A stretch of DNA of 64,000 nucleotides from an uncultured Caldilinea sp. (GCA_964392295.1 CAYMQA010000020.1:13372-77371), one strand, 5' to 3'; positions 1-64,000 are shown, counted from the stretch's first letter. Notes: generated by a model from the letters alone, not told the origin. Program-made: numbers and translations.

Positions 1-270
1 TGCTAATTCTACAACCGCATGTTCGACGACTTGCGCCGGTGCGCCTTCAATCGCATAGCCGGTGACGGTGCGCCCGTTGATAATGAGTTCTTCTTCAAAG
101 ATGCGTCCACTGCTGATAGGTGGTTTGGCGCGGCCAATCGCCGACTGCTGCAACGCGGGCGCAACAATCAATAATTCACCCAGCGCATCACAAGCGTTGG
201 CCGCGGCCAACAAACCTCTTGATCGGATACCGTCATCATTTGTGATCAAAATCAGTGGTTGTATAGACAT
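1..270 (-). CDS. surE: 5'/3'-nucleotidase SurE, N-terminal part (rest lies outside the window)
   Basis: Absent from the ORF track because there is no stop in the window. Reverse-strand translation from ATG at 270-268 gives MSIQPLILITNDDGIRSRGLLAAANACDALGELLIVAPALQQSAIG..., which carries the SurE N-terminal (L)ITNDDGI signature. Confidence 0.8.
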   Translation of the reverse strand, partial: MSIQPLILITNDDGIRSRGLLAAANACDALGELLIVAPALQQSAIGRAKPPISSGRIFEEELIINGRTVTGYAIEGAPAQVVEHAVVELA

Positions 271-338
271 GGCGACTTTCGTTCTATCGGGTAGCAGATC
301 CCAGGTGATAAGGTGGTGAATAATCAATGACCACTGAC

Positions 339-456
339 TAAATACGCTGTAAAATTTGTATAAAATACCTTGACACGAATTGAGCAAACGCCATTCGTGA
401 AATTCGCGCCATTCGTGTCTAAAATGCAGGACAAAAATTTTGTTTACCCTGTACTA
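339..456 (-). repeat. MITE-like dispersed repeat, copy A (inverted relative to copies B and C)
   Basis: The reverse complement reads AGTACAGGGTAAACAAAATTTTTGTC...TTAGACACGAATGGCGCGAATTTCACGAATGG...GTGTCAAGGTATTT...TTTACAGCGTATTTA. It is colinear with the copies at 5621-5760 and 63110-63248. Confidence 0.7.
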
Positions 457-480
457 ATGACCAATAATAAGGGTATCTCT

Positions 481-2010
481 TTATGTCGATTCTTTGACAG
501 GCTGGCGCAGAAAGGCCAGACCATTGCGCAGACGGGCCAACGTCTCTTCGCGCCCGATCGCAACCATACTCTCGAAGAGGGGCGGCGCGACTGTCTTGCC
601 TGTGATCGCCACACGGAAAGGTGTCAGGAAAGGACCGACCTTGATTGCCATTGCTTCAGATTGGGCGCGAAAGCCGACTTCGAGCTTCTGAATCGTAAAG
701 GCACCAAGCTGTTCGATCAGGGTGATCCCCGCTTCGAGGACGGCCAGCGTCTCGTCCAGGCTCATCTTGCGCCCAATAAACGCGGCCGGATCGTCATAGG
801 TGATTGCGGCGGCTGGTTTAAAGGCCCAGTCTATATAGGGTGTCGCTTCCGAGAGCAACTTGATGCGCTCTTGAATCAGCGGTGTCAACTCGGAGAGCGT
901 TTCGCTGCGCTCTAACTCATCTTCCTCAATCCCCAGATCGCGCGCCAGGAAAGGCACTAGCCGCTGATGTAGTTCGGCAGTGGGCATGTTACGAATATAG
1001 ACGCCATTGAGCCATTCCAGCTTTTCATAGGGCAGCGCGGCGGGTTTAGGGTTGATCGATGCAATGTTGTTAAAGCGCTCAATCACCTCTTCGCGTTCAA
1101 ACACCTCGCGCTCGGGGTCAAAGTTCCAACCCACATTTGTTAAGAAATTGAACATGGCATCGGCCAGATAACCTGCATCAATAAACTCGTGTACCAGCGC
1201 CAGATATTCCTTGCCATCAACAATCTTTTTGCGCTTGCTCATTTTGCCCTTGCCGCTGGGATCTAGGATAACCGGCAGATGCGCCAACTTGGGCATCTCC
1301 CAACCAAAGGCATTATAGAGCTGTTTGTGCAGCGGTGCCGAAGAGAGCCATTCATCGGCGCGCAGAATGTGTGTGATCTCCATCAGGTGGTCGTCGATCA
1401 CATTGGCAAAGTGGTAGGTCGGCATCCCATCACTTTTGATCAATACGGGATCGAGCACGCTGTCGCTTGGCACCTCAATGTCGCCACGGATCATGTCATG
1501 CACGCGTGTGGTCCCTTCCAAAGGTGCCGCAAAGCGTATCACCGAGGGTCGTCCTTCTGCGACAAATGCGGCTCGTTCTTCTGCACTTAACCAGCGGTGG
1601 CGGCGGTCGTAGCCAAACTGCTGACCGTTTGCCCGTTGCGCCTCGCGCATAGCTTCCAATTCACTCTCGGAGACGTAACAGCGGTAGGCCTGACCACTCG
1701 CCAGCAGTTGTTGGATATAGTCATGATAGATGGCCTTGCGTTCACTCTGTACATAGGGACCGTAGGGGCCACCCACATCAGGCCCTTCGTCCCATTCCAG
1801 CCCCAGCCAGCGCAGACCGTGCATCAGATCATCCAGACTTTCGGGGTTGTAGCGTGTCTGATCGGTATCTTCAATGCGCAAAATAAATTGGCCACCCGTA
1901 TTGCGCGCATAGAGCCAGTTGAAGAGTGCCGTGCGCAGGCCGCCCAGGTGAAGATAGCCGGTAGGACTCGGCGCAAAGCGTACACGCGCGGGTTGCGTAG
2001 TGGTTGTCAT
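481..2010 (-). CDS. gltX: glutamyl-tRNA synthetase
   Basis: 509-aa ORF with a class I aaRS HIGH-type motif (PSPTGYLHLGG) and a KMSKS-type motif (KMSKR). Length and layout are GluRS-like. Confidence 0.93.
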   Translation of the reverse strand: MTTTTQPARVRFAPSPTGYLHLGGLRTALFNWLYARNTGGQFILRIEDTDQTRYNPESLDDLMHGLRWLGLEWDEGPDVGGPYGPYVQSERKAIYHDYIQQLLASGQAYRCYVSESELEAMREAQRANGQQFGYDRRHRWLSAEERAAFVAEGRPSVIRFAAPLEGTTRVHDMIRGDIEVPSDSVLDPVLIKSDGMPTYHFANVIDDHLMEITHILRADEWLSSAPLHKQLYNAFGWEMPKLAHLPVILDPSGKGKMSKRKKIVDGKEYLALVHEFIDAGYLADAMFNFLTNVGWNFDPEREVFEREEVIERFNNIASINPKPAALPYEKLEWLNGVYIRNMPTAELHQRLVPFLARDLGIEEDELERSETLSELTPLIQERIKLLSEATPYIDWAFKPAAAITYDDPAAFIGRKMSLDETLAVLEAGITLIEQLGAFTIQKLEVGFRAQSEAMAIKVGPFLTPFRVAITGKTVAPPLFESMVAIGREETLARLRNGLAFLRQPVKEST

Positions 2011-2314
2011 GATCGGAATGTTTCCTGCTGATTAAACGTTGCTTGCTAGATGACTAGGCACGAGAAAACAACGTCAGTCTCACCATGCCGTTATACACTT
2101 TGCTGATTATAGCACAAGCTTCAAAGATTGCAGCTTTGTGAGCGTTCCGCAAGGCGATCCGTATAATCGATCCTGATCGCCCTTGGCCTTGCTGGGGTGG
2201 ACGATAATTTTTCCCTACACCCTACTCCTTGCTTTTTCTTCTGGGGAAAGGGTAGCCTCAATGGCCAGGCAGAACGCGAAATATAAAATCACTTCTGGGT
2301 AAAGGGTATCAGCG

Positions 2315-3193
2315 CTACAGCAACCCCAACTCGGTTATTTTTTCCAGCAATTCGGCGCGTTCACTGGCCGTCAATGCTTGGCCGGGAGGCCGGGGATCGC
2401 CACAGTCAATGTCCAGGCGTGCGCTGAGAACGGCCTTGGCAATGGCATGAAACTTAAACGGTTGAATCAGGTCGGCCACTTGTGAAGCATGTTCCTGCGC
2501 GGCTTGGGCCTTTACCAGATCGCCCGTCTGATAGGCTTTCCAGAGTGCGACCCAACGTTCAGGAGCCATGTTGGGTGGACCATCCACACAGCCGGTGGCG
2601 CCGATGGTCAGTGCTGGCAGCATCAAGCGACAGTTGCCGATGAGGCAGGCCAATCCCATTTGCGCAAAGGTCCGTACATGCCCCAGGAAGGGTGCCGAAT
2701 GTTTTAACCCTGCCAGTTGCGGTACCTTGGCTTGGATCTTCGCCATCAACTCAGGGGTGATCTCTACGCCTGTTGATTGAGGCAGGTTGTAGACAAAAAA
2801 AGGCAAATTGGCGGCGTCGGCCACCACACGGTAGTGTTCGACCATCGCTTCGTCACTTTGGCGATAGAAGAAGGGGGGCACACAGCAGATCGCCTCAACC
2901 CCCACCTTGGCGGCATGTTCTGCCAGGCGTGCAGTGCGCGTCGTGGTCGGTGCACCGACATGCATAATGTTGACAATGCGCCCCTGCGATTGATCGGCGG
3001 CAATCGCGGCAATCCGCTGGTTTTCTTCATCATCTAACAAAACACTTTCGCCCGTGCCGCCGGCTACCCAAAATCCCTGTACACCGGCCTGGATATTAAA
3101 CTCCATGACTTGGCGAAACGCCGTTTCGTTGATGGTCCCGTCGGCGGTCATGGGTGTGATAATGGCTGGCAGTATCCCCTTGAATTCAGGCAT
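2315..3193 (-). CDS. DapA/NanA-family class I aldolase (dihydrodipicolinate synthase family); substrate not assignable
   Basis: 292 aa. Has an N-terminal ITPMT...GV.G..VAGGTGES motif and a Lys context (GLKHS) typical of the DHDPS family. Confidence 0.75.
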   Translation of the reverse strand: MPEFKGILPAIITPMTADGTINETAFRQVMEFNIQAGVQGFWVAGGTGESVLLDDEENQRIAAIAADQSQGRIVNIMHVGAPTTTRTARLAEHAAKVGVEAICCVPPFFYRQSDEAMVEHYRVVADAANLPFFVYNLPQSTGVEITPELMAKIQAKVPQLAGLKHSAPFLGHVRTFAQMGLACLIGNCRLMLPALTIGATGCVDGPPNMAPERWVALWKAYQTGDLVKAQAAQEHASQVADLIQPFKFHAIAKAVLSARLDIDCGDPRPPGQALTASERAELLEKITELGLL

Positions 3194-3561
3194 GATTGCT
3201 TCTCCCTTTGGTTGTTCGCAGTGGGTAGTAGACAGATTGCTATCCTCCTGCGTCGAGTATAGGACAAAACCAGTGGGCTGTCAACGCATCTTCTGCAGAC
3301 ACACTCCGCTATAGGTTCGCTACTACCCAATGTAATACCAGTATAGACAAGAAGATAGACAAGAAAGTTTTACAGGCTTTCTTCTGTCGATTTGTCTGCT
3401 ATTCAAGAGCTATTTGACAGCTTTTGCAAGGCTTTATGTTTGAGAAATAGTGGTTTTCTTGCAGATGAAAATTTTATGGGTATGGTTGCCGTGCATAACT
3501 GTGGATTTGCGGGGTATGACAGAGGGTGAAGATAATGTTTTCTCGTCCGGGTAGACTGATT

Positions 3562-4320
3562 TCAAGTGCCGATCCACTGGCGCACATCCAGCGTCAACTG
3601 GCCGAAGCGTTCGCTGCCCATCATCGCCAGGTGGCGGGGACGGGGGAGTGGAATCGGCACATCGGCCACGAGCTGACCTGGCCGCTCGCTAATGACCAAT
3701 ACCCGGTCGGCCAGAAAGACAGCTTCCTGAATGCTATGGGTAACCATAACCACTGTCATCCCTTGCTGTTCCTGGATGCGTAATAGCTCCAGGTTGAGCC
3801 GCTCGCGCGTTAGGGCATCGAGCGCGCCAAAGGGTTCGTCCATCAACAGCAATTGCGGCTGTTGGATCAACGTGCGCGCCAGCACCACCCGTTGGCGCAT
3901 CCCACCGGAAAGGGTTGGGGGATAGGCCATTTCAAAGCCCTGTAGACCCACCAGCGCGAGGAGTTCATAGGCCACTTGTTTGCTGTTGGCATCAACCGTG
4001 CCCTGTTGTACCTCGTGCGGCAGTAACACATTATCGAGCACAGTGCGCCACGGCATTAGATTCGTGCTTTGGAAAACAAAGCCAATCGCAGCCTGTGGTT
4101 CGCGCAGCAGCTTGCCTTGAAAATGGACTTCCCCCCCATCCGCTGCCAATAGACCCCCCATGATACGTAGCAACGTGCTTTTGCCACTGCCACTCGGACC
4201 CAACAGGCAGATAAATTCACCTGCCGCCACCTGAAAACTGACATTTTGTAGCGCGTAGACAGGACGAATACGCGTCTGAAAATGTTTGCTGATTTGGGTA
4301 ACGGTAAGCAATGGCGTCAT
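3562..4320 (-). CDS. ABC transporter ATP-binding protein (NitT/TauT-type importer)
   Basis: Walker A GPSGSGKST, signature LSGGMRQR, Walker B LLLMDEPF. I moved the start to ATG 4320-4318 (MTPLLTV...) because the 60 upstream codons of the tracked ORF run through a noncoding tandem repeat (FTKYFTKYFTKYF). Confidence 0.85.
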   Translation of the reverse strand: MTPLLTVTQISKHFQTRIRPVYALQNVSFQVAAGEFICLLGPSGSGKSTLLRIMGGLLAADGGEVHFQGKLLREPQAAIGFVFQSTNLMPWRTVLDNVLLPHEVQQGTVDANSKQVAYELLALVGLQGFEMAYPPTLSGGMRQRVVLARTLIQQPQLLLMDEPFGALDALTRERLNLELLRIQEQQGMTVVMVTHSIQEAVFLADRVLVISERPGQLVADVPIPLPRPRHLAMMGSERFGQLTLDVRQWIGT

Positions 4321-4383
4321 AGACTTAAGCAAAGCAGTTGTTTTATCAATCATCATTGGTGGAATAGAAGTGATGCAAGTGGG

Positions 4384-4476
4384 TCGCGAATGACACGGAT
4401 GCCGCGCAAAATGCTTCATGAAATATTTTGTGAAATACTTTGTGAAATACTTTGTGAAGTTCGCGGCATCCGTGAC
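4384..4476. repeat. 15-bp perfect inverted repeat flanking about 3 copies of a 12-bp tandem repeat
   Basis: GACACGGATGCCGCG ... GAAATATTTTGT GAAATACTTTGT GAAATACTTTGT GAAG ... CGCGGCATCCGTGAC. It lies in the intergenic gap between the binding-protein and ATPase genes. Confidence 0.8.
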
Positions 4477-4570
4477 AAACTCTGCGTTTTGAGTATTCAA
4501 ACATGGGAGACAAAATACGAATCAAGCTACTCGAAAGCGTGTAATCCTAGAATGCGGTGTTGCCTGCCCT

Positions 4571-5584
4571 CTACTGTACAAACTCGTTGGTGAATAACTC
4601 TTCGGCTGGCACCAGTGTATCGACCAAGCCAATACGTTGCATGAATTCGGCTGCCGTTTGCCAGGCGGGCAGGTCAGTAACCCCCATGCTCTGGCCTGTG
4701 GCGGGTGTCCAATAGGCGAGTACCGCATCAAAGATGGCACGGTTGGCGTCTTCATTCTCCCCACCCGCTTCAGGCACAAATTCTAGTGCAATGGCAAACG
4801 CTTCATCGGGATTGGCGAGCGTATATTGTGTGGCCTTGAGGGTGGCGCGTACCATTTTGGCTACCAATTCTGGATCATCTTGCAAGGTAGTTTCATTCGT
4901 CACCAGACCATTGGCCGGCATTTGCAGATGATCATCCAGCATGATCTGGGTTGTTGCAATGCCTGCTTCGGCCAACACTACGGGACCGTTAACGCCATAA
5001 TCGACTGCCGCATCGACTAGATCTTCGCTGATCGCTGCTACCTGGGTAAAGCCGATGCTCTCCATGGTGACATCGGCTTCGGTCAAATTGGCTGCCTCCA
5101 GAATGCCGCGGAAAGCCACATACGAAGCGCCAAAGGGGCCAGGAATGCCAATCCTTTTTCCTGCCAAATCTGCGGGTTTGGTAATGCCAGCCTCGGTTTT
5201 GGCAAAGATCACCACAGGATATTGGGTGTACCAATTCATCACATAGCGCACCGGTAAGCCTTGGGCACGCCCCAGCACAACCTGGTCACCACTGCCCACC
5301 ATAAATTGTAATTCATTTACGCCGACTAACTTGAGATAGTCATCCTCAAAGCCATAGTCGAGGGTAACTTCCAAGCCTTCTTCAGCGTAAAATCCTTTGG
5401 CAACGCCGACATAAAAGGTAGCAAATTGCACATTCGGAATAAATCCCACACCCAAGGTAACGGGTGTGAGTTCAGCCGTGGCCACAGGTGTACTGTTTGC
5501 GCTTGTTGGTGATGGCGCAATGGGCGCACACCCTGTAATCACAAAGAGAAAAAGGATGACGACGGTAAAGAAACGGTGAAACAT
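4571..5584 (-). CDS. ABC transporter substrate-binding lipoprotein, NMT1/THI5-like (SsuA/TauA/ThiY-type)
   Basis: 337 aa with a lipoprotein-type signal peptide (LFLFVITGC). The composition is typical of periplasmic binding proteins, and the gene sits between the permease and ATPase genes. Confidence 0.8.
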   Translation of the reverse strand: MFHRFFTVVILFLFVITGCAPIAPSPTSANSTPVATAELTPVTLGVGFIPNVQFATFYVGVAKGFYAEEGLEVTLDYGFEDDYLKLVGVNELQFMVGSGDQVVLGRAQGLPVRYVMNWYTQYPVVIFAKTEAGITKPADLAGKRIGIPGPFGASYVAFRGILEAANLTEADVTMESIGFTQVAAISEDLVDAAVDYGVNGPVVLAEAGIATTQIMLDDHLQMPANGLVTNETTLQDDPELVAKMVRATLKATQYTLANPDEAFAIALEFVPEAGGENEDANRAIFDAVLAYWTPATGQSMGVTDLPAWQTAAEFMQRIGLVDTLVPAEELFTNEFVQ

Positions 5585-5620
5585 ACGCTACTTTCTATTG
5601 AGTTTTGAGTTGAAGAAAGT

Positions 5621-5760
5621 TAATACAGGGTAAACAACGTGTTTGTCCTGTATGTTAGACACGAATTGCGCGCATTTCACGAAGCGAGCAAGCGCAATTT
5701 GGATCATTCGTCTAATGGGTGTCAAGATATTTCAGAAAAATGTACTTTACAGTGTATTTA
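5621..5760 (+). repeat. MITE-like dispersed repeat, copy B
   Basis: TAATACAGGGTAAACA...TTAGACACGAATTGCGCGCATTTCACGAAGCGAGCAAGCGC...GTGTCAAGATATTT...TGTACTTTACAGTGTATTTA. The ends are inverted repeats (AAATACAnnGTAAA). It lies inside the ABC operon intergenic gap. Confidence 0.75.
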
Positions 5761-5815
5761 ACCCCAATGGCATAGGACTAGCCTGGATTGATGTTTGCTA
5801 AATTATCCAGCTGCT

Positions 5816-6649
5816 TTACTCTTTTTGCCAGCGCAGATACCGGCGTTCTAAGAGCGTCACGCCAATGTAGAGTGCTTGGGCAATGGCCACGAGACAAAGG
5901 ATGGCAACGAACATCATGGGCGTGTCCAGCACCCCGCGCGCCAGATTAATGAGAAAACCCAACCCGACATCTGCCCCCACAAATTCGCCGACAACTGCGC
6001 CGACAACCGCCAAAATTACGCTCAGCTTTAAGCCACTTAATAGAACGGGCAAGGCGGCTGGCACCTCAAGCAGTCGGAAGATTTGCCAACGACCTGCGCG
6101 CAGGCTGTGCATGAGATCATAGAGATCCCGATCGACATTACGAATGCCGACAATCGTATTGATCAACATGGGAAAGAAGGTGATTAGTGCGCAGACTAAC
6201 ACTTTACTCAGAAGGCCGCTGCCCAACCAGATCACCAACAGTGGGGCAATCGCCACAATGGGCACGCTCTGGCTGGCAACGATATAGGGTGCGACCACCT
6301 GTTCCACCGTGCGATTTTTGCCCAACAGATAGCCTAGCAGACAGGCCATCGTCAGTCCTATCAGCAATCCGAGCGCGATTTCGAGCACTGTTACCTGGGC
6401 ATGGCGCAGCAGGGTACCGTCAGCGGCCAATATCAAAAACTTACGGCCTACTACAAGTGGGCTGGGCAAAATAAAAGCCGGATATTCCTGCCAACGGACA
6501 AGCCCCTCCCAGAGCATAAGGCCAATCATCAGCACAACCGGGACAGCAGCTTCCGTCTTATGGGCAACCAGCCATTGCGGCCATACCGGTCGTTTGGGTA
6601 ATGATTTGACTAGGCTCCAGACAGAGAATTGCGCTCGTTCTGCTTGCAT
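5816..6649 (-). CDS. ABC transporter permease (NitT/TauT family)
   Basis: 277 aa and polytopic, with a conserved cytoplasmic-loop region (MHSLRAGRWQIFRLLEVPAALP) typical of binding-protein-dependent permeases. Confidence 0.82.
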   Translation of the reverse strand: MQAERAQFSVWSLVKSLPKRPVWPQWLVAHKTEAAVPVVLMIGLMLWEGLVRWQEYPAFILPSPLVVGRKFLILAADGTLLRHAQVTVLEIALGLLIGLTMACLLGYLLGKNRTVEQVVAPYIVASQSVPIVAIAPLLVIWLGSGLLSKVLVCALITFFPMLINTIVGIRNVDRDLYDLMHSLRAGRWQIFRLLEVPAALPVLLSGLKLSVILAVVGAVVGEFVGADVGLGFLINLARGVLDTPMMFVAILCLVAIAQALYIGVTLLERRYLRWQKE

Positions 6650-6863
6650 CGTTTGCCTCCAAAAAAAATCCCGCTGTGCCGGTCGGATGCTACCATGAAA
6701 TCAATCATGGTGTACACCCAACCGAACACAACGGGACAGAGAAATCAATTTGCGCATCAAAAACGTACACAAAAAGCGATAGCTTTCTGGCGCGCAGAAA
6801 TGAAGTAATCAAAGCTGGCGATGCGACGACCCACCCTTGCACATCCGCTTGCTGTAAGCAGAA

Positions 6864-6901
6864 CCAAAAAAGAACCCGAAGTCTCTAGTGAGCACTTCGG
6901 G
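6864..6901 (-). terminator. intrinsic terminator on the minus strand, about 215 nt upstream of the ABC permease start
   Basis: The minus strand reads CCCGAAGTGCTCACTAGAGACTTCGGG followed by TTCTTTTTT: a 7-bp GC-rich stem followed by a U-tract. Confidence 0.6.
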
Positions 6902-7557
6902 TTGAAAAGCATAAGCAAATACAGCGGTATCAGCCGCTGCAATTACAGCATGAAGAATAGCATGAGCGAGGAAACGCCCACCTGCTGTTCAACCTTCTTT
7001 CATCCGGACTATACCGTCGGCGTCGGAATTGTTGCCTATTGTTAGCTTATCGGGTTATCGATAGGCAACGCACCGCTCTCCTGCCATTGCACACTACTCT
7101 GTGCGCGGGCTCGCGGGCTTACTGTCACTAGGACAGACTACCGCCGATCGGGAATTGGTATTGGATTGATGAATGATTCACTCAGATTCACCCTGCCGTA
7201 CCTCACCCTGCCCCGAAGGTTCATCATATTTTATTGTGGTTTCAAGTATAACCGGATTAGCTGCGCTGTCAAGTGAGAAAACCTACGTTCGGCATTACGT
7301 TCAGCATTACGGTCGGTATTCCGTTGGCTGAGGGCCGTAACTCGTAACTTTTGCAGTGCAGGCATGGTGGGGTGCATTGCCATAGGTATCTAGCAGGAGG
7401 TATCTAGCGGGGACTTCGATTCCGTATGACGGAGGTGCGCATCTTCCGTCTGGAGAATTCCTTCACGACGTACAGGTGTTTTTCTGGTATAGTGAAAGCC
7501 AAAGGTTGAAATCGTTTGCTGTATTGCAGGATAAGTCGCAGGATAAGGAGAATCACG

Positions 7558-8781
7558 ATGCCATATGAGCACAACCACGAAGCCCATCACGCTGCCCGTG
7601 CAGACAAAATTCGCCAGGTTTTAGCCAAAGTCAAAGCCGAAGCTGGCTCACACTCGCCCAGTGTGGCTACGCTTTTGCAAGAATTGCCAGAAGTGAAGAT
7701 CGAGGTTGACGCCTGTTTCCTTTCCAACCCATATGCAACTGACCTCTTCTTGGCGCATTTTACGCAGGAAGTCATAGGCACAGCGCGTCTACGCCGGATG
7801 ATTGAATATTACCCCTCGCAGAACAGGGCAATCGCGCGCCGTGTAGCAAGTCGGTTGGCCCTTCCCGCCGAATGTATCTTCTTGGGTAATGGCGCAACCG
7901 AGATCATCCAGGCGCTTATCCACAACTTCTGTGCGCGAAAATTGCTGATTAATTTGCCCACTTTCTCGCCCTACTATGAGTTTGTACGTCCAGGAACGCA
8001 GGTGATCTACAACCATCTCAGCAAAGAGACGCAGTTTCAACTAGATATCGATGCTTATCTCGCATTGGTACACAAGGAGCAGCCCGACATGGTTGTGCTG
8101 ATCAACCCCAATAACCCTGACGGTGGCTATCTCTCTGCTGTCCAGTTGCGGACAATCTTGCATGAACTGAGTGCCGTCAATCATGTGATTGTCGATGAAA
8201 GTTTTATCCACTTTGCCTATGAAGATGTCAAGTTATCGCTGCTTTCATTTGCTGATTTGACGCAGGAGTTTAGCAATTTGATGGTGGTCAAAAGTATGTC
8301 AAAAGATTTCGGCATTGCTGGGATTCGCGCCGGTTATGCGGTGATGCCCGCCACCAAAGTTAACCAACTGCTCGGGAATGGGTTCTTGTGGAATATTTCT
8401 GGGTTGGCTGAATACTTTTTTGACCTATGGATACGGGCTGATTTTTTTGTGCAATACAACCAGGCGCGAATCCGCTACATTTACGAAATACAAACCTTCA
8501 TAGGGGCGTTAGCACAAATCTCGGGGCTTCACATTTATCCCTCCAAGGCTAACTATGTCTTGGTTGAGCTGATCAATGGACTCAGTGCCTTTGACTTTGT
8601 GAGCGAATTGTTGATTCGCAACGGCATCTACACCCGGAATTGTGAAGATAAAAAAGGGTTGGTCGGCGAATTTGTGCGGATTGGTGTGCGCTCAGCAGCT
8701 GAAAATGAACAGATCCTGCAAGCCATTCGGTCGCTCTGTGCCGAAGTTGACCTTCGCGCAACGGCCCCTTCTTCGCCATAA
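7558..8781 (+). CDS. class I/II PLP-dependent aminotransferase (HisC/CobD-like)
   Basis: PLP-lysine context VVKSMSKDFGIAGIRAGY. AAGGAG lies 7 nt upstream of ATG 7558. The tracked ORF start at 7516 is a TTG with no RBS. Confidence 0.8.
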   Translation: MPYEHNHEAHHAARADKIRQVLAKVKAEAGSHSPSVATLLQELPEVKIEVDACFLSNPYATDLFLAHFTQEVIGTARLRRMIEYYPSQNRAIARRVASRLALPAECIFLGNGATEIIQALIHNFCARKLLINLPTFSPYYEFVRPGTQVIYNHLSKETQFQLDIDAYLALVHKEQPDMVVLINPNNPDGGYLSAVQLRTILHELSAVNHVIVDESFIHFAYEDVKLSLLSFADLTQEFSNLMVVKSMSKDFGIAGIRAGYAVMPATKVNQLLGNGFLWNISGLAEYFFDLWIRADFFVQYNQARIRYIYEIQTFIGALAQISGLHIYPSKANYVLVELINGLSAFDFVSELLIRNGIYTRNCEDKKGLVGEFVRIGVRSAAENEQILQAIRSLCAEVDLRATAPSSP

Positions 8782-8865
8782 CTGGCGCATCGGTAAATGC
8801 GCGTACCATAGCCTGCAGGTAGGCAGCGACAAGGGTGTACCACAGGGCAAAGTCAGAAGTTACAG

Positions 8866-9858
8866 TTACAACAGAGGCGCACTTTCTGGGTTCAAACTGG
8901 CGGCAGGCTGGGTATGTTTACCTACGATTTCGCTGATCACGGACACCGTATGGTCGAGGTAGGAAACCCCATTGGGTAAAAGACTCTTGATATCCAGATA
9001 GCCGCCCGTACTGGTATGGCACATGGGGCCAATGTTGAGCAAGGTGATCAATTCCTGGCGGCGCGCCCGATTCCACTCTGAGGCGGCAAAGATCGGCCAA
9101 CGCCCTGGGGCAACCAAACCGAGTTTTTGTGGCCAATCTTGCGTGCCATAGATATGATACATATGATCAACGGCTAACAGCCCTGGATCGCTACTGAAAA
9201 TACCGCCCAGCGAAATAACATAAATCGGCGCGTCAATCAACTCACGCAAATAGGTTACTGCCCCCACCGCCATCTGGCCTGCCCCACTATAGCCAACAAT
9301 AAAGACCGGTGTTTTACTATTGACATCATAATTGTAGCGCAGCAAACCATGCAGCAGCACCTCGGCCATTGCCTGATTGTAGATGGGGCTATACCGTCGA
9401 TCGGCTGAGATCAAGACCTGTAAAACGTTGCGGATGTTGATCAGATTGCCGGCCAATTTGGGGCCATCGATCTTACGTCGTAATGCCCAACGCCAAAGGC
9501 GCGCAAAGACCGGCTGACCGGTGAGCGCCAGGTTATTCACCGAGTAGGGAAAAATGTCGTCAATAATGACCGCACCGGGCAACGCCACTGCCAGCCGCTG
9601 GAGAAATCCCTGTTCGCGCCGGCTGAATGTTTCGCCCGAGACGCGGCCAATGCCTGAAAGAAAAAGAATATAGCCGCGCGAACTTTCATGTATGGCGCGC
9701 ACAAATCCGTCCGAGGGGAGATCATCTACATAGATTTTTTCGCCAAACCAGCCTGCCCACCAGCCCAGGGTTTCAAAAGGCGAAAGTGCCGCCCAAACGA
9801 GTAAACCAATGAGTACAATGCCAAGGTAGGTGGCGAGGTCGCCTAAAGTTTCAAGCAC
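8866..9858 (-). CDS. membrane-anchored alpha/beta-hydrolase-like protein (hypothetical)
   Basis: 330 aa with an N-terminal TM segment and a nucleophile-elbow-like GYSGAG motif. It overlaps the upstream gene by 8 nt. Confidence 0.55.
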
Positions 9859-10585
9859 GCGGCTGCTCCCGCTTAAACAATTTATTCACATTTCCCGGCA
9901 ATTCGCGCTGTCTCATGCGCATCCGCCAATTGTCAAGATTTTCGGGCCAGGCGGGATGACGGCGCAAAAGTGACAGATCAGAGAGGGTAAACTCCATGGG
10001 TACGCCAGTCGCGCGCCGTTGCAGCCAGCGCCCCAGGGCATAGATAGGGCGCCCAATCGTGCGGCGCCAGATTTGAATAAAAACCCACCCTAGCCCACTG
10101 GCCAGCAAAGCTTGCCACAATTCTAGCGTCAACCCAATATGCACTGCCATTACAATCGCTACCATGCTCCACAAAGAAAGGAGAATGGAAAATGGATTAC
10201 CCAGAAAAGGGGTTAACTCAAAGAAGGCCAGGATCTGCGGCGCATAGGCCAGCCCGACCACACAGGCGATTGCCGTCAGTGAGACACTTTGGCCAAAAAG
10301 ATAGACGCCGACCCCCCAAACGATCACAGTCCAAAGCAGATAACCGACCAAATGGCTAGCAGCTGTGATCATTAGCGCAAGCATAAAGCGCCGTGGCCGC
10401 ACACGGTTGATAAAAAGGATGACACTCTGGCCTAGCGATTCTGATAAACCGGCCAAGCTCACAATGATCAGCGCAATGCCCAGCCCCCCAGGCACGCGTT
10501 GAATATCGGCGAAGACATTTTGATCAAGGCGCATGGCCTGCTGAATGGTCTGCCAAAGGGAAGGCATCCCTGTAAATTCTACCAT
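9851..10585 (-). CDS. Yip1-domain-like polytopic membrane protein
   Basis: 244 aa with about 5 TM helices after a short soluble N-terminus, which is the Yip1-family layout. It is translationally coupled to the hydrolase-like gene. Confidence 0.55.
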
Positions 10586-10903
10586 TTTGTGACAAACTCC
10601 GGTCTTTTCTCAACATGAGTGTATGATAACGCATGGGCAAAGATGCCGGATTGTGCACTCTTTGACATATCCAAGTTGCTTTCTTCATCGGAAGGCAACC
10701 TGCCCTCAAGCCAATAAATTTAGGTGATGAAGGAATGGCACTCTCCACCCCCAATTATATACGATTTATGCGGTTGATACGAATCGCCACCTGACAGGTA
10801 GACTCTTCTAACTTAATGCCCAAATATTATGGGATATGGGGGGGCGAAGAAGGCATACCTAAAACTGCGCAAGTATCAAATATATCATAATCACCTTGGG
10901 ACA

Positions 10904-10932
10904 TTGCAAAAATTTTGTTGTGTGGGTATACT
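10904..10932 (+). promoter_or_regulatory. candidate sigma70-type promoter for the CapA-like gene
   Basis: TTGCAA (10904-10909), a 17-nt spacer, then TATACT (10927-10932), about 45 nt upstream of the start codon. Confidence 0.3.
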
Positions 10933-10975
10933 GTCCAAGGCGTAAGCAAAAATTCATGTCTACATCCAGTGACTT

Positions 10976-12760
10976 ATGATGCAATTTAAAGAGATCCCAC
11001 ATCGTACTGCCATTTTATTGAGTGCCTTGATGATCCTGATTGGCGGGGGGCTATTGGTTTGGCTGCTGCTGAATCTGCCCAATACCGATGGTAATACACG
11101 TGCTGCGTTGGCCTCGGGCAATGGTGTGAGCACAGATGCGACTGTCTTGCCGGATGGGGAGACACAAGCTACAACTGCACTGTCGGCAACGGTTGCCAGC
11201 CCGTCGGTCACAACGACGACGATTGTGCTTGGCTTGGTGCCTGGATTGCCGGCAGAACTTGTCCAGCTTGCCAACTCCCCAGCTCTGTCACAAAGCAATG
11301 TGCTGACGGCGCTGATCGATGGCGCTGTTACTGATCCCGCTATCACCTTACGTTTTGACTATACAGGTGAAAGCAGTGAGGCGCTCTACACCTATACCTT
11401 TGCCGCCGCTACCCGTTTTGATACGATCAACACAGACTTAACCTGGTCGGATATTAAGGATGCTTGGCTAGGCAAAAGCGAGCGTTTTTCTGCCGTAGCC
11501 GTGCTGACCGATACGTTGCCCGCGTTGAATCAAGTGTTGGGGACAGCCAGTGATTCTGTCGTGGGTTATGCCACGGCGCCCGAGGTGGTCGAGACTGCAT
11601 GGGCTGACCTGCCAGCTGTTGCGCCTGTCCTGGTCTTGTTGCCCTTTGAACTACTTGAGCCCAGATTAGCTGTCTTTACGGTTGATGGGCAGACCCCCGT
11701 GGAAAACGCAAACAACTTTGACCCTGCTACCTATCCGTTGGTGGCGACGGTGTATGCCCAAGATTTGTCCAAGACGGCCACAGAACATGCGGCTGTGGAA
11801 GCATTGCTCACGGCGTTGCCCACGGGCAATCGCGATGCCGATCGGCTCACGGTGGTCGCCATGACCGGCGTCACAGCGATGGTGCGGCTGACAGCGGATC
11901 AGATGGATCAACGCGGCGTTGATTGGTTGGCAGAAGTGGTGGGCCCAGAATTGGCCTCGGCAGATATTACGGTGATCAGCAATGAGGTACCCTTTGTGCC
12001 CGAGTGTGAGACCAATACGAGTATGGATAATCTCACCTTTTGCAGCAAGCCAGCGTATATGGCTGCGCTCACGGCATCGGGGGTCGATATTATTGGTCTG
12101 ACAGGCAACCATCAAAATGATTACGGGCGGGAAGACGCTGTGACCTCCTTAGATATTTATGCCGAAGCTAAATTGCCTGTCTATGGTGGTGGGCGCAATA
12201 AAGAGGAAGCATTTGCGCCATTCTATATGGTGCATAATGGCAACCGACTTGCCTTTTTAGGCGCAAATAGTTATGGCCCTAAATTTGCCTGGGCAACCGA
12301 TACCCAGCCCGGCAGCGCCGAATTTGATCTGAATATCATGTCCGCTACCATCCGTAACATTGGGCAACTGGATCGGGCCGATGTGATTTTGGCCGAGCTT
12401 CAATATCAAGAAAGTTATGATGTGGTGCCACTCTTTGACCAACGTCAAAACTTTACTGCGCTGGTACGCGCGGGTGCGGATATTGTGACTGGTGTGCAAA
12501 GTCATGTCCCCCAAGCCATGGAATTTACTGATGGTAAACTTGTGCTCTATGGGTTGGGCAATCTTTTCTTTGACCAGATGTGGAGCCAAACGACGCGCGA
12601 AGGGATGATTGTGAAACATACGATCTATGATCATCGCCACATTAGCACACAAGTGTTTACCACGTTGCTCTATGACTATGGCCAACCCCGTTGGACTACC
12701 CCCGAAGAGCGGGAAAGTATCCTGACGCGCGTCTATGGCGCTAGTTATTGGGGAAATTAA
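10976..12760 (+). CDS. CapA/PgsA-family (poly-gamma-glutamate capsule synthesis-like) metallophosphatase-fold protein with an N-terminal TM anchor
   Basis: 594 aa with a TM helix at the N-terminus. The C-terminal half carries CapA-type motifs (VVAMTGVT..., [21 protein letters not shown]). Confidence 0.72.
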
Positions 12761-12994
12761 GCAGCAACTTGCCGTAAACTTGGTATACACACGGCAAACC
12801 CGTTACTTGCTCCCTGTGTGCAGATCGCGTATACTGATACGACTTATATTATAGCAGAATCGCATGTTAGATATGTACAGATAGATGTACAGTCGCATTA
12901 ATCTGTTTCTAATTTTCTCATCAGCCATTTATTATAAACGTCTGTTTGAGTAATCGGTGATAGAAGATTTCTATTCGATCTTGATTTTTGAGCA

Positions 12995-13720
12995 ATGACA
13001 CGAGGAAATGAAATGTCTGTTACTGCACGTCCTAAACGCAAGATTAGCCAGCCGGGCAGCAAGCGGAGTGGTTCAACTCTGTGGATCTGGTTGGTAGGTG
13101 GCGGAATTCTCTTTGTAATTCTCATCTACGTTGCGATCCGCCTGAACAATCCACAGCCGGTTGGCACGCTCACCCAGCCAGATGTCCCTGCCGAGTGGAT
13201 TGATCGCACCTCTTTGGGTAATCCTGATGCGACTATTGTGGTAGATGCGTATGAAGATTTTCTCTGTTCTCACTGTTTAGAATGGACCACAAACATCAAA
13301 CCGCAATTAATGGAAAATTACATTAAACCCGGAACAGTCCGCTTTGTCTATCGACCTTTTCCCTTGAGTGGTTTTTTGCCGGGGTCAAATATGGCCGCAT
13401 TGGCCAGTCAGTGCGCCGCTGACCAAGCAGCATTCTGGCCCTACCATGATCGATTGTTCTCTGCCCAACGCAACGGGCAACCTGCTTTTACTTTTGATAG
13501 TTTGGTGGGTTATTCTACAGAACTTGGCATGGATGAAAGCGCATTTAGAAGCTGCATGACCAGTTTGAAATATCAGGCCGACATTGATGCGTCGATCCAG
13601 GCCGGTGTGAGCCAGGGTGTTCAGGGAACGCCGGCCATCTATGTCAATGGTCAGCCGGTAGCCAGTGACTACGCCTCGCTAAAGGCTGAGATCGATCGGC
13701 TGCTGGCCGCTGGCGGCTAA
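12995..13720 (+). CDS. DsbA-like thioredoxin-fold thiol:disulfide oxidoreductase, membrane-anchored
   Basis: 241 aa with an N-terminal TM segment, a CxxC active site (FLCSHCLEW) and the C-terminal GTPAIYVNG motif typical of the DsbA/Thioredoxin_4 family. Confidence 0.78.
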   Translation: MTRGNEMSVTARPKRKISQPGSKRSGSTLWIWLVGGGILFVILIYVAIRLNNPQPVGTLTQPDVPAEWIDRTSLGNPDATIVVDAYEDFLCSHCLEWTTNIKPQLMENYIKPGTVRFVYRPFPLSGFLPGSNMAALASQCAADQAAFWPYHDRLFSAQRNGQPAFTFDSLVGYSTELGMDESAFRSCMTSLKYQADIDASIQAGVSQGVQGTPAIYVNGQPVASDYASLKAEIDRLLAAGG

Positions 13721-13746
13721 GGGTGTTGGGTAACGAATAGACAGAT

Positions 13747-13792
13747 AAAGCGGTAGACGGATATATTTAGTGATATATCCGTCTACCGCTTT
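13747..13792 (+). terminator. long perfect hairpin between the dsbA-like and dsbB-like genes
   Basis: AAAGCGGTAGACGGATATAT-ttagtg-ATATATCCGTCTACCGCTTT: a 20-bp perfect stem followed by TTAT. Confidence 0.5.
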
Positions 13793-13818
13793 ATGTAGCG
13801 CTGCATGGCTGGAAAATT

Positions 13819-14711
<893 letters not shown>

Positions 14712-14712
<1 letters not shown>

Positions 14713-15623
14713 TGGAGAGTTCTTTTGGAGATGGAGAAGTTCAGGAAATGACCAGTCGCCTTTTCTTGTTAAAATGGACTGGCCAGCCACATGTGCGCTA
14801 TTGGGGGCTGTCAGTCTTTGCCATGGTTGTCAGCGCACTCCTGTTATTTTTGTTGTTGCCGCTGCAGATACAAGCGCAGTCTGGCATTACATCACCAGCC
14901 ACGGGCAGCGCTATTTCTGGTGATGTCGCGATTTTTGGCACCGCTGTGATCGATCCGTTTCAAAAATATGAGTTGCACTACAAGCCCGAACCCACTGGTG
15001 ATGATGCCTTTATTTATTTTGACGGCAATACAACGCAAGTGACGAATGGTCAGTTGGGGACTTGGCGCGCGGCGGCCCTCCCCCCGGGTATCTATAGCAT
15101 CCGTCTACGGGTGGTGAAGGCCGACGGTAACTATGCCGAATTTTTTGCGCGCGATTTAACGGTGAATCAAGGCAATGCCCCAACACCCACCTCAGCCATC
15201 ACGACAACGGTAATACTGACTTCCAGTGTGCCAACGGAAACACCCATCCCCACCCTGACCTTCACCCCCGCGCCACAGCCAACCCCGGTTGTCGGCCAGG
15301 TGACACAACCACAAGTGGAAGGCAGTTTGCCTACACCCACCCTGACGCCGCTGGCGATTGGCACAGTTGTCACCACTTCTTTAGGCATCAGTGAGGCCAT
15401 GACGACCGGGGATACTGCGGCGCTTTTTGGTACACCGCAATCGGGTACCCCCCAGGCTCCAACGTCGAGCTTTACGCGCGAGTTGGGCGAGACTGTGGCG
15501 TTAGATCGTCTGCGCAGCTTCTTTTTCTCTGGTATGAGGCTTAGTGCAACACTCATTCTGGGTGGTGTTGTTCTCTTGTTGGGCAAGCGACTTTTTGGCT
15601 GGGTCTGGACACAATATCGCTGA
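14712..15623 (+). CDS. secreted, C-terminally membrane-anchored protein with a Pro/Thr-rich linker (hypothetical)
   Basis: 303 aa with a signal/TM segment, a beta-rich domain, a T/P-rich low-complexity linker and a C-terminal TM helix. The start overlaps the preceding stop (TAATG); an alternative start is at 14748. Confidence 0.6.
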
Positions 15624-15657
15624 CCAAGGACAGTTACGCTTAACGATACGCACCGGC

Positions 15658-15704
15658 GCCCTCAAGTCCCATTTTCTCAGGTGCAACTAGGGGACTTGAG
15701 GGGC
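15658..15704 (+). terminator. 13-bp GC-rich hairpin downstream of the 303-aa gene
   Basis: GCCCTCAAGTCCC - 20-nt loop - GGGACTTGAGGGC. There is no clear U-tract. Confidence 0.4.
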
Positions 15705-15783
15705 TACCGTGCCGTATACTAAACGAACCATTGACTTTTTAATGGTTTATCGATCATCTACCAGGGCCGCAAGTTGATTGTCC

Positions 15784-16365
15784 ATGACAAATCTTAAATT
15801 CATCGTGGGGTTAGGCAATCCCGGTCCCCAATATCAGACCAACCGGCATAATATCGGTTTTCAGAGTGTAGAACTTTTTGGCCAGCGCCACCGTATTGCG
15901 TTAAACAAAATGCAGCATCGGGCGATGACAGGTGATGGCTGGGTTGAAAAAGATGGACAACGTCAGCGTGTCTTGTTGATCAAACCGCTGACCTATATGA
16001 ATGCCAGCGGGCAGGCCATCGCCCCGATCTTGCGCTTCTATAAAGGTACGGTCGAGGATCTGATCGTGATTCACGATGATATTGATCTGGCGCAAGGCAA
16101 GCTGCGGTTACGTCAGGGGGGCAGCTCTGGCGGTCAGAATGGGATTAAGTCCATGATTGAGCAGTTGGGCAGTCCCGAGTTTGCCCGCGTGAAAGTTGGT
16201 GTGGGGCGTCCACCAGGTAAGATGGACCCTGCCGCTTTTGTGTTGCAGAATTTTACTGCTGCTGAAGAAGAAATTTTTGGCCCGCTGCGCACAAAGATTT
16301 GTGATGCGTTGGTGTGTTGGCTCTTCGAAGGATTGGAAGTAGCCATGAATCGATTTAACGGCTGA
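15784..16365 (+). CDS. pth: peptidyl-tRNA hydrolase
   Basis: [21 protein letters not shown] signature. ATG at 15784 is preferred over the tracked TTG at 15778. Confidence 0.92.
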
Positions 16366-19300
16366 TGAACCTTTCTGGCCTTGTCAAAATGCTTAAACAG
16401 CTACCGGCTTATGGCGAGTTGGTGGCGCAAATGGACAGCACGCCTCAGTCGTTGCTGCAAGCGGCGCGCCCATTTGTCGTGGCTGGTCTAAAAAGTGACC
16501 GGCCCGGCGCACTGGTTTTGCTGACTGCGCGCAGCGAAATGGCGCAACAATTGGCTGCCCAAATGGAAATCTGGTTGCCCCCGGTGGCCGAGGGTGGCCC
16601 GCCCGTCTATCTCTTTGCCGAACCTGACGCCTTGCCCTACGAGCGCATTGCTTGGAGCGGGTATACGCGCCAGCAACGTTTGACCGCGCTGGCGGCACTG
16701 CAAAGTCGTACGGGCACTAGACCGGTGGTCATTGCCAGTGCCCGCGCGTTGATGCAGAAGACCTTGCCCGCGCGCGAACTGCGCCTTGCCCTGCGTCCGC
16801 TCAAGGTGGGGGGCATTGTCCGATTGGAACAGATGACAACCAACTGGGCACAAACCGGGTATAATCCAGCCGAGACGGTCGAAGAGCCAGGCGCCTTTGC
16901 ACGACGTGGTGGTGTCATTGATATCTGGCCCCCTAATCTGCCACAGCCTGTGCGCATCGATCTCTTTGGCGACGAAGTGGACAGCCTGCGCCTCTTTGAT
17001 CCCACCACACAACGTTCCCAGCAACATATTCAAAACATTGAGATCGGCCCTGGCAGCGAAGCGTTGAGTAAATACGGTCCGGCCGCACTAGAACGGCTGG
17101 GGGTCAAAGGTGGTAACTTGAGTGCGCCCGAAAATGTGGGCAGCGATCCGGCGCACTCTCCCCTGTTCGATCCGAATCTGTTGCTTGTCGTGCGCGAAGA
17201 GTTGCGGTTACAGGTAGAATATTTAAATCAGGGCAATAGCTTTCACGGCATTGAGTGGTATCTGCCCTATTTCTATGATCAGCCGGCCTCGTTGCTCGAT
17301 TACTTGGATGCCGAAGCTACGCTGGTGGTTGACGACGCGCTCGATTTTTTTGCCACCGTCCGTGAACTTGAACATCAAGCGAGCAGCTTGCGCGAGGAGT
17401 TATTGCGCGCTGGCGAATTACCAGGTACCTTCGCCCCCAGCTATTTTACGGCGGATGAGTTACGCAATGCCTTGCTGGCCCAAAAGCCATTGCTGTTGGG
17501 CTACGGTGATCTCTATGGCAAGAGTAGCAGTGCCAATACTACGCTGGCACGCAGCTTTGCACCTGGTCCACGCTATGGCGGCAAAACCAAACCAATTGCG
17601 GCGGATATTGTCAAAGCGCGTGAGCAAGGCGATCTGACATTGTTGGTCACACGGCAGGCTGCGCGGTTGCAAGAACTGTTGCGCGAAAATGCGATGGCGG
17701 CTCATGTACAAAGCGATCTGCGCCAGCCACCCAATCAATCTGTGACACTGGTGCAAGGCGTCATGGGTGAAGGCTTTGTGATGAAGGGGCTAGCAGCGAG
17801 CGCTGAATCAACTGCCGCCGATTCCGCCGCCAACAATCTCCATTTTTACACCGATACCGAACTTTTTGGCTGGAGCAAGCCCCAAGCGCGCCATCGCAGC
17901 CACAAGCAAAGCCGCGTGGCCCCCGAAGTTTTCTTTTCGGATGTAAAAGCGGGCGACTTTGTCGTGCATCTGGAGCACGGCATTGGGCAGTATGAGGGTC
18001 TGGTGAAGTTGAAATTGGATGGCGTTGAACGCGAATATCTCCAAGTCAGCTATGCGCGGAGTGATAAACTTTACGTACCCGTGCATCAAGCGGATCGCCT
18101 GAGCCGGTATGTGGGTGCTGGCGAAAAGACCCCCATGATCACGCGTTTAGGCACGGCCGATTGGCAGACAGTTAAGGAGCGCGCCAAGCGCGCCGTAGCC
18201 GATATTGCCGATGATCTGCTCAAGCTCTATGCCGAACGCGAAATGGCGGTTGGCCATGTCTACAGCCCCGACAATCCCTGGCTAGAGGAGATGGAAGCCA
18301 GCTTTCCTTATGAAGAGACAATGGATCAGTTGCAAGCCATTGAGGCCGTCAAGCAGGATATGGAATCCACGCGCCCGATGGACCGTCTGATCTGTGGTGA
18401 TGTTGGCTATGGCAAGACGGAAGTGGCGATTCGCGCTGCCTTCAAAGCGATTCTCGATGGCAAACAGGTGGCGATGCTTGTGCCAACGACGGTGCTGGCG
18501 CAGCAACACTACCGCACCATCAGCCAGCGATTGAGCAAGTTCCCCGTGCGCGTGGAAATGCTCAGTCGCTTTCGTACCCCAGCCCAGCAGCAAAGAATTC
18601 TACAGGGGTTGCGTGAGGGGGCAATTGACTTTGTCGTGGGCACCCACCGTCTGCTCAGTGATGATACAGAATTCAAAGATCTTGGCGTCATCATTATTGA
18701 TGAAGAGCAGCGTTTTGGCGTGTCACACAAGGAAAAATTTAAACAACTGCGCACCAAATTAGATGTGCTCACCCTGAGCGCCACACCCATTCCACGCACC
18801 TTGCACATGAGCCTGAGTGGCATTCGCGACATGAGTACAATCAACACGCCGCCCAAAGAACGCCTGCCCATCCATACGGTACTTTCTGAATTTGACGAAA
18901 CCCTGGTGCGGCAGGCGATTCAGCGCGAGATCGACCGCAAGGGGCAGGTTTTTGTCGTCAATGACAAGATCCGGGGTCTGCAATATCTGGCCGACCGTAT
19001 TCAGCATCTTGTGCCTACGGCGCGCATTATTCTGGCCCACGGCCAAATGCCCGAACGTGAGTTGGAAGACGCCATGCTCGCCTTTAGTGAGGGTGAGTAT
19101 GATGTGCTGGTTGCCACTACCATCATTGAAAATGGGCTAGATATTCCTAACGCCAACACGATCATTATCAACCGCGCCGATCATTTTGGCCTTGCCCAGC
19201 TCTATCAATTGCGTGGCCGCGTCGGTCGCAGTGCGCAACGGGGTCACTGTTATCTGCTCTATGAGAAACACATGGCCCTCAGTTATGATGCGCGCCGCCG

Positions 19301-20138
19301 TCTCTCGGCGATTATGGAAAGCAGCGAAGAGCTAGGGGCAGGCTTCCGCATTGCCATGCGCGATCTGGAGATTCGCGGTGCTGGTGAATTGCTCGGCGCG
19401 CGTCAACATGGCAACATTGATAGTGTCGGTTTTGATCTTTACACCCGCCTCCTAGCCCAGGCGATCAACGAGGCCAAACACAAAAAGGCCCGCTTTGACA
19501 AGGCCATGCAGCATGGTGAGGGGCAAGCCGCGGCAACCGGCGCACAAGCGGAAATGCGGCTAGACGGTGCCGCTATAGCCACCCCTGAGCTGCCTGCGGG
19601 TCAGTCGTTTAATGAAGTGCCAGATACGCCGTTCGATTTGGACGATCCACTCGCACCGCCCGTACAGCTCGATTTGCCGTTGGATGCCCAGATTCCACAA
19701 ACCTACATTGCCGATGATGGCTTGCGTCTGCAACTCTATCGGCGGATTGCCGGTGTGACCCATCTGGAGACACTAGATGAAATGCGCCAGGAGTTGATTG
19801 ATCGCTTTGGTAAGGATGAGGAAACGGGCACTGTGCCCGAAGAAATAGAAAATCTGCTCTTCCAGATCAAGGTCAAGATTCTCGCCCTGAAAGCCAATGT
19901 TGTGCGCATCGGGCGCGAGTTGGATCAACTGGTGTTGCGCAGCGAAGCGCTGGAAAACATGAATCGGCCCGCCATGCAGCGGCGCATTCGTCTGGGGCTG
20001 GGGCAGATTGACGACGACAGTATCGATCCTGAGCAATCGGCGCGTGTGGCGCGCCGTGCAATTTATCTGCCCGTCGATGACGAAGGCAGTTGGAAAATTG
20101 CCCTCGTCCGCACGCTGGAGATTATGGCCTATAGCTAG
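16365..20138 (+). CDS. mfd: transcription-repair coupling factor
   Basis: 1257 aa with SF2 helicase motifs [11 protein letters not shown] and DEEQRFGV and the conserved pth-mfd neighbourhood. The start overlaps the pth stop (TGATG). Confidence 0.95.
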
Positions 20139-20164
20139 CACAGCTTTTCCATAACTGATGGCAT

Positions 20165-20206
20165 AAACTATCCCACACTATCCCACATGAAGTTGTGGGA
20201 TAGTTT
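20165..20206. repeat. TATCCCACA repeat/hairpin at the convergent mfd / HMG-CoA synthase gene ends
   Basis: AAACTATCCCACA CTATCCCACA tgaagt TGTGGGATAG TTT: two direct copies plus one inverted copy. It belongs to the same family as 61079-61124. Confidence 0.7.
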
Positions 20207-20257
20207 AATAAATGGCAATGATCACGGGTGCTATTCCAGAATGCTACCCTAACAACC

Positions 20258-21310
20258 CTAGTGACTCGCCAATTTTCGCCGCATTCGCACATATTGTGCA
20301 TAGTCAATCTGGACGCGTCGGTTGATATAATCGCGCGTGGAAGGGGCGCGCCCTTTGCGTTCTGTAATACGCGCCGTAATGCGCAGATCAAATGCGTCGG
20401 AACCTGCGCCACTGCCATAGCTGACCATCAAGATCCGTTGATCTGGCGCGGCAATATCTAGTACTGCGGAGAGACCGATCATGGCCGAACCGGCATAGGT
20501 ATTGCCGATTTCGGGCACCAACAAACCTGTCTGCCATTGCGTCGACGTAAAGCCTAGATCCGCCAACGCGCGTGTTGGGAATTTGGGGTTGGGTTGGTGA
20601 AAAACCACATAGTCATAGTCGGTTGCTACGGTTTTCATTTCAGCCATCATTTGTTGCGCCGCCGGGATAACATGGCCAAAATAGCCTGGATCGCCACTAA
20701 AGCGTTCGGCGTGGCTCGGATAGTGGGTGCCAGGCCGCCGCCAAAAATCGTTGGTGTCGGAGACATAGCTGAGGGTGCGGTCAATGGTGGCCAGGGCTTG
20801 CTCTGCCGGTCCTAGGAGATAGGCCGCGCCGCCGGCCCCCGCCGTATATTCGAGTGCATCGCCAGGGCGTCCCTGCGCGGTGTCCATACCGATGCTCATC
20901 ACATAGTCGGCCATGCCACTGCCCACAAAGCCAATGCCCGCCTGCATGGCTTCGGTACCGGCCTTACAGGCAAATTGCCAATCCGCCGCCAGCACACCGG
21001 GTGTCGCGCCAATCGCCTCGGCCACGATCGCGCCTGTGGGCTTGACGGCGTAGGGATGGCTTTCACTGCCCACCCAGACCGCGCGAATCTGCTGGGGATC
21101 AATGCCCGCCCGCGCCAACGCATTGCGCGCTGCCTCAATGCTCATTGTGGCGGTATCTTCATCCGAGCCTGGCACCGATTTTTCGCGCACAGGGCTGCGG
21201 CTATTGCCTTCCGTCCAAACCCGACTGATCTCACTCCCTGGCAGCCGGTAGCGGGGCACATAGGCCCCATAGCCGACAATGCCGACGGGTCGAATTGGTT
21301 GATTTAACAT
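20258..21310 (-). CDS. hydroxymethylglutaryl-CoA synthase, short (archaeal-like, about 350 aa) type
   Basis: Thiolase-fold protein with VGIVGYGAYVPRYRL, VGSESHPYAVKPT and the catalytic Cys context (QFACKAGTEAM). It is adjacent to HMG-CoA reductase. Confidence 0.82.
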   Translation of the reverse strand: MLNQPIRPVGIVGYGAYVPRYRLPGSEISRVWTEGNSRSPVREKSVPGSDEDTATMSIEAARNALARAGIDPQQIRAVWVGSESHPYAVKPTGAIVAEAIGATPGVLAADWQFACKAGTEAMQAGIGFVGSGMADYVMSIGMDTAQGRPGDALEYTAGAGGAAYLLGPAEQALATIDRTLSYVSDTNDFWRRPGTHYPSHAERFSGDPGYFGHVIPAAQQMMAEMKTVATDYDYVVFHQPNPKFPTRALADLGFTSTQWQTGLLVPEIGNTYAGSAMIGLSAVLDIAAPDQRILMVSYGSGAGSDAFDLRITARITERKGRAPSTRDYINRRVQIDYAQYVRMRRKLASH

Positions 21311-21335
21311 GGTGTCTGTCCTGTTTTATCACTTG

Positions 21336-22700
21336 TCATTTGTCATTCGTCAGTAGCCGTCCGCCATTGTTGGCGTAAGCCGCGGCCTTCAGCCTTATTT
21401 CTGATTGTGCGACCAACTGACGCGCTCTTTCGACGCGGATTTGGCCTTCTTGCACCAGTTGGGCGGCAATGCGGTCTACCTCTGCCCCCTCGGCACCTGC
21501 GGCGACGGCGATCTGTCGCGCATGAAGGGCCATGTGACCCCGTTGGATGCCATCGGTGACAAGCGCACGCAGGGCAGCCAGGTTCTGTGCTAGACCCACT
21601 GCTGCCATCACCTCGCTCAAGGCGCGCGCACTTTGAATGCCCAAAATTTTCAACGCCACTTGCGCTACCGGATGGGCACGCGTCGCACCACCGACAATGC
21701 CCACTGCTAAGGGTAGTTCGAGGCGACCGTAGAGCAGTTTTGATGTTTCTGCGCTCGCTTCTTGCTGGATTACATGCCAGTCCGTCAGTGCGCGATAGTG
21801 TCCGTCGCGTGCGGCGTAGGCGTGTGCACCGGCTTCAATCGCGCGCCAGTCGTTGCCGGTAGCCAGCGCGACGGCATCGATGCCATTGAAGATCCCTTTG
21901 TTGTGGGTGGCCGCGCGGTAGGGATCGGCGACGGCAAAGGCATTGGCGTGCGCGATATTTTCGATCACTTCCTCGCCGGCCAATGTCTCTGTGGCAAAGC
22001 TTGCTGCCGGAATCGTAACTTCGGCCCATGCACGGCGTTGATCAGTAAGATTACTCAAGATGCGTAGCAAAGCCCGCCCACCACTCACCTGCTCCAGGGT
22101 AGGGGCAATGGTTTCTGCCGCGGTGTTAATGGCATTGGCTCCCATGGCATCGCGCGTATCAAAGAGCAGATGCACGATCAACATGGGGCCGGTGGGGGTT
22201 TGGGGCAAGGAGCGCACGCTAATATCCACTGGGCCACCCCCACGCGCGGTAATTGATGGGCTGGTATCCGCTTGCGCCAGCAACTGCGATTTGGCGGCCA
22301 GAATCGCGACTTCTGCGGCCAATACATCCGGCACATCCAGCAGTTGGATCTGGGCAATCATAATTGGCTCGGTGCTGCCCGTGCGAAAGCCACCACCACT
22401 GCGCATAACCCTGGCCGCATAGCTGACCGCAGCGACAATCGAAGGCTCTTCGACCACCATTGGGATCAGATAGTCGCGGTCGTTGATCAGGAAATTGGTT
22501 CCAATGCCCAGTGGAAGCGCATGGCGGCCAATCACATTTTCGATCATCTTATCGGCTTGTCCGATACTTAAGCCATTAACCAACACTGCTTGTTCGTCAG
22601 TAGTTAATGCTGCCCACTGGGCAACCAGCGCAACCCGTTCCTCGACACTTTTTTGATAAAAACCGCTCAGGCGCGAGGAGGGGGTTTGTTTCTTTGTCAT
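21336..22700 (-). CDS. mvaA: hydroxymethylglutaryl-CoA reductase, class II
   Basis: 454 aa with class II motifs ENVIG...PLG.GTNFLIN and PMVVEEPSIVAA. Confidence 0.85.
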   Translation of the reverse strand: MTKKQTPSSRLSGFYQKSVEERVALVAQWAALTTDEQAVLVNGLSIGQADKMIENVIGRHALPLGIGTNFLINDRDYLIPMVVEEPSIVAAVSYAARVMRSGGGFRTGSTEPIMIAQIQLLDVPDVLAAEVAILAAKSQLLAQADTSPSITARGGGPVDISVRSLPQTPTGPMLIVHLLFDTRDAMGANAINTAAETIAPTLEQVSGGRALLRILSNLTDQRRAWAEVTIPAASFATETLAGEEVIENIAHANAFAVADPYRAATHNKGIFNGIDAVALATGNDWRAIEAGAHAYAARDGHYRALTDWHVIQQEASAETSKLLYGRLELPLAVGIVGGATRAHPVAQVALKILGIQSARALSEVMAAVGLAQNLAALRALVTDGIQRGHMALHARQIAVAAGAEGAEVDRIAAQLVQEGQIRVERARQLVAQSEIRLKAAAYANNGGRLLTNDK

Positions 22701-22858
22701 TGATCCTTGGTCCTTTGACTTTGTTTCTTGATCATTGGCCCGTTGTCGTCAGTCAGTATTGCCAAATGACGAAGGGCAAAGAGCCAATGGCCCATAGTAT
22801 ACCAAAGGATGGCTATCACAACCTATCAAGTTGGCAAATGGCAGAAAATGGCAGAGGA

Positions 22859-24292
22859 TTATCCGCTAAAGGCAGTCCAGGCGCTGCGGATCGGCCCATC
22901 GAGCAATTGCGGGGCAATCGCCAGGCTAATCGCCAGTAGCAACATACAGAGTGCCAATACCACACTGACAGTCCGTTCGCGTAACAAGAAGCGGTTTTCT
23001 AGGGGACCAAAGAGGACACGCGTCAGGCGAACAAAACCCCAGATGGCCCCCACTGAGGCAAAGAGGACAATCGCTGCGGGCCGCCAGTCGTTTTCGGCAA
23101 TAATTTGCAGGGCTGTCCAATGACCGGTAAAGCCGGCGCTCAGGGGGAAGCCGGTTAAGCCCAATCCTCCCAGCAAAAACGCGGCACTATTCCACGGCAG
23201 GCGATTGCCGGCACCCTGCATCCGGTTGGGGGTCATGCTCCCCACATGTTGTTCTAAGGCCGACAAACCGGCGGCGGCGGTTAACATACTGACCACGCGC
23301 AAGCCAAAGAGAAAGAGTGCCAACGGCCAGGTGCGCAGGCCAGGCACAGCCAGAATCATAATGATCAAGCCCCAATCGTGCAGCGTGGCATAGCCCCACA
23401 GGCGACCAGGATGATTGGAACCGGCTGCTGCAATGCCTCCCCAAACCGTTGTCGCCAGGCCTGCCCAGGTCATCCACATTTCAAAAGGACCAATTTGGGT
23501 GACAAATGGAAATGGATTGATCACTCGGAAAAGTAAGTGCAGCAGAGAGAGCTGGTAGAGCAGGGTGACAAGCGCAGTAACGACCGGTGGCGCTGTTTGC
23601 GCGGTGATCGGTTGGGCGCTGTGCAAGGGGACTGGCATCAAGAGCAGTAGCAAGCCCAAGGTTAAGAGGCGTGCTGCCATAAGCTGGGCTGAACTATCCT
23701 GTGGATTGAGGGGAATCTGATCGATATACCAATAGGCAACCAGAAACAAAGGAAACGCCAGAATGGAGGGCACCAAGGTGCGCAGCGGACCCGCCGGGCT
23801 GGTCAAGCGGCCCGCTTGCAAAATGAAAATTCCTACACAATTCAGCGCGACCAAAAAAAGTGGTACCAGAAAAGGGGGGGCCAACGGCCCCGCAGTCATG
23901 AGGGTCATCCCAGTATATCCGGCCAGTAGAAGCAAGGTAAACGGAGCAAAACTGCGTCCTTGGCTAATGGCAACCGTCAGCAGAAATGCACCCGCCGCCA
24001 TAAAAAACGAAGTCACCAAAATCGGCGACGCGCCCGTTTGCAACTGAAAGGTAAAGCCCAACCGCGTCAAGGGTGCACTGACATCGATTACCCAACCCAC
24101 GATGGGCAGCGTTGTAAGCGGACTGCTCAGATCAAGCTGCCAAAGCCAGAACGCAACCCCACCTGTAAAAACAGCGGCCACTGCGCCAGCCAAAACCTCC
24201 CACCCGCGTAGCAGATAGGTGATCAACGCAACCGCAATGAGGCTGCCTACCAATAAGGCCGGTAAGGTCAACAAGCCACTCCCTACGTTCAT
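22859..24292 (-). CDS. divergent proton-conducting antiporter-like membrane protein (NuoN/MrpD superfamily)
   Basis: 477 aa with about 14 TM helices and a C-terminal LTGFPLSAGFTGHW motif resembling the G.PP.AGF motif of NuoN/M/L. The core HxWLP motif is degenerate. Confidence 0.6.
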   Translation of the reverse strand: MNVGSGLLTLPALLVGSLIAVALITYLLRGWEVLAGAVAAVFTGGVAFWLWQLDLSSPLTTLPIVGWVIDVSAPLTRLGFTFQLQTGASPILVTSFFMAAGAFLLTVAISQGRSFAPFTLLLLAGYTGMTLMTAGPLAPPFLVPLFLVALNCVGIFILQAGRLTSPAGPLRTLVPSILAFPLFLVAYWYIDQIPLNPQDSSAQLMAARLLTLGLLLLLMPVPLHSAQPITAQTAPPVVTALVTLLYQLSLLHLLFRVINPFPFVTQIGPFEMWMTWAGLATTVWGGIAAAGSNHPGRLWGYATLHDWGLIIMILAVPGLRTWPLALFLFGLRVVSMLTAAAGLSALEQHVGSMTPNRMQGAGNRLPWNSAAFLLGGLGLTGFPLSAGFTGHWTALQIIAENDWRPAAIVLFASVGAIWGFVRLTRVLFGPLENRFLLRERTVSVVLALCMLLLAISLAIAPQLLDGPIRSAWTAFSG

Positions 24293-25134
24293 GATGCTTT
24301 CCTTGGTGCCACGGGTGTTTCGCCGCTGATCGGCGGTGTAAGGGGTGGTTGGGGGTTACCGATGGGTAACCGACGTGGCGATGACTGGGTTGGTGGCTGT
24401 GATGACGGCTGTGCTGATGGTTGGGCCGGCTGTTGTCCTGGGAGTGGGTTTGGGGCCTGTAAGGCGTGCATCGGCGGCGCTGTGCTGGAAAAGGCAATAT
24501 CGGTGGGGGCAGCCGCGCTTTCCAAAACGGGCAGCCGCGCCGTCAACATGAGGTAGCTACAGGCCAATGCTGTCAGCAGTTGAATCATGCCGATCAAGAC
24601 AAAGAGGCGAAATTCAGGCAGCAAAATCTGAATAAAGGCTTGCACCGGAATAAACCAGAGCAAGAGCGCAACCCCCGTAAAGAGTGGCGTGTCACCCAGC
24701 CCAAGCATGATCAGCGCACACAGGGCAAGCCAGAGAAAAATTTGGGTAAGTGGTGGTGAAATCGTCGGCAATGCCAGATCAAAATCAAAAAGTTGCCAAC
24801 AGATCAGCAATAGCGCAACTGACATGACGCGCACAAACCAAGCACCGGGTCGTTGATAGGGAATGGCAAAACGAATTTGCTGGGCCGATAAGCCAAGCAT
24901 ACCCACACTCAGTAGCGTCACGAGCAATTGGACTTGCCCCCATTCCAAGTTAACTTGGTGTACTCTGGTCACCAGCACCACGATGCCCAGTTGAATCACG
25001 CACAGCCCAATCAAAAGCGTGCGCCATTCCCAGAACAGGAGCATGACTACCGTAATGCCAGCGATCGTCAAGATCCCCAGGCCAGAGGCAAAAAAGTTAA
25101 AGGTGACTAGAAGCCACGCGATCAAGGATTCCAT
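24289..25134 (-). CDS. polytopic membrane protein with a Pro/Gln-rich C-terminal tail (hypothetical)
   Basis: 281 aa with about 6-7 TM helices and the low-complexity tail PNPLPGQQPAQPSAQPSSQPPTQ. It is translationally coupled to both neighbours (4-nt overlap and 4-nt gap). Confidence 0.55.
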   Translation of the reverse strand: MESLIAWLLVTFNFFASGLGILTIAGITVVMLLFWEWRTLLIGLCVIQLGIVVLVTRVHQVNLEWGQVQLLVTLLSVGMLGLSAQQIRFAIPYQRPGAWFVRVMSVALLLICWQLFDFDLALPTISPPLTQIFLWLALCALIMLGLGDTPLFTGVALLLWFIPVQAFIQILLPEFRLFVLIGMIQLLTALACSYLMLTARLPVLESAAAPTDIAFSSTAPPMHALQAPNPLPGQQPAQPSAQPSSQPPTQSSPRRLPIGNPQPPLTPPISGETPVAPRKAS

Positions 25135-25138
25135 AGAT

Positions 25139-26875
25139 TTAATTCATTAACAGATAGCCAAGCAGTGCGAAAACGAGCAGCCACCCCATATAGCCGGCCC
25201 CTTCGACCACGCGCGTTACATTGCCCCAAAGTTCACTGGTATATTGCAATACCCACCAGCCTGAATTGAAGAGCCAATTCAATTGAATCAAGGTCTGTAA
25301 TCGATTGGCCCCGCCACCAATAATCGGCCAGATTTTGGGGCGCAGCCAGACCAACCCAAAGCCCAACAAAAGAGGGGCGGCCAGGGTAAACCAGATCGTT
25401 CCTTCTTTTGCCACAATACTGGGGGGATCGCCCAACCCTGGCGGAATCGCATTGGGCATGCTCGCCAAGGCAGCCACTGCACGCGGCAGAAATCCAGCGA
25501 TCGCCAGTGGCAAGCCGAGCGCCACACTCGCAACCAGCAGGCGCGCCTTGGCCCCCCCCGGGTTGAGGTCAGTCGGCGCTAGGCGCTCGACATCCTCCCA
25601 GCTACGGAGTAACGCGGCAATTTGTAAGCCTTGGGCAAGCACATAGACGCCAAAGAGCAATTGAAGCACACTGCCCGGTACCCACAACCGGGCCAGGGAC
25701 GGCTGGGCCAGAAAGCCAGGCGTTAACGGTACTCCGGCCAATGTGAGCGCGCCAATACTCACGGGCAACGTCCAGCCCCATCCCTGCCAGACGCGTTCAC
25801 CGACGAGCCACAAGCCACCTCCCAGCGCAAAAGCGGTGGTCGGCCAGATCATCGCACTCGGCCCTTCACTATAGGTCAACGCACCGGTCAGCGCCGCCAG
25901 CCCAGCCGATGATATCAGCACAAAGGAATGGTGATCGTTTTGATTGGTGGCGGTCCAGGCGGCTACGGCGCTACCTAATAATGCCAACAGGAAAACCGCC
26001 AACACATCCAAGCGCAGTAAAATATAGTCACGACCCAAGCCATAGGTCCAGCCTAACAGCCATAGACCACAGAGTGTCGGCACCATCTGTTCTAATAACC
26101 GCTCGGCGACGGTCACCTGTGTGCGCCTTTCGGGTAACAGCCACAAGTGAAAAGGATAGACCCCGGCGCGGATCAGCGCTGCCAATGCCAATAGCAACAC
26201 CGACTCTACCGGCAGCGTGCCCCCTTGAAATTCCTGACCAGGGCCTGTGGGGCCCGCGGGCAGCAGTGCGATCAACAGTAGCATGGCCCCGAGTAAACTC
26301 AGCCCGCGGTGATGTTCAATGGGGGCGTCATTTTGTGGGTCCGCCACGATTGGGCGAGTGGTGCTGCGCAGCAAGATGCAGACATCCAATAGCACCCAGG
26401 TCAAAATCGCGGTCAATAGATTGCCGCTACTGACAAAGAGCATCGCCGCCGCCAAGACAGCCAGTTGCACGGCGAGCGAGGTATGAATGCGCCGTCCTTG
26501 TTGCACATAATCACTGTTTAGATCGAGCAAAATGCCCAATCCACCCAGCAGCAGCACAAGGCCGGCAATATACCAATTCCAGCCGTCACTGATCCAATAG
26601 AGATTGGTGCCAACCTGTAAGATGGGACGCCAAGGATGACTAAAGGTGGGGACAACTGCGACCTGCGACCGTAGAAAAAGTAACAACCACCCGGCCATGC
26701 CAATAAAAAGTAGCGCTAACCCAGCCAACCACTCTGGGCGACGCAACCAGCGCCCAACCATGAGTGATAGCATAGCGCCCAATACCAGTAACAGCGATGG
26801 GCCAAGCGGTGAAATGAGAAAGTGAATAAGCGCCATAAGCTCCAAAATTCTAGCATAGGTGGTCAGCGTAGACAA
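25139..26875 (-). CDS. divergent proton-conducting antiporter-like membrane protein (NuoL/NuoM/MrpA superfamily)
   Basis: 578 aa with more than 14 TM helices. It keeps YPFHLWLLPE (compare PxHxWLP) and LAGVPLTPGF, but the usual Lys and PTPVSAL contexts are replaced. An alternative start is ATG 26836. Confidence 0.62.
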   Translation of the reverse strand: MSTLTTYARILELMALIHFLISPLGPSLLLVLGAMLSLMVGRWLRRPEWLAGLALLFIGMAGWLLLFLRSQVAVVPTFSHPWRPILQVGTNLYWISDGWNWYIAGLVLLLGGLGILLDLNSDYVQQGRRIHTSLAVQLAVLAAAMLFVSSGNLLTAILTWVLLDVCILLRSTTRPIVADPQNDAPIEHHRGLSLLGAMLLLIALLPAGPTGPGQEFQGGTLPVESVLLLALAALIRAGVYPFHLWLLPERRTQVTVAERLLEQMVPTLCGLWLLGWTYGLGRDYILLRLDVLAVFLLALLGSAVAAWTATNQNDHHSFVLISSAGLAALTGALTYSEGPSAMIWPTTAFALGGGLWLVGERVWQGWGWTLPVSIGALTLAGVPLTPGFLAQPSLARLWVPGSVLQLLFGVYVLAQGLQIAALLRSWEDVERLAPTDLNPGGAKARLLVASVALGLPLAIAGFLPRAVAALASMPNAIPPGLGDPPSIVAKEGTIWFTLAAPLLLGFGLVWLRPKIWPIIGGGANRLQTLIQLNWLFNSGWWVLQYTSELWGNVTRVVEGAGYMGWLLVFALLGYLLMN

Positions 26876-26975
26876 AAGCCGGGAACAGGCAACAGGTAAA
26901 CTGACTACCGGTCATTTGTCACTAGCTATCGCTTCTTGGCCACTCTTCACTCTTCCCTGTTCCTTGCTTCTTGCC

Positions 26976-29585
26976 TCACCACTGCAATAGCAGTTCAAAG
27001 CGCATGGGGTGTGCTTGCAACCACCCCGCAGGATCGACAAGGCGCAATTGAATTGATTCATCGGCCGCACGATAGAGGTTCAGCGGACGTTCCCCATAGC
27101 GCAGCAGGTCTTGAAGACGAACACGCGCCCGGGGACTTGCAAGATCGCCGATAAAGAGTTGGATGACCACATCGCGATCCATGCTTTGGACAATTGCCGG
27201 GTCAATCGTTGTGTGGCTCTCTGTTTGGCCCTCTGCTGTTGACAGGAGGCGCAGCGCAATGCCGGTCAATGTGATCGCTGCCGGTAGCATATCCTGTTGC
27301 CCCGATGGGTAGAGCACCATCTCCTGCTGGCTGCCAGTGACTTCACCCTGGAAGACAACCGCTTCACCGCCTGTGCGGTCGACAGTGCGGGGCACGGGCA
27401 AACTGCTGGCTGGTTGTGGTACTTCTGCTGACATTGACTTGGCAACAGATCGCTTGCCTAATCCCGTCGTCAGGTGCATGGCTGGGGCAGGCAGGGCCGA
27501 TGGCATGGACATTGCACCTATGCTGCGTACCATGGGCGCGGCACTCGCCACAAACCCTTGCGTGACAAATTCCTCGGACCAGCCAGCCGGCAGCGCATTG
27601 GCAACGGCTACCTGGCCTTGCACCCGTTGGCCCGCTTCTTGGCGCGTTGCCACAAAGGCTGTCTCGGTCGATGCCAATCCATAACGTAATGCCTCCTGCG
27701 CCAACAACTTGCGCAGCGCCGCAGCCAGTTGCTGGCGCGCATTCTCGGCATAGATGGCCGGCGCTTGTGTTGCCTGATCGCCCAAAACTGTGGCCGGCTC
27801 GTAGCCTAAGCGCGTAAGCTGGTCGGCGACTTGCGGGGGCGGCAGGCCAGCATTCACTAGATATTCCAGCCCACTGACACGGCGCGCCCCAAAGAGGGCC
27901 TGTAGATTGATCCTCGTTTCCTGCCGGTCGAGGGTGATAAATTGCTGGGCGATCACCGTCCCGTTCGCCAGTTGCAGGTCAACCTTTGTAGATTCACGAT
28001 CGGCGGTTGCTGCGTGGGTCTGAGGTAGCCGCCCAACAACCCACCGTGTCTGACCACCCATCAGATCACCCAGATCGACTAGGGTGGTCTGCGCTGTACG
28101 CTGGAGCAGTGCATGTTGATCGCCCAACGCAGCCTGTGGATCCTGAATTACGAGCTGAAGATTGACTGCAATCGGTGCTGCCCACGCGGCCAGCACCTCG
28201 TCCAATGCAGTCGTAATATCTTGCTGTTGTGGATCACTTGTCAAAAATTTGGCAACACCACCTCCCCGTTCTGCCAATTCCTGGGCCAGAAATGCGTTGG
28301 GCGCGGCATCAATACAGATGACATTGATCCGCCGCTTTGGGGACACTGCTCCCGCTTGATCGGCCAGCCGTAAGATGCGGTCGGCATCGGTGACCGCGGC
28401 GTCGGTCAAGATGAGGAGATGACGGGCCGCTTCGCCAGAGATGGGTGGCAAGTGCAGCGCTTGTTCCAGCGCCACGCCCAACTCTGTGCCGCCGCTGTCA
28501 CTGTTCTGTTTGAGCCAGGCAATCGCTGCGGCCACCGTCTGCCCGGTAGCTTGTTGCAGCCCAGGTGTAAACCAGCGGGTATCGTTGTGAAAAATGCCCA
28601 ACGCAAAATGATCGCTCTCTTGTAAGTCGCTGAGAAAACGTTCCACTGCCCAATCGGCGGCGGCCCACTTGGGACCACTCATAGAACCTGAATGATCGAC
28701 CAAGAGAATCACCTCGCGGCGTAAGGGCGCTTGGGCACCGCGGCGCGGTGGTGCAACCTGAGCCAAAAAGTAAAGTTGCCCGTCATCGGCCACCTGCCCA
28801 AAGAGCGCTAGGTGGGGTGTTTCACCGGCTTGTTGCCCACGCCATTGCAAGACAAAATCGCGATCGGGGATCGTTTCGCCACCCTGCAACGCTATTTGGG
28901 TATCATGCTCCGTCTCGGTAACGGCCAACGGATGGGTGGGGCTAGCTACGGCATCGGCCTTGTGCAAGTGCAGATCAAGCGCAAAACGATGACCTGGATC
29001 GCGCAGCAACGCCAATGGCTGTGCAGTGGCGGGGGGTGTGCCACGTTCATCACCGCGCGTATAGCGCGGCGCGGTGGTGAGGGGAACGCGCAGCGTCCAC
29101 CGTGCGCCTTCGCTGCGCGCCAGTTGAATATAGCGGGTTTCCACGACAATCGATTGATCGGGCTGAAGACCCGCTAGTTGCAAGGTGAAGACATCGGGCG
29201 CTTCACGGGTGGCCAACGCGGCTTGGCGACCATCCACTTTGGCTTCGGTATATGCGGTTTCTGCCGCCGCACGCGTTTTTAATGTTGCCACAATCTCGAC
29301 CTCGCCAAAGTGGACGGTGACGTGGGTGACTGCCGCGTCGCCTGGCAAGGGAAAGCGATAGCGCGCTTCGAGGGTTTGGGCACAGACCGCGCTGCTGTAG
29401 CCAAACGTCTGGCGCAGGCGCAGATCGGCCAGCGGACCAACAATTGTGCCGCGTAATTCACTGCGCTGCAAGGGAACAAACTTGCGCAACGGTGCACCCT
29501 CATTGCGCTCATTGTCCCTGCTGACAATTTCTAACACACCAACGCCAGCCGGTTGCGAATTTTCATAAATCGCTGCATGAAACAT
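26976..29585 (-). CDS. VIT (vault/inter-alpha-trypsin) domain plus von Willebrand factor A domain protein
   Basis: 869 aa with an N-terminal VIT-like region, a VWA domain with the MIDAS motif (VILLVDHSGSMSG) and a long C-terminal extension. Confidence 0.8.
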   Translation of the reverse strand: MFHAAIYENSQPAGVGVLEIVSRDNERNEGAPLRKFVPLQRSELRGTIVGPLADLRLRQTFGYSSAVCAQTLEARYRFPLPGDAAVTHVTVHFGEVEIVATLKTRAAAETAYTEAKVDGRQAALATREAPDVFTLQLAGLQPDQSIVVETRYIQLARSEGARWTLRVPLTTAPRYTRGDERGTPPATAQPLALLRDPGHRFALDLHLHKADAVASPTHPLAVTETEHDTQIALQGGETIPDRDFVLQWRGQQAGETPHLALFGQVADDGQLYFLAQVAPPRRGAQAPLRREVILLVDHSGSMSGPKWAAADWAVERFLSDLQESDHFALGIFHNDTRWFTPGLQQATGQTVAAAIAWLKQNSDSGGTELGVALEQALHLPPISGEAARHLLILTDAAVTDADRILRLADQAGAVSPKRRINVICIDAAPNAFLAQELAERGGGVAKFLTSDPQQQDITTALDEVLAAWAAPIAVNLQLVIQDPQAALGDQHALLQRTAQTTLVDLGDLMGGQTRWVVGRLPQTHAATADRESTKVDLQLANGTVIAQQFITLDRQETRINLQALFGARRVSGLEYLVNAGLPPPQVADQLTRLGYEPATVLGDQATQAPAIYAENARQQLAAALRKLLAQEALRYGLASTETAFVATRQEAGQRVQGQVAVANALPAGWSEEFVTQGFVASAAPMVRSIGAMSMPSALPAPAMHLTTGLGKRSVAKSMSAEVPQPASSLPVPRTVDRTGGEAVVFQGEVTGSQQEMVLYPSGQQDMLPAAITLTGIALRLLSTAEGQTESHTTIDPAIVQSMDRDVVIQLFIGDLASPRARVRLQDLLRYGERPLNLYRAADESIQLRLVDPAGWLQAHPMRFELLLQW

Positions 29586-29912
29586 GCCTGACCTCCTTTA
29601 TTGGGTCTTCTCTCCTTTGTCATTGGTCCTTTGTCACTTGGCTATTCACGCATAACCTATGGCTATTGACCAATCGACTTTTTTCATTATACCACACCCC
29701 AGATTGATGGATTTTATCTATTTGGGCGCAGCCCTAACCTCTTGTACAATAGGTGTAACAACCATAAGATGATATGCTTGGTGTAACAAAAAAGCGACAC
29801 AAGCTGGGCAACAGGCGAATCTCTATCCGATGTCTATCTGTTTCTCTATCATGATACCTACGCTTTCTGCTCCGAATCATTTTTACTATGGATTGTCACA
29901 TGCACGGGAAGT

Positions 29913-30785
29913 ATGGAAAGGCCCATGGCTGAAAAACGTTCGATCTATGAAAAAATTGCAAACCGATTCTTTGCGATTCCGGCGGTAGCGCAATTGTGGG
30001 CCAAGCGTTCGGCCACCCGCACACAGGGACTGGTTGATTTGTCTGGGGCCATTCCCTGGACACTGTTAAAGAAGCCGTTAAACCAGTGTACAGTCGCGCT
30101 GGTGACGACCGGTGGAATTCATCTGCCCACACAATCGCCCTTTGACATGGAAAATCCCGATGGTGATGCCTCTTATCGTGCCATCCCTGTGGATGTGGAC
30201 ATAGCGCAGATAACGATTACCCATAAATATTATGATCACACTGATGCTGACACCGATCTCAATGTGATTTTCCCGCTGACACACTTTCGCGATCTGGTCA
30301 CCCGCGGCGTGATTGGCGCGCTCGCACCGCGTCACTTTGGCTTTATGGGCCATATTGAGGGTACGCAATTACCGATTTTAAATGAGCGCACTGCTCCAGA
30401 GGTCGCGACAACATTGCGGGCAGATAAGGTGGACGTTGCTTTCCTCACCCCCGCTTGAGGACTCTGCAATCGGTCCGTGGGGCTGATCGCACGTGTTCTT
30501 GAAGCCGCCGGAATTTCTACGGTGAGCATTTCGTTGACCAAAGATTTGACCGAATCGGTAGGGGTGCCGCGCGCGGTTTTTGTCAGATGGCCTTTGGGTC
30601 ATCCCCTGGGCGAGCCAGGGCATACGGAACAACAGCGCACCCTGATTTTTGACGCGCTTCACTTACTCAAGACAGCGCAAACACCTGGTACTATTGCCGA
30701 ACCCGGCTATCGCTGGCGGCGTGAAAGTTATGCCGAACCCATGTGGGCGCGCTTGAATGATTCACGAGAGAATGGAATGTTATGA
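29913..30785 (+). CDS. GrdB/PrdB-family (glycine/sarcosine/betaine/D-proline reductase component B-like) protein with an in-frame TGA, read as selenocysteine
   Basis: Tracked ORFs 29913-30458 and 30477-30785 are in the same frame and are separated only by TGA at 30456-30458. The read-through product reads ...KVDVAFLTPA-U-GLCNRSVGLIARVLEAAGISTVSISL...PLGHPLGEP, matching my recollection of the GrdB Sec context (...LT.. U G.C.R....). A hairpin follows the TGA. Confidence 0.68.
30466..30490 (+). promoter_or_regulatory. candidate bacterial SECIS hairpin
   Basis: GCAAUCGGUC-CGUGG-GGCUGAUCGC begins 7 nt after the UGA. It has a 10-bp stem (1 mismatch, 2 G-U pairs) and a G/U-containing apical loop about 18 nt from the UGA. 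Confidence 0.45.
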
Positions 30786-31138
30786 GTCAACATGATCGGG
30801 CAGGTGACCCACGTACGCCGATTCAATGGGCCGGGGTGTTTTTTGCCTTGCTCTGTACGCTCCTGCTGGTGACTGGGGTTGATCTGATCCTCAGCAATCA
30901 GCACCTGGATATGGGGCTGGCGCTGGTGTTGCGCCTGCTGGCACCTGTGCTGGCGGGCCTATTAACGGCATTTTATGTGGGGACGCGTGCGGGGATTCAT
31001 GCGTTTATCGGCGGCATGATCAGTATCCCCCTGCTGGCGCTATTCATTTTTCCAAGCAATTGGCAGAGTGCCGTGCTGGCGGGTGCACTCTGCGCACTGG
31101 CCGGCGCTCTTGGTGAAGTGATGCTGCGGCGAAGATGA
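30782..31138 (+). CDS. small membrane protein (hypothetical), translationally coupled to the GrdB-like gene
   Basis: 118 aa with 3-4 predicted TM helices. ATGA start/stop overlap with the upstream gene. Confidence 0.55.
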   Translation: MSQHDRAGDPRTPIQWAGVFFALLCTLLLVTGVDLILSNQHLDMGLALVLRLLAPVLAGLLTAFYVGTRAGIHAFIGGMISIPLLALFIFPSNWQSAVLAGALCALAGALGEVMLRRR

Positions 31139-31314
31139 ATCGCTAAAATTCCGAATAGCAGCATTGTGGCCTGGGCCGTGGGAAGTTCGACTCACGGCTT
31201 TTCTATTGCAAGAAATGCAAGCTTGGCGCTTCCCTACACATCTACATGCTTGGTGGGTGTGGATGTGTGCAAACTGCTGAAGCTTGCGTAGAAAAGGAAC
31301 GAGAGGAAGAGGAT

Positions 31315-33189
31315 ATGAACGCTACCAAATCTATCCAGGGGAACAATATGTACTCGCGCATGTTTCGTTATTTGCGTCCCTATTGGCGGCAGGTGCTGAT
31401 CGCGTATGTGTCGATGGCGCTCGCCACCCTGATCAATCTGTTTGTGCCGCAGATTATCAAGGGCGCCATTGATGAGGGGGTTGCATCGGGCAATGCGCGC
31501 GTGCTCTTTGTGGCTGGCGCGTGGATTTTGGCGATTGCCGTTGTGCGCGGGATTGTTTCCTTTGGCCAGCGCTACTATGGCGAGTGGTTGAGCCATCGCG
31601 TCGCCTATGATCTACGCAACCATTTTTATAGCAGTGTGCAAAATCTACCTTTTGCCTTTCATGATCAGGCTAAGACCGGCGACCTCATGAGCCGGGCCAC
31701 GGGGGATATTACCGAGACGGAGCGCTTTGTTGGCATTGGCTTGATGGACCTGATCGCCGTGGTGACCATGATGATTGGCGTGGTGGTGGCAATGGGGCTG
31801 GAAGATCTGCGCTTGACGCTGTTGGTCTTGCTGCCGCTGGTGGCGTTGGTGGTGTCGGCGATTCACTTTGGCAATCTCATGCGCCCCCTGTTCAAACGCA
31901 TCCAAGCGCAGATGGGCGCGCTCTCGTCGGTGATGCAGGAGAGCATGACCGGCATCGGTGTGGTGAAAGCCTTTGCGCGCGAACCTTTTGAATTTACCAA
32001 GTTTGACCGCGAAAATGACAAATGGTTTGATCAGCGCTACGCCTCGATCAAGCTGTGGGCGATCTACTGGCCACTTTTTAGTTTGATTCTGGCCGTAGCC
32101 ATTTTTCTGCTGCTCTGGTTTGGCGGCCCGCGCACGGTGAGCGGCGAAATCTCTGTGGGATCACTCTTTGCGCTCATCTCCTATGTGTTGATGCTCAATG
32201 GGCCGGTGCTGCGTATTGGTTTTCTGGTTAATATGGCGACCAGTGCCGGGGCCAGCGCATCGCGTATTTTTGAGATCATCGACACGCCCAACGAAATTGA
32301 AGAAGCCGCCGATGCACGGTCCCTTGTGGATCCGCGCGGCGAAGTGCGTTTTGATCAGGTTAGTTTTGCCTATCAAGAGGGACGCAGCATTCTGCGCGAT
32401 GTCAGCTTCCTGGCGCGCCCGAGTGAGGTGGTCGCCCTCATCGGTCCCACCGGCTCGGGCAAATCAACGATCATCAACCTGATCCCGCGCTTCTATGACC
32501 CTAGCACAGGTGTTGTCTCGGTTGATGGCCAGGATGTGCGCACCCTGCAGATCAACAGCTTGCGCAGCCAGATCGGGATTGTGCTGCAAGATCCCTTTCT
32601 CTTTAATGCGACAATTGCCGAGAACATTGCCTATGGCCGACCTGACGCGCCGCTGGATGAGATCATCGCCGCCGCCCAAGCCGCCCATGCCCACACCTTT
32701 ATTGAGAGCTTTCCCAAAGGATATGAAACAGTGGTCGGTGAACGTGGCGTAACGTTAAGCGGTGGGCAGAAGCAGCGTTTGGCCATTGCGCGCGCCCTGG
32801 TCTGCGACCCGCGCATCTTGATCCTGGATGACTCAACCAGCAGTGTAGACACAGAAACCGAACACTTGATCCAACAGGCATTGACGGTGCTAATGCAAGG
32901 GCGTACCACTTTTGTGATCGCGCAGCGCTTGCTCACCCTCAAGAGCGCTGACCAGATTCTGGTCTTGGACCGCGGCTCGATTGTGCAGCGTGGTCGCCAT
33001 GATGAACTCTTGGCCCAAGGTGGCCTCTATCGCCAAATTTATGACCTGCAATTGCGTGATCAAGAGGAATTCCTGGCCCTCCAACAGGCAGAAGCCAACG
33101 AACAAGTGACCCCCGCGGGCAATGGACATGAAGCTGGATATGATGAAAGCGGGCAACCCGTTCCTGCGGCGCAGGGAGAGATGAGATAA
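31315..33189 (+). CDS. ABC exporter, fused permease/ATPase (MsbA/MdlB-like), subunit 1
   Basis: 6-TM domain plus an NBD with Walker A GPTGSGKST, signature LSGGQKQR and Walker B ILILDDSTS. ATG 31315 has the RBS GAGGAAGAGG. Confidence 0.85.
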   Translation: MNATKSIQGNNMYSRMFRYLRPYWRQVLIAYVSMALATLINLFVPQIIKGAIDEGVASGNARVLFVAGAWILAIAVVRGIVSFGQRYYGEWLSHRVAYDLRNHFYSSVQNLPFAFHDQAKTGDLMSRATGDITETERFVGIGLMDLIAVVTMMIGVVVAMGLEDLRLTLLVLLPLVALVVSAIHFGNLMRPLFKRIQAQMGALSSVMQESMTGIGVVKAFAREPFEFTKFDRENDKWFDQRYASIKLWAIYWPLFSLILAVAIFLLLWFGGPRTVSGEISVGSLFALISYVLMLNGPVLRIGFLVNMATSAGASASRIFEIIDTPNEIEEAADARSLVDPRGEVRFDQVSFAYQEGRSILRDVSFLARPSEVVALIGPTGSGKSTIINLIPRFYDPSTGVVSVDGQDVRTLQINSLRSQIGIVLQDPFLFNATIAENIAYGRPDAPLDEIIAAAQAAHAHTFIESFPKGYETVVGERGVTLSGGQKQRLAIARALVCDPRILILDDSTSSVDTETEHLIQQALTVLMQGRTTFVIAQRLLTLKSADQILVLDRGSIVQRGRHDELLAQGGLYRQIYDLQLRDQEEFLALQQAEANEQVTPAGNGHEAGYDESGQPVPAAQGEMR

Positions 33190-33193
33190 CCCT

Positions 33194-35098
33194 ATGACAA
33201 CCCAAACAACCAATCGAATGGATACGCCAAATAATCGCGGCTGGCTTTTTGGCAACCGACTGAGTGCTGAGGAACAAGAACGGCTGGCGCGCGAAGATCG
33301 CCTGCGCGATCTCCTGCCCGATGATGAAGATGAATCAGCCGGTGCCTCCTATGATTCACGCCTAACCGGTCGCCTGATTCGCTACCTCAAGCCCTATCTC
33401 GCCCATACCCTCTGGGCCGTGGTCTTTATGTCGGTCTCGTCGCTACTCCATGTGGCCGGGCCGTGGTTGATCGGCCGCGCCATCGATGATGGCATCCGCG
33501 GCGGTTCGCTGGAACAGTTGCGTTGGTGGACGCTCTTTTTTATGATTGCGGCGGTGGCCGAATGGGTGACCAACCTGGCGCGTATTCAGTTGATGGCTTA
33601 TGCTGGCACCAAGGTGGTGGCCGATATGCGTTCCGAACTGTTCCGCCACCTGCACAAGCTCTCGCTCAATTTTCACAACAACTACAGTGTGGGGCGCTTG
33701 ATGAGCCGGCTGATCAGTGATGTGGGCATTTTGCAGGACTTTGTCACCTGGTCGATCACCGGACTGGCGCGCTCTGGCTTTATTCTCATCGGCGTGATCA
33801 TCGCTATGCTGGTGCTGAATTGGCAATTGGCATTGGTCACCTTTGTGCTCATGCCGTTAATGCTCTGGCTGACCGAGTTTTGGCGTGTGCGTGTGCGTTC
33901 GGCCTATCGGGCGACACGGATGCGCCTAGCCCTGATCAACGGCTACCTCAATGAGTCGATCTCGGGGATACGCATCACCCAGAGCTTTACGCGTGAGGCG
34001 CGCAACTATCGGCACTTTGACGATCTCAACCGCTCGTTTTTTGATGCCAACATCGGGGCCACCTGGCTTACTGCGGTTTTCTTTCCTGGGGTGGATTTTC
34101 TCGGCTCACTGGCAACCGCGCTGGTGATCGGCGTGGGCGGCTGGCTGGTGGTGGGCGATGCACTGACCGCGGGCACGCTGGTTGCCTTTGTGCTCTATGT
34201 CGATCGCTTTTTTGAGCCGATCCGTGAGTTGGCGCAGCGCTATAATACCTTCCAGGCAACCATGACCGGCTGTGAACGGGTCTTTCATCTGCTCGACACC
34301 CAGCCTGATTTGCAAGACATGCCTGATGCCCAACTGCTGCCGCCGATTCGCGGCCATGTAGCCTTTGACAATGTTGCGTTTTGGTATAAAGAGGATACGC
34401 CTGTCTTGCGCGGTATTACCCTCCATGCCGAACCGGGCCAACGCATTGCCCTGGTAGGCGAGACAGGGGCGGGTAAGAGTACTGTTATTCGTCTGCTGGC
34501 GCGCTTCTTTGATGTGACCGGCGGCGCAGTCAAGATTGATGGGCACGACATTCGCCAAGTCACCATGGCCAGTTTACGATCGCAACTAGGCATTGTTTTG
34601 CAGGATACCTTTCTCTTTAGCGGACCCCTGATGGAGAATATCCGTTATGGTCGGCTCGATGCAACCGACGAGGAAGTGATTGCGGCCGCCAAGGCCGTGG
34701 GTGCCCATGACTTTATCATGAAACTGGAGGATGATTACCAGACGGAAATTGAAGAGAATGGCTCGAACCTGAGCGTGGGCCAGCGGCAGATTCTCTCCTT
34801 TGCGCGTGCCCTGCTGGCTGAACCGCGCATTCTGATTCTGGATGAGGCGACCAGCAGTGTGGACACCGCCACCGAACGCGTGATCGACCGCGCGCTCGAT
34901 CATCTGATGGAAGGGCGCACCAGTTTTGTCATCGCCCACCGTTTGAGCACCATTGTCAACGCTGATAAGATTGTCGTGATGGACAAGGGGCAAATTGTGG
35001 AATTGGGCAATCATGCCGAGTTGCTGGCACAGCGCGGTCGCTATTATAATCTCTACACCATGCAGTGGGCTGCCCAGGCTGGGGAAGAGCAGAATTAA
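33194..35098 (+). CDS. ABC exporter, fused permease/ATPase, subunit 2 (probable heterodimer partner)
   Basis: 634 aa with Walker A GETGAGKST, signature LSVGQRQ and Walker B ILILDEATS. It lies 4 nt after subunit 1. Confidence 0.85.
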   Translation: MTTQTTNRMDTPNNRGWLFGNRLSAEEQERLAREDRLRDLLPDDEDESAGASYDSRLTGRLIRYLKPYLAHTLWAVVFMSVSSLLHVAGPWLIGRAIDDGIRGGSLEQLRWWTLFFMIAAVAEWVTNLARIQLMAYAGTKVVADMRSELFRHLHKLSLNFHNNYSVGRLMSRLISDVGILQDFVTWSITGLARSGFILIGVIIAMLVLNWQLALVTFVLMPLMLWLTEFWRVRVRSAYRATRMRLALINGYLNESISGIRITQSFTREARNYRHFDDLNRSFFDANIGATWLTAVFFPGVDFLGSLATALVIGVGGWLVVGDALTAGTLVAFVLYVDRFFEPIRELAQRYNTFQATMTGCERVFHLLDTQPDLQDMPDAQLLPPIRGHVAFDNVAFWYKEDTPVLRGITLHAEPGQRIALVGETGAGKSTVIRLLARFFDVTGGAVKIDGHDIRQVTMASLRSQLGIVLQDTFLFSGPLMENIRYGRLDATDEEVIAAAKAVGAHDFIMKLEDDYQTEIEENGSNLSVGQRQILSFARALLAEPRILILDEATSSVDTATERVIDRALDHLMEGRTSFVIAHRLSTIVNADKIVVMDKGQIVELGNHAELLAQRGRYYNLYTMQWAAQAGEEQN

Positions 35099-35118
35099 CA
35101 ATTGTCAATTGACAATTG
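35099..35118. promoter_or_regulatory. perfect 20-nt palindrome (candidate operator or hairpin)
   Basis: CAATTGTCAATTGACAATTG begins directly after the ABC exporter stop codon and lies 25 nt upstream of the MOSC gene start. Confidence 0.4.
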
Positions 35119-35142
35119 CTAATTGAATGTGACGAGGAACCA

Positions 35143-35697
35143 ATGACGATAGATAAACCTGGAAAAGTTACCGCCGTGAGTCGTAGCGGCGCTTACACCT
35201 TTAGCAAGCCGAACGAGGGGCAGATCCGCCTCTTGGCTGGGTTGGGTGTGGCGGGTGATGTACACATGGGTGAAACGGTCAAACATCGCTCGCGCATGGC
35301 GATCAATCCCGACCAACCGAACCTACGGCAAGTCCACTTGATTCACGCCGAGTTGCATGACGAACTGCACACAGCGGGCTTCACCATCACTGCCGGGCAG
35401 ATGGGCGAGAACATTACCACACGTGGCCTCGATCTGCTGGGGTTGCCCGTTGGCACGCGGCTGCACTTGGGCGCGACGGCTGTTGTCGAGGTGACTGGTC
35501 TACGCAATCCCTGCGCCCAACTAAACGGGTTGCACCCCGGCCTGATGGCCGCTGTCCTTGATCACGATTCGGAAGGCAACTTGATCCTGAAAGCGGGCAT
35601 CATGAGTGTCGTGCTGGAGAGTGGCGACGTCAAGCCGGGCGATGCGATTCGGGTTGAGTTGCCACCGCTTCCCCATCGCGTGCTCGAGCGGGTGTAG
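35143..35697 (+). CDS. MOSC domain-containing protein
   Basis: 184 aa with a conserved Cys context (GLRNPCAQL) and a C-terminal beta-barrel-type sequence. ATG 35143 has a GAGGAA RBS. Confidence 0.78.
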   Translation: MTIDKPGKVTAVSRSGAYTFSKPNEGQIRLLAGLGVAGDVHMGETVKHRSRMAINPDQPNLRQVHLIHAELHDELHTAGFTITAGQMGENITTRGLDLLGLPVGTRLHLGATAVVEVTGLRNPCAQLNGLHPGLMAAVLDHDSEGNLILKAGIMSVVLESGDVKPGDAIRVELPPLPHRVLERV

Positions 35698-35765
35698 GGG
35701 AGTCGGCTTGTCAAAGAAAATCTGGTTAGTGAACTGCCTGATAAGCGAAAGGAGTGGCTCAACCG

Positions 35766-36356
35766 ATGTCCGACCAGCGCATTGGCAAATATGCTTGTTT
35801 GGAAATTGAACGCAAATATCTGCTGGATCGCCTGCCGGTAGATCTGCATGAGCAAGCACCGCATTGGCAGATTACCGATCACTATCTCGTCAACACGCGA
35901 CTACGCTTGCGTCGTATGACGCGTGTTGCTTCTGATCAGGTGCTGTACAAACTGGGCCAAAAATATCGCACTGATACGCAAGCACAGACCCAAGCCACCA
36001 TGACCAATCTCTACTTGACCGCGGCAGAATATCAATGTCTGGCAACGTTGGAAGCCAAACAGATCGTTAAAAAGCGCTATGACTATGTCTATCAGGGCCG
36101 CACCTATGGCATTGATCTCTTTGGCGAACAACTGACTGGGTTGATTCTGGCCGAAATTGAATGCGCGACCATGGCCGAAGTGGATGGATTGTCGTTGCCG
36201 GCTTTTGCGCGGCAAGATGTGACAGACGATCCATTCTTTGGCGGCGGTTCGCTCGCTGCCATCGACCGTGCCACGTTACAAGCGGCACTCCAAGCGCGCC
36301 TCTGCGCGCCAGGGATGCTCTATGAATCGACATGGTCTTCTACGGCGCTTGCGTAG
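35766..36356 (+). CDS. CYTH-domain protein (CyaB/ThTPase-like triphosphate tunnel metalloenzyme)
   Basis: N-terminal EIERKYLL (ExExK signature), followed by LRLRR and KKRY motifs. Confidence 0.75.
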   Translation: MSDQRIGKYACLEIERKYLLDRLPVDLHEQAPHWQITDHYLVNTRLRLRRMTRVASDQVLYKLGQKYRTDTQAQTQATMTNLYLTAAEYQCLATLEAKQIVKKRYDYVYQGRTYGIDLFGEQLTGLILAEIECATMAEVDGLSLPAFARQDVTDDPFFGGGSLAAIDRATLQAALQARLCAPGMLYESTWSSTALA

Positions 36357-36843
36357 TCTGCGCAATTGGGAATTCCTTAACATTTTTCTGTTGCCTGCCT
36401 TTCTCTGGTATATTTTGGGCGAGGCTTCAGCCGCGACTTGGCTGCTCTATGGTTCGGCCATGGGTTTGATCTGTTGGTTGCTGGTCCAGGGCACGCTCTA
36501 TTGGCATCTCAAGCTGCGCGCCACCGCACGCAAAACGCGCACATTGCCTGCCTTTTTTGTGCCCACCTTTATGACTTTCCGCATGAGCAATCTGGTCTGT
36601 TTTGTACTTTTCCCTTTGTTGGCTGGCGATCTCCGCTCGACTGGGCAAATCCATACCAGTCAACTAGTGGGCGCGAGCTTGCTTTGGTTCTTTGCGATCC
36701 TCGAGCATATCAATTACTATCATCTCCAACTGATGCATGACAACCCACATGACATCCGTTATTTGATCCAACACAAGCGCCTGCGTCCATCCCCACTTGC
36801 TACTGATCTAGCCCATGCGCGTAACCTGAAAAGAAATCTATGA
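36322..36843 (+). CDS. 4-TM membrane protein (hypothetical)
   Basis: 173 aa from ATG 36322. The upstream part of the tracked ORF overlaps the CYTH gene. TM-rich, with a HINYYHLQLMH motif. Confidence 0.5.
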   Translation: MNRHGLLRRLRSLRNWEFLNIFLLPAFLWYILGEASAATWLLYGSAMGLICWLLVQGTLYWHLKLRATARKTRTLPAFFVPTFMTFRMSNLVCFVLFPLLAGDLRSTGQIHTSQLVGASLLWFFAILEHINYYHLQLMHDNPHDIRYLIQHKRLRPSPLATDLAHARNLKRNL

Positions 36844-37316
36844 CAAGCGACCGTGTAACCTTTCCCAATCAGTATACCCTTCTTCTCCCCGCTCAAACCG
36901 TGGCGGCGATCCAAGAGGCCAAAGCTAAGTATGCCACGCCGCTGTGGCAATTTCGCGGGGAACGCGTCCTGAAATTGGGCGGACATCAGTGGATCTATCC
37001 CTGTGATGTGGCTACGGCACACACCCTTTTTGCCTTGCATCCAACAGGTATCATTGTCACGGCCTGGAAGCTCTTCAATCGGGGCTGGTTGGCTGCTGCC
37101 GAAGCCTATTTTATTGACAGCGCAACCTATCCCAACCACCCGCGCCATTGGGGTCAGCAGGTGATTCCCTTTGTAGATGAAGATCGAGACTCGCAACAAA
37201 TTGGCTGGGTACGCATCAATCAATATACGACCATGGACAGCAATTTTGCCGTGTTTGTCCAATTCACCTTGCTCGATTTGTTTGAGCCGCGGCCTTTGCC
37301 CAGTGAATACGCGTAA
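36840..37316 (+). CDS. hypothetical protein
   Basis: 158 aa with an ATGA overlap with the upstream gene. I recognise no family. Confidence 0.5.
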   Translation: MTSDRVTFPNQYTLLLPAQTVAAIQEAKAKYATPLWQFRGERVLKLGGHQWIYPCDVATAHTLFALHPTGIIVTAWKLFNRGWLAAAEAYFIDSATYPNHPRHWGQQVIPFVDEDRDSQQIGWVRINQYTTMDSNFAVFVQFTLLDLFEPRPLPSEYA

Positions 37317-37394
37317 ATGTTATGGTGCATTGGCCATGGTCAACGCGCCATTGCTCATGGTTAATTTTCAACGGTCTTTACGACCGGTCTAGAG

Positions 37395-38630
37395 GTGATA
37401 GCGGACATGACGGATGAATATAAACAGATTGTCTACCGCACAATCTTGAATGCACAAGCTTTGATAGACGCCACCTTTTTGCGCGCCACCTTCACCGGGC
37501 GGCAGCATGGTCAAACGGTGCCTTGGATAAAAGTCGTGTTGCGCCCGGTCGAGATCAAAGGTGAAACCTGTATCCAATTTGCCTTGTATGATGAGAAAAA
37601 ATGTACTACCAAGAATTACAATGCGCGTGCTTTAGGCCACCAATTGGATGCATTGTTAGCCTTGCCTTTTCGTAACATTCACGTTGCTACCACCGTCGGC
37701 GATACACAAATTAATTTTACCAAGGCTGGCAAGCCGATTGTACAGCGCGCCAAAGCTACCCAAGCTGTGGCTGCACCGGATCTATCCCACGATCGCGTCA
37801 AAGGGTTTGCCTTGCCCAGTGGCACGCCCGATGCCTATTTGCAAGCCATTGGGTTTATGACCCAAGAGGGTCAGATCAAAGCGGATAAACAGCGCAAATT
37901 CAAACAGATCAATGAATTTCTCAAACTGTTGCAGCAGACCGACGAACTCGAAAAATTTGCCAAACCCCTGCTCGAGGTGGTTGACTTTGGCTGTGGCAAC
38001 GCCTATTTGACCTTTGCTGTCTACCATTATCTCAATCACATTCTGCACATTCCGGCGCGCATGGTGGGCGTGGATGTGCGGGGCGAGCCGCTGGAAAAAC
38101 ATGCGCGCACCGTCGCAAGCTTGAATTGGCCCAATTTCTCGTTTGCCCAAAGTACAATCGCCACCTATGTGCCCGCTACGCCGCCCGATATCACGCTGGC
38201 ACTCCATGCCTGTGATACTGCCACCGACGAAGCCTTGGCCCAAGGTATTCAATGGGGCAGCCAGATCATCGTCAGTGTGCCCTGTTGCCACCATGATCTC
38301 CAGGCGCAACTGGCTAAATTGCCTACGCCCGAGCCATTCCGTGCGGTGTCGCGCCATGGCATTCTGGGCGAACGTATGGGCGATGTGTTGACAGACGCCC
38401 TGCGCGCCCTGATCCTGCGCCTCATGGGCTATCAGACCGATGTGCTGCAATTTGTTTCGGCGGAACATACGGCCAAAAATGTAATGATCCGTGCTGTCAA
38501 GGCGGATTTGCCGCTGTCAACGTCATTGGTGCAAGAATATGCGGCCATGAAAGCGTACTGGCAGGTGACCCCACACCTGGAACTGCTCCTGGGTGATAGA
38601 TTGACGGCACGGTTGAACTTAGCTGCCTAA
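37395..38630 (+). CDS. SAM-dependent methyltransferase (class I fold) with an N-terminal extension
   Basis: Motif I VVDFGCGNAYLT and an acidic post-I residue (VGVD). 411 aa. Confidence 0.7.
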   Translation: MIADMTDEYKQIVYRTILNAQALIDATFLRATFTGRQHGQTVPWIKVVLRPVEIKGETCIQFALYDEKKCTTKNYNARALGHQLDALLALPFRNIHVATTVGDTQINFTKAGKPIVQRAKATQAVAAPDLSHDRVKGFALPSGTPDAYLQAIGFMTQEGQIKADKQRKFKQINEFLKLLQQTDELEKFAKPLLEVVDFGCGNAYLTFAVYHYLNHILHIPARMVGVDVRGEPLEKHARTVASLNWPNFSFAQSTIATYVPATPPDITLALHACDTATDEALAQGIQWGSQIIVSVPCCHHDLQAQLAKLPTPEPFRAVSRHGILGERMGDVLTDALRALILRLMGYQTDVLQFVSAEHTAKNVMIRAVKADLPLSTSLVQEYAAMKAYWQVTPHLELLLGDRLTARLNLAA

Positions 38631-38661
38631 CGCGCCTGGGGAATACAAGCGAATAAGAACT

Positions 38662-39261
38662 ATGAACATCATTAATGTTGGCTATGATTCAACAAACTAT
38701 TATCTGATCAGCAATCACACCACTCGTTTGCTGATCGATGTTGGCTTTCCTGGCACATTGCCCAAATTGTTACATACCCTCAAGCGCAAAGGTGTGGCGC
38801 TCACTGACATCCGCTACTTACTGTGTACCCATTATCACCCGGATCATGCAGGGCTGGCGCAAGAAGTGAAGCAGCAAGGGATCAAACTGCTTGTGCTTGA
38901 AAATCAATTGACTGCGCTGGCCACGCTCGGCAGCTATCTGAAACCCAGCGACAACTATCGTCCGATTGATCTGGCCGATGCGCACCAATGGCGTTTCGCT
39001 GAGAGCCGCAAGTTTCTGCGCGGGATGGGGATCGAAGGTGAAATTATTTGTACCCCCGGTCATTCTGAGGATAGTATCACCTTGGTGCTTGACGAAGGCC
39101 GCGCCTTTACCGGCGACTTGACCCATCCCGCGCAGACCGCGGAAGATCCGCAGGATATGGCGGCCACTAGCTGGCACCGCATCCGCGCCTTGGGCATAGA
39201 AACCATTTATCCCGGACATGGGCCCATTCAGAAAGTAGCGCAACTATGGCCCGTGTCCTAA
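38662..39261 (+). CDS. MBL-fold metallo-hydrolase
   Basis: HxHxDH motif (THYHPDHAG) and later His/Asp ligands (TPGHSEDS, GDL, PGHG). Confidence 0.8.
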   Translation: MNIINVGYDSTNYYLISNHTTRLLIDVGFPGTLPKLLHTLKRKGVALTDIRYLLCTHYHPDHAGLAQEVKQQGIKLLVLENQLTALATLGSYLKPSDNYRPIDLADAHQWRFAESRKFLRGMGIEGEIICTPGHSEDSITLVLDEGRAFTGDLTHPAQTAEDPQDMAATSWHRIRALGIETIYPGHGPIQKVAQLWPVS

Positions 39262-40010
39262 AAATTGTTCGCATCATCTGGATCACATCCGCACTCTGTT
39301 TTATGGGGTGGCTGGTCTACTCGATGCAGAGCCGGGGCTTTCCGGCCACTGTCCTGACCAGCGATGACCAAATTACAGTCACCGATACTGCTGCCTGGAT
39401 CGGCTTTATCCCCACGACAAATGCACAAACAACCGGCTTCCTCTTTTATCCTGGTGCGCTGGTGGATCCGCTCGCCTACGCCCCGCTGGCCCGGCAACTG
39501 GCAGAGCAGCAATTGCCTGTTTATATCATCAAACTACCCTTTCGTTCGGCGGCCTTTGGCCAACAAGAGGCCACGGTTTTCGCACAGACGCGTCAATTGA
39601 TGACAGATACCGCTACGATTGCGCATTGGGTTCTGGGTGGACATTCACGCGGTGGGGGGATGGCAGCGCGTTTTGCGCGCCTTTATCCTGATCAATTACA
39701 GGGCTTGATCCTGATCGGCACCTCGTTGCCCAAAGAAAAGGCCTTTGATCTCTCGAATATCACCCTTCCCGTCATGAAAATTTATGCCACGTTCGATGGT
39801 CTGGCGAGTGTGGCAGAGGTACAGGCAAACAGTCGATACTTGCCCCCTGATACCACCTGGGTTGAAATTCAGGGTGGCAACCATGCCCAGTTTGCTTATT
39901 ACGGCTCACAGCTTGGTGACAACGCGGCCGAGATCAGTCGTGCACAACAACAAGCATTGACACTGGCGGCAATACTTGCCTGGTTACGTCAGATTGGACA
40001 AATCTCATGA
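39246..40010 (+). CDS. alpha/beta hydrolase
   Basis: 254 aa with an N-terminal TM/signal segment, a nucleophile elbow GGHSRGG and a late GGNH motif. Confidence 0.7.
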   Translation: MARVLKIVRIIWITSALCFMGWLVYSMQSRGFPATVLTSDDQITVTDTAAWIGFIPTTNAQTTGFLFYPGALVDPLAYAPLARQLAEQQLPVYIIKLPFRSAAFGQQEATVFAQTRQLMTDTATIAHWVLGGHSRGGGMAARFARLYPDQLQGLILIGTSLPKEKAFDLSNITLPVMKIYATFDGLASVAEVQANSRYLPPDTTWVEIQGGNHAQFAYYGSQLGDNAAEISRAQQQALTLAAILAWLRQIGQIS

Positions 40011-40444
40011 CACAAGATCTGAACAAAGCGCGCAGCGCGTGCCCTGAATGTGGCGCACCCTTGGTGGAAAGCATGACTTGTTGGGAGCAATTGGGCGCCA
40101 TTATTGCTTGGGAATATCAAGACCCTGAATTGCTGGCCGAACATTTTCTGACTGTCGCCTCCTATAACCTTCAGCATCCGGCCCAGTTTACCGACGAGGC
40201 GTTGGCAGGGCTGCGTGTTGCTTTGATTGACCGCCTTGATCATGACGTGTCCGTCGAAAACTTGCGACGACGCAATTCACATACCTATGAAGGCAATAAG
40301 CGTGTTATGAAACCAGCCGCCGAATGGCACCCTGTGTTGCGCCATTGGACCATGACGATTGCCAATGTCTATCTGCCCGATCAACCGGAAGGTGCGGCGA
40401 CGCGCGTGCGGGCGTGGGCGGCTGCCATTCGGCGTGAACTGTAG
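40007..40444 (+). CDS. hypothetical protein with an N-terminal CxxC (zinc-ribbon-like) motif
   Basis: 145 aa. CPECGAPL near the N-terminus. ATGA overlap with the upstream gene. Confidence 0.5.
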
Positions 40445-40512
40445 GTTTGCCTTGTAAGCCATGGCTTACGAGTGCCTTGGTATATTTCCCTTCTTGTCGC
40501 CTGTTGGTTATT

Positions 40513-41346
40513 ATGTACAGATCGGCTACAATCCTATTTTCTGCCTTGGATCTCAAAAAGAAAGCAGCACTTACTGTGACAATTGATGGTATTGATCTTG
40601 TTTTCGTCGCTTTGGCGGCGGTCGCGGCTGGGGCGGTGAATGCCCTCGCCGGTGGCGGCACCTTGATCTCCTTTCCCGTATTGGTTGCCGTGGGCATCCC
40701 GCCGGTAGCTGCCAATATTACCAATACGGTTGCACTCTGTCCGGGTTATCTTGGTGCGACCTTTGCCCAATTGAAGGATCTGCGCGGGCAGGAGCAACGG
40801 CTGCGTTTGCTGCTATGGATCAGCGTCGTGGGCGGTATCATTGGGGGTCTCTTGTTGCTCAATAGTGGCGAACGGATTTTTCGTCAACTAGTGCCCTACC
40901 TGATCCTGCTGGCGGCGGCGCTGTTGGCGGCGCAAGGTCCGGTGCGCGCCTGGATCATGCGCCGCTCTGCTACATCTGGTGCGGCCCCGGCCTCTGAAGC
41001 ATGGGCCCTATTGCCAGTGGGTTTGGCTGCGGTTTACGGCGGCTATTTTGGCGCAGGGCTCAGCGTGATCGTCCTGGCCGTGCTCGGCTTGGTGCTCGAC
41101 GATTCGCTGACCCGGCTAAATGCGTTGAAGCAAATTATTTCATTTAGTGTCAATATAGCGGCGGCCATCTTTTTTCTCTTTTCTGGCCAGGTGGTATGGC
41201 TGGTCGCGCTGGTGATGGCCGTTGGTGCGTTGCTTGGTGGGGTGTTGGGGGGCCGGTTGGCTGGGCGGATCAAACCCTCTGTCCTGCGCTGGCTTGTGGT
41301 GACGATCGGGATTGCCGTTGCGTTGATCTACTTGGTGCGCGGATAG
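40513..41346 (+). CDS. TauE/SafE-family (DUF81) anion exporter
   Basis: Polytopic, with the G-rich motif [22 protein letters not shown] 40513 is preferred over the tracked upstream start. Confidence 0.78.
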
Positions 41347-41430
41347 GGGAGCGTGTGGCTTCGCGCTGACTGGCACGGCAGCGATTACCTCTGGAGAAAT
41401 ACCTATAGAGAAGAAGTGGAAATTTAGAAA

Positions 41431-41943
41431 ATGAAATTTACAAAGTCTATATTTTCAGCAGGCTTTACCACGATTGCGTTTCTGTTCGTATGCTGTTCGA
41501 TTGCCCTGATTTTTCTGGCCATATTGGAATTTTGGAATGGCGTTAACCCGACTGTGGCGGTCGTTCTGCGCAACCGCTTTAACTCAGTCTTGGAGGCTAT
41601 TGGCTTGCTAACCGTGGCTGTGGCCGCTCTGGAACTTGCACAGACGGTGCTAGAGGAAGAAGTGATGCGCGAATCTCATGTGAGTGGGCCCACGCGTGTA
41701 CGCCGTTTTCTCTCCCGATTTCTGATTGTGGTGGTGGTTGCGCTTTCTGTAGAGGCCCTTGTTGCTGTCTTCCGCTTGGTTCACGAGGATCCCGCCCTGT
41801 TGCCGCAAGGTGCTTCGGTCGCTGTGGCCGCGGCGGCGCTATTAGCCGCGTGGGGCGTTTTTATCAAGCTAAATACCAGTGCGGAGAAGCTAGAGCCCGA
41901 GGCAATGGCCAAAACAAAACGTGAAGATGAAGATCTGGAGTGA
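41431..41943 (+). CDS. membrane protein (hypothetical)
   Basis: 170 aa with 4 hydrophobic segments and a charged C-terminus. Confidence 0.5.
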   Translation: MKFTKSIFSAGFTTIAFLFVCCSIALIFLAILEFWNGVNPTVAVVLRNRFNSVLEAIGLLTVAVAALELAQTVLEEEVMRESHVSGPTRVRRFLSRFLIVVVVALSVEALVAVFRLVHEDPALLPQGASVAVAAAALLAAWGVFIKLNTSAEKLEPEAMAKTKREDEDLE

Positions 41944-41950
41944 GCGAGCC

Positions 41951-42688
41951 ATGGCCCATACCGCAATTAACCCTGTGACCAACCCCGTAAATGAACTTGG
42001 GCAGCCGATTGGCGTTGCTGTGCCAAACTGGACACCGCCCGTTGTTCCCCCACGTACCTCACTGGTTGGCCGCTTTTGCCGGCTTGAACCTTTGTCGGTT
42101 GAACTCCATGCCGCCCAGCTATTCACCGCCAATCGGGCTGATGGCGCAGGGCAGATGTGGACCTATCTGGCCTATGGGCCCTTTGCCAGCCTCGAAGCCT
42201 ACATGGCGTGGATGGAACGCATTGTGCAGGGCACGGACCCACTCTTTTATGCAATCATCGACACCATGACAGGAAAGGCTGTAGGTGTGGCCAGCTATCT
42301 GCGCATCGATCCAGCCAATGGGGTGATTGAGGTGGGGCACATCGCTTATGCGCCCTGTTTGCAACGTACCCCCGCCGCCACCGAAGCGATGTATCTGTTA
42401 ATGCAGCAGGTATTCGACCTCGGCTATCGGCGCTATGAGTGGAAATGTGATGCCTTAAATGCGCCGTCGCGCGCTGCCGCCCGGCGGCTTGGTTTTGTCT
42501 TTGAAGGCATCTTTCGCCAGGCAGTCATCTACAAGGGGCGCAATCGGGATACGGCATGGTTTGCCATTATTGATCAAACGTGGCCGGCATTACAAGCCGC
42601 TTATACCCAATGGCTGGCTCCCGACAACTTTGATGCTGCCGGCCAACAGCGGGTGCGTTTGTCTGATCTCACCCAACCACTGTTGTAA
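41951..42688 (+). CDS. GNAT-family N-acetyltransferase (RimJ/RimL-like)
   Basis: 245 aa. The C-terminal half contains YRRYEWKCDALNAPSRAAARRLGFVFEG, typical of the Acetyltransf_3-type GNAT fold. Confidence 0.72.
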   Translation: MAHTAINPVTNPVNELGQPIGVAVPNWTPPVVPPRTSLVGRFCRLEPLSVELHAAQLFTANRADGAGQMWTYLAYGPFASLEAYMAWMERIVQGTDPLFYAIIDTMTGKAVGVASYLRIDPANGVIEVGHIAYAPCLQRTPAATEAMYLLMQQVFDLGYRRYEWKCDALNAPSRAAARRLGFVFEGIFRQAVIYKGRNRDTAWFAIIDQTWPALQAAYTQWLAPDNFDAAGQQRVRLSDLTQPLL

Positions 42689-42743
42689 TCGCGCAACCTG
42701 TTGAAGCCACCTTGCGAGACAGTGTTGCGAAAAAGGATAATGT

Positions 42744-43514
42744 ATGGATCGAATCGCCATAATTTCTGATATTCATGGCAATCTGCCTGCCTTGGAGGCT
42801 GTGCTCGCGGATATTAGAAGCCGCAAGATTGACACGATCTTCTGCCTGGGCGACTTGGTAGGCAAAGGCCCCCATTCGGATCTGGCAGTGGATCTTTGCC
42901 GCCAAGCCTGTGCTGTCACAGTAAAGGGCAACTGGGATGACTTTATTGTCGGGGAAACCAAGAATACTACTTTGCAGTGGCATCAGCGACGGCTGGGGCC
43001 GGAACGTCTGGCCTATCTCCAGGCGTTGCCCACCACCATTGAATTTTACATGAGTGGCAAGGGCGTGCGCCTCTTTCATGCCTCGCACAATAGCGTCTAC
43101 TATCGAGTGCGCATGAGTGATACCAGCGATAAACAACTGGAAATGTTCACGAATACGGATTTTACGGGCAATGCCCTACAACCCGATGTGGTGGGGTACG
43201 GCGATATTCATAATGCTTTTCTCAAGAGCTTTCAGCACAAGGTACTCTTTAATGTGGGCAGTGTGGGCAACCCGCTGGATTTGACCCTGGCCTCCTATGC
43301 CATTTTGGAAGGCCGTTATGAGTGTAAAAGCGCCGGTGGCTTTTCTGTCCAGCTTGTCCGTGTGCCCTATGACATTGACCTGGCGATCCAACAAGCCGCC
43401 GATGAGCAGATGCCCGAATTGGAACTCTATGCCAACGAGTTGCGCACGGCGCGCTACCGCGGCCTTTCCTCGCCACCCCTCAGTCAAACGGCCAGCCAAA
43501 CGGTGAAGGAATAG
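42744..43514 (+). CDS. metallophosphoesterase (calcineurin-like)
   Basis: ISDIHGN, GDLVGKGP, GNWD and GDIH motifs. Confidence 0.82.
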   Translation: MDRIAIISDIHGNLPALEAVLADIRSRKIDTIFCLGDLVGKGPHSDLAVDLCRQACAVTVKGNWDDFIVGETKNTTLQWHQRRLGPERLAYLQALPTTIEFYMSGKGVRLFHASHNSVYYRVRMSDTSDKQLEMFTNTDFTGNALQPDVVGYGDIHNAFLKSFQHKVLFNVGSVGNPLDLTLASYAILEGRYECKSAGGFSVQLVRVPYDIDLAIQQAADEQMPELELYANELRTARYRGLSSPPLSQTASQTVKE

Positions 43515-43753
43515 GCATACGCTTTGGCGTCTGTCCTTTTGCACAGGCGACTGACCTAGCTAGGCCCATGAACTCAGTCAGACTGGACATGGCTGTGGCC
43601 GCATTGTGATTGAACAGTAAGCATAGCAATCTCGGAAAATCGAGAATATTGAATCGCATATAGTCTACCTACTCACAATCTTCCATTCTTGATCAACAAC
43701 AGATAAGTGAAAGCGCTCAGTCGATTCTGGAACAAGGCGCGGAAGATGAGTTC

Positions 43754-44158
43754 CTAAAGAAAAGTGGCAATGGCGAGGCTAATTAACAGGCTGGCGGTGA
43801 GCGAGCTAATATCCAATGGAACACGCTCAGCAAGATGTTCAAAGACATCTGGGAGGAAAAAGTACTCTCCAAATATAAAGAGTGTCTGGGTGCCAAAAGC
43901 GACGAGCAAGAACCAGCCGAAAGTCTTGCGAAATCCACCGAGAATACCGTGGATGCTAAAACCATTGTCCGCCCAAGTGCGGTGTCGTAGCCAGCTTTCA
44001 ATCACCATGTAGACGATGAGAGAAAGGGCAAGGATTTGCTTAAGTCCGGGGACGAGTATGCCAATGCCCAGGTAAAGTACGATGACGATGACAATTTCCC
44101 ATCAGGGGGCGGGCTTAGGTGGGCGAGATTCGACTTTTACGGAAGATGAGGCTGATAT
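43754..44158 (-). pseudogene. degenerate integron-cassette ORF (small membrane protein)
   Basis: AAGGAG is followed 7 nt later by ATA (44158-44156) rather than ATG. An in-frame TGA sits at 44104-44102, and the hydrophobic reading frame then continues into tracked ORF 43754-44008. Alternatively, only the 84-aa ORF is real. Confidence 0.35.
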
Positions 44159-44277
44159 GAGTTTTCTCCTTTATTTACACTTACACGATTGGGTTGTTTT
44201 TTCTCATTAGATAGCCTTCACCATTTTTCTATAGAATAATATCGGATGTTCATTTTGTGATAATTTTCCAAGAAGGG

Positions 44278-44374
44278 GCCTAACGGTTTGCGTTCAGCGC
44301 CCGCGCCACCCCCACAAAACCTGAAAACACCAAGCCGCCGCGTGGCATGGGTGCGCTGGAACGATTCGTTAGGC
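44278..44374 (-). mobile_element. attC-type recombination site 1
   Basis: GCCTAAC(G)...CGTTCAGCGC ... GCGCTGGAACG...(C)GTTAGGC. The R boxes match RYYYAAC/GTTRRRY, and the L boxes pair with one extrahelical base. It begins 7 nt after the stop of the 122-aa ORF. Confidence 0.75.
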
Positions 44375-44381
44375 GGTTCGA

Positions 44382-44750
44382 TTATTTTAAGTTAAAAACT
44401 AGATCAACAATTTCATCGTTTGAAGTGTAGGGGCCGTGAATTGTGCCTGCAAGACCTTTGAAAGGCGCTTGCTTTCCTTCGCCAAGCAGTGATATCCAAT
44501 TAACAAATATCATGTGGAACTCCAAAGCGTTGAAATCCCCTACGTCTTCGACTACCCCAATAGCATTGATGTCTACTGCTGTAGAACCCTGCCCACGCAT
44601 TTTTTTAATGGCTATTCGGTCGCCCTTTTGAATTTTAGCAATATCTGATTGGGCAGTGTCTTTGTTGCCAAACCAAATGCCGTGTTTAATAAACCAAGCA
44701 GTCATGTCTTGACCGGATACGGTTGCGCCAACAATCCAATAGTTTGCCAT
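44382..44750 (-). CDS. integron cassette ORF, 122 aa, unknown function
   Basis: Soluble-looking ORF (MANYWIVGATVSGQDMTAWFIKHGIWFGNKD...) flanked by attC sites 1 and 2. I can assign no family with confidence. Confidence 0.6.
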   Translation of the reverse strand: MANYWIVGATVSGQDMTAWFIKHGIWFGNKDTAQSDIAKIQKGDRIAIKKMRGQGSTAVDINAIGVVEDVGDFNALEFHMIFVNWISLLGEGKQAPFKGLAGTIHGPYTSNDEIVDLVFNLK

Positions 44751-44779
44751 TGACTCTCACCTTTATTTTGAATATTCAC

Positions 44780-44905
44780 GCCGAACACAAAGCTCACCTG
44801 AGAGCGATGAAAGCACAACCACACCGCCAATGAAACCCCACCACCGAAGGAATCAAGCTGAGATCACCCATGAGCGTAGCGAATCAGGTGCAGCGGATGT
44901 TCGGC
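44780..44905 (-). mobile_element. attC-type recombination site 2
   Basis: GCCGAACA...GCTCACCTGA ... TCAGGTGCAGC...TGTTCGGC: 8-bp R-box pairing and an L box with one extrahelical base. Confidence 0.65.
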
Positions 44906-45032
44906 GGATAACAAGCCGCCGTCCAACTGCCTTGTGCCAGCCTATAACCGGCTTTGGCTTTGTATACATAGCCAAACGGATCGCATTAAGATTGCTTCCT
45001 TTCTCGTATTTTGTCTGCTACCCATGCCTTCA

Positions 45033-45803
45033 CTAAGGCCGACGAATTCCTTTTTGGTTGGTTCGCTTTGAAGAAGAACCTTTTCTGACTATCTCTGATT
45101 TTCGCCTTGTTTCCCAAATGCTATATAACCAAGGAAATGTTAAGGCAGCACCAGCAAATGAGGATATATAGCTAATAATTGTGCCTACTCTTACAGGTAT
45201 ACCCAGCGTATCCACCACTTGAATATTATACACTATAGGGTCTGCTTCTGTTGTAACTTCTCCTGGAGTGGATAATGCAAAAACCGTTACTGCTACTTCT
45301 TCTGCATCGGCAGCAATTCCAGCTTGCATATTTTTGAGCGCCTTTCTCGTAATTCCTGTAAAACCGAGAGCGATATTGTGATTGCCTGGCCTTCGTGGGC
45401 TGAGTGTCCATGCAAAACGCGCAGTCTGTCCATTGTAAACCGATTTTGAGATTACCGTTGAAGGAGCAACGTCAAAACTACTACTAGAGGCGTCAATCGC
45501 GATGAAGCCAGACAATTCATTCATTGAATGCTTATCACTCAGCGCCATGTAATCAAATTCAATAATACCACTGTCTGCTATAGAGATTTTGTATGGTAGC
45601 CTAATTCGCACAGTCTCGGTAATGGTCTCCGAAGTAACACCCATCTGTATAACAGAGCCGCCCCCACCTGAATGTTTTACAGTCTTTTTCAATTGGCTAG
45701 ATTGTGATATATAGGTATCTGCAAATTGACTAAAAAAATTAGTGCCAACGATGCCGATAATTACGGCGATAATACCGATAATTGCGAGTCTAGTATAAGT
45801 CAT
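45033..45803 (-). CDS. integron cassette ORF, 256 aa, N- and C-terminal TM helices, unknown function
   Basis: MTYTRLAIIGIIAVIIGIVGTNFF... (TM), then a roughly 190-aa beta-rich domain, a second TM helix (IISYISSFAGAALTFPWLYSIW) and a basic tail. It lies between attC sites 2 and 3 in an AT-rich region. Confidence 0.65.
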   Translation of the reverse strand: MTYTRLAIIGIIAVIIGIVGTNFFSQFADTYISQSSQLKKTVKHSGGGGSVIQMGVTSETITETVRIRLPYKISIADSGIIEFDYMALSDKHSMNELSGFIAIDASSSSFDVAPSTVISKSVYNGQTARFAWTLSPRRPGNHNIALGFTGITRKALKNMQAGIAADAEEVAVTVFALSTPGEVTTEADPIVYNIQVVDTLGIPVRVGTIISYISSFAGAALTFPWLYSIWETRRKSEIVRKGSSSKRTNQKGIRRP

Positions 45804-45890
45804 AATACTTTCTCGTCCGTTACGTCGTAACGCAAGCCGTTTGTTTTTGGCTTGCTACCTTTCCCGTGCCGTCGCTGTGTAGCTTACGCC

Positions 45891-46017
45891 GCCGAACGGC
45901 CTGCGTCAGCCGCTCGCCGTCATGCGGGACGATCCATGTTGTACCCAGCAGGAACGTGCGGGCAGTAAGCAAGAAAAACCCGTGATCGAGGCGAGTCGGC
46001 TGCACGCAATGTTGGAC
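45891..46017 (-). mobile_element. attC-type recombination site 3
   Basis: GCCGAAC..TGCGTCAGCCGCTCGCC ... GGCGAGTCGGCTGCACGCA..GTTGGAC: long L-box pairing with one extrahelical base. GTTGGAC matches GTTRRRY. Confidence 0.65.
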
Positions 46018-46418
46018 GGCGTAAAATAACTGTCGGCTTTTGCTTCCATCAAGAGCAGAACCAACGCTCTACATGACCTCAGCACCTGACCCGTCAGCGT
46101 CCTGTTTTACCGCATCGGCTTTGCCAAAACAATACCCCAACCGACCTTGATACACCGCTGCTGAAGATGTAGAGACTGAACGGGTTTCATCCGCATCAGC
46201 GCTTGGTAACAAAGTTCATCGTCGGTCTATTGAGAATGGCCTTTGGGAAGTTCCAGATAACAACCGCCCAGGCCGGTCTCTGCGATTAATCAATTATTAC
46301 ACAGATTTTTCGATTTATCAACGCCCTTTTCGATCACCTTGCCACCCAATTAGCCATTTTTATGACCCAAGATCGGGACTCCAGTAATTTCTGAAATGAC
46401 AGCAATTTGTCACAGTAA

Positions 46419-46562
46419 AAAAGTGAACCTATCCCTGCCTCCAAACCCAAGCGGCTAGACCAAGTTCGCAATGCCATCCGCCTGAAAAATTATGCCTATA
46501 GCACAGAGAAAACCTACGTTTACTAGGTGAAGCGCTACGTCCTCTTCCATAACAAACGGCAC
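46419..46562 (+). pseudogene. intI: integron-type tyrosine recombinase (intI) N-terminal remnant
   Basis: The frame reads ...PKRLDQVRNAIRLKNYAYSTEKTYVY*VKRYVLFHNKRH. This resembles the integron-integrase N-terminus (LDQ.R..IR...YS.RTE..Y..W..R.I.FH..RHP). There is no start codon, TAG at 46524-46526 sits where a conserved Trp is expected, and similarity stops at about 46562. Confidence 0.6.
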
Positions 46563-47002
46563 GTCTTCCATGATGACCTTGAACTCTTCACAAAAGTCTT
46601 TAATTAACATTCTTTTCACTTTCCTTTCTCAGTTGCTTTTTGCGTTCCCAATATTCCCCAATATTCAAGTAGTTGTGTATATTTATCCACAATCCTACTT
46701 GCGGGGGCCAACCGACTTTACTGGTAAATTACTTTCCGGCTAAAGCAAGTGAGTTTTAGTTTCCTAAAGCCCATGTGCTTTAGCCGTGGGATATTTACAT
46801 GAAGGGGTGAGCTATGACTGTCTTTATGATCGCCCGGAGCGTCTCACTCACGATCTTGTCTCCGAGAAGCTCTTAGCGCTGCGACTCCGGCGCGAAGATT
46901 GCTATATCCGATCGGATGGCCGTATTCTGGATCGATGATCACCATGGCCGCTGTGCTCTTGTTGGCTTCGCTCACGCCAAGGTGCCGACCGTAAGATAAC
47001 CA

Positions 47003-47329
47003 ATGAGCTTTGCCGACACCCTGCATACCCACCTGCAAGCCATCCAACAACGCAATCTCGATGCGTTTCTCGCTACGCTGACGCTCGATGAAACAATTAG
47101 CGTAATCCTGCCCAATGGCACGCTGATCGAGACACGCCGCGCGTTTGTCGATTTCACGCGTGACTGGTTCGCCGATCCCGATTGGCGTATGACCGTTGAT
47201 CCCGTACGCACCATCGAAACCAGTGAAATGGGGATTGCGCTGCTCTCCGTCATCTATGACGACCTCGATCCGCATGGGCAACCGTATCAACTGCGATATT
47301 ACTTGAGTTTGGTCTTTGCCAAGCAGTAA
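47003..47329 (+). CDS. NTF2-like/SnoaL-like (DUF4440-type) small protein, possibly C-terminally truncated
   Basis: 108 aa with the typical N-terminus ...HLQAIQQRNLDAFLATL. It is preferred over the overlapping antisense ORF 46844-47350. Confidence 0.5.
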   Translation: MSFADTLHTHLQAIQQRNLDAFLATLTLDETISVILPNGTLIETRRAFVDFTRDWFADPDWRMTVDPVRTIETSEMGIALLSVIYDDLDPHGQPYQLRYYLSLVFAKQ

Positions 47330-47386
47330 GGTCAATGGCGGTTGGTGCAAGACCAGAATACTTTAATCGAAAAACAGGGAGATCGG

Positions 47387-47797
47387 ATGGATGCGAAGAA
47401 AATCTATGTAGAAGGTCTGGCGCGGCTACCTGTTTTCTGCCACGCCACGGTTGCTGGTGATTTCATCTATGTTTCGGGTACATTGGGCACGCAATGGAAC
47501 TCGATGGCACTGGTCGAAGGTGGGGTTGGGCCCCAAACTACGCAGACGCTACGCCATATCGAGACGATTTTGCATGCATGTGGCGCTTCGTTGGCTCATC
47601 TGGTCAAGGTTAATGTCTTCCTGGCCGATATCAATACCTTTGCCGAAATGAATCAAGCCTATCTGGCTGTGATCGGTGACGATCCACCGGCGCGCATCAC
47701 GGTTGGGCGCGCTGAATTAGCATTGGGCGCGGCGGTGGAAATCGACGCGGTAGCCTATAAACGACAAGGGTCGCCGATACTGAATATCGCATCGTGA
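47387..47797 (+). CDS. ridA: RidA/YjgF-family reactive-intermediate deaminase
   Basis: VAGDFIYVSGTLG, VKVNVFLADI..F..MNQAY and PARITVG...L...AAVEIDAVA. ATG 47387 has a GGGAG RBS. Confidence 0.82.
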   Translation: MDAKKIYVEGLARLPVFCHATVAGDFIYVSGTLGTQWNSMALVEGGVGPQTTQTLRHIETILHACGASLAHLVKVNVFLADINTFAEMNQAYLAVIGDDPPARITVGRAELALGAAVEIDAVAYKRQGSPILNIAS

Positions 47798-48004
47798 AGA
47801 CTCGCGTAATACCGCAAAGATCCGATTGCTGAAGTGCATAAGCCGTGGTAAACTGAGCGCTGCGATCCGCGCGACGGATCGCCCTGCAACGAATTTGAGA
47901 AACTATCGCCTGGGTACTGCCAGGAGTGCAACTGCACTCGCTTGCCCGTATTGACCTCTGCAGAGAACTTCGGCTCACCCACGGCCTCGCTCGAGGAGAG
48001 CCCT

Positions 48005-50524
48005 ATGCACCGCGCACAGTCACCAATGATCACACGCGCGATCAACTGTTTGTTGATCGTTGCCTTGCTCTGTACAGGCTTCACGAGTTTTGGCATAAAC
48101 CCCCTTGCGCGGGCCGCCACGCCTATGCCTGCGGCCACGGCAACGCCTGTCCCCAATGTCACGCCCCCTGCCGTTCCTGCCGTAACCATCAACCAGTCAG
48201 CCGCCGATGATCCGCTGGCCCAGCTGTTAACGCAATTGCCAGCCATCAAAAAGCTTATCGAAAAGCTCGATCGTCAACTTGATCACAGTCAGGTGGATCT
48301 CGACGAGCTTGCGTTGGCATTGGGTGGCGATGCTGATGCGCTGGTTACGTGGGTACGTACACAGATCGTCTTTACCCAATACCCGGGGGTGTTGAATGGG
48401 GCGGAGGGCACCCTGATTGGCCGTGCGGGCAACGCGTTGGACACGGCAATCTTATTATCGCAATTGCTGGCCGATGCTGGCTATGAAGCACGTATTGCCC
48501 GCGGCACCCTGCCCGACGACACCGCGCGCACCTTGGTCAACCAGATGATCGCGCCCCGTCCTGCGGCAGCCGCGATTGGCGACGAGACCGCGGTGCGTGG
48601 GCTGCTGGTTGAGCTGGGACAAGCCTTTGGCCTGAGTGCGGCCGAGAGTAAGGAGCAGGTGCAAGCCGCATTGCTGCCCGATCCCACGCCCGATCCCCGT
48701 TTTGCTGACGCGCAAACGGATGCCGAGTTTATTCTGTCTGTGTTAGAGGAGGCAGGGATTAGCTTGGGCGATCCCGCTGCCATGGATACCTTAGTGGCTG
48801 AAGCCACTGATTATTTCTGGGTGGAATATCGCCTCAGTGTGGGGCAACCTTGGCAACAGGCCCACCCCGCCTTCAAAGATGGGCGCGTTGCGCCCAAACA
48901 ACTCGTCGCCAGCGAAACCTTTTTGGAGGACGTGCCCGCCGATCTCTTTCATCGCATCCGCATCGAAGTGTCGATTGAACAGAAAGTCGCTGATCAACTG
49001 GCCACCGCAGTCGTGATGCCGGCCTGGGAACGCCCCGTGGCCGATCTGGTAGGGCGTCCTTTGGTCTATCGCAACAACCCGATTTCGCTGCAAAGTCTGG
49101 AAGAGTTGCTCGATGTTGAAGCCTTTCTGGCCAAGCCCACGACCTTTATTCCCAGCTTTAACAATGCCTTGGTGCTTGACGGCCAGGGCTTTGATCTCAA
49201 TGGCACCGCTTATGATGTTGGTCTGTTGGGCGCGGACACGTTGGCGCTCACCCAGATCGGGCAGAGCATCGGTAATTCATTGGAAGATGCTGTCGGTGCA
49301 CTGGACACGCCGGATGAAGACGCGGCTACCGAAGTTCCCCGCGACCTGATCACGCTCACCGCCCAGTGGATCGACTATACCTTGATCGCACCTGATGGCA
49401 CAGCGCGCACCTTTCGCCGTACGGTGTTGGATCGCATCGGGGCAGAAAATCGCAGCGCGGGTTTGGTTGCGATTGCGCCGGGGCAGGAGATGCCCGCCGC
49501 GGCGGCCCCACTCTTAACCCAACATACGATCCTGGTGTTGCCAAGCATCTATCGTCATGCCTATGTCGCCAAACGTTTTTTGGCACAGATGAAGGTCGCC
49601 GTCGAGCTGCTCGATTATCTGTACAAGGGTATGCCCTTTGCCGAGCAACCTGTAGCCCCACCCATGAAACTACTCACGGCCAGCACTCCCTTTGATGATG
49701 TTATTCTCAATACACTTTTCGCCCGCAGCCCACCCCTTGATCCTGCGGCTGAGTCGGACCGCATTTCCTATCGCGCCGAACCCTATTTGGTGATTTTAGA
49801 AGATGGGATGCTGCTGAATCGCCCAGAGCCGACGGGTTTTTTGCGCGTAGATATTGTCAATAACACGCGCCGCTCCTTTGTGATCCAGGATGGCGAACTC
49901 CAGCTTGATCCCCAGGCTAACATCCTGGCGGGCGCGTGGGAGACCCAGGCCGAACAGTCGCCGTTTGCCGAGGTGCAAGGCAAACGTTTTAGCACCATGG
50001 TCGCGTTTCTCTCCGCCGCCCAGGCTGGTGTGCCGATTGCCGTAGTTACCCCAACTGACCGGGCACCCCTGGCCGAGCTGACATTGCCCATGGTCTCCCG
50101 TTTGGCCATCGAGCGCGATCTCGATAAGGGGTACGTGGTGATCGTGCCTGAAACCATCGCCTCGGGTGATGGGGCAGCCGGCTGGTGGCGCGTCAACCCG
50201 AATACCGGCGAAACCCTGGGGCTGGCGGGTGAGGGACGTGGCGATTCTGCCGTTGAATATTCGTTCCTCCTGGGTCTGAAAGAAAATTTGATTTTGGGCG
50301 CGCCAAGTGCGCTGGCTGGTTTTGCCATCTGTATGGGTGGCGCATCGGGGAGTGCAGGCTGCTGTGCCGCTGATGCGGCTGCATCGTTAGGTGCCGGTGC
50401 GGCCTTAGGCGCTGCCGTCGCTTACCGATCGGTGGTCGCTGCCATTCTGCTGGGTGAAGCGCTGAAAATCGGTGGCATTGTTGGGGGTATGACCGGCGCC
50501 ACGCCTAGCTTCTGCAACATTTAA
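48005..50524 (+). CDS. secreted transglutaminase-like-fold protein lacking the catalytic Cys, with a Gly/Ala/Cys-rich C-terminal tail
   Basis: 839 aa from ATG 48005 (RBS GAGGAGAG) with a signal peptide. The segment GTLIGRAGNALDTAILLSQLLADAGYEARIARG resembles the TGase core (G.C..FA.L...LLRA.GIPAR) with Cys replaced by Ala. The domain call is tentative. Confidence 0.55.
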   Translation: MHRAQSPMITRAINCLLIVALLCTGFTSFGINPLARAATPMPAATATPVPNVTPPAVPAVTINQSAADDPLAQLLTQLPAIKKLIEKLDRQLDHSQVDLDELALALGGDADALVTWVRTQIVFTQYPGVLNGAEGTLIGRAGNALDTAILLSQLLADAGYEARIARGTLPDDTARTLVNQMIAPRPAAAAIGDETAVRGLLVELGQAFGLSAAESKEQVQAALLPDPTPDPRFADAQTDAEFILSVLEEAGISLGDPAAMDTLVAEATDYFWVEYRLSVGQPWQQAHPAFKDGRVAPKQLVASETFLEDVPADLFHRIRIEVSIEQKVADQLATAVVMPAWERPVADLVGRPLVYRNNPISLQSLEELLDVEAFLAKPTTFIPSFNNALVLDGQGFDLNGTAYDVGLLGADTLALTQIGQSIGNSLEDAVGALDTPDEDAATEVPRDLITLTAQWIDYTLIAPDGTARTFRRTVLDRIGAENRSAGLVAIAPGQEMPAAAAPLLTQHTILVLPSIYRHAYVAKRFLAQMKVAVELLDYLYKGMPFAEQPVAPPMKLLTASTPFDDVILNTLFARSPPLDPAAESDRISYRAEPYLVILEDGMLLNRPEPTGFLRVDIVNNTRRSFVIQDGELQLDPQANILAGAWETQAEQSPFAEVQGKRFSTMVAFLSAAQAGVPIAVVTPTDRAPLAELTLPMVSRLAIERDLDKGYVVIVPETIASGDGAAGWWRVNPNTGETLGLAGEGRGDSAVEYSFLLGLKENLILGAPSALAGFAICMGGASGSAGCCAADAAASLGAGAALGAAVAYRSVVAAILLGEALKIGGIVGGMTGATPSFCNI

Positions 50525-50567
50525 GCACAATCACTTGGCTTGCTTGTCAAGATTGGAACAGAAATTA

Positions 50568-53500
50568 ATGCCACAGCAAATTTTCTCCTGTTTGACTAGA
50601 ATGGGCCTGGGGTTGGTGGTTTTTGTTACCGCCTTAACCATGGGCACGATGCCGCTGTACAGCCAAGCCTGCGCTGGTGAAAGTGAACCGAATGATCAGC
50701 CCGCCCAGGCGACTGCCATCAACGGCGCAAGTTGTATTAGCGCCGAGTTGGGCGAGGGCGATCAAGATATCTACAGGTGGACCATCGACGAAGCCGCGTC
50801 ACGCCAACGCTGGTACTTCACTTTACAAGGTCTGCCGACCGGCCTGACCACTGCGCAGATCCTGCGCGTCACCTTGGCCGAGAATGGCGTAGATGTTGTG
50901 GAATCGACCAAGCTCTATGAATTTTCGGTGCAAAGGGGCGGCACTATCACATCGGCTCCCCTCCTCTTCATTCCGGGGACTTACTATCTGGGCCTTGTCG
51001 CGGCGGGCGGGACAGGCGCGTATGAAGTAGAGATGCAACTGACGGAGCCGCTGCCCGTCGCCGCCGATCAGGAATCGACCCAAGATACCCCCGCGCCGTT
51101 ACCGGCTGCCCCAGATAATTCGGATAATCTCGTGCAACTCTCGGGTGATTTGATCGGTGCCGATGACTATTTTGCATGGACAGTGAGTGAAGCCGACGCC
51201 GCGCAACGCTGGCGCATCACGGCGCAGTTGCCATTGGGCGAAAGGGGGTATCTCTACCTCTACGACAGCCAAGCCAGCCAGGTTACCTATCGCGAAGTCA
51301 GCACTCTTGGCAGAATTGATTTGCCAGCGTTGGGGCTAGCCGGGGGCGACTATCGAATTCGGGTGGCTACGGGGCGCGATTATACCACGCCTTATCTGTT
51401 ATCGATCCAGCCAGACGGCGCACGCGCGGCCACCCACGAAGAAGAACCCAATGACGATTATCAACATGCCTGGCCCTTTGATATGGGCCTACCAATGAAG
51501 GGGGGCGTGGCCGCAGACCACTATGACCTTGATTTTTACAAGCTCACGGTCGATGCACGTTTTGCCGCGGCTCAGTGGCAACTGACAGCCACGCCATCCG
51601 TCCCCGCCGACTACGAACTCTGTCTACTCGATGATAAAGCTGTTTCGATCCAATGTCGCACGGGCGATGGTGGCGAAATAGTGCCCAGCTTGACCGATCT
51701 GACTTTCGTTCCGGGCGAGTATTATGTTACCTTGCGCGATAAAGCGCAGAAGGGGGCCGACTATACACTGGCTTGGGAGGAAATCGGCGAACTACCGGCG
51801 GGGCGCGAGAACGAACCCAATGATGACATTGCCCATGCCTGGCCGTTTAGCGCAACAAGTGCTATCCAGGGACGTTTTGTCGATTACGAGGATGATTACT
51901 ATCAGTTTACGGCGACCGGCGCGGCCCAGTTGTGGCGCATTCAGATCAATGGCGATAACCTGGATCTGCTTTCGCTGGTCGAGGTCGATGGTACAGAGCT
52001 GATGAGTGCGCGGCCCAACGGTGCCAACCGCTTGCGCCTGGACGATCTCTACCTGTGGCCCGGCGACCACTTGATCCGGGTGCGCGGCACCGATGCCGAT
52101 TACAGTGTGCGCATGATTCCACTAGGGCCACCCGCGATCACGGTGACAATGCCCGCTTTGTCCGCCGATGGTCAACTGATGGCAAGTGAAAACCTGCCTG
52201 CAACGGGAACCGGCATCACCGAGCGTGAGCCGAACAATGGCGCCGAGCGCGCTGAACGTCTTCCATTCGATACCCCGCGCAGTGGACGCTTGAGCCATAA
52301 GGAAGATCTGGATCTCTATCGTTTCTCGCTGGCCGGCACCGAGCATGTGCGCCTGATCTTGGTGCAGCCGCCTGGCGGGCGCGTGCAGATGGATCTGAGT
52401 GAGCGCTTTTCCAATGCCGAGCGTGATGATGGATCCCCGCTCATCTATGAAACGCTGCTTGGCCCCGGCGACTACACCATTGCGCTCGACGCGGCACAGC
52501 CCAGTGAGGATCTCTACTATCTCCTGCTTGAACGCCTGAACCCGCTGGATCTACCTGTCGATCTGGAGCCAGTCAACGAGCAGCCGGCGGGTGCGACCTT
52601 GCTGCCGCCAACCCTCAGCGTGCGTGGCCGCGTGAACAACAGTGAAGACGCGATCGATTGGTATCAGGTGCCCACGCTGCCCACCGCTACCACCGTTTCC
52701 ACCCTCACGGTCAATCTGTCGCCGGGCTTTTATGCGGATGTGCGTTCGGGGGAGAGTAGCTTGTCAGCCCAGAATACCGATAGTGCGCTGGGGATTTACA
52801 CCTATACGCTGCCGTCGGCTGATCCTGTGCTCATTGGCGTACGTGGGATGGGGATCTATACCCTCAGCGTGACAGCCGATGCTGGTCTAATAGCCCAACC
52901 CCTGTCAGAAGCATTGCCGTTGACCATGACCCTCAGCGCGCCAGTTGCCGCCATCGCTGGTTTCTGGCAACAGGGTCAGCAACTTGATCTGAACCTGACG
53001 CTGACCAACACGGGGGATACGCCACTCGTCCTAGCGCTCTCTGCCGTTAGCACGAATTTTGCATGGCAACTGTTTTCTGCGCCAGGCGCCGCCAATTGGG
53101 TGGAGACAATCACGCTGGTCGCGGGGGAAAGCCGCACATTGCCATTGCCTGTCAAAATTTTGCCCGATGTAGGTGTCAATCTGCCGTCACGGTTTAGCGT
53201 ACGCGCGACCGATGTGGCAAGTGGTGCGGGTGCTTTTGTTACTACAACGCTCGATCTGCCCGCGATCTGTAGTGTGTCGCCGATCAATCCCAACAGTGGG
53301 TGGACAACGGCTGGCGCGCTGCGCGGTGGATTAAATGTGGCCTGGCGCGGGTTAGGTAGCCAGCCATTGAATGAGCAGGCCAATGAGCGCATCTTTGATC
53401 TCTTTGATGAAATCGTCAGTCCAGCTTTTGGGTGGACGGGGCAAGTTGATGATCGGCTAACGGTGGCCTTGGCGGGTGACGAGGCTGTGCCAGTGGCGGG

Positions 53501-56048
53501 CATCATGCTCAATGCTTTTGGTCGTACGCAACCTGCCGACCAGTTGCGCCATTTTGAGCTGTTGCTCTCTGCCGATGGTCAGGATTTTGCGGTTGTCCAT
53601 CGTGGTGAATTGGTGCAAAACCAGATCGACCAGACCATTGTCCTGACCCAGACGATTCCCGCACGGTTTGCCCAGGTACGACTCATCGACAGTTGGCAGG
53701 GTGGGGCTACCATTGGCATTGGTGAATTCAAAGTTATCGCCGCCACCGACTATCAACCGTCGACTGTCTTTAATTTGCTCGATCCTGCCTTAGGGGGGCA
53801 TGTTGTCTCAAGCTCTCCGCTGTTGGCCAATCAACAAGAACTGGTATCGCCCCTGGATGAACAGCCTATGCTCTATCCAGGGGAAGGCGCGCCATCCGTC
53901 GAATGGGTGGTGGCTTTCCACCACAACCGCGCGGCCCAGATTACGACGCTGCACTGGCGCAACTGGCCGGATGGCGCGCCCGAGCACCGCTTCAATACGG
54001 TGGAAATCCAGGTGAGTACGACGAGTCCCGTTGGTCCGTGGCAACCTGTGACCACATGGACGCTCGATCCCACTTCTGTCGCTACCCAGACTTTGACGCT
54101 GGATGCGCCGGTGTGGGCGCGCTTTGTCCGCTATATTGCCCAGCCACCAACCGACAGCTCCGCCTACGAATACCCTGATACGCTTGCTATCGACGAATAC
54201 CCGTTGGAGAATAGTTATCGCTCGATCCTGGCCGAGTGGGGCGGCAATCGTCCTACCGCCATTTTTGAGGAGATCCAGCAGATCCACGCCTTGGGCAGCC
54301 AGATCAGCGAAGTCGAACCCAACGACCAAACAAATGCCCAACTGTTGGCCCCCGGTCAGCCGATCAACGGGACAACGTCGCTAGGTCAAGATGAGGATTG
54401 GTTTACCTTTATTGCGCCGCCGAATGTCAATACCCTAACGGCGACCTTGCGTGGCGATCCAGCCGTAAGCGTCGATGCCGAGGTGCTCGATAGCAACGGC
54501 GCACCTATCAGCCATACCCTGGAAATTACGGGCGGCGTGCTGTTACTCAATGTGCCTGTAACGCCGGGCGACAGTTACTACCTGCGAATCTTTGATCCCA
54601 AGCGGTCGATTGTCTTTTCGTGGGATACCAGCGGCAGTGTTGGCCCCTATCTGACGCAGATTTACCAGAGCATGGCTACTTTTACCCAGGGGATCGACCC
54701 CGATTATGAGATGGTCAATCTGCTGCCCTTTGGCGATCCGGGGACTTTCCTGTTGCCAGATTTCAGTGGGGATGCTGCGTCGGTGCAACAGGCCTTTAAC
54801 AATTATCCGCGCACCGAAAGCTCAAGCAGTGCCGAAGCTAACTTATTGGCCGCCACCACGGCGTTGGCTGCACGTACGGGTGTCCGCGCGGTGGTGCTGA
54901 TGACCGATGCCGAGAGCAGCAGTTATCCTGAAACGGAGCGTTTGTGGCAGGCCCTGAGCGCTACACAACCCCGCGTCTTTAGTTTTGAGATCAGCAGCGG
55001 CGGCACTGCCTATAGCCAAGATTTGATGCAAGATTGGGCCATGGTCAACAACGGCTACTATGCCAATCTGACCACGCTAGGTGCCTTTGAGCAGGGTTTT
55101 GCCCGCGCAACCTGTTTCCTGCGGCGTCCGGCGGATTATGGGGTGAGCATCGCCTTTACCCATGCCGCGCCACCGCCCACCCCCACCCCACTTCCGACCC
55201 CAATGCCCACCGCAACCTCTACCCCTGTTGCGACGCCTACACCGGCGGCCCCTGGCGCGCTCACGGTCGTAGGTGCCGACGACGCGAGCAGCCAACCGGC
55301 CCAGGTGATTGGCGGCGGTGCCGTGGAACTGATCCTCGATGCGTCGGGCAGCATGTTGCAAGGATTGGAAGGCAAACCGCGCATTCAGATTGCCCGCGAC
55401 ACACTCACGAACCTAACGACCAACATTTTGCCACCGGGCACCCAGCTTGTGCTGCGCGTCTTTGGGCATCTGGAAGCCGACGCTTGCCGCACAGATCTGG
55501 TGATTCCGCTACAGCCGCTTGATCCCGCCAGTGTCAATGAAATTATCGCTGGTATCGAGGCCAAAAATTTGGCCAAAACCCCCATTGCTGCTTCGCTGCG
55601 TCTGGTGGCTGAAGATTTGGCTACGGCCACCGGTCAAAAGGTCGTCGTGTTGGTCACCGATGGCGAAGAGACCTGCGATGGTGACCCTGGGGCGGAGATC
55701 GCCGCCTTGCGTGCCCAGGGCATTGATGTGCGCGTCAATATTGTTGGCTTTGCCATCGATGATCCTGCGCTACAGGCCACCTTTGAGGAATGGGCTGCCT
55801 TGGGTGGCGGCGCGTACTTCAATGCCAATAATGCGGGTGAACTCGATACGGCTGTCAGCCAGGCATTGGCCGCACCCTTTCGTGTGCTAAATGCCACTGG
55901 CGTCGAGGTGGCGCGCGGTGTGGTTAATGGGGATACTGTTGATCTGCCCGCGGGTAGCTATAGGGTTGAGATCTTGACCGAACCAACGCAGCAATTGCCG
56001 GTGACGATTCCTGGCGGCGCAAGTGTGACATTGTCCATTGAACCGTAA
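50568..56048 (+). CDS. giant secreted multidomain protein: repeated pre-peptidase C-terminal (PPC)-like modules, two discoidin/F5-F8-type-C-like modules and two VWA domains
   Basis: 1826 aa from ATG 50568 with a signal peptide. The EPND motif recurs (ESEPNDQPAQA, EEEPNDDYQHAWPF, ENEPNDDIAHAWPF, EREPNNGAERA, EVEPNDQTNAQ). Discoidin-like ends are present (...ARFAQVRLIDSW..GIGEFKVIA; ...WARFVRYIAQPP). Two MIDAS motifs are present (FSWDTSGSVG; LILDASGSML), with a P/T linker between the VWA domains. Confidence 0.8.
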   Translation: MPQQIFSCLTRMGLGLVVFVTALTMGTMPLYSQACAGESEPNDQPAQATAINGASCISAELGEGDQDIYRWTIDEAASRQRWYFTLQGLPTGLTTAQILRVTLAENGVDVVESTKLYEFSVQRGGTITSAPLLFIPGTYYLGLVAAGGTGAYEVEMQLTEPLPVAADQESTQDTPAPLPAAPDNSDNLVQLSGDLIGADDYFAWTVSEADAAQRWRITAQLPLGERGYLYLYDSQASQVTYREVSTLGRIDLPALGLAGGDYRIRVATGRDYTTPYLLSIQPDGARAATHEEEPNDDYQHAWPFDMGLPMKGGVAADHYDLDFYKLTVDARFAAAQWQLTATPSVPADYELCLLDDKAVSIQCRTGDGGEIVPSLTDLTFVPGEYYVTLRDKAQKGADYTLAWEEIGELPAGRENEPNDDIAHAWPFSATSAIQGRFVDYEDDYYQFTATGAAQLWRIQINGDNLDLLSLVEVDGTELMSARPNGANRLRLDDLYLWPGDHLIRVRGTDADYSVRMIPLGPPAITVTMPALSADGQLMASENLPATGTGITEREPNNGAERAERLPFDTPRSGRLSHKEDLDLYRFSLAGTEHVRLILVQPPGGRVQMDLSERFSNAERDDGSPLIYETLLGPGDYTIALDAAQPSEDLYYLLLERLNPLDLPVDLEPVNEQPAGATLLPPTLSVRGRVNNSEDAIDWYQVPTLPTATTVSTLTVNLSPGFYADVRSGESSLSAQNTDSALGIYTYTLPSADPVLIGVRGMGIYTLSVTADAGLIAQPLSEALPLTMTLSAPVAAIAGFWQQGQQLDLNLTLTNTGDTPLVLALSAVSTNFAWQLFSAPGAANWVETITLVAGESRTLPLPVKILPDVGVNLPSRFSVRATDVASGAGAFVTTTLDLPAICSVSPINPNSGWTTAGALRGGLNVAWRGLGSQPLNEQANERIFDLFDEIVSPAFGWTGQVDDRLTVALAGDEAVPVAGIMLNAFGRTQPADQLRHFELLLSADGQDFAVVHRGELVQNQIDQTIVLTQTIPARFAQVRLIDSWQGGATIGIGEFKVIAATDYQPSTVFNLLDPALGGHVVSSSPLLANQQELVSPLDEQPMLYPGEGAPSVEWVVAFHHNRAAQITTLHWRNWPDGAPEHRFNTVEIQVSTTSPVGPWQPVTTWTLDPTSVATQTLTLDAPVWARFVRYIAQPPTDSSAYEYPDTLAIDEYPLENSYRSILAEWGGNRPTAIFEEIQQIHALGSQISEVEPNDQTNAQLLAPGQPINGTTSLGQDEDWFTFIAPPNVNTLTATLRGDPAVSVDAEVLDSNGAPISHTLEITGGVLLLNVPVTPGDSYYLRIFDPKRSIVFSWDTSGSVGPYLTQIYQSMATFTQGIDPDYEMVNLLPFGDPGTFLLPDFSGDAASVQQAFNNYPRTESSSSAEANLLAATTALAARTGVRAVVLMTDAESSSYPETERLWQALSATQPRVFSFEISSGGTAYSQDLMQDWAMVNNGYYANLTTLGAFEQGFARATCFLRRPADYGVSIAFTHAAPPPTPTPLPTPMPTATSTPVATPTPAAPGALTVVGADDASSQPAQVIGGGAVELILDASGSMLQGLEGKPRIQIARDTLTNLTTNILPPGTQLVLRVFGHLEADACRTDLVIPLQPLDPASVNEIIAGIEAKNLAKTPIAASLRLVAEDLATATGQKVVVLVTDGEETCDGDPGAEIAALRAQGIDVRVNIVGFAIDDPALQATFEEWAALGGGAYFNANNAGELDTAVSQALAAPFRVLNATGVEVARGVVNGDTVDLPAGSYRVEILTEPTQQLPVTIPGGASVTLSIEP

Positions 56049-56064
56049 CTGACGCAGGAAAATT

Positions 56065-56634
56065 ATGGATACAAAAGAAACCGTTCCTCAACTACAAATG
56101 GTCTGGCCCGAGCACCGATTGACGACACCACCCATTGTGTCGTTGTCCGCTGGTTATCACTTGCGCACCTATCGCCGCGGCGACGAATTGGGGTTTTATC
56201 GGGTGATGGCGCTTGCGGGCTGGTCGGGGTGGGATGATGCCAAGTTGCAACCTTGGATCGCACGCATTCCACCCGAAGCTTGGTTCCTGGTAATTCACGT
56301 TGCCACCAATACCTTGGTGGCAACGGCCATGGGGCTACACGATCACTCGGATGACCATCCCTTTGGCGGCGAATTGGGCTGGGTGGCCGTCGATCCTGCG
56401 CACGCCGGCCAGGGGTTGGGCACAGCCGTCTGCGCCGCAGTGACGGCGCGGCTGATCGGGGCGGGCTATCGCAACCTGCATCTCTACACCGAACATTGGC
56501 GGCTGGCCGCGCTAAAGCTTTATTTGAAGTTGGGCTATATTCCATTCCTCTATACCCCTGAAATGCCCGCGCTCTGGCAGGACATCTGTATGCAACTTGA
56601 CTGGCCGTTTACGCCAGAACTGTGGCGTACATAA
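56065..56634 (+). CDS. GNAT-family acetyltransferase
   Basis: 189 aa with an acetyl-CoA binding motif (VAVDPAHAGQGLGTAVCAAV). Confidence 0.7.
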   Translation: MDTKETVPQLQMVWPEHRLTTPPIVSLSAGYHLRTYRRGDELGFYRVMALAGWSGWDDAKLQPWIARIPPEAWFLVIHVATNTLVATAMGLHDHSDDHPFGGELGWVAVDPAHAGQGLGTAVCAAVTARLIGAGYRNLHLYTEHWRLAALKLYLKLGYIPFLYTPEMPALWQDICMQLDWPFTPELWRT

Positions 56635-56863
56635 CTGCTCAACAACACGGTTGGGGGCGATTTGTGACCGCGCGTTGCGAAACGTGTCGGCTACATGCTA
56701 TACTATAGCCACATTTGTTGCCTTATAATGCTTGCCCTCCGACGTGATCTCACCTTAGTTACCTAAAGATAGTTACCTAAAAATTTGTATATCTACTTTG
56801 GGCAACGCATAACATTGTAATCCTTACCCATCAGACCGAACAATAAGTCTTTCCACATAAACT

Positions 56864-59557
56864 ATGACCAATGAACAACCATTGCGATTGATTGTCGATG
56901 GCGAGCCCATCGAATTTTCTGCGGGCGACACAGTGCTTGTTGCCCTACTGCGGACAGAACGCCATCCTACGCGTGGCGGCTGTCTTTGTCTGGCAGGCGA
57001 TTGCCCCCATTGTCTGGCTACCGTCGATGGCGTTGCCTATGTGCGCACCTGTCAGGTGGCGGCGCGCCCGGGGATGATTGTCGTGCGCGAGCACGCGGCT
57101 GGGGCACATCCTGCCTTGCCCTTAGATATCCAGCCTGGTCCAGCTGTCACGGCGCGCAACCTGCACTGCGATGTGGTGGTGATCGGGTTGGGCGCGGCTG
57201 GACAAACAGCCGCGACTGCCGCGCACGCGGCTGGCCAGCAGGTTATCACCCTGGATGCCCAGCCGTCGGCTACGGGTGGAGCGGAAGTGATCGGCATCTA
57301 TCCTGGTCCGCTGGTGGTGGCGCGCACCCACGCGGGGATGCTGCATGTCTACCCACGGAAAGAAATTGTTGTCGCTACCGGGGCCGCTGAACTGCAACCG
57401 GTGGCCCCCGGCAATGAATTGGCGGGGATTGTCACGGCGCGGGCGGCGACACAACTTGCGGCGGCGGGCGTTGCGCTGGGCCGCGTCGTGGCTGTCGGTG
57501 TGCCACCCCAAGGCATTGCTGCCGAACAAGTAGCAGGCGAGATTGTGCGTTTTGAGGGCCGTACCCATGTCGAAGCGGTGGTGATACAAGATGCGCAGGG
57601 CAATCAGCAACGTCTTGTCTGCGATACGGTCTCGGTTGGTCTGGGCCTGTATCCGCGCGATGCGTTGGTGCGCATGGGCAATGGCCTGACGGGTATCACC
57701 ATCCGCGCGGTCGGTGATGTGATGTTGCCGGCTGTCATTCCACCCTGTCCCAAGGCGGGGACCCTTTGCACTTGTTCGGATGTACAGGTCGAAGATTTAC
57801 ACTTTATCTGGGCGCGCGGCTTTCACGAACTGGAGTTGGTGAAACGGGCTACCTTGGCCGGGACCGGCACCTGTCAGGGCGCGGTCTGCCTACCCTATAT
57901 TCGCAGCTTTCTGGCCGACAAGAACGAAGTTTTGTCGCCGCCTTTTACGGCGCGCCCTGTCACGCGCCAACTGACTATGGGCGAAGTCGCGGCTGGTTCG
58001 CATCATCATGCCACGCCGCGCACAGCGTTGGATGGCGAACATCGCCGTCTGGGGGCCAAGATGGAGCGCGTGGGTGGCTGGTGGCGACCCTGGCACTATG
58101 GGAATCCTCTGGCTGAATATTGGGCCGTGCGCGAGGCCGTCTCGCTGGGTGATGTTAGCACCCTGGGTAAGATGCAAATTTCTGGACCCGATGCATTGGC
58201 GTTGCTCGAACGGCTCTACCCCACCAAGGTCGCCACGATCAAGTCAGGACGGGCGCGCTATGTCTTGCTGCTCGATGATCGGGGCTATGTGCTGGATGAT
58301 GGCTTGATCTGCCGAGATAGCGCCACCCGCTTCACGCTGACCTTTACCAGTGGCGGCTCGACCACGGCTGAACTCTGGGTGCGTGATTGGGCCGAGGCGT
58401 GGGGGTTGGATGTACATATTCTCAACCAAACCATGGCGCTGGGCGCGATCAACGTGACGGGGCCACTGGCCAACGAACTATTGACGCGTGCCGGTCTGCA
58501 CAGTCCACCACCCTACATGGGCCACCTAAACACCACGGTGGCCGGGATAGAATGCCGGGTCTTCCGCCTCAGTTTTACGGGCGAACTCTCTTATGAATTG
58601 CATCATCCGGCTGAGGATTCGGCTACGTTATGGCGGCGCTTGATGGTATTGGGCGCGGATCTGGGCATCAAGCCGCATGGCATTGAAACCTTGCTCAAGT
58701 TACGCCTGGAAAAAGGCCATATCATTGTCGGCCAGGATACCGATTTCGATTCGACGCCACGGCGTATTCAACATGAGTGGGCTGTACGCATGGATAAGCC
58801 CGATTTTGTGGGCAAAGGCGCGCTTCTGCGCACCGATAAGCTGCCCCTTGATCGCCAACTGGTGGGGTTGGAGATGGCCGGTCCCGCGCCGCTGGAAGGC
58901 TCGGTCATTTATAACGGTGCCGAGTACGCGGGTTATGTCACCTCCAGCTTTGCCTCGCCGATGCTGGGTAAGACGGTCATGTTGGGTTGGCTGCGCACCT
59001 TCAACGGCGAACTGCCGTCAACCGTGCTCATTGATGGCCGCCCGGCGCGCCGGGCCGATCCACCTTTCTATGATCCAGAAAGTGCGCGTGCCCGGATTGA
59101 ATCTGCTCCGGCCGATGCCGAACCGGCGACCCCTGCCGCTCTGCAACGCGCGCTGACGATTGTTGCGCCAGCGGAGTCGCCTGTACAGCGCATTCCTGGT
59201 ACACGTATGGTGGCGACCCCAGCCGTGTTAGACGCAGTCGCCTGGCCTGCCGATGCCCTGGTGTTACGTATTGCTGGTGACGAAATCTTTGTTACGGCGG
59301 TGGTTGCAGCAGATCTGATCGACGATCCGCACGCGCTTGTTGTCCCTGATGCCGGTTTCGCCGGTGTGTGGCTGCCCACGACCGCGGCGCTCGATTTCCT
59401 GGAGCGCGCGTGCGAATGGGAAGTGCCGTCGGCACGCCCGGCCTTTGCCCAAGGTATGGTGGCCGGTTTGCCCATGAAACTATGGCTGGAAACCGACCGC
59501 GTCTTATTGATCGTACCCGCCCCCTATGCCACCGACTTGCAGGAGCGCCTAGCATGA
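56864..59557 (+). CDS. soxA: sarcosine oxidase alpha-subunit family protein (2Fe-2S-like N-terminus, FAD/NAD domain, GcvT-like folate domain) with a C-terminal gamma-subunit-like extension
   Basis: 897 aa with a Cys-rich N-terminus (GGCLCLAGDCPHC...C), a dinucleotide fold (DVVVIGLGAAG) and an aminomethyltransferase-like region (GKMQISGPDA..., FTGELSYELH). It is followed by the beta and delta subunit genes. Confidence 0.82.
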   Translation: MTNEQPLRLIVDGEPIEFSAGDTVLVALLRTERHPTRGGCLCLAGDCPHCLATVDGVAYVRTCQVAARPGMIVVREHAAGAHPALPLDIQPGPAVTARNLHCDVVVIGLGAAGQTAATAAHAAGQQVITLDAQPSATGGAEVIGIYPGPLVVARTHAGMLHVYPRKEIVVATGAAELQPVAPGNELAGIVTARAATQLAAAGVALGRVVAVGVPPQGIAAEQVAGEIVRFEGRTHVEAVVIQDAQGNQQRLVCDTVSVGLGLYPRDALVRMGNGLTGITIRAVGDVMLPAVIPPCPKAGTLCTCSDVQVEDLHFIWARGFHELELVKRATLAGTGTCQGAVCLPYIRSFLADKNEVLSPPFTARPVTRQLTMGEVAAGSHHHATPRTALDGEHRRLGAKMERVGGWWRPWHYGNPLAEYWAVREAVSLGDVSTLGKMQISGPDALALLERLYPTKVATIKSGRARYVLLLDDRGYVLDDGLICRDSATRFTLTFTSGGSTTAELWVRDWAEAWGLDVHILNQTMALGAINVTGPLANELLTRAGLHSPPPYMGHLNTTVAGIECRVFRLSFTGELSYELHHPAEDSATLWRRLMVLGADLGIKPHGIETLLKLRLEKGHIIVGQDTDFDSTPRRIQHEWAVRMDKPDFVGKGALLRTDKLPLDRQLVGLEMAGPAPLEGSVIYNGAEYAGYVTSSFASPMLGKTVMLGWLRTFNGELPSTVLIDGRPARRADPPFYDPESARARIESAPADAEPATPAALQRALTIVAPAESPVQRIPGTRMVATPAVLDAVAWPADALVLRIAGDEIFVTAVVAADLIDDPHALVVPDAGFAGVWLPTTAALDFLERACEWEVPSARPAFAQGMVAGLPMKLWLETDRVLLIVPAPYATDLQERLA

Positions 59558-60762
59558 ATGAATTTATTGAACGCAAAGTCCAGTTGAACTGGCACGCGCC
59601 CAAGCGCGCCTATGATGTGGTGATTGTCGGCGGCGGCGGCCATGGGTTGGCAACAGCCTATTATCTGGCCACGCGGCATGGGATTACGAATGTGGCTGTC
59701 CTCGAACGTAAATACATTGGTGGCGGCAACTCGGGGCGCAACACCACTGTGATCCGCGCCAACTATGGCATTCCCGAAGCCGTGCGCTTTTACCAGCGCA
59801 GTGTGGAATTGTACCAACATCTGGAACAAGAAACTGAGCGCTGGATTATGCACAAGGAAAAAGGCCTGCTCTGGCTGGCGCATACGGAAGCGGCCATCCG
59901 TGGGGAACGGGCGCGCGCCGAGGTCAATACCGCCTTTGGGGCCAAGACCACCTATGTCGATCCCCAGCAGATCAAAGAAATTTGTCCGCAACTGGACATG
60001 AACGGCGCGGGGGTTTGGCCGATTGTGGGGGGCTCCTATCATGCCGAGGGCGCAACGGCGCGCCATGATCGGGTGGTGTGGGCTTTTGCCGAGGGGGCCA
60101 TGCAACGGGGCGTGCATGTTCACCAGCGCACCGCCGTCACCGATTTGCTGATGGAGGGCGACCGCGTCACCGGCGTGCAAACCGATGCCGGACCGATTGC
60201 GGCGGGGATTGTGCTGTCCGCCGCAGGTGGCCATGTGACGGGTTTGGCGGCCATGGCCGGAGTACGCTTGCCGATCCGCACCCATCCGCTGCAAGCCTAT
60301 GTGACCAATCACTATGCCCAACAATTTGATGCGATTGTGGCCTCGACGTCGCTGCTCTTCTACGCCTCACAGACGGCGCGCGGCGAAATGTTGATTGGGG
60401 CCGAGATTGATCGCCAGCCCAGCTACTCCTATCGTTCGGGCCATCACCTGTTGCAAAGCTGTTCACACCGCGCCATGACGCTGTTGCCCTTTCTGCGCGA
60501 CTTGCGGGTGCTGCGCCAATGGACCGGCGTCTGCGACATGAGCCCTGACTATTCGCCGATTATGGGCAAGACGGGCGTCGATGGCTTCTACCTTACCACC
60601 GGTTGGGGCACTTGGGGCTTCAAAGCAATCCCCGCCAGCGGCGAACAGATGGCCCAACTCATTGTGACGGGTGAAACGCCCGAACTCATCGCCCCCTTTG
60701 GCTTGGATCGCTTCGCCAAAGATCGCACCCTGGCCGACCGCGGCTCGTCCGGCACGCATTAA
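59554..60762 (+). CDS. soxB: sarcosine oxidase beta subunit family FAD oxidoreductase
   Basis: 402 aa from ATG 59554 (ATGA overlap with soxA). YDVVIVGGGGHGLATAYYLA dinucleotide fold. The tracked upstream extension overlaps soxA. Confidence 0.88.
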   Translation: MNEFIERKVQLNWHAPKRAYDVVIVGGGGHGLATAYYLATRHGITNVAVLERKYIGGGNSGRNTTVIRANYGIPEAVRFYQRSVELYQHLEQETERWIMHKEKGLLWLAHTEAAIRGERARAEVNTAFGAKTTYVDPQQIKEICPQLDMNGAGVWPIVGGSYHAEGATARHDRVVWAFAEGAMQRGVHVHQRTAVTDLLMEGDRVTGVQTDAGPIAAGIVLSAAGGHVTGLAAMAGVRLPIRTHPLQAYVTNHYAQQFDAIVASTSLLFYASQTARGEMLIGAEIDRQPSYSYRSGHHLLQSCSHRAMTLLPFLRDLRVLRQWTGVCDMSPDYSPIMGKTGVDGFYLTTGWGTWGFKAIPASGEQMAQLIVTGETPELIAPFGLDRFAKDRTLADRGSSGTH

Positions 60763-60832
60763 CGAACTGCCAAGGTGAGCATTCTTTGCTACCTGCTACG
60801 CTGTTACCTTGCTAAACCAGAAAGTAGAGCCT

Positions 60833-61075
60833 ATGAACATTCGTATCCCTTGCCCGCACTGTGGGCCACGCCCGATCCAGGAGTTTGTTTATGGCGAGAT
60901 CCCAGTAGTGCCGGACGCCATTACAGATGCTGATGCGCGCGATCTGGATCGCGCCTTTATGCGGGGCAACCCCGAAGGTCCAACCACTGAACGCTGGTTT
61001 CACACCTATGGCTGCCGCCGCTGGTTGACTCTGCGCCGCGACACGCGCACCGATGAGATTCTGGGCGTTGGCTAA
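60833..61075 (+). CDS. soxD: sarcosine oxidase delta subunit
   Basis: 80 aa from ATG 60833. CPHCGPR...EF.YGGE-type zinc motif (IPCPHCGPRPIQEFVYGEI) and W..H..GC..W. Confidence 0.82.
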   Translation: MNIRIPCPHCGPRPIQEFVYGEIPVVPDAITDADARDLDRAFMRGNPEGPTTERWFHTYGCRRWLTLRRDTRTDEILGVG

Positions 61076-61078
61076 AAA

Positions 61079-61124
61079 TTATCCCACAGTATCCCACACG
61101 CGCGTGTGGGATACTGTGGGATAG
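61079..61124. repeat. 46-nt perfect palindrome built from TATCCCACA units; bidirectional terminator candidate
   Basis: TTATCCCACAGTATCCCACACGCG|CGTGTGGGATACTGTGGGATAG lies between the convergent soxD and PLP-enzyme genes. Confidence 0.75.
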
Positions 61125-61167
61125 CGCGTATTGTAAATTGAACGGACAAGCGGTGGGCAAGTGCTGC

Positions 61168-62376
61168 TTAAATCTGCGCCAACGCCTGCCGCACATCGGC
61201 AATCAGATCATCGGTTTCTTCCACGCCGATGCAGAAGCGCACCAATTCATCGCGGATGCCCAAAGCCAGGCGTTCTTCTTCGGGCAGTTCGGAATAACCC
61301 ATAATCGCCAACGGGCTGATCATACTTTCGACGCCGCCCAGGCTGGGACCGATGGTGGGAATCTTGAGCGCGTCGATAAAGCGATAGGCGCGTTCGGCAT
61401 CGCCGTCGATCTCGAAGCTGACGACGCCCCCAAAACCGCGCATGGTCGCCTTGGCCAACGTGTGATCGGGGTGGCTTTCCAAGCCAGGATACCAAACCCG
61501 CCGCACCTTGGGGTGATCCTCTAGAAAACGCGCAATTGCCAGACCATTGGCATTGTGGCGTGCAATGCGCAGCGCCAAGGTTTTGATACCGCGCAACATT
61601 AAGTAGGCCCCATGCGGATCGGCGATGCTGCCAAACATGCCCTGGGCCTGGCGCACACGTGCGGTCAATTGAAACGAACCGATCACCGCCCCCGCCATCA
61701 AGTCATTGTGGCCGCCCAGGTATTTGGTCAAGCTGTGAATCACCAGATCGACGCCAAAGGCCAGTGGACAGCAGTTGATTGGCGTGGCAAAGGTGGCATC
61801 GACCAGGGTCAACAAGTTATGATGCCGGGCAATATTAACCAACTGCGGATAGTCAATACAGCGCATAAAGGGGTTCGATGGCGATTCTGTGTAAATCATG
61901 CGTGTATTGGGCTGGATGGCCGCTTCGATAGCCGCGCTGTCGCCACAGGGTACAATGGTGCTCTCGACCCCCCAACTGGGCAGGAACTTGGTACAGAACT
62001 CGCGCGATTGATGATAACAATCATCGGTGAGAATCAGGTGGTCGCCCTGTTTCAGCAGCAGGAGCAACGTATTGGTCACTGCTGCCATGCCGCTGCTGAC
62101 CAATACCGCATCTTCTGCGCCATCCAATGCGGCTAACTTGGCTTCCACCGCGCGGATGGTGGGATTGCCATACCGGCCATATTCTTCGCGTTCGACTTCG
62201 TCCCAAAACATGCGCTCTTCAAAATAGTTCAGAAGATCGGCTGTTTTGTCGAAGGTATAGACGGCCGTCTGGACAATGGGCACGGTGAGGCTATGATGGG
62301 CGCGGAAACGCCGTTCGCCCGCGTGAACGGTTTCGGTTGAGCGAGGGCCTGTTGGTTGAGCGTGTTCCTGTGTCAT
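61168..62376 (-). CDS. Cys/Met-metabolism PLP-dependent enzyme (cystathionine gamma-synthase/beta-lyase/sulfhydrylase family)
   Basis: PLP-lysine motif [12 protein letters not shown]. 402 aa from ATG 62376. Confidence 0.85.
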
Positions 62377-62486
62377 GGGTTTTGCGCATTCAGATCTGTG
62401 GAAAGGCAAGGGTAATTGATACGTTTTGCCAGCTGTAGGAATTTATGCATAGCGCATTAGAAGCGTAAATTCTAATGCGCTACCCA

Positions 62487-62909
62487 TCAGCCGACTAGCT
62501 TGGCACTCAGCGTAATCTCGCCGACACTGGCCAGGGCTTTCGAGACGGGACAATTGGCTTTGGCCTGCTCAGACAGATCGGCAAACTTGGCTGCATCGAG
62601 GCCGGGCACTTCGGCTTCAGTATTCAACTCAATTTTGCTGATGGCCGGGCCAGCACCCAAGTGAACTTTGGCTGTGGTGTGGACGCGGGTGGGCGTATGG
62701 CCCTCTTTTGTGATCAGCGCCGAGAGGAACATGGAATAGCAACCGGCATGTGCCGCGCCCAATAATTCTTCGGGATTGGTGCCTTCGCCGCCTTCAAAAC
62801 GAGACGCATAGGTAAATGGCCCTTCATAGTGGCCTGCGCCTACCTTCATTGTCCCGGCCCCTTCTTTAAGGGTGCCCTGCCAAGTGGCTTCAGATGTGCT
62901 TTCTGCCAT
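62487..62909 (-). CDS. osmC: OsmC-family peroxiredoxin
   Basis: 140 aa from ATG 62909 (RBS AAGGAG). Two conserved Cys contexts are present (AHAGCYSMF; KANCPVSKAL). Confidence 0.85.
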   Translation of the reverse strand: MAESTSEATWQGTLKEGAGTMKVGAGHYEGPFTYASRFEGGEGTNPEELLGAAHAGCYSMFLSALITKEGHTPTRVHTTAKVHLGAGPAISKIELNTEAEVPGLDAAKFADLSEQAKANCPVSKALASVGEITLSAKLVG

Positions 62910-63109
62910 GAGTTTCTCCTTATGGTCTTCGCGTAACATCAATCTTTGATCTTCCGGTGCAAGTAAGCCACCGAGTCAAATCAAATTTTAGCCTAGAGCC
63001 GGTTGATTGGGAAATTGTGTGATTCGGAGGATTGCAGGGGAAATTACTATCTTTCGCCTAACGCAGAGGTAATGTCGATTTTCAGGTCAGCTGTGGTAGC
63101 CGCTCATGC

Positions 63110-63248
63110 TAAATACAGGGTAAACAAAATTTTTGTCATTCATTTGAGACACGAATTATGCGAATTTCACGAATTTCACGAATTTCACGAAGGGAGCAAG
63201 CGCACTTTGTGTCAAGGTATTTGTAAAAATGTACTTTACAGCGTACTA
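63110..63248 (+). repeat. MITE-like dispersed repeat, copy C (contains 3.3 copies of a 9-bp tandem repeat, CACGAATTT)
   Basis: AAATACAGGGTAAACAAAATTTTTGTC...GAGACACGAATTATGCGAATTTCACGAATTTCACGAATTTCACGAAGGGAGCAAGCGC...GTGTCAAGGTATTT...TGTACTTTACAGCGTACTA. Confidence 0.75.
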
Positions 63249-63618
63249 AAAGCAATAAATATAAGTTTGGCTAACAATGTATGTGTGCTTATGGTAAGGC
63301 AAGGGGTTTTATCGTAAAAGTGGTATGTTTACATTGCGTTGCCCATTTATTGTAACATTGGGTAAAAATTGCCTGTCTATAGTAAAATTGGAAATAGGTA
63401 TACAGCCAATTCCATCAGATCCGCCGAAAAAACTAGAGTCTCTAGAAGTATCCTACTGTAAAGAAAATTATAAAGAACGCTCGTAAAGAAAGCCATCAAA
63501 AATAAAAGTTACTTATTTGAACATTCAGAATTTCGCCTCGGTTGCGCGTTGCATCAGGGCTCTCCAGCGAGTCGGGCGCATTTTCCGAGGAACCCAGCCT
63601 ATAAGGAGGACGACATTC

Positions 63619-64000
63619 ATGACCGCACCCGTAGTGACCGGAGGATCAAAAGTAATCTCAATGGACGCCAGCATCCCCTCATCGCAGGCGCTCAATGGAC
63701 ATGCAAATGGCATATTATCGACTGACCAACTTTTGCAAATGTATCGTAGCCTTGTGCTGATCCGCCGCGTCGAGGAATCGCTGCTCATGTTAGCCACATC
63801 CGGCAAAATCGGCGGCGCAATGCATACGGCGATTGGTCACGAAGCCAATGCCGTTGGCACCGCTGCTGCCCTGCGTCGCGATGATTATCTCACTTGCACT
63901 TATCGCGGTCACCATCATTCATTAGCCCGTGGCATGGACCCCAACCGCGCGATTGCTGAAGTATTGGGCAAGGCTTCTGGCTTTGCCAAGGGTAAGGGTG
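63619..64000 (+). CDS. thiamine-diphosphate-dependent 2-oxoacid dehydrogenase E1 component alpha subunit, N-terminal part (continues beyond the window)
   Basis: Absent from the track because there is no stop in the window. AAGGAGG lies 9 nt upstream of ATG 63619. Translation gives ...[19 protein letters not shown]...[16 protein letters not shown]...[12 protein letters not shown]...[11 protein letters not shown], matching the E1-alpha layout. Confidence 0.8.

What the first reader, a model, noticed from the sequence alone, without database searches (positions are those of the whole stretch)
43515..46565. Degenerate chromosomal integron: intI remnant plus at least three attC sites and leftward cassettes
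Between the metallophosphoesterase gene and about 46.6 kb the sequence becomes visibly AT-richer and the coding density drops.

Three imperfect palindromes at 44278-44374, 44780-44905 and 45891-46017 show attC architecture. The outer 7-8-bp boxes fit RYYYAAC / GTTRRRY (GCCTAAC/GTTAGGC, GCCGAAC/GTTCGGC, GCCGAAC/GTTGGAC). An unpaired spacer follows, then inner boxes that pair except for one extrahelical base, then a variable centre.

All ORFs between these sites are on the minus strand. On the plus strand at 46419-46562 there is a fragment resembling the N-terminus of integron integrases. The layout is therefore the canonical divergent one: cassettes reading leftward and intI reading rightward.

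None of the cassette ORFs belongs to a family I recognise. Cassette arrays are a known reservoir of uncharacterised adaptive functions, including defence functions.
Basis: partly seen in the sequence, partly recalled or inferred. Interest (0 to 1): 0.8.

Follow-up and report, generated by a model that had tools for sequence, protein, structure and literature searches.

The report
Decayed chromosomal integron with three cassettes
This is the remnant of a chromosomal integron: three genuine cassette recombination sites (attC), their leftward-reading cassette genes and a roughly 48-codon stump of the integrase gene; it is a real but ordinary example of a well-known kind of element.

Summary
Window 43515-46600 is an AT-richer island (GC 0.41-0.49 against 0.52-0.62 in the flanks).

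**attC sites.** There are three imperfect palindromes, at 44278-44374, 44780-44905 and 45891-46017. Covariance models trained only on attC sites from other integrons rank exactly these three as the top hits in all 64 kb. All three lie on the minus strand, the strand of the cassette ORFs. With the best model they score 36.5, 26.3 and 18.9 bits, against 14.3 bits for the next hit. No fourth site is detectable.

**Integrase remnant.** Plus strand 46422-46562 encodes residues 5-52 of an integron-integrase-like protein (39.6% identity to IntI1). Its best NCBIfam matches are the two integron-integrase models. It carries an in-frame TAG and has no catalytic domain. No other IntI-like sequence occurs in the window.

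**Cassettes.** The 122-aa cassette protein is a real gene (dN/dS 0.047). It has an EVE/YTH-like fold. It recurs as an integron cassette in metagenomes, next to different neighbouring cassettes. The 256-aa cassette protein is a rare membrane protein of unknown function.

**Verdict.** In IntegronFinder terms this is a CALIN (attC cluster lacking an integrase) with an adjacent intI pseudogene, like the inactivated Xanthomonas integrons. It is a new member of a known kind, of low-to-moderate interest.

The parts
43515..44283 (-). Terminal, probably decayed cassette-like segment with no attC of its own. It holds an 84-aa ORF (43754-44008). The hydrophobic reading frame continues upstream of that ORF across an in-frame TGA.
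   Evidence: Low GC. ORF list. The covariance model finds no attC at E<=10 in a search of the region alone. The frame continuation past the TGA was read from the sequence.
44278..44374 (-). attC site 1 (97 nt), belonging to the 122-aa cassette. R'' is GCCTAAC and R' is GTTAGGC. L'' is CGTT[C]CAGCGC, with the extra base in brackets.
   Evidence: R2 28.2 bits, E 6.6e-5. R3 36.5 bits, E 8.3e-7. The plus strand scores only 7.9-10.7 bits. Fold.
44382..44750 (-). Cassette gene of 122 aa: a stand-alone EVE/YTH-like (PUA-like) domain protein.
   Evidence: AlphaFold2 pLDDT 87. All of the top 50 Foldseek PDB hits are EVE, YTH, THYN1 or PH1033-type folds. Weak PRK00809 match, E 0.006. dN/dS 0.047 against the L063 copy. 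Relatives are flanked by attC sites in metagenomes.
44780..44905 (-). attC site 2 (126 nt), belonging to the 256-aa cassette. R'' is GCCGAAC and R' is GTTCGGC. L'' is GCT[G]CACCTGA.
   Evidence: R3 26.3 bits, E 3.4e-4. R2 13.5 bits. Fold z-scores -3.4 and -2.4. The L'' motif resembles that of the estX attC, TGCT[G]CACCGG.
45033..45803 (-). Cassette gene of 256 aa: a predicted membrane protein (N-terminal helix, beta-rich middle, conserved C-terminal helix ALTFPWLYSIWE.RR). Function unknown.
   Evidence: No Pfam, NCBIfam, PADLOC or PHROGs family. Only 21 representatives at E<=1e-3 among 1.84 billion proteins. Alignment with P0009. Low-confidence model, pLDDT 60.
45891..46017 (-). attC site 3 (127 nt), the site nearest the integrase remnant. 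R'' is GTCCAAC and R' is GTTCGGC. L'' is GCGT[G]CAGCCG[A]CTCGCC, with two extra bases.
   Evidence: R3 18.9 bits, E 0.027. R2 17.3 bits, E 0.057 over the whole window and 0.0033 over the region alone. Fold z-scores -3.9 and -3.1. The L'' motif resembles that of the cmlA1 attC, CGCT[G]CAGCCGACC.
46018..46418 (-). Spacer between the integrase remnant and the first attC. This is the expected place of attI, the cassette promoter and possibly a short first cassette (47-aa ORF at 46069-46212). The best promoter-like match is at 46321-46293, pointing toward the cassettes.
   Evidence: Promoter scan: TTGATA-17-AATAAT with an upstream TG, 10 of 12 matches, but the total count is not above chance. attI is not conserved between integron classes, so this assignment is an inference from position only.
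46419..46565 (+). intI remnant: the N-terminal roughly 48 codons (IntI1 residues 5-52). It has an in-frame TAG at the conserved Trp and no start codon in frame. Recognisable homology ends after ...FHNKRH.
   Evidence: Extending the query did not extend the Pfam match. No other IntI-like segment in the window.

Best explanation
The island is a chromosomal integron that has lost its integrase.

**Proposed history (inferred).** An IntI recombinase was encoded rightward from about 46.4 kb. It inserted promoterless circular cassettes at an attI site just to its left, building a leftward-reading array. Each cassette is one ORF followed by its attC site. A deletion or rearrangement then removed all of intI except about 48 N-terminal codons, and those have since picked up a stop codon.

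**Present state.**
- Three attC sites and two intact cassette genes remain. Cassette 44786-45896 carries the 256-aa membrane protein. Cassette 44284-44785 carries the 122-aa EVE/YTH-like protein.
- A short segment of unclear content lies next to the presumed attI.
- A terminal segment (43515-44283) has no attC of its own.

**Consequences (inferred).** Without an integrase in cis the array is frozen. The cassettes could still be excised or captured if an IntI were supplied in trans, because the attC sites keep the features needed when the bottom strand (here the plus strand) folds: paired R boxes with AAC/GTT, an unpaired spacer, and L boxes with extrahelical bases on the R''/L'' arm.

**Shown versus inferred.** Shown: the identity and strand of the attC sites, the identity and truncation of the intI remnant, the cassette-like behaviour of the 122-aa gene in other arrays, and purifying selection on it. 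Inferred: the order of events, the positions of attI and the promoter, present-day expression, and possible mobilisation in trans.
For: **attC sites**
- Models trained on independent attC sites rank the three sites 1 to 3 in 128 kb of searched strand. R2 gives 28.2, 17.3 and 13.5 bits against 11.9 for the next hit. R3 gives 36.5, 26.3 and 18.9 bits against 14.3. All three are on the minus strand.
- As a rough estimate, the chance that the second and third hits fall within 1.8 kb of the first and on the same strand is about (1.8/64 x 0.5)^2, or 2e-4.
- The L'' motifs, including the extra base, match those of bona fide cassettes: dfrA17 and blaIMP-4 CGTT[G]CAGC, cmlA1 CGCT[G]CAGCCGACC, estX TGCT[G]CACCGG.
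- The extra bases lie on the 3' arm of the plus strand in all three MFE folds. In established attC structure this is where they sit on the recombining bottom strand.
- The R' of site 3 (GTTCGGC) is the exact complement of the R'' of site 2 (GCCGAAC). This is expected if the 256-aa cassette entered as a circle closed at its own attC (read).

**Integrase remnant**
-, with its N-terminus facing the array and transcription divergent from the cassettes.

**Cassettes**
- The 87%-identical copy in L063 and L064 follows a different cassette (FRG-domain protein) and a different attC (31.4 bits).
- Nucleotide homology starts just after the R' GTT and ends at the stop codon.
- Among 80 metagenomic loci with relatives, 21 carry attC hits. 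Of the 55 hits, 53 are on the gene's strand. Twelve loci have an attC 6-14 nt after the gene.
- Both cassette proteins are very rare, and the island has low GC. Both are typical of cassette arrays.
Against: - IntegronFinder's own attC model and its intI_Cterm profile could not be run. My surrogate models have rough E-values.
- With the model trained on class 1 sites alone, sites 2 and 3 are only marginal over the whole window (E 0.57 and 0.057).
- R3 includes attC sites that flank relatives of the 122-aa gene, so it is not fully independent for site 1.
- Site 1 does not fold better than shuffled sequence.
- In sites 2 and 3 the extrahelical base in L'' is G on the top strand (C on the bottom strand), not the C/G seen in aadA-type sites. 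The same variant does occur in dfrA17, blaIMP-4, cmlA1 and estX.
- The intI remnant is short. It lacks the IntI-specific insertion and the catalytic residues, so its assignment rests on the N-terminal domain alone.
- The attC downstream of the 122-aa gene differs between the window and L063/L064, which is unusual for one cassette lineage.
- The leftmost segment has no attC, and attI cannot be identified.
Confidence: 0.9

Rival explanations
1. The array is not dead. It is one half of a split integron, or a satellite array whose cassettes are still shuffled by an intact IntI encoded elsewhere in the same genome, outside this 64-kb window.
For: The attC sites look structurally intact. The cassette genes are intact, and one is under purifying selection. 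About half of CALINs lie in replicons that encode an IntI (PMC4889954).
Against: The window holds no catalytic IntI sequence. The adjacent remnant shows that this array's own integrase decayed in place. Only one version of the array was seen in the single sample that carries it. The rest of the genome is not available.
Confidence: 0.2
2. The palindromes are a REP-like or terminator-like intergenic repeat family, and the integrase-like fragment is the stump of an unrelated phage or Xer-type tyrosine recombinase from a genomic island.
For: Only the N-terminal SAM-like domain survives, and other tyrosine recombinases share that domain (Pfam PF13495). Site 1 does not fold better than shuffles.
Against: The only NCBIfam models hit at E<=1 are the two integron-integrase models. 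The palindromes carry AAC/GTT boxes, spacers and bulges in attC register, and they are the top three hits of models trained on other integrons. Nothing similar occurs elsewhere in the 64 kb. Relatives of the 122-aa gene sit in undoubted cassette arrays.
Confidence: 0.03
3. The cassettes were inserted by an integrase at a secondary chromosomal site, so there was never a resident integron platform here.
For: IntI can insert cassettes outside att sites (abstract of bioRxiv 10.1101/2022.09.11.507474, listed; discussion in PMC4889954).
Against: An intI remnant lies 400 bp from the first attC, in the canonical divergent orientation with its N-terminus toward the array. A secondary-site insertion would not bring that along.
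Confidence: 0.05

Closest known systems
CALIN (cluster of attC sites lacking integron-integrase) with a neighbouring intI pseudogene, as defined by IntegronFinder (Cury et al. 2016, PMC4889954)
   Same: At least two attC sites lie within 4 kb on one strand. There is no functional intI. The cassettes encode mostly unknown functions. An intI pseudogene lies within 10 kb, as reported for 15 of 279 CALINs.
   Different: IntegronFinder's pseudogene search uses the C-terminal IntI profile. Here only the N-terminal roughly 48 codons survive, so that pipeline would report a plain CALIN with no pseudogene.
Xanthomonas chromosomal integrons with inactivated intI (PMC12444791)
   Same: A sedentary chromosomal integron whose integrase was inactivated, leaving a stable, short array of mostly uncharacterised cassettes.
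   Different: The host is different and unidentified. The nearest relatives of the flanking metallophosphoesterase are Dehalococcoidia MAGs and Entotheonella at 67% identity. The intI loss here is a large truncation, not only point inactivation. No comparison across a genus is possible.
Class 1 integron cassette arrays (for example dfrA17-aadA5, blaIMP-4-qacG2-aacA4-catB3)
   Same: The attC architecture is the same, and the R''/L'' sequences are very similar: GCCTAAC-GAAT-CGTT[C]CAGC in the window against GGCTAAC-AATG-CGTT[G]CAGC in dfrA17. Each cassette carries one ORF. intI is divergent from the array.
   Different: There are no resistance genes, no 3' conserved segment, no transposon context and no intact integrase. 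The IntI fragment is only about 40% identical to IntI1.

Membership tests
attC site (integron cassette recombination site) | Outer R''/R' boxes that are complementary, with the conserved AAC ... GTT core (RYYYAAC / GTTRRRY) | tested here: met
   AAC and GTT are present in all three sites. R-box complementarity is 7/7, 7/7 and 5/7. GCCGAAC/GTTCGGC departs from the strict R/Y consensus at one position.
attC site (integron cassette recombination site) | Unpaired spacer, then imperfect L''/L' pairing with extrahelical base(s) on the R''/L'' arm (the 3' arm of the folded bottom strand) | tested here: met
   The MFE folds of the plus strand show the bulges on the 3' arm in all three sites. Spacers are 3-6 nt. 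The bulged base varies between sites: C or G on the top strand.
attC site (integron cassette recombination site) | Significant match to an attC covariance model, on the strand of the cassette ORF | tested here: met
   Surrogate models were used, not IntegronFinder's own. R2: 28.2, 17.3 and 13.5 bits. R3: 36.5, 26.3 and 18.9 bits, with whole-window E-values of 8e-7, 3e-4 and 0.03. These are the top three hits and all are on the minus strand.
attC site (integron cassette recombination site) | Position directly 3' of a (usually single) promoterless ORF, with length about 55-140 nt | tested here: met
   Lengths are 97, 126 and 127 nt. Site 1 starts 7 nt after the stop codon of the 122-aa ORF. Site 2 starts 127 nt after the stop codon of the 256-aa ORF.
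attC site (integron cassette recombination site) | Recombined by an integron integrase as folded single-stranded DNA | not testable with these tools
   This needs an excision or integration assay, or binding to IntI.
Integron integrase IntI | N-terminal SAM-like domain that best matches integron-integrase models | tested here: met
   PF13495, E 4.8e-10. TIGR02249, E 3.7e-8, and PRK15417, E 7e-8, with no other model listed. 39.6% identity to IntI1 residues 5-52. Scores are far below the full-length cut-offs because only 48 residues exist.
Integron integrase IntI | Tyrosine-recombinase catalytic domain (R-H-R-Y) and the IntI-specific additional domain (intI_Cterm) | tested here: not met
   tblastn of IntI1 finds nothing beyond residue 52 anywhere in the window. 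The Pfam match does not extend when the query is lengthened. The gene is a remnant, not a member with function.
Complete integron | Intact intI plus attI plus at least one attC | tested here: not met
   intI is truncated and interrupted. attI could not be identified because it is not conserved between classes.
CALIN | At least two attC sites no more than 4 kb apart, with no functional intI nearby | tested here: met
   Three attC sites are separated by 405 and 985 bp. No intact intI occurs within the window.
EVE/YTH (PUA-like) modified-base reader domain (122-aa cassette protein) | PUA-like beta-barrel fold similar to EVE or YTH structures, with an aromatic cage | tested here: inconclusive
   The model has pLDDT 87. 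The top 50 PDB matches are all EVE, YTH, THYN1 or PH1033-type, but E-values are only 1e-3 to 4e-2 and TM-scores 0.4-0.6. There is no Pfam hit. Invariant W5, W26 and W85 could form a cage, but this was not examined.

The most novel reading that the evidence does not exclude
The 122-aa stand-alone EVE/YTH-like protein belongs to a previously undescribed, widespread family of integron cassettes. There are 185 metagenomic relatives, many sitting between attC sites. One lineage lies inside a DndB / methyltransferase / relaxase island. The family may read modified nucleic-acid bases and act in phage defence, anti-restriction or epigenetic sensing. If so, this decayed array preserves a small defence-related module.
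Probability: 0.12. Interest if true: 0.45.

Novelty: new member of a known kind. Interest (0 to 1): 0.22.

Why it matters
The locus adds one more decayed sedentary integron in an uncultured, poorly sampled bacterium. It shows that an N-terminal intI stump can mark the origin of a CALIN that standard pipelines would class as having no integrase, because those pipelines search for C-terminal IntI profiles.

Its cassettes are rare genes. One of them is an EVE/YTH-like domain protein that recurs in many environmental cassette arrays. It is a reasonable candidate for functional study, given current interest in integron cassettes as reservoirs of defence functions. None of this changes what is known about how integrons work.

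Tried and rejected
- **Rfam.** Scans with gathering thresholds and with E<=10 found nothing in the region. No attC-like family appeared among the matches, so this says nothing for or against attC sites.
- **Homologues of the intI fragment.** The protein search returned no candidates, because too few words were shared. The closest full-length IntI is therefore unknown.
- **Synteny in related genomes.** The best genomic relatives of the flanking metallophosphoesterase are only 67% identical and share no neighbouring genes. Its 90%-identity cluster has a single member. Cassette variation between strains could not be examined.
- **Source contigs.** Exact-match look-ups returned only short contigs from one sample, SRR15237806, with the same arrangement.
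- **A fourth, degenerate attC at the left end.** The inverted repeat 43539-43554 / 43717-43732 was considered. It lacks AAC/GTT boxes and no model detects it.
- **Extending the intI remnant to the TAA at about 46597.** A weak tblastx match to L099 suggested this, but Pfam does not support it.
- **Relatives of the 122-aa gene in L071, L072 and L073.** No attC was detected there, so the family is not always cassette-borne.
- **The 256-aa protein.** The structure prediction gave low confidence (pLDDT 60), so no fold search was run.
- **PADLOC and PHROGs.** Neither gave a meaningful match for any cassette ORF: PADLOC returned nothing, and PHROGs returned only two matches with E > 0.1.
Full report
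**Observation**

The region between the stop codon of the metallophosphoesterase gene (43514; Pfam Metallophos_2) and about 46.8 kb has GC 0.41-0.49. The flanks have 0.52-0.62.

I wrote a structural scan for four features: a 7-mer ending in AAC, a complementary 7-mer starting with GTT 45-200 nt downstream, spacers of 3-7 nt, and an inner stem that tolerates a bulge.
- It finds five loci in the 64-kb window, against about 0.45 in shuffles done within 200-nt blocks. Three of the five are the proposed sites, clustered within 1.8 kb.
- As a positive control, it recovered 15 of 17 attC sites in class 1 integron arrays fetched from plasmids.
- Sites 2 and 3 fold markedly better than shuffled sequence (z -2.4 to -3.9). 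Site 1 does not.

**attC test**

Rfam gave no match in the region, and IntegronFinder is not available here. I therefore built surrogate covariance models from attC sites that have nothing to do with this window.
- My recollected aadA1 attC plus the start of the 3' conserved segment matched real plasmids at 100% identity.
- From seven class 1 arrays I extracted 17 attC sites: aadA1, aadA2, aadA5, aadA16, dfrA12, dfrA17, blaIMP-4, blaGES, qacG2, qacL, aac(6')-Ib4, aac(6')-Il, catB3, cmlA1, estX, psp and gcuF.
- I aligned them, specified the R-box and L-box pairs, and built model R1. I realigned all 22 hits in those loci to the model and built R2.

Searched with filters off over the whole window and both strands, R2's three best hits are:

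| Site | Coordinates (strand) | Bits | E-value |
|---|---|---|---|
| 1 | 44278-44374 (-) | 28.2 | 6.6e-5 |
| 3 | 45891-46017 (-) | 17.3 | 0.057 |
| 2 | 44780-44905 (-) | 13.5 | 0.57 |
| next hit | | 11.9 | |

A third model, R3, was built from 52 attC sites: the class 1 sites plus environmental arrays found later, none of them from the window. Its results are:

| Site | Bits | E-value |
|---|---|---|
| 1 | 36.5 | 8.3e-7 |
| 2 | 26.3 | 3.4e-4 |
| 3 | 18.9 | 0.027 |
| next hit | 14.3 | 0.4 |

The plus strand of site 1 scores only 7.9-10.7 bits. A search restricted to 43400-47100 finds no further site. The palindromes are therefore attC-like by an independent model, are oriented with the ORFs, and are confined to the island. 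They are not a dispersed REP family within this window.

**Anatomy of the sites**

Read on the minus strand, which is the cassette top strand:
- Site 1: GCCTAAC-GAAT-CGTT[C]CAGCGC ... GCGCTG-AACG-CAAACC-GTTAGGC
- Site 2: GCCGAAC-ATCC-GCT[G]CACCTGA ... TCAGGTG-AGC-TTTGT-GTTCGGC
- Site 3: GTCCAAC-ATT-GCGT[G]CAGCCG[A]CTCGCC ... GGCGAGCGGCTG-ACGC-AGGCC-GTTCGGC

Bracketed bases have no partner. They always lie on the 5' arm of the minus strand, so they fall on the 3' arm of the folded plus strand. From established knowledge of attC structure (the VCR bottom-strand/IntI structure and strand-selection studies, recalled from memory), the recombined bottom strand carries its extrahelical bases on the R''/L'' arm. 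The plus strand is therefore the bottom strand, which agrees with ORFs on the minus strand.

The same L'' motif, with the extra G, occurs in bona fide cassettes:
- dfrA17 and blaIMP-4: CGTT[G]CAGC
- cmlA1: CGCT[G]CAGCCGACC
- estX: TGCT[G]CACCGG

One further detail fits cassette biology. The R' of site 3 (GTTCGGC) is the exact complement of the R'' of site 2 (GCCGAAC), but it complements its own R'' (GTCCAAC) at only 5 of 7 positions. This is expected if the TTCGGC belongs to the next cassette, which entered as a circle closed at site 2.

**Integrase remnant**

Frame +3 of 46419-46565 reads KSEPIPASKPKRLDQVRNAIRLKNYAYSTEKTYVY*VKRYVLFHNKRH.
- It matches Pfam Phage_int_SAM_4 (E 4.8e-10).
- In NCBIfam it matches only the two integron-integrase models (TIGR02249, E 3.7e-8; PRK15417, E 7e-8).
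- It aligns to IntI1 residues 5-52 at 39.6% identity, with a TAG in place of the conserved Trp.
- No ATG, GTG or TTG lies in frame upstream of the homology (read).
- Lengthening the query does not lengthen the Pfam match.
- tblastn finds no catalytic-domain sequence anywhere in the 64 kb.

The N-terminus faces the array and the fragment reads away from it. This is the canonical divergent layout. About 85% of the gene is missing, including everything that defines IntI functionally.

**Cassettes**

*The 122-aa ORF.*
- It has only seven relatives in the word-indexed search of 5.8 billion proteins.
- The 87%-identical copy in two other samples (L063, L064) lies behind an FRG-domain cassette and a different attC (31.4 bits with R2).
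- Nucleotide similarity (about 83%) begins just after the R' GTT and stops at the stop codon.
- dN/dS is 0.047, so it is a functional gene.
- A pattern scan of metagenome contigs found 185 relatives. Among the 80 loci kept, R2 finds attC sites in 21. Of the 55 hits, 53 are on the gene's strand. In 12 loci an attC starts 6-14 nt after the gene. The spacing in the window is 7 nt.
- Two loci also carry partial intI sequences (L085, L099).
- The family is thus a recurrent integron cassette, although some members lie elsewhere, for example in a DndB / methyltransferase / TrwC / zeta-toxin island.
- Its AlphaFold2 model (pLDDT 87) resembles EVE, YTH, THYN1 and PH1033 PUA-like domains. All 50 top PDB matches are of this type, but scores are modest: E 1e-3 to 4e-2 and TM 0.4-0.6. 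This agrees with a weak PRK00809 hit.

*The 256-aa ORF.*
- It has no family in Pfam, NCBIfam, PADLOC or PHROGs.
- It has 21 representatives at E<=1e-3 among 1.84 billion proteins. Most of them share only the C-terminal helix motif.
- Its model is low-confidence: helix, beta-sandwich, helices.

*The leftmost segment (43515-44283).* It has low GC and an 84-aa ORF. The hydrophobic frame of that ORF continues upstream across a TGA. It has no attC. I regard it as a decayed terminal cassette.

*The 400 bp between site 3 and the intI remnant.* This stretch should hold attI and the cassette promoter. The best sigma-70-like match of the region (10 of 12 positions, with an extended -10 TG) lies there and points at the cassettes. 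The scan as a whole is not above chance, and attI cannot be recognised.

**Interpretation**

The simplest reading is a sedentary chromosomal integron whose integrase gene was truncated and then decayed, leaving a frozen three-attC array. In IntegronFinder terms it is a CALIN with a neighbouring intI pseudogene. Cury et al. found such pseudogenes near 15 of 279 CALINs, using a C-terminal profile that would miss this N-terminal stump (PMC4889954). The closest biological parallel is the lineage-specific inactivation of intI in Xanthomonas, which leaves stable arrays (PMC12444791).

The main open alternative is that an intact IntI elsewhere in the genome still acts on these sites. The window cannot answer this. 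Three other explanations are contradicted by the model searches, the NCBIfam result and the position of the remnant: a REP family, an unrelated recombinase stump, and secondary-site insertion.

**Limits**
- No close relative of this organism is in the collections. The predicted variation of cassette content between syntenic flanks could not be tested.
- The host is unidentified. The only hint is 67% identity of one flanking protein to Dehalococcoidia MAGs and Entotheonella.
- My covariance models are surrogates with roughly calibrated E-values.

**Verdict**

The finding is real and correctly interpreted. It is a new member of a well-known kind, and interest is low to moderate. The most novel reading still open concerns the EVE/YTH-like cassette family, not the integron itself.

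Noticed in passing
window 6988-7224 (-): FMN riboswitch (RF00050), 66.5 bits, just above the gathering score. It was the only Rfam hit in the window.
   Followed up: no
window 46737-46786: A 23-nt inverted repeat (CGGCTAAAGCAAGTGAGTTTTAG / CTAAAGCCCATGTGCTTTAGCCG, 83% complementary) with an internal CTAAAGC palindrome. It lies in the AT-rich stretch between the intI remnant and the SnoaL-like gene. It is not attC-like (4.4-4.5 bits). Its function is unknown.
   Followed up: partly
window 46455-46619 (-): A 54-aa ORF with a good ribosome-binding site (GGAAAG...ATG) runs antisense through the intI remnant. It may be a spurious ORF or the start of a gene created or truncated by the rearrangement that removed intI. 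No family match.
   Followed up: partly
L063 about 2045-3612 (Logan SRR24260842): An IS110/IS1111-family element (DEDD transposase at 2365-3423, with inverted ends ATGGACTCCTCC / GGAGGAGTCCAT) is inserted inside an attC. The R'' GCCTAAC lies on one side and the rest of the site on the other. This is the behaviour known for the IS1111-attC group.
   Followed up: partly
L099 1-340 (-) (metagenome contig SDBV01049063.1): This is a second decayed integron. The N-terminal intI fragment has an in-frame stop (...EKTYVGWLYRFIIFHN*KHP...). Sequence that looks transposase-like lies next to it. A relative of the 122-aa cassette gene and an attC lie downstream.
   Followed up: partly
L065-L070 (ENA/JGI scaffolds): The 40%-identical relative of the 122-aa protein (P0007) sits in a conserved block with DndB, an 829-aa protein, an N6/N4 DNA methyltransferase, a TrwC relaxase and a zeta-toxin-like gene. 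This is a mobile, defence-like island rather than an integron.
   Followed up: no
L072/L073: The 67%-identical relative of the 122-aa gene follows a BrnT/BrnA toxin-antitoxin pair. No attC was detected between them.
   Followed up: partly
window 47942-56048 (+): Two very large adjacent ORFs (860 aa and 1837 aa) lie just right of the RidA-like gene. The first has a signal-like N-terminus and a Gly/Ala-rich C-terminus. They were not analysed.
   Followed up: no
window 2550-2576 (-): A short perfect AAC/GTT palindrome (ACCCAACATGGC...AACGTTGGGT) is the fourth-best hit of the attC models (11.9-14.3 bits, E 0.4-1.5). It has no L box and is only 27 nt long. I judge it a chance match.
   Followed up: partly
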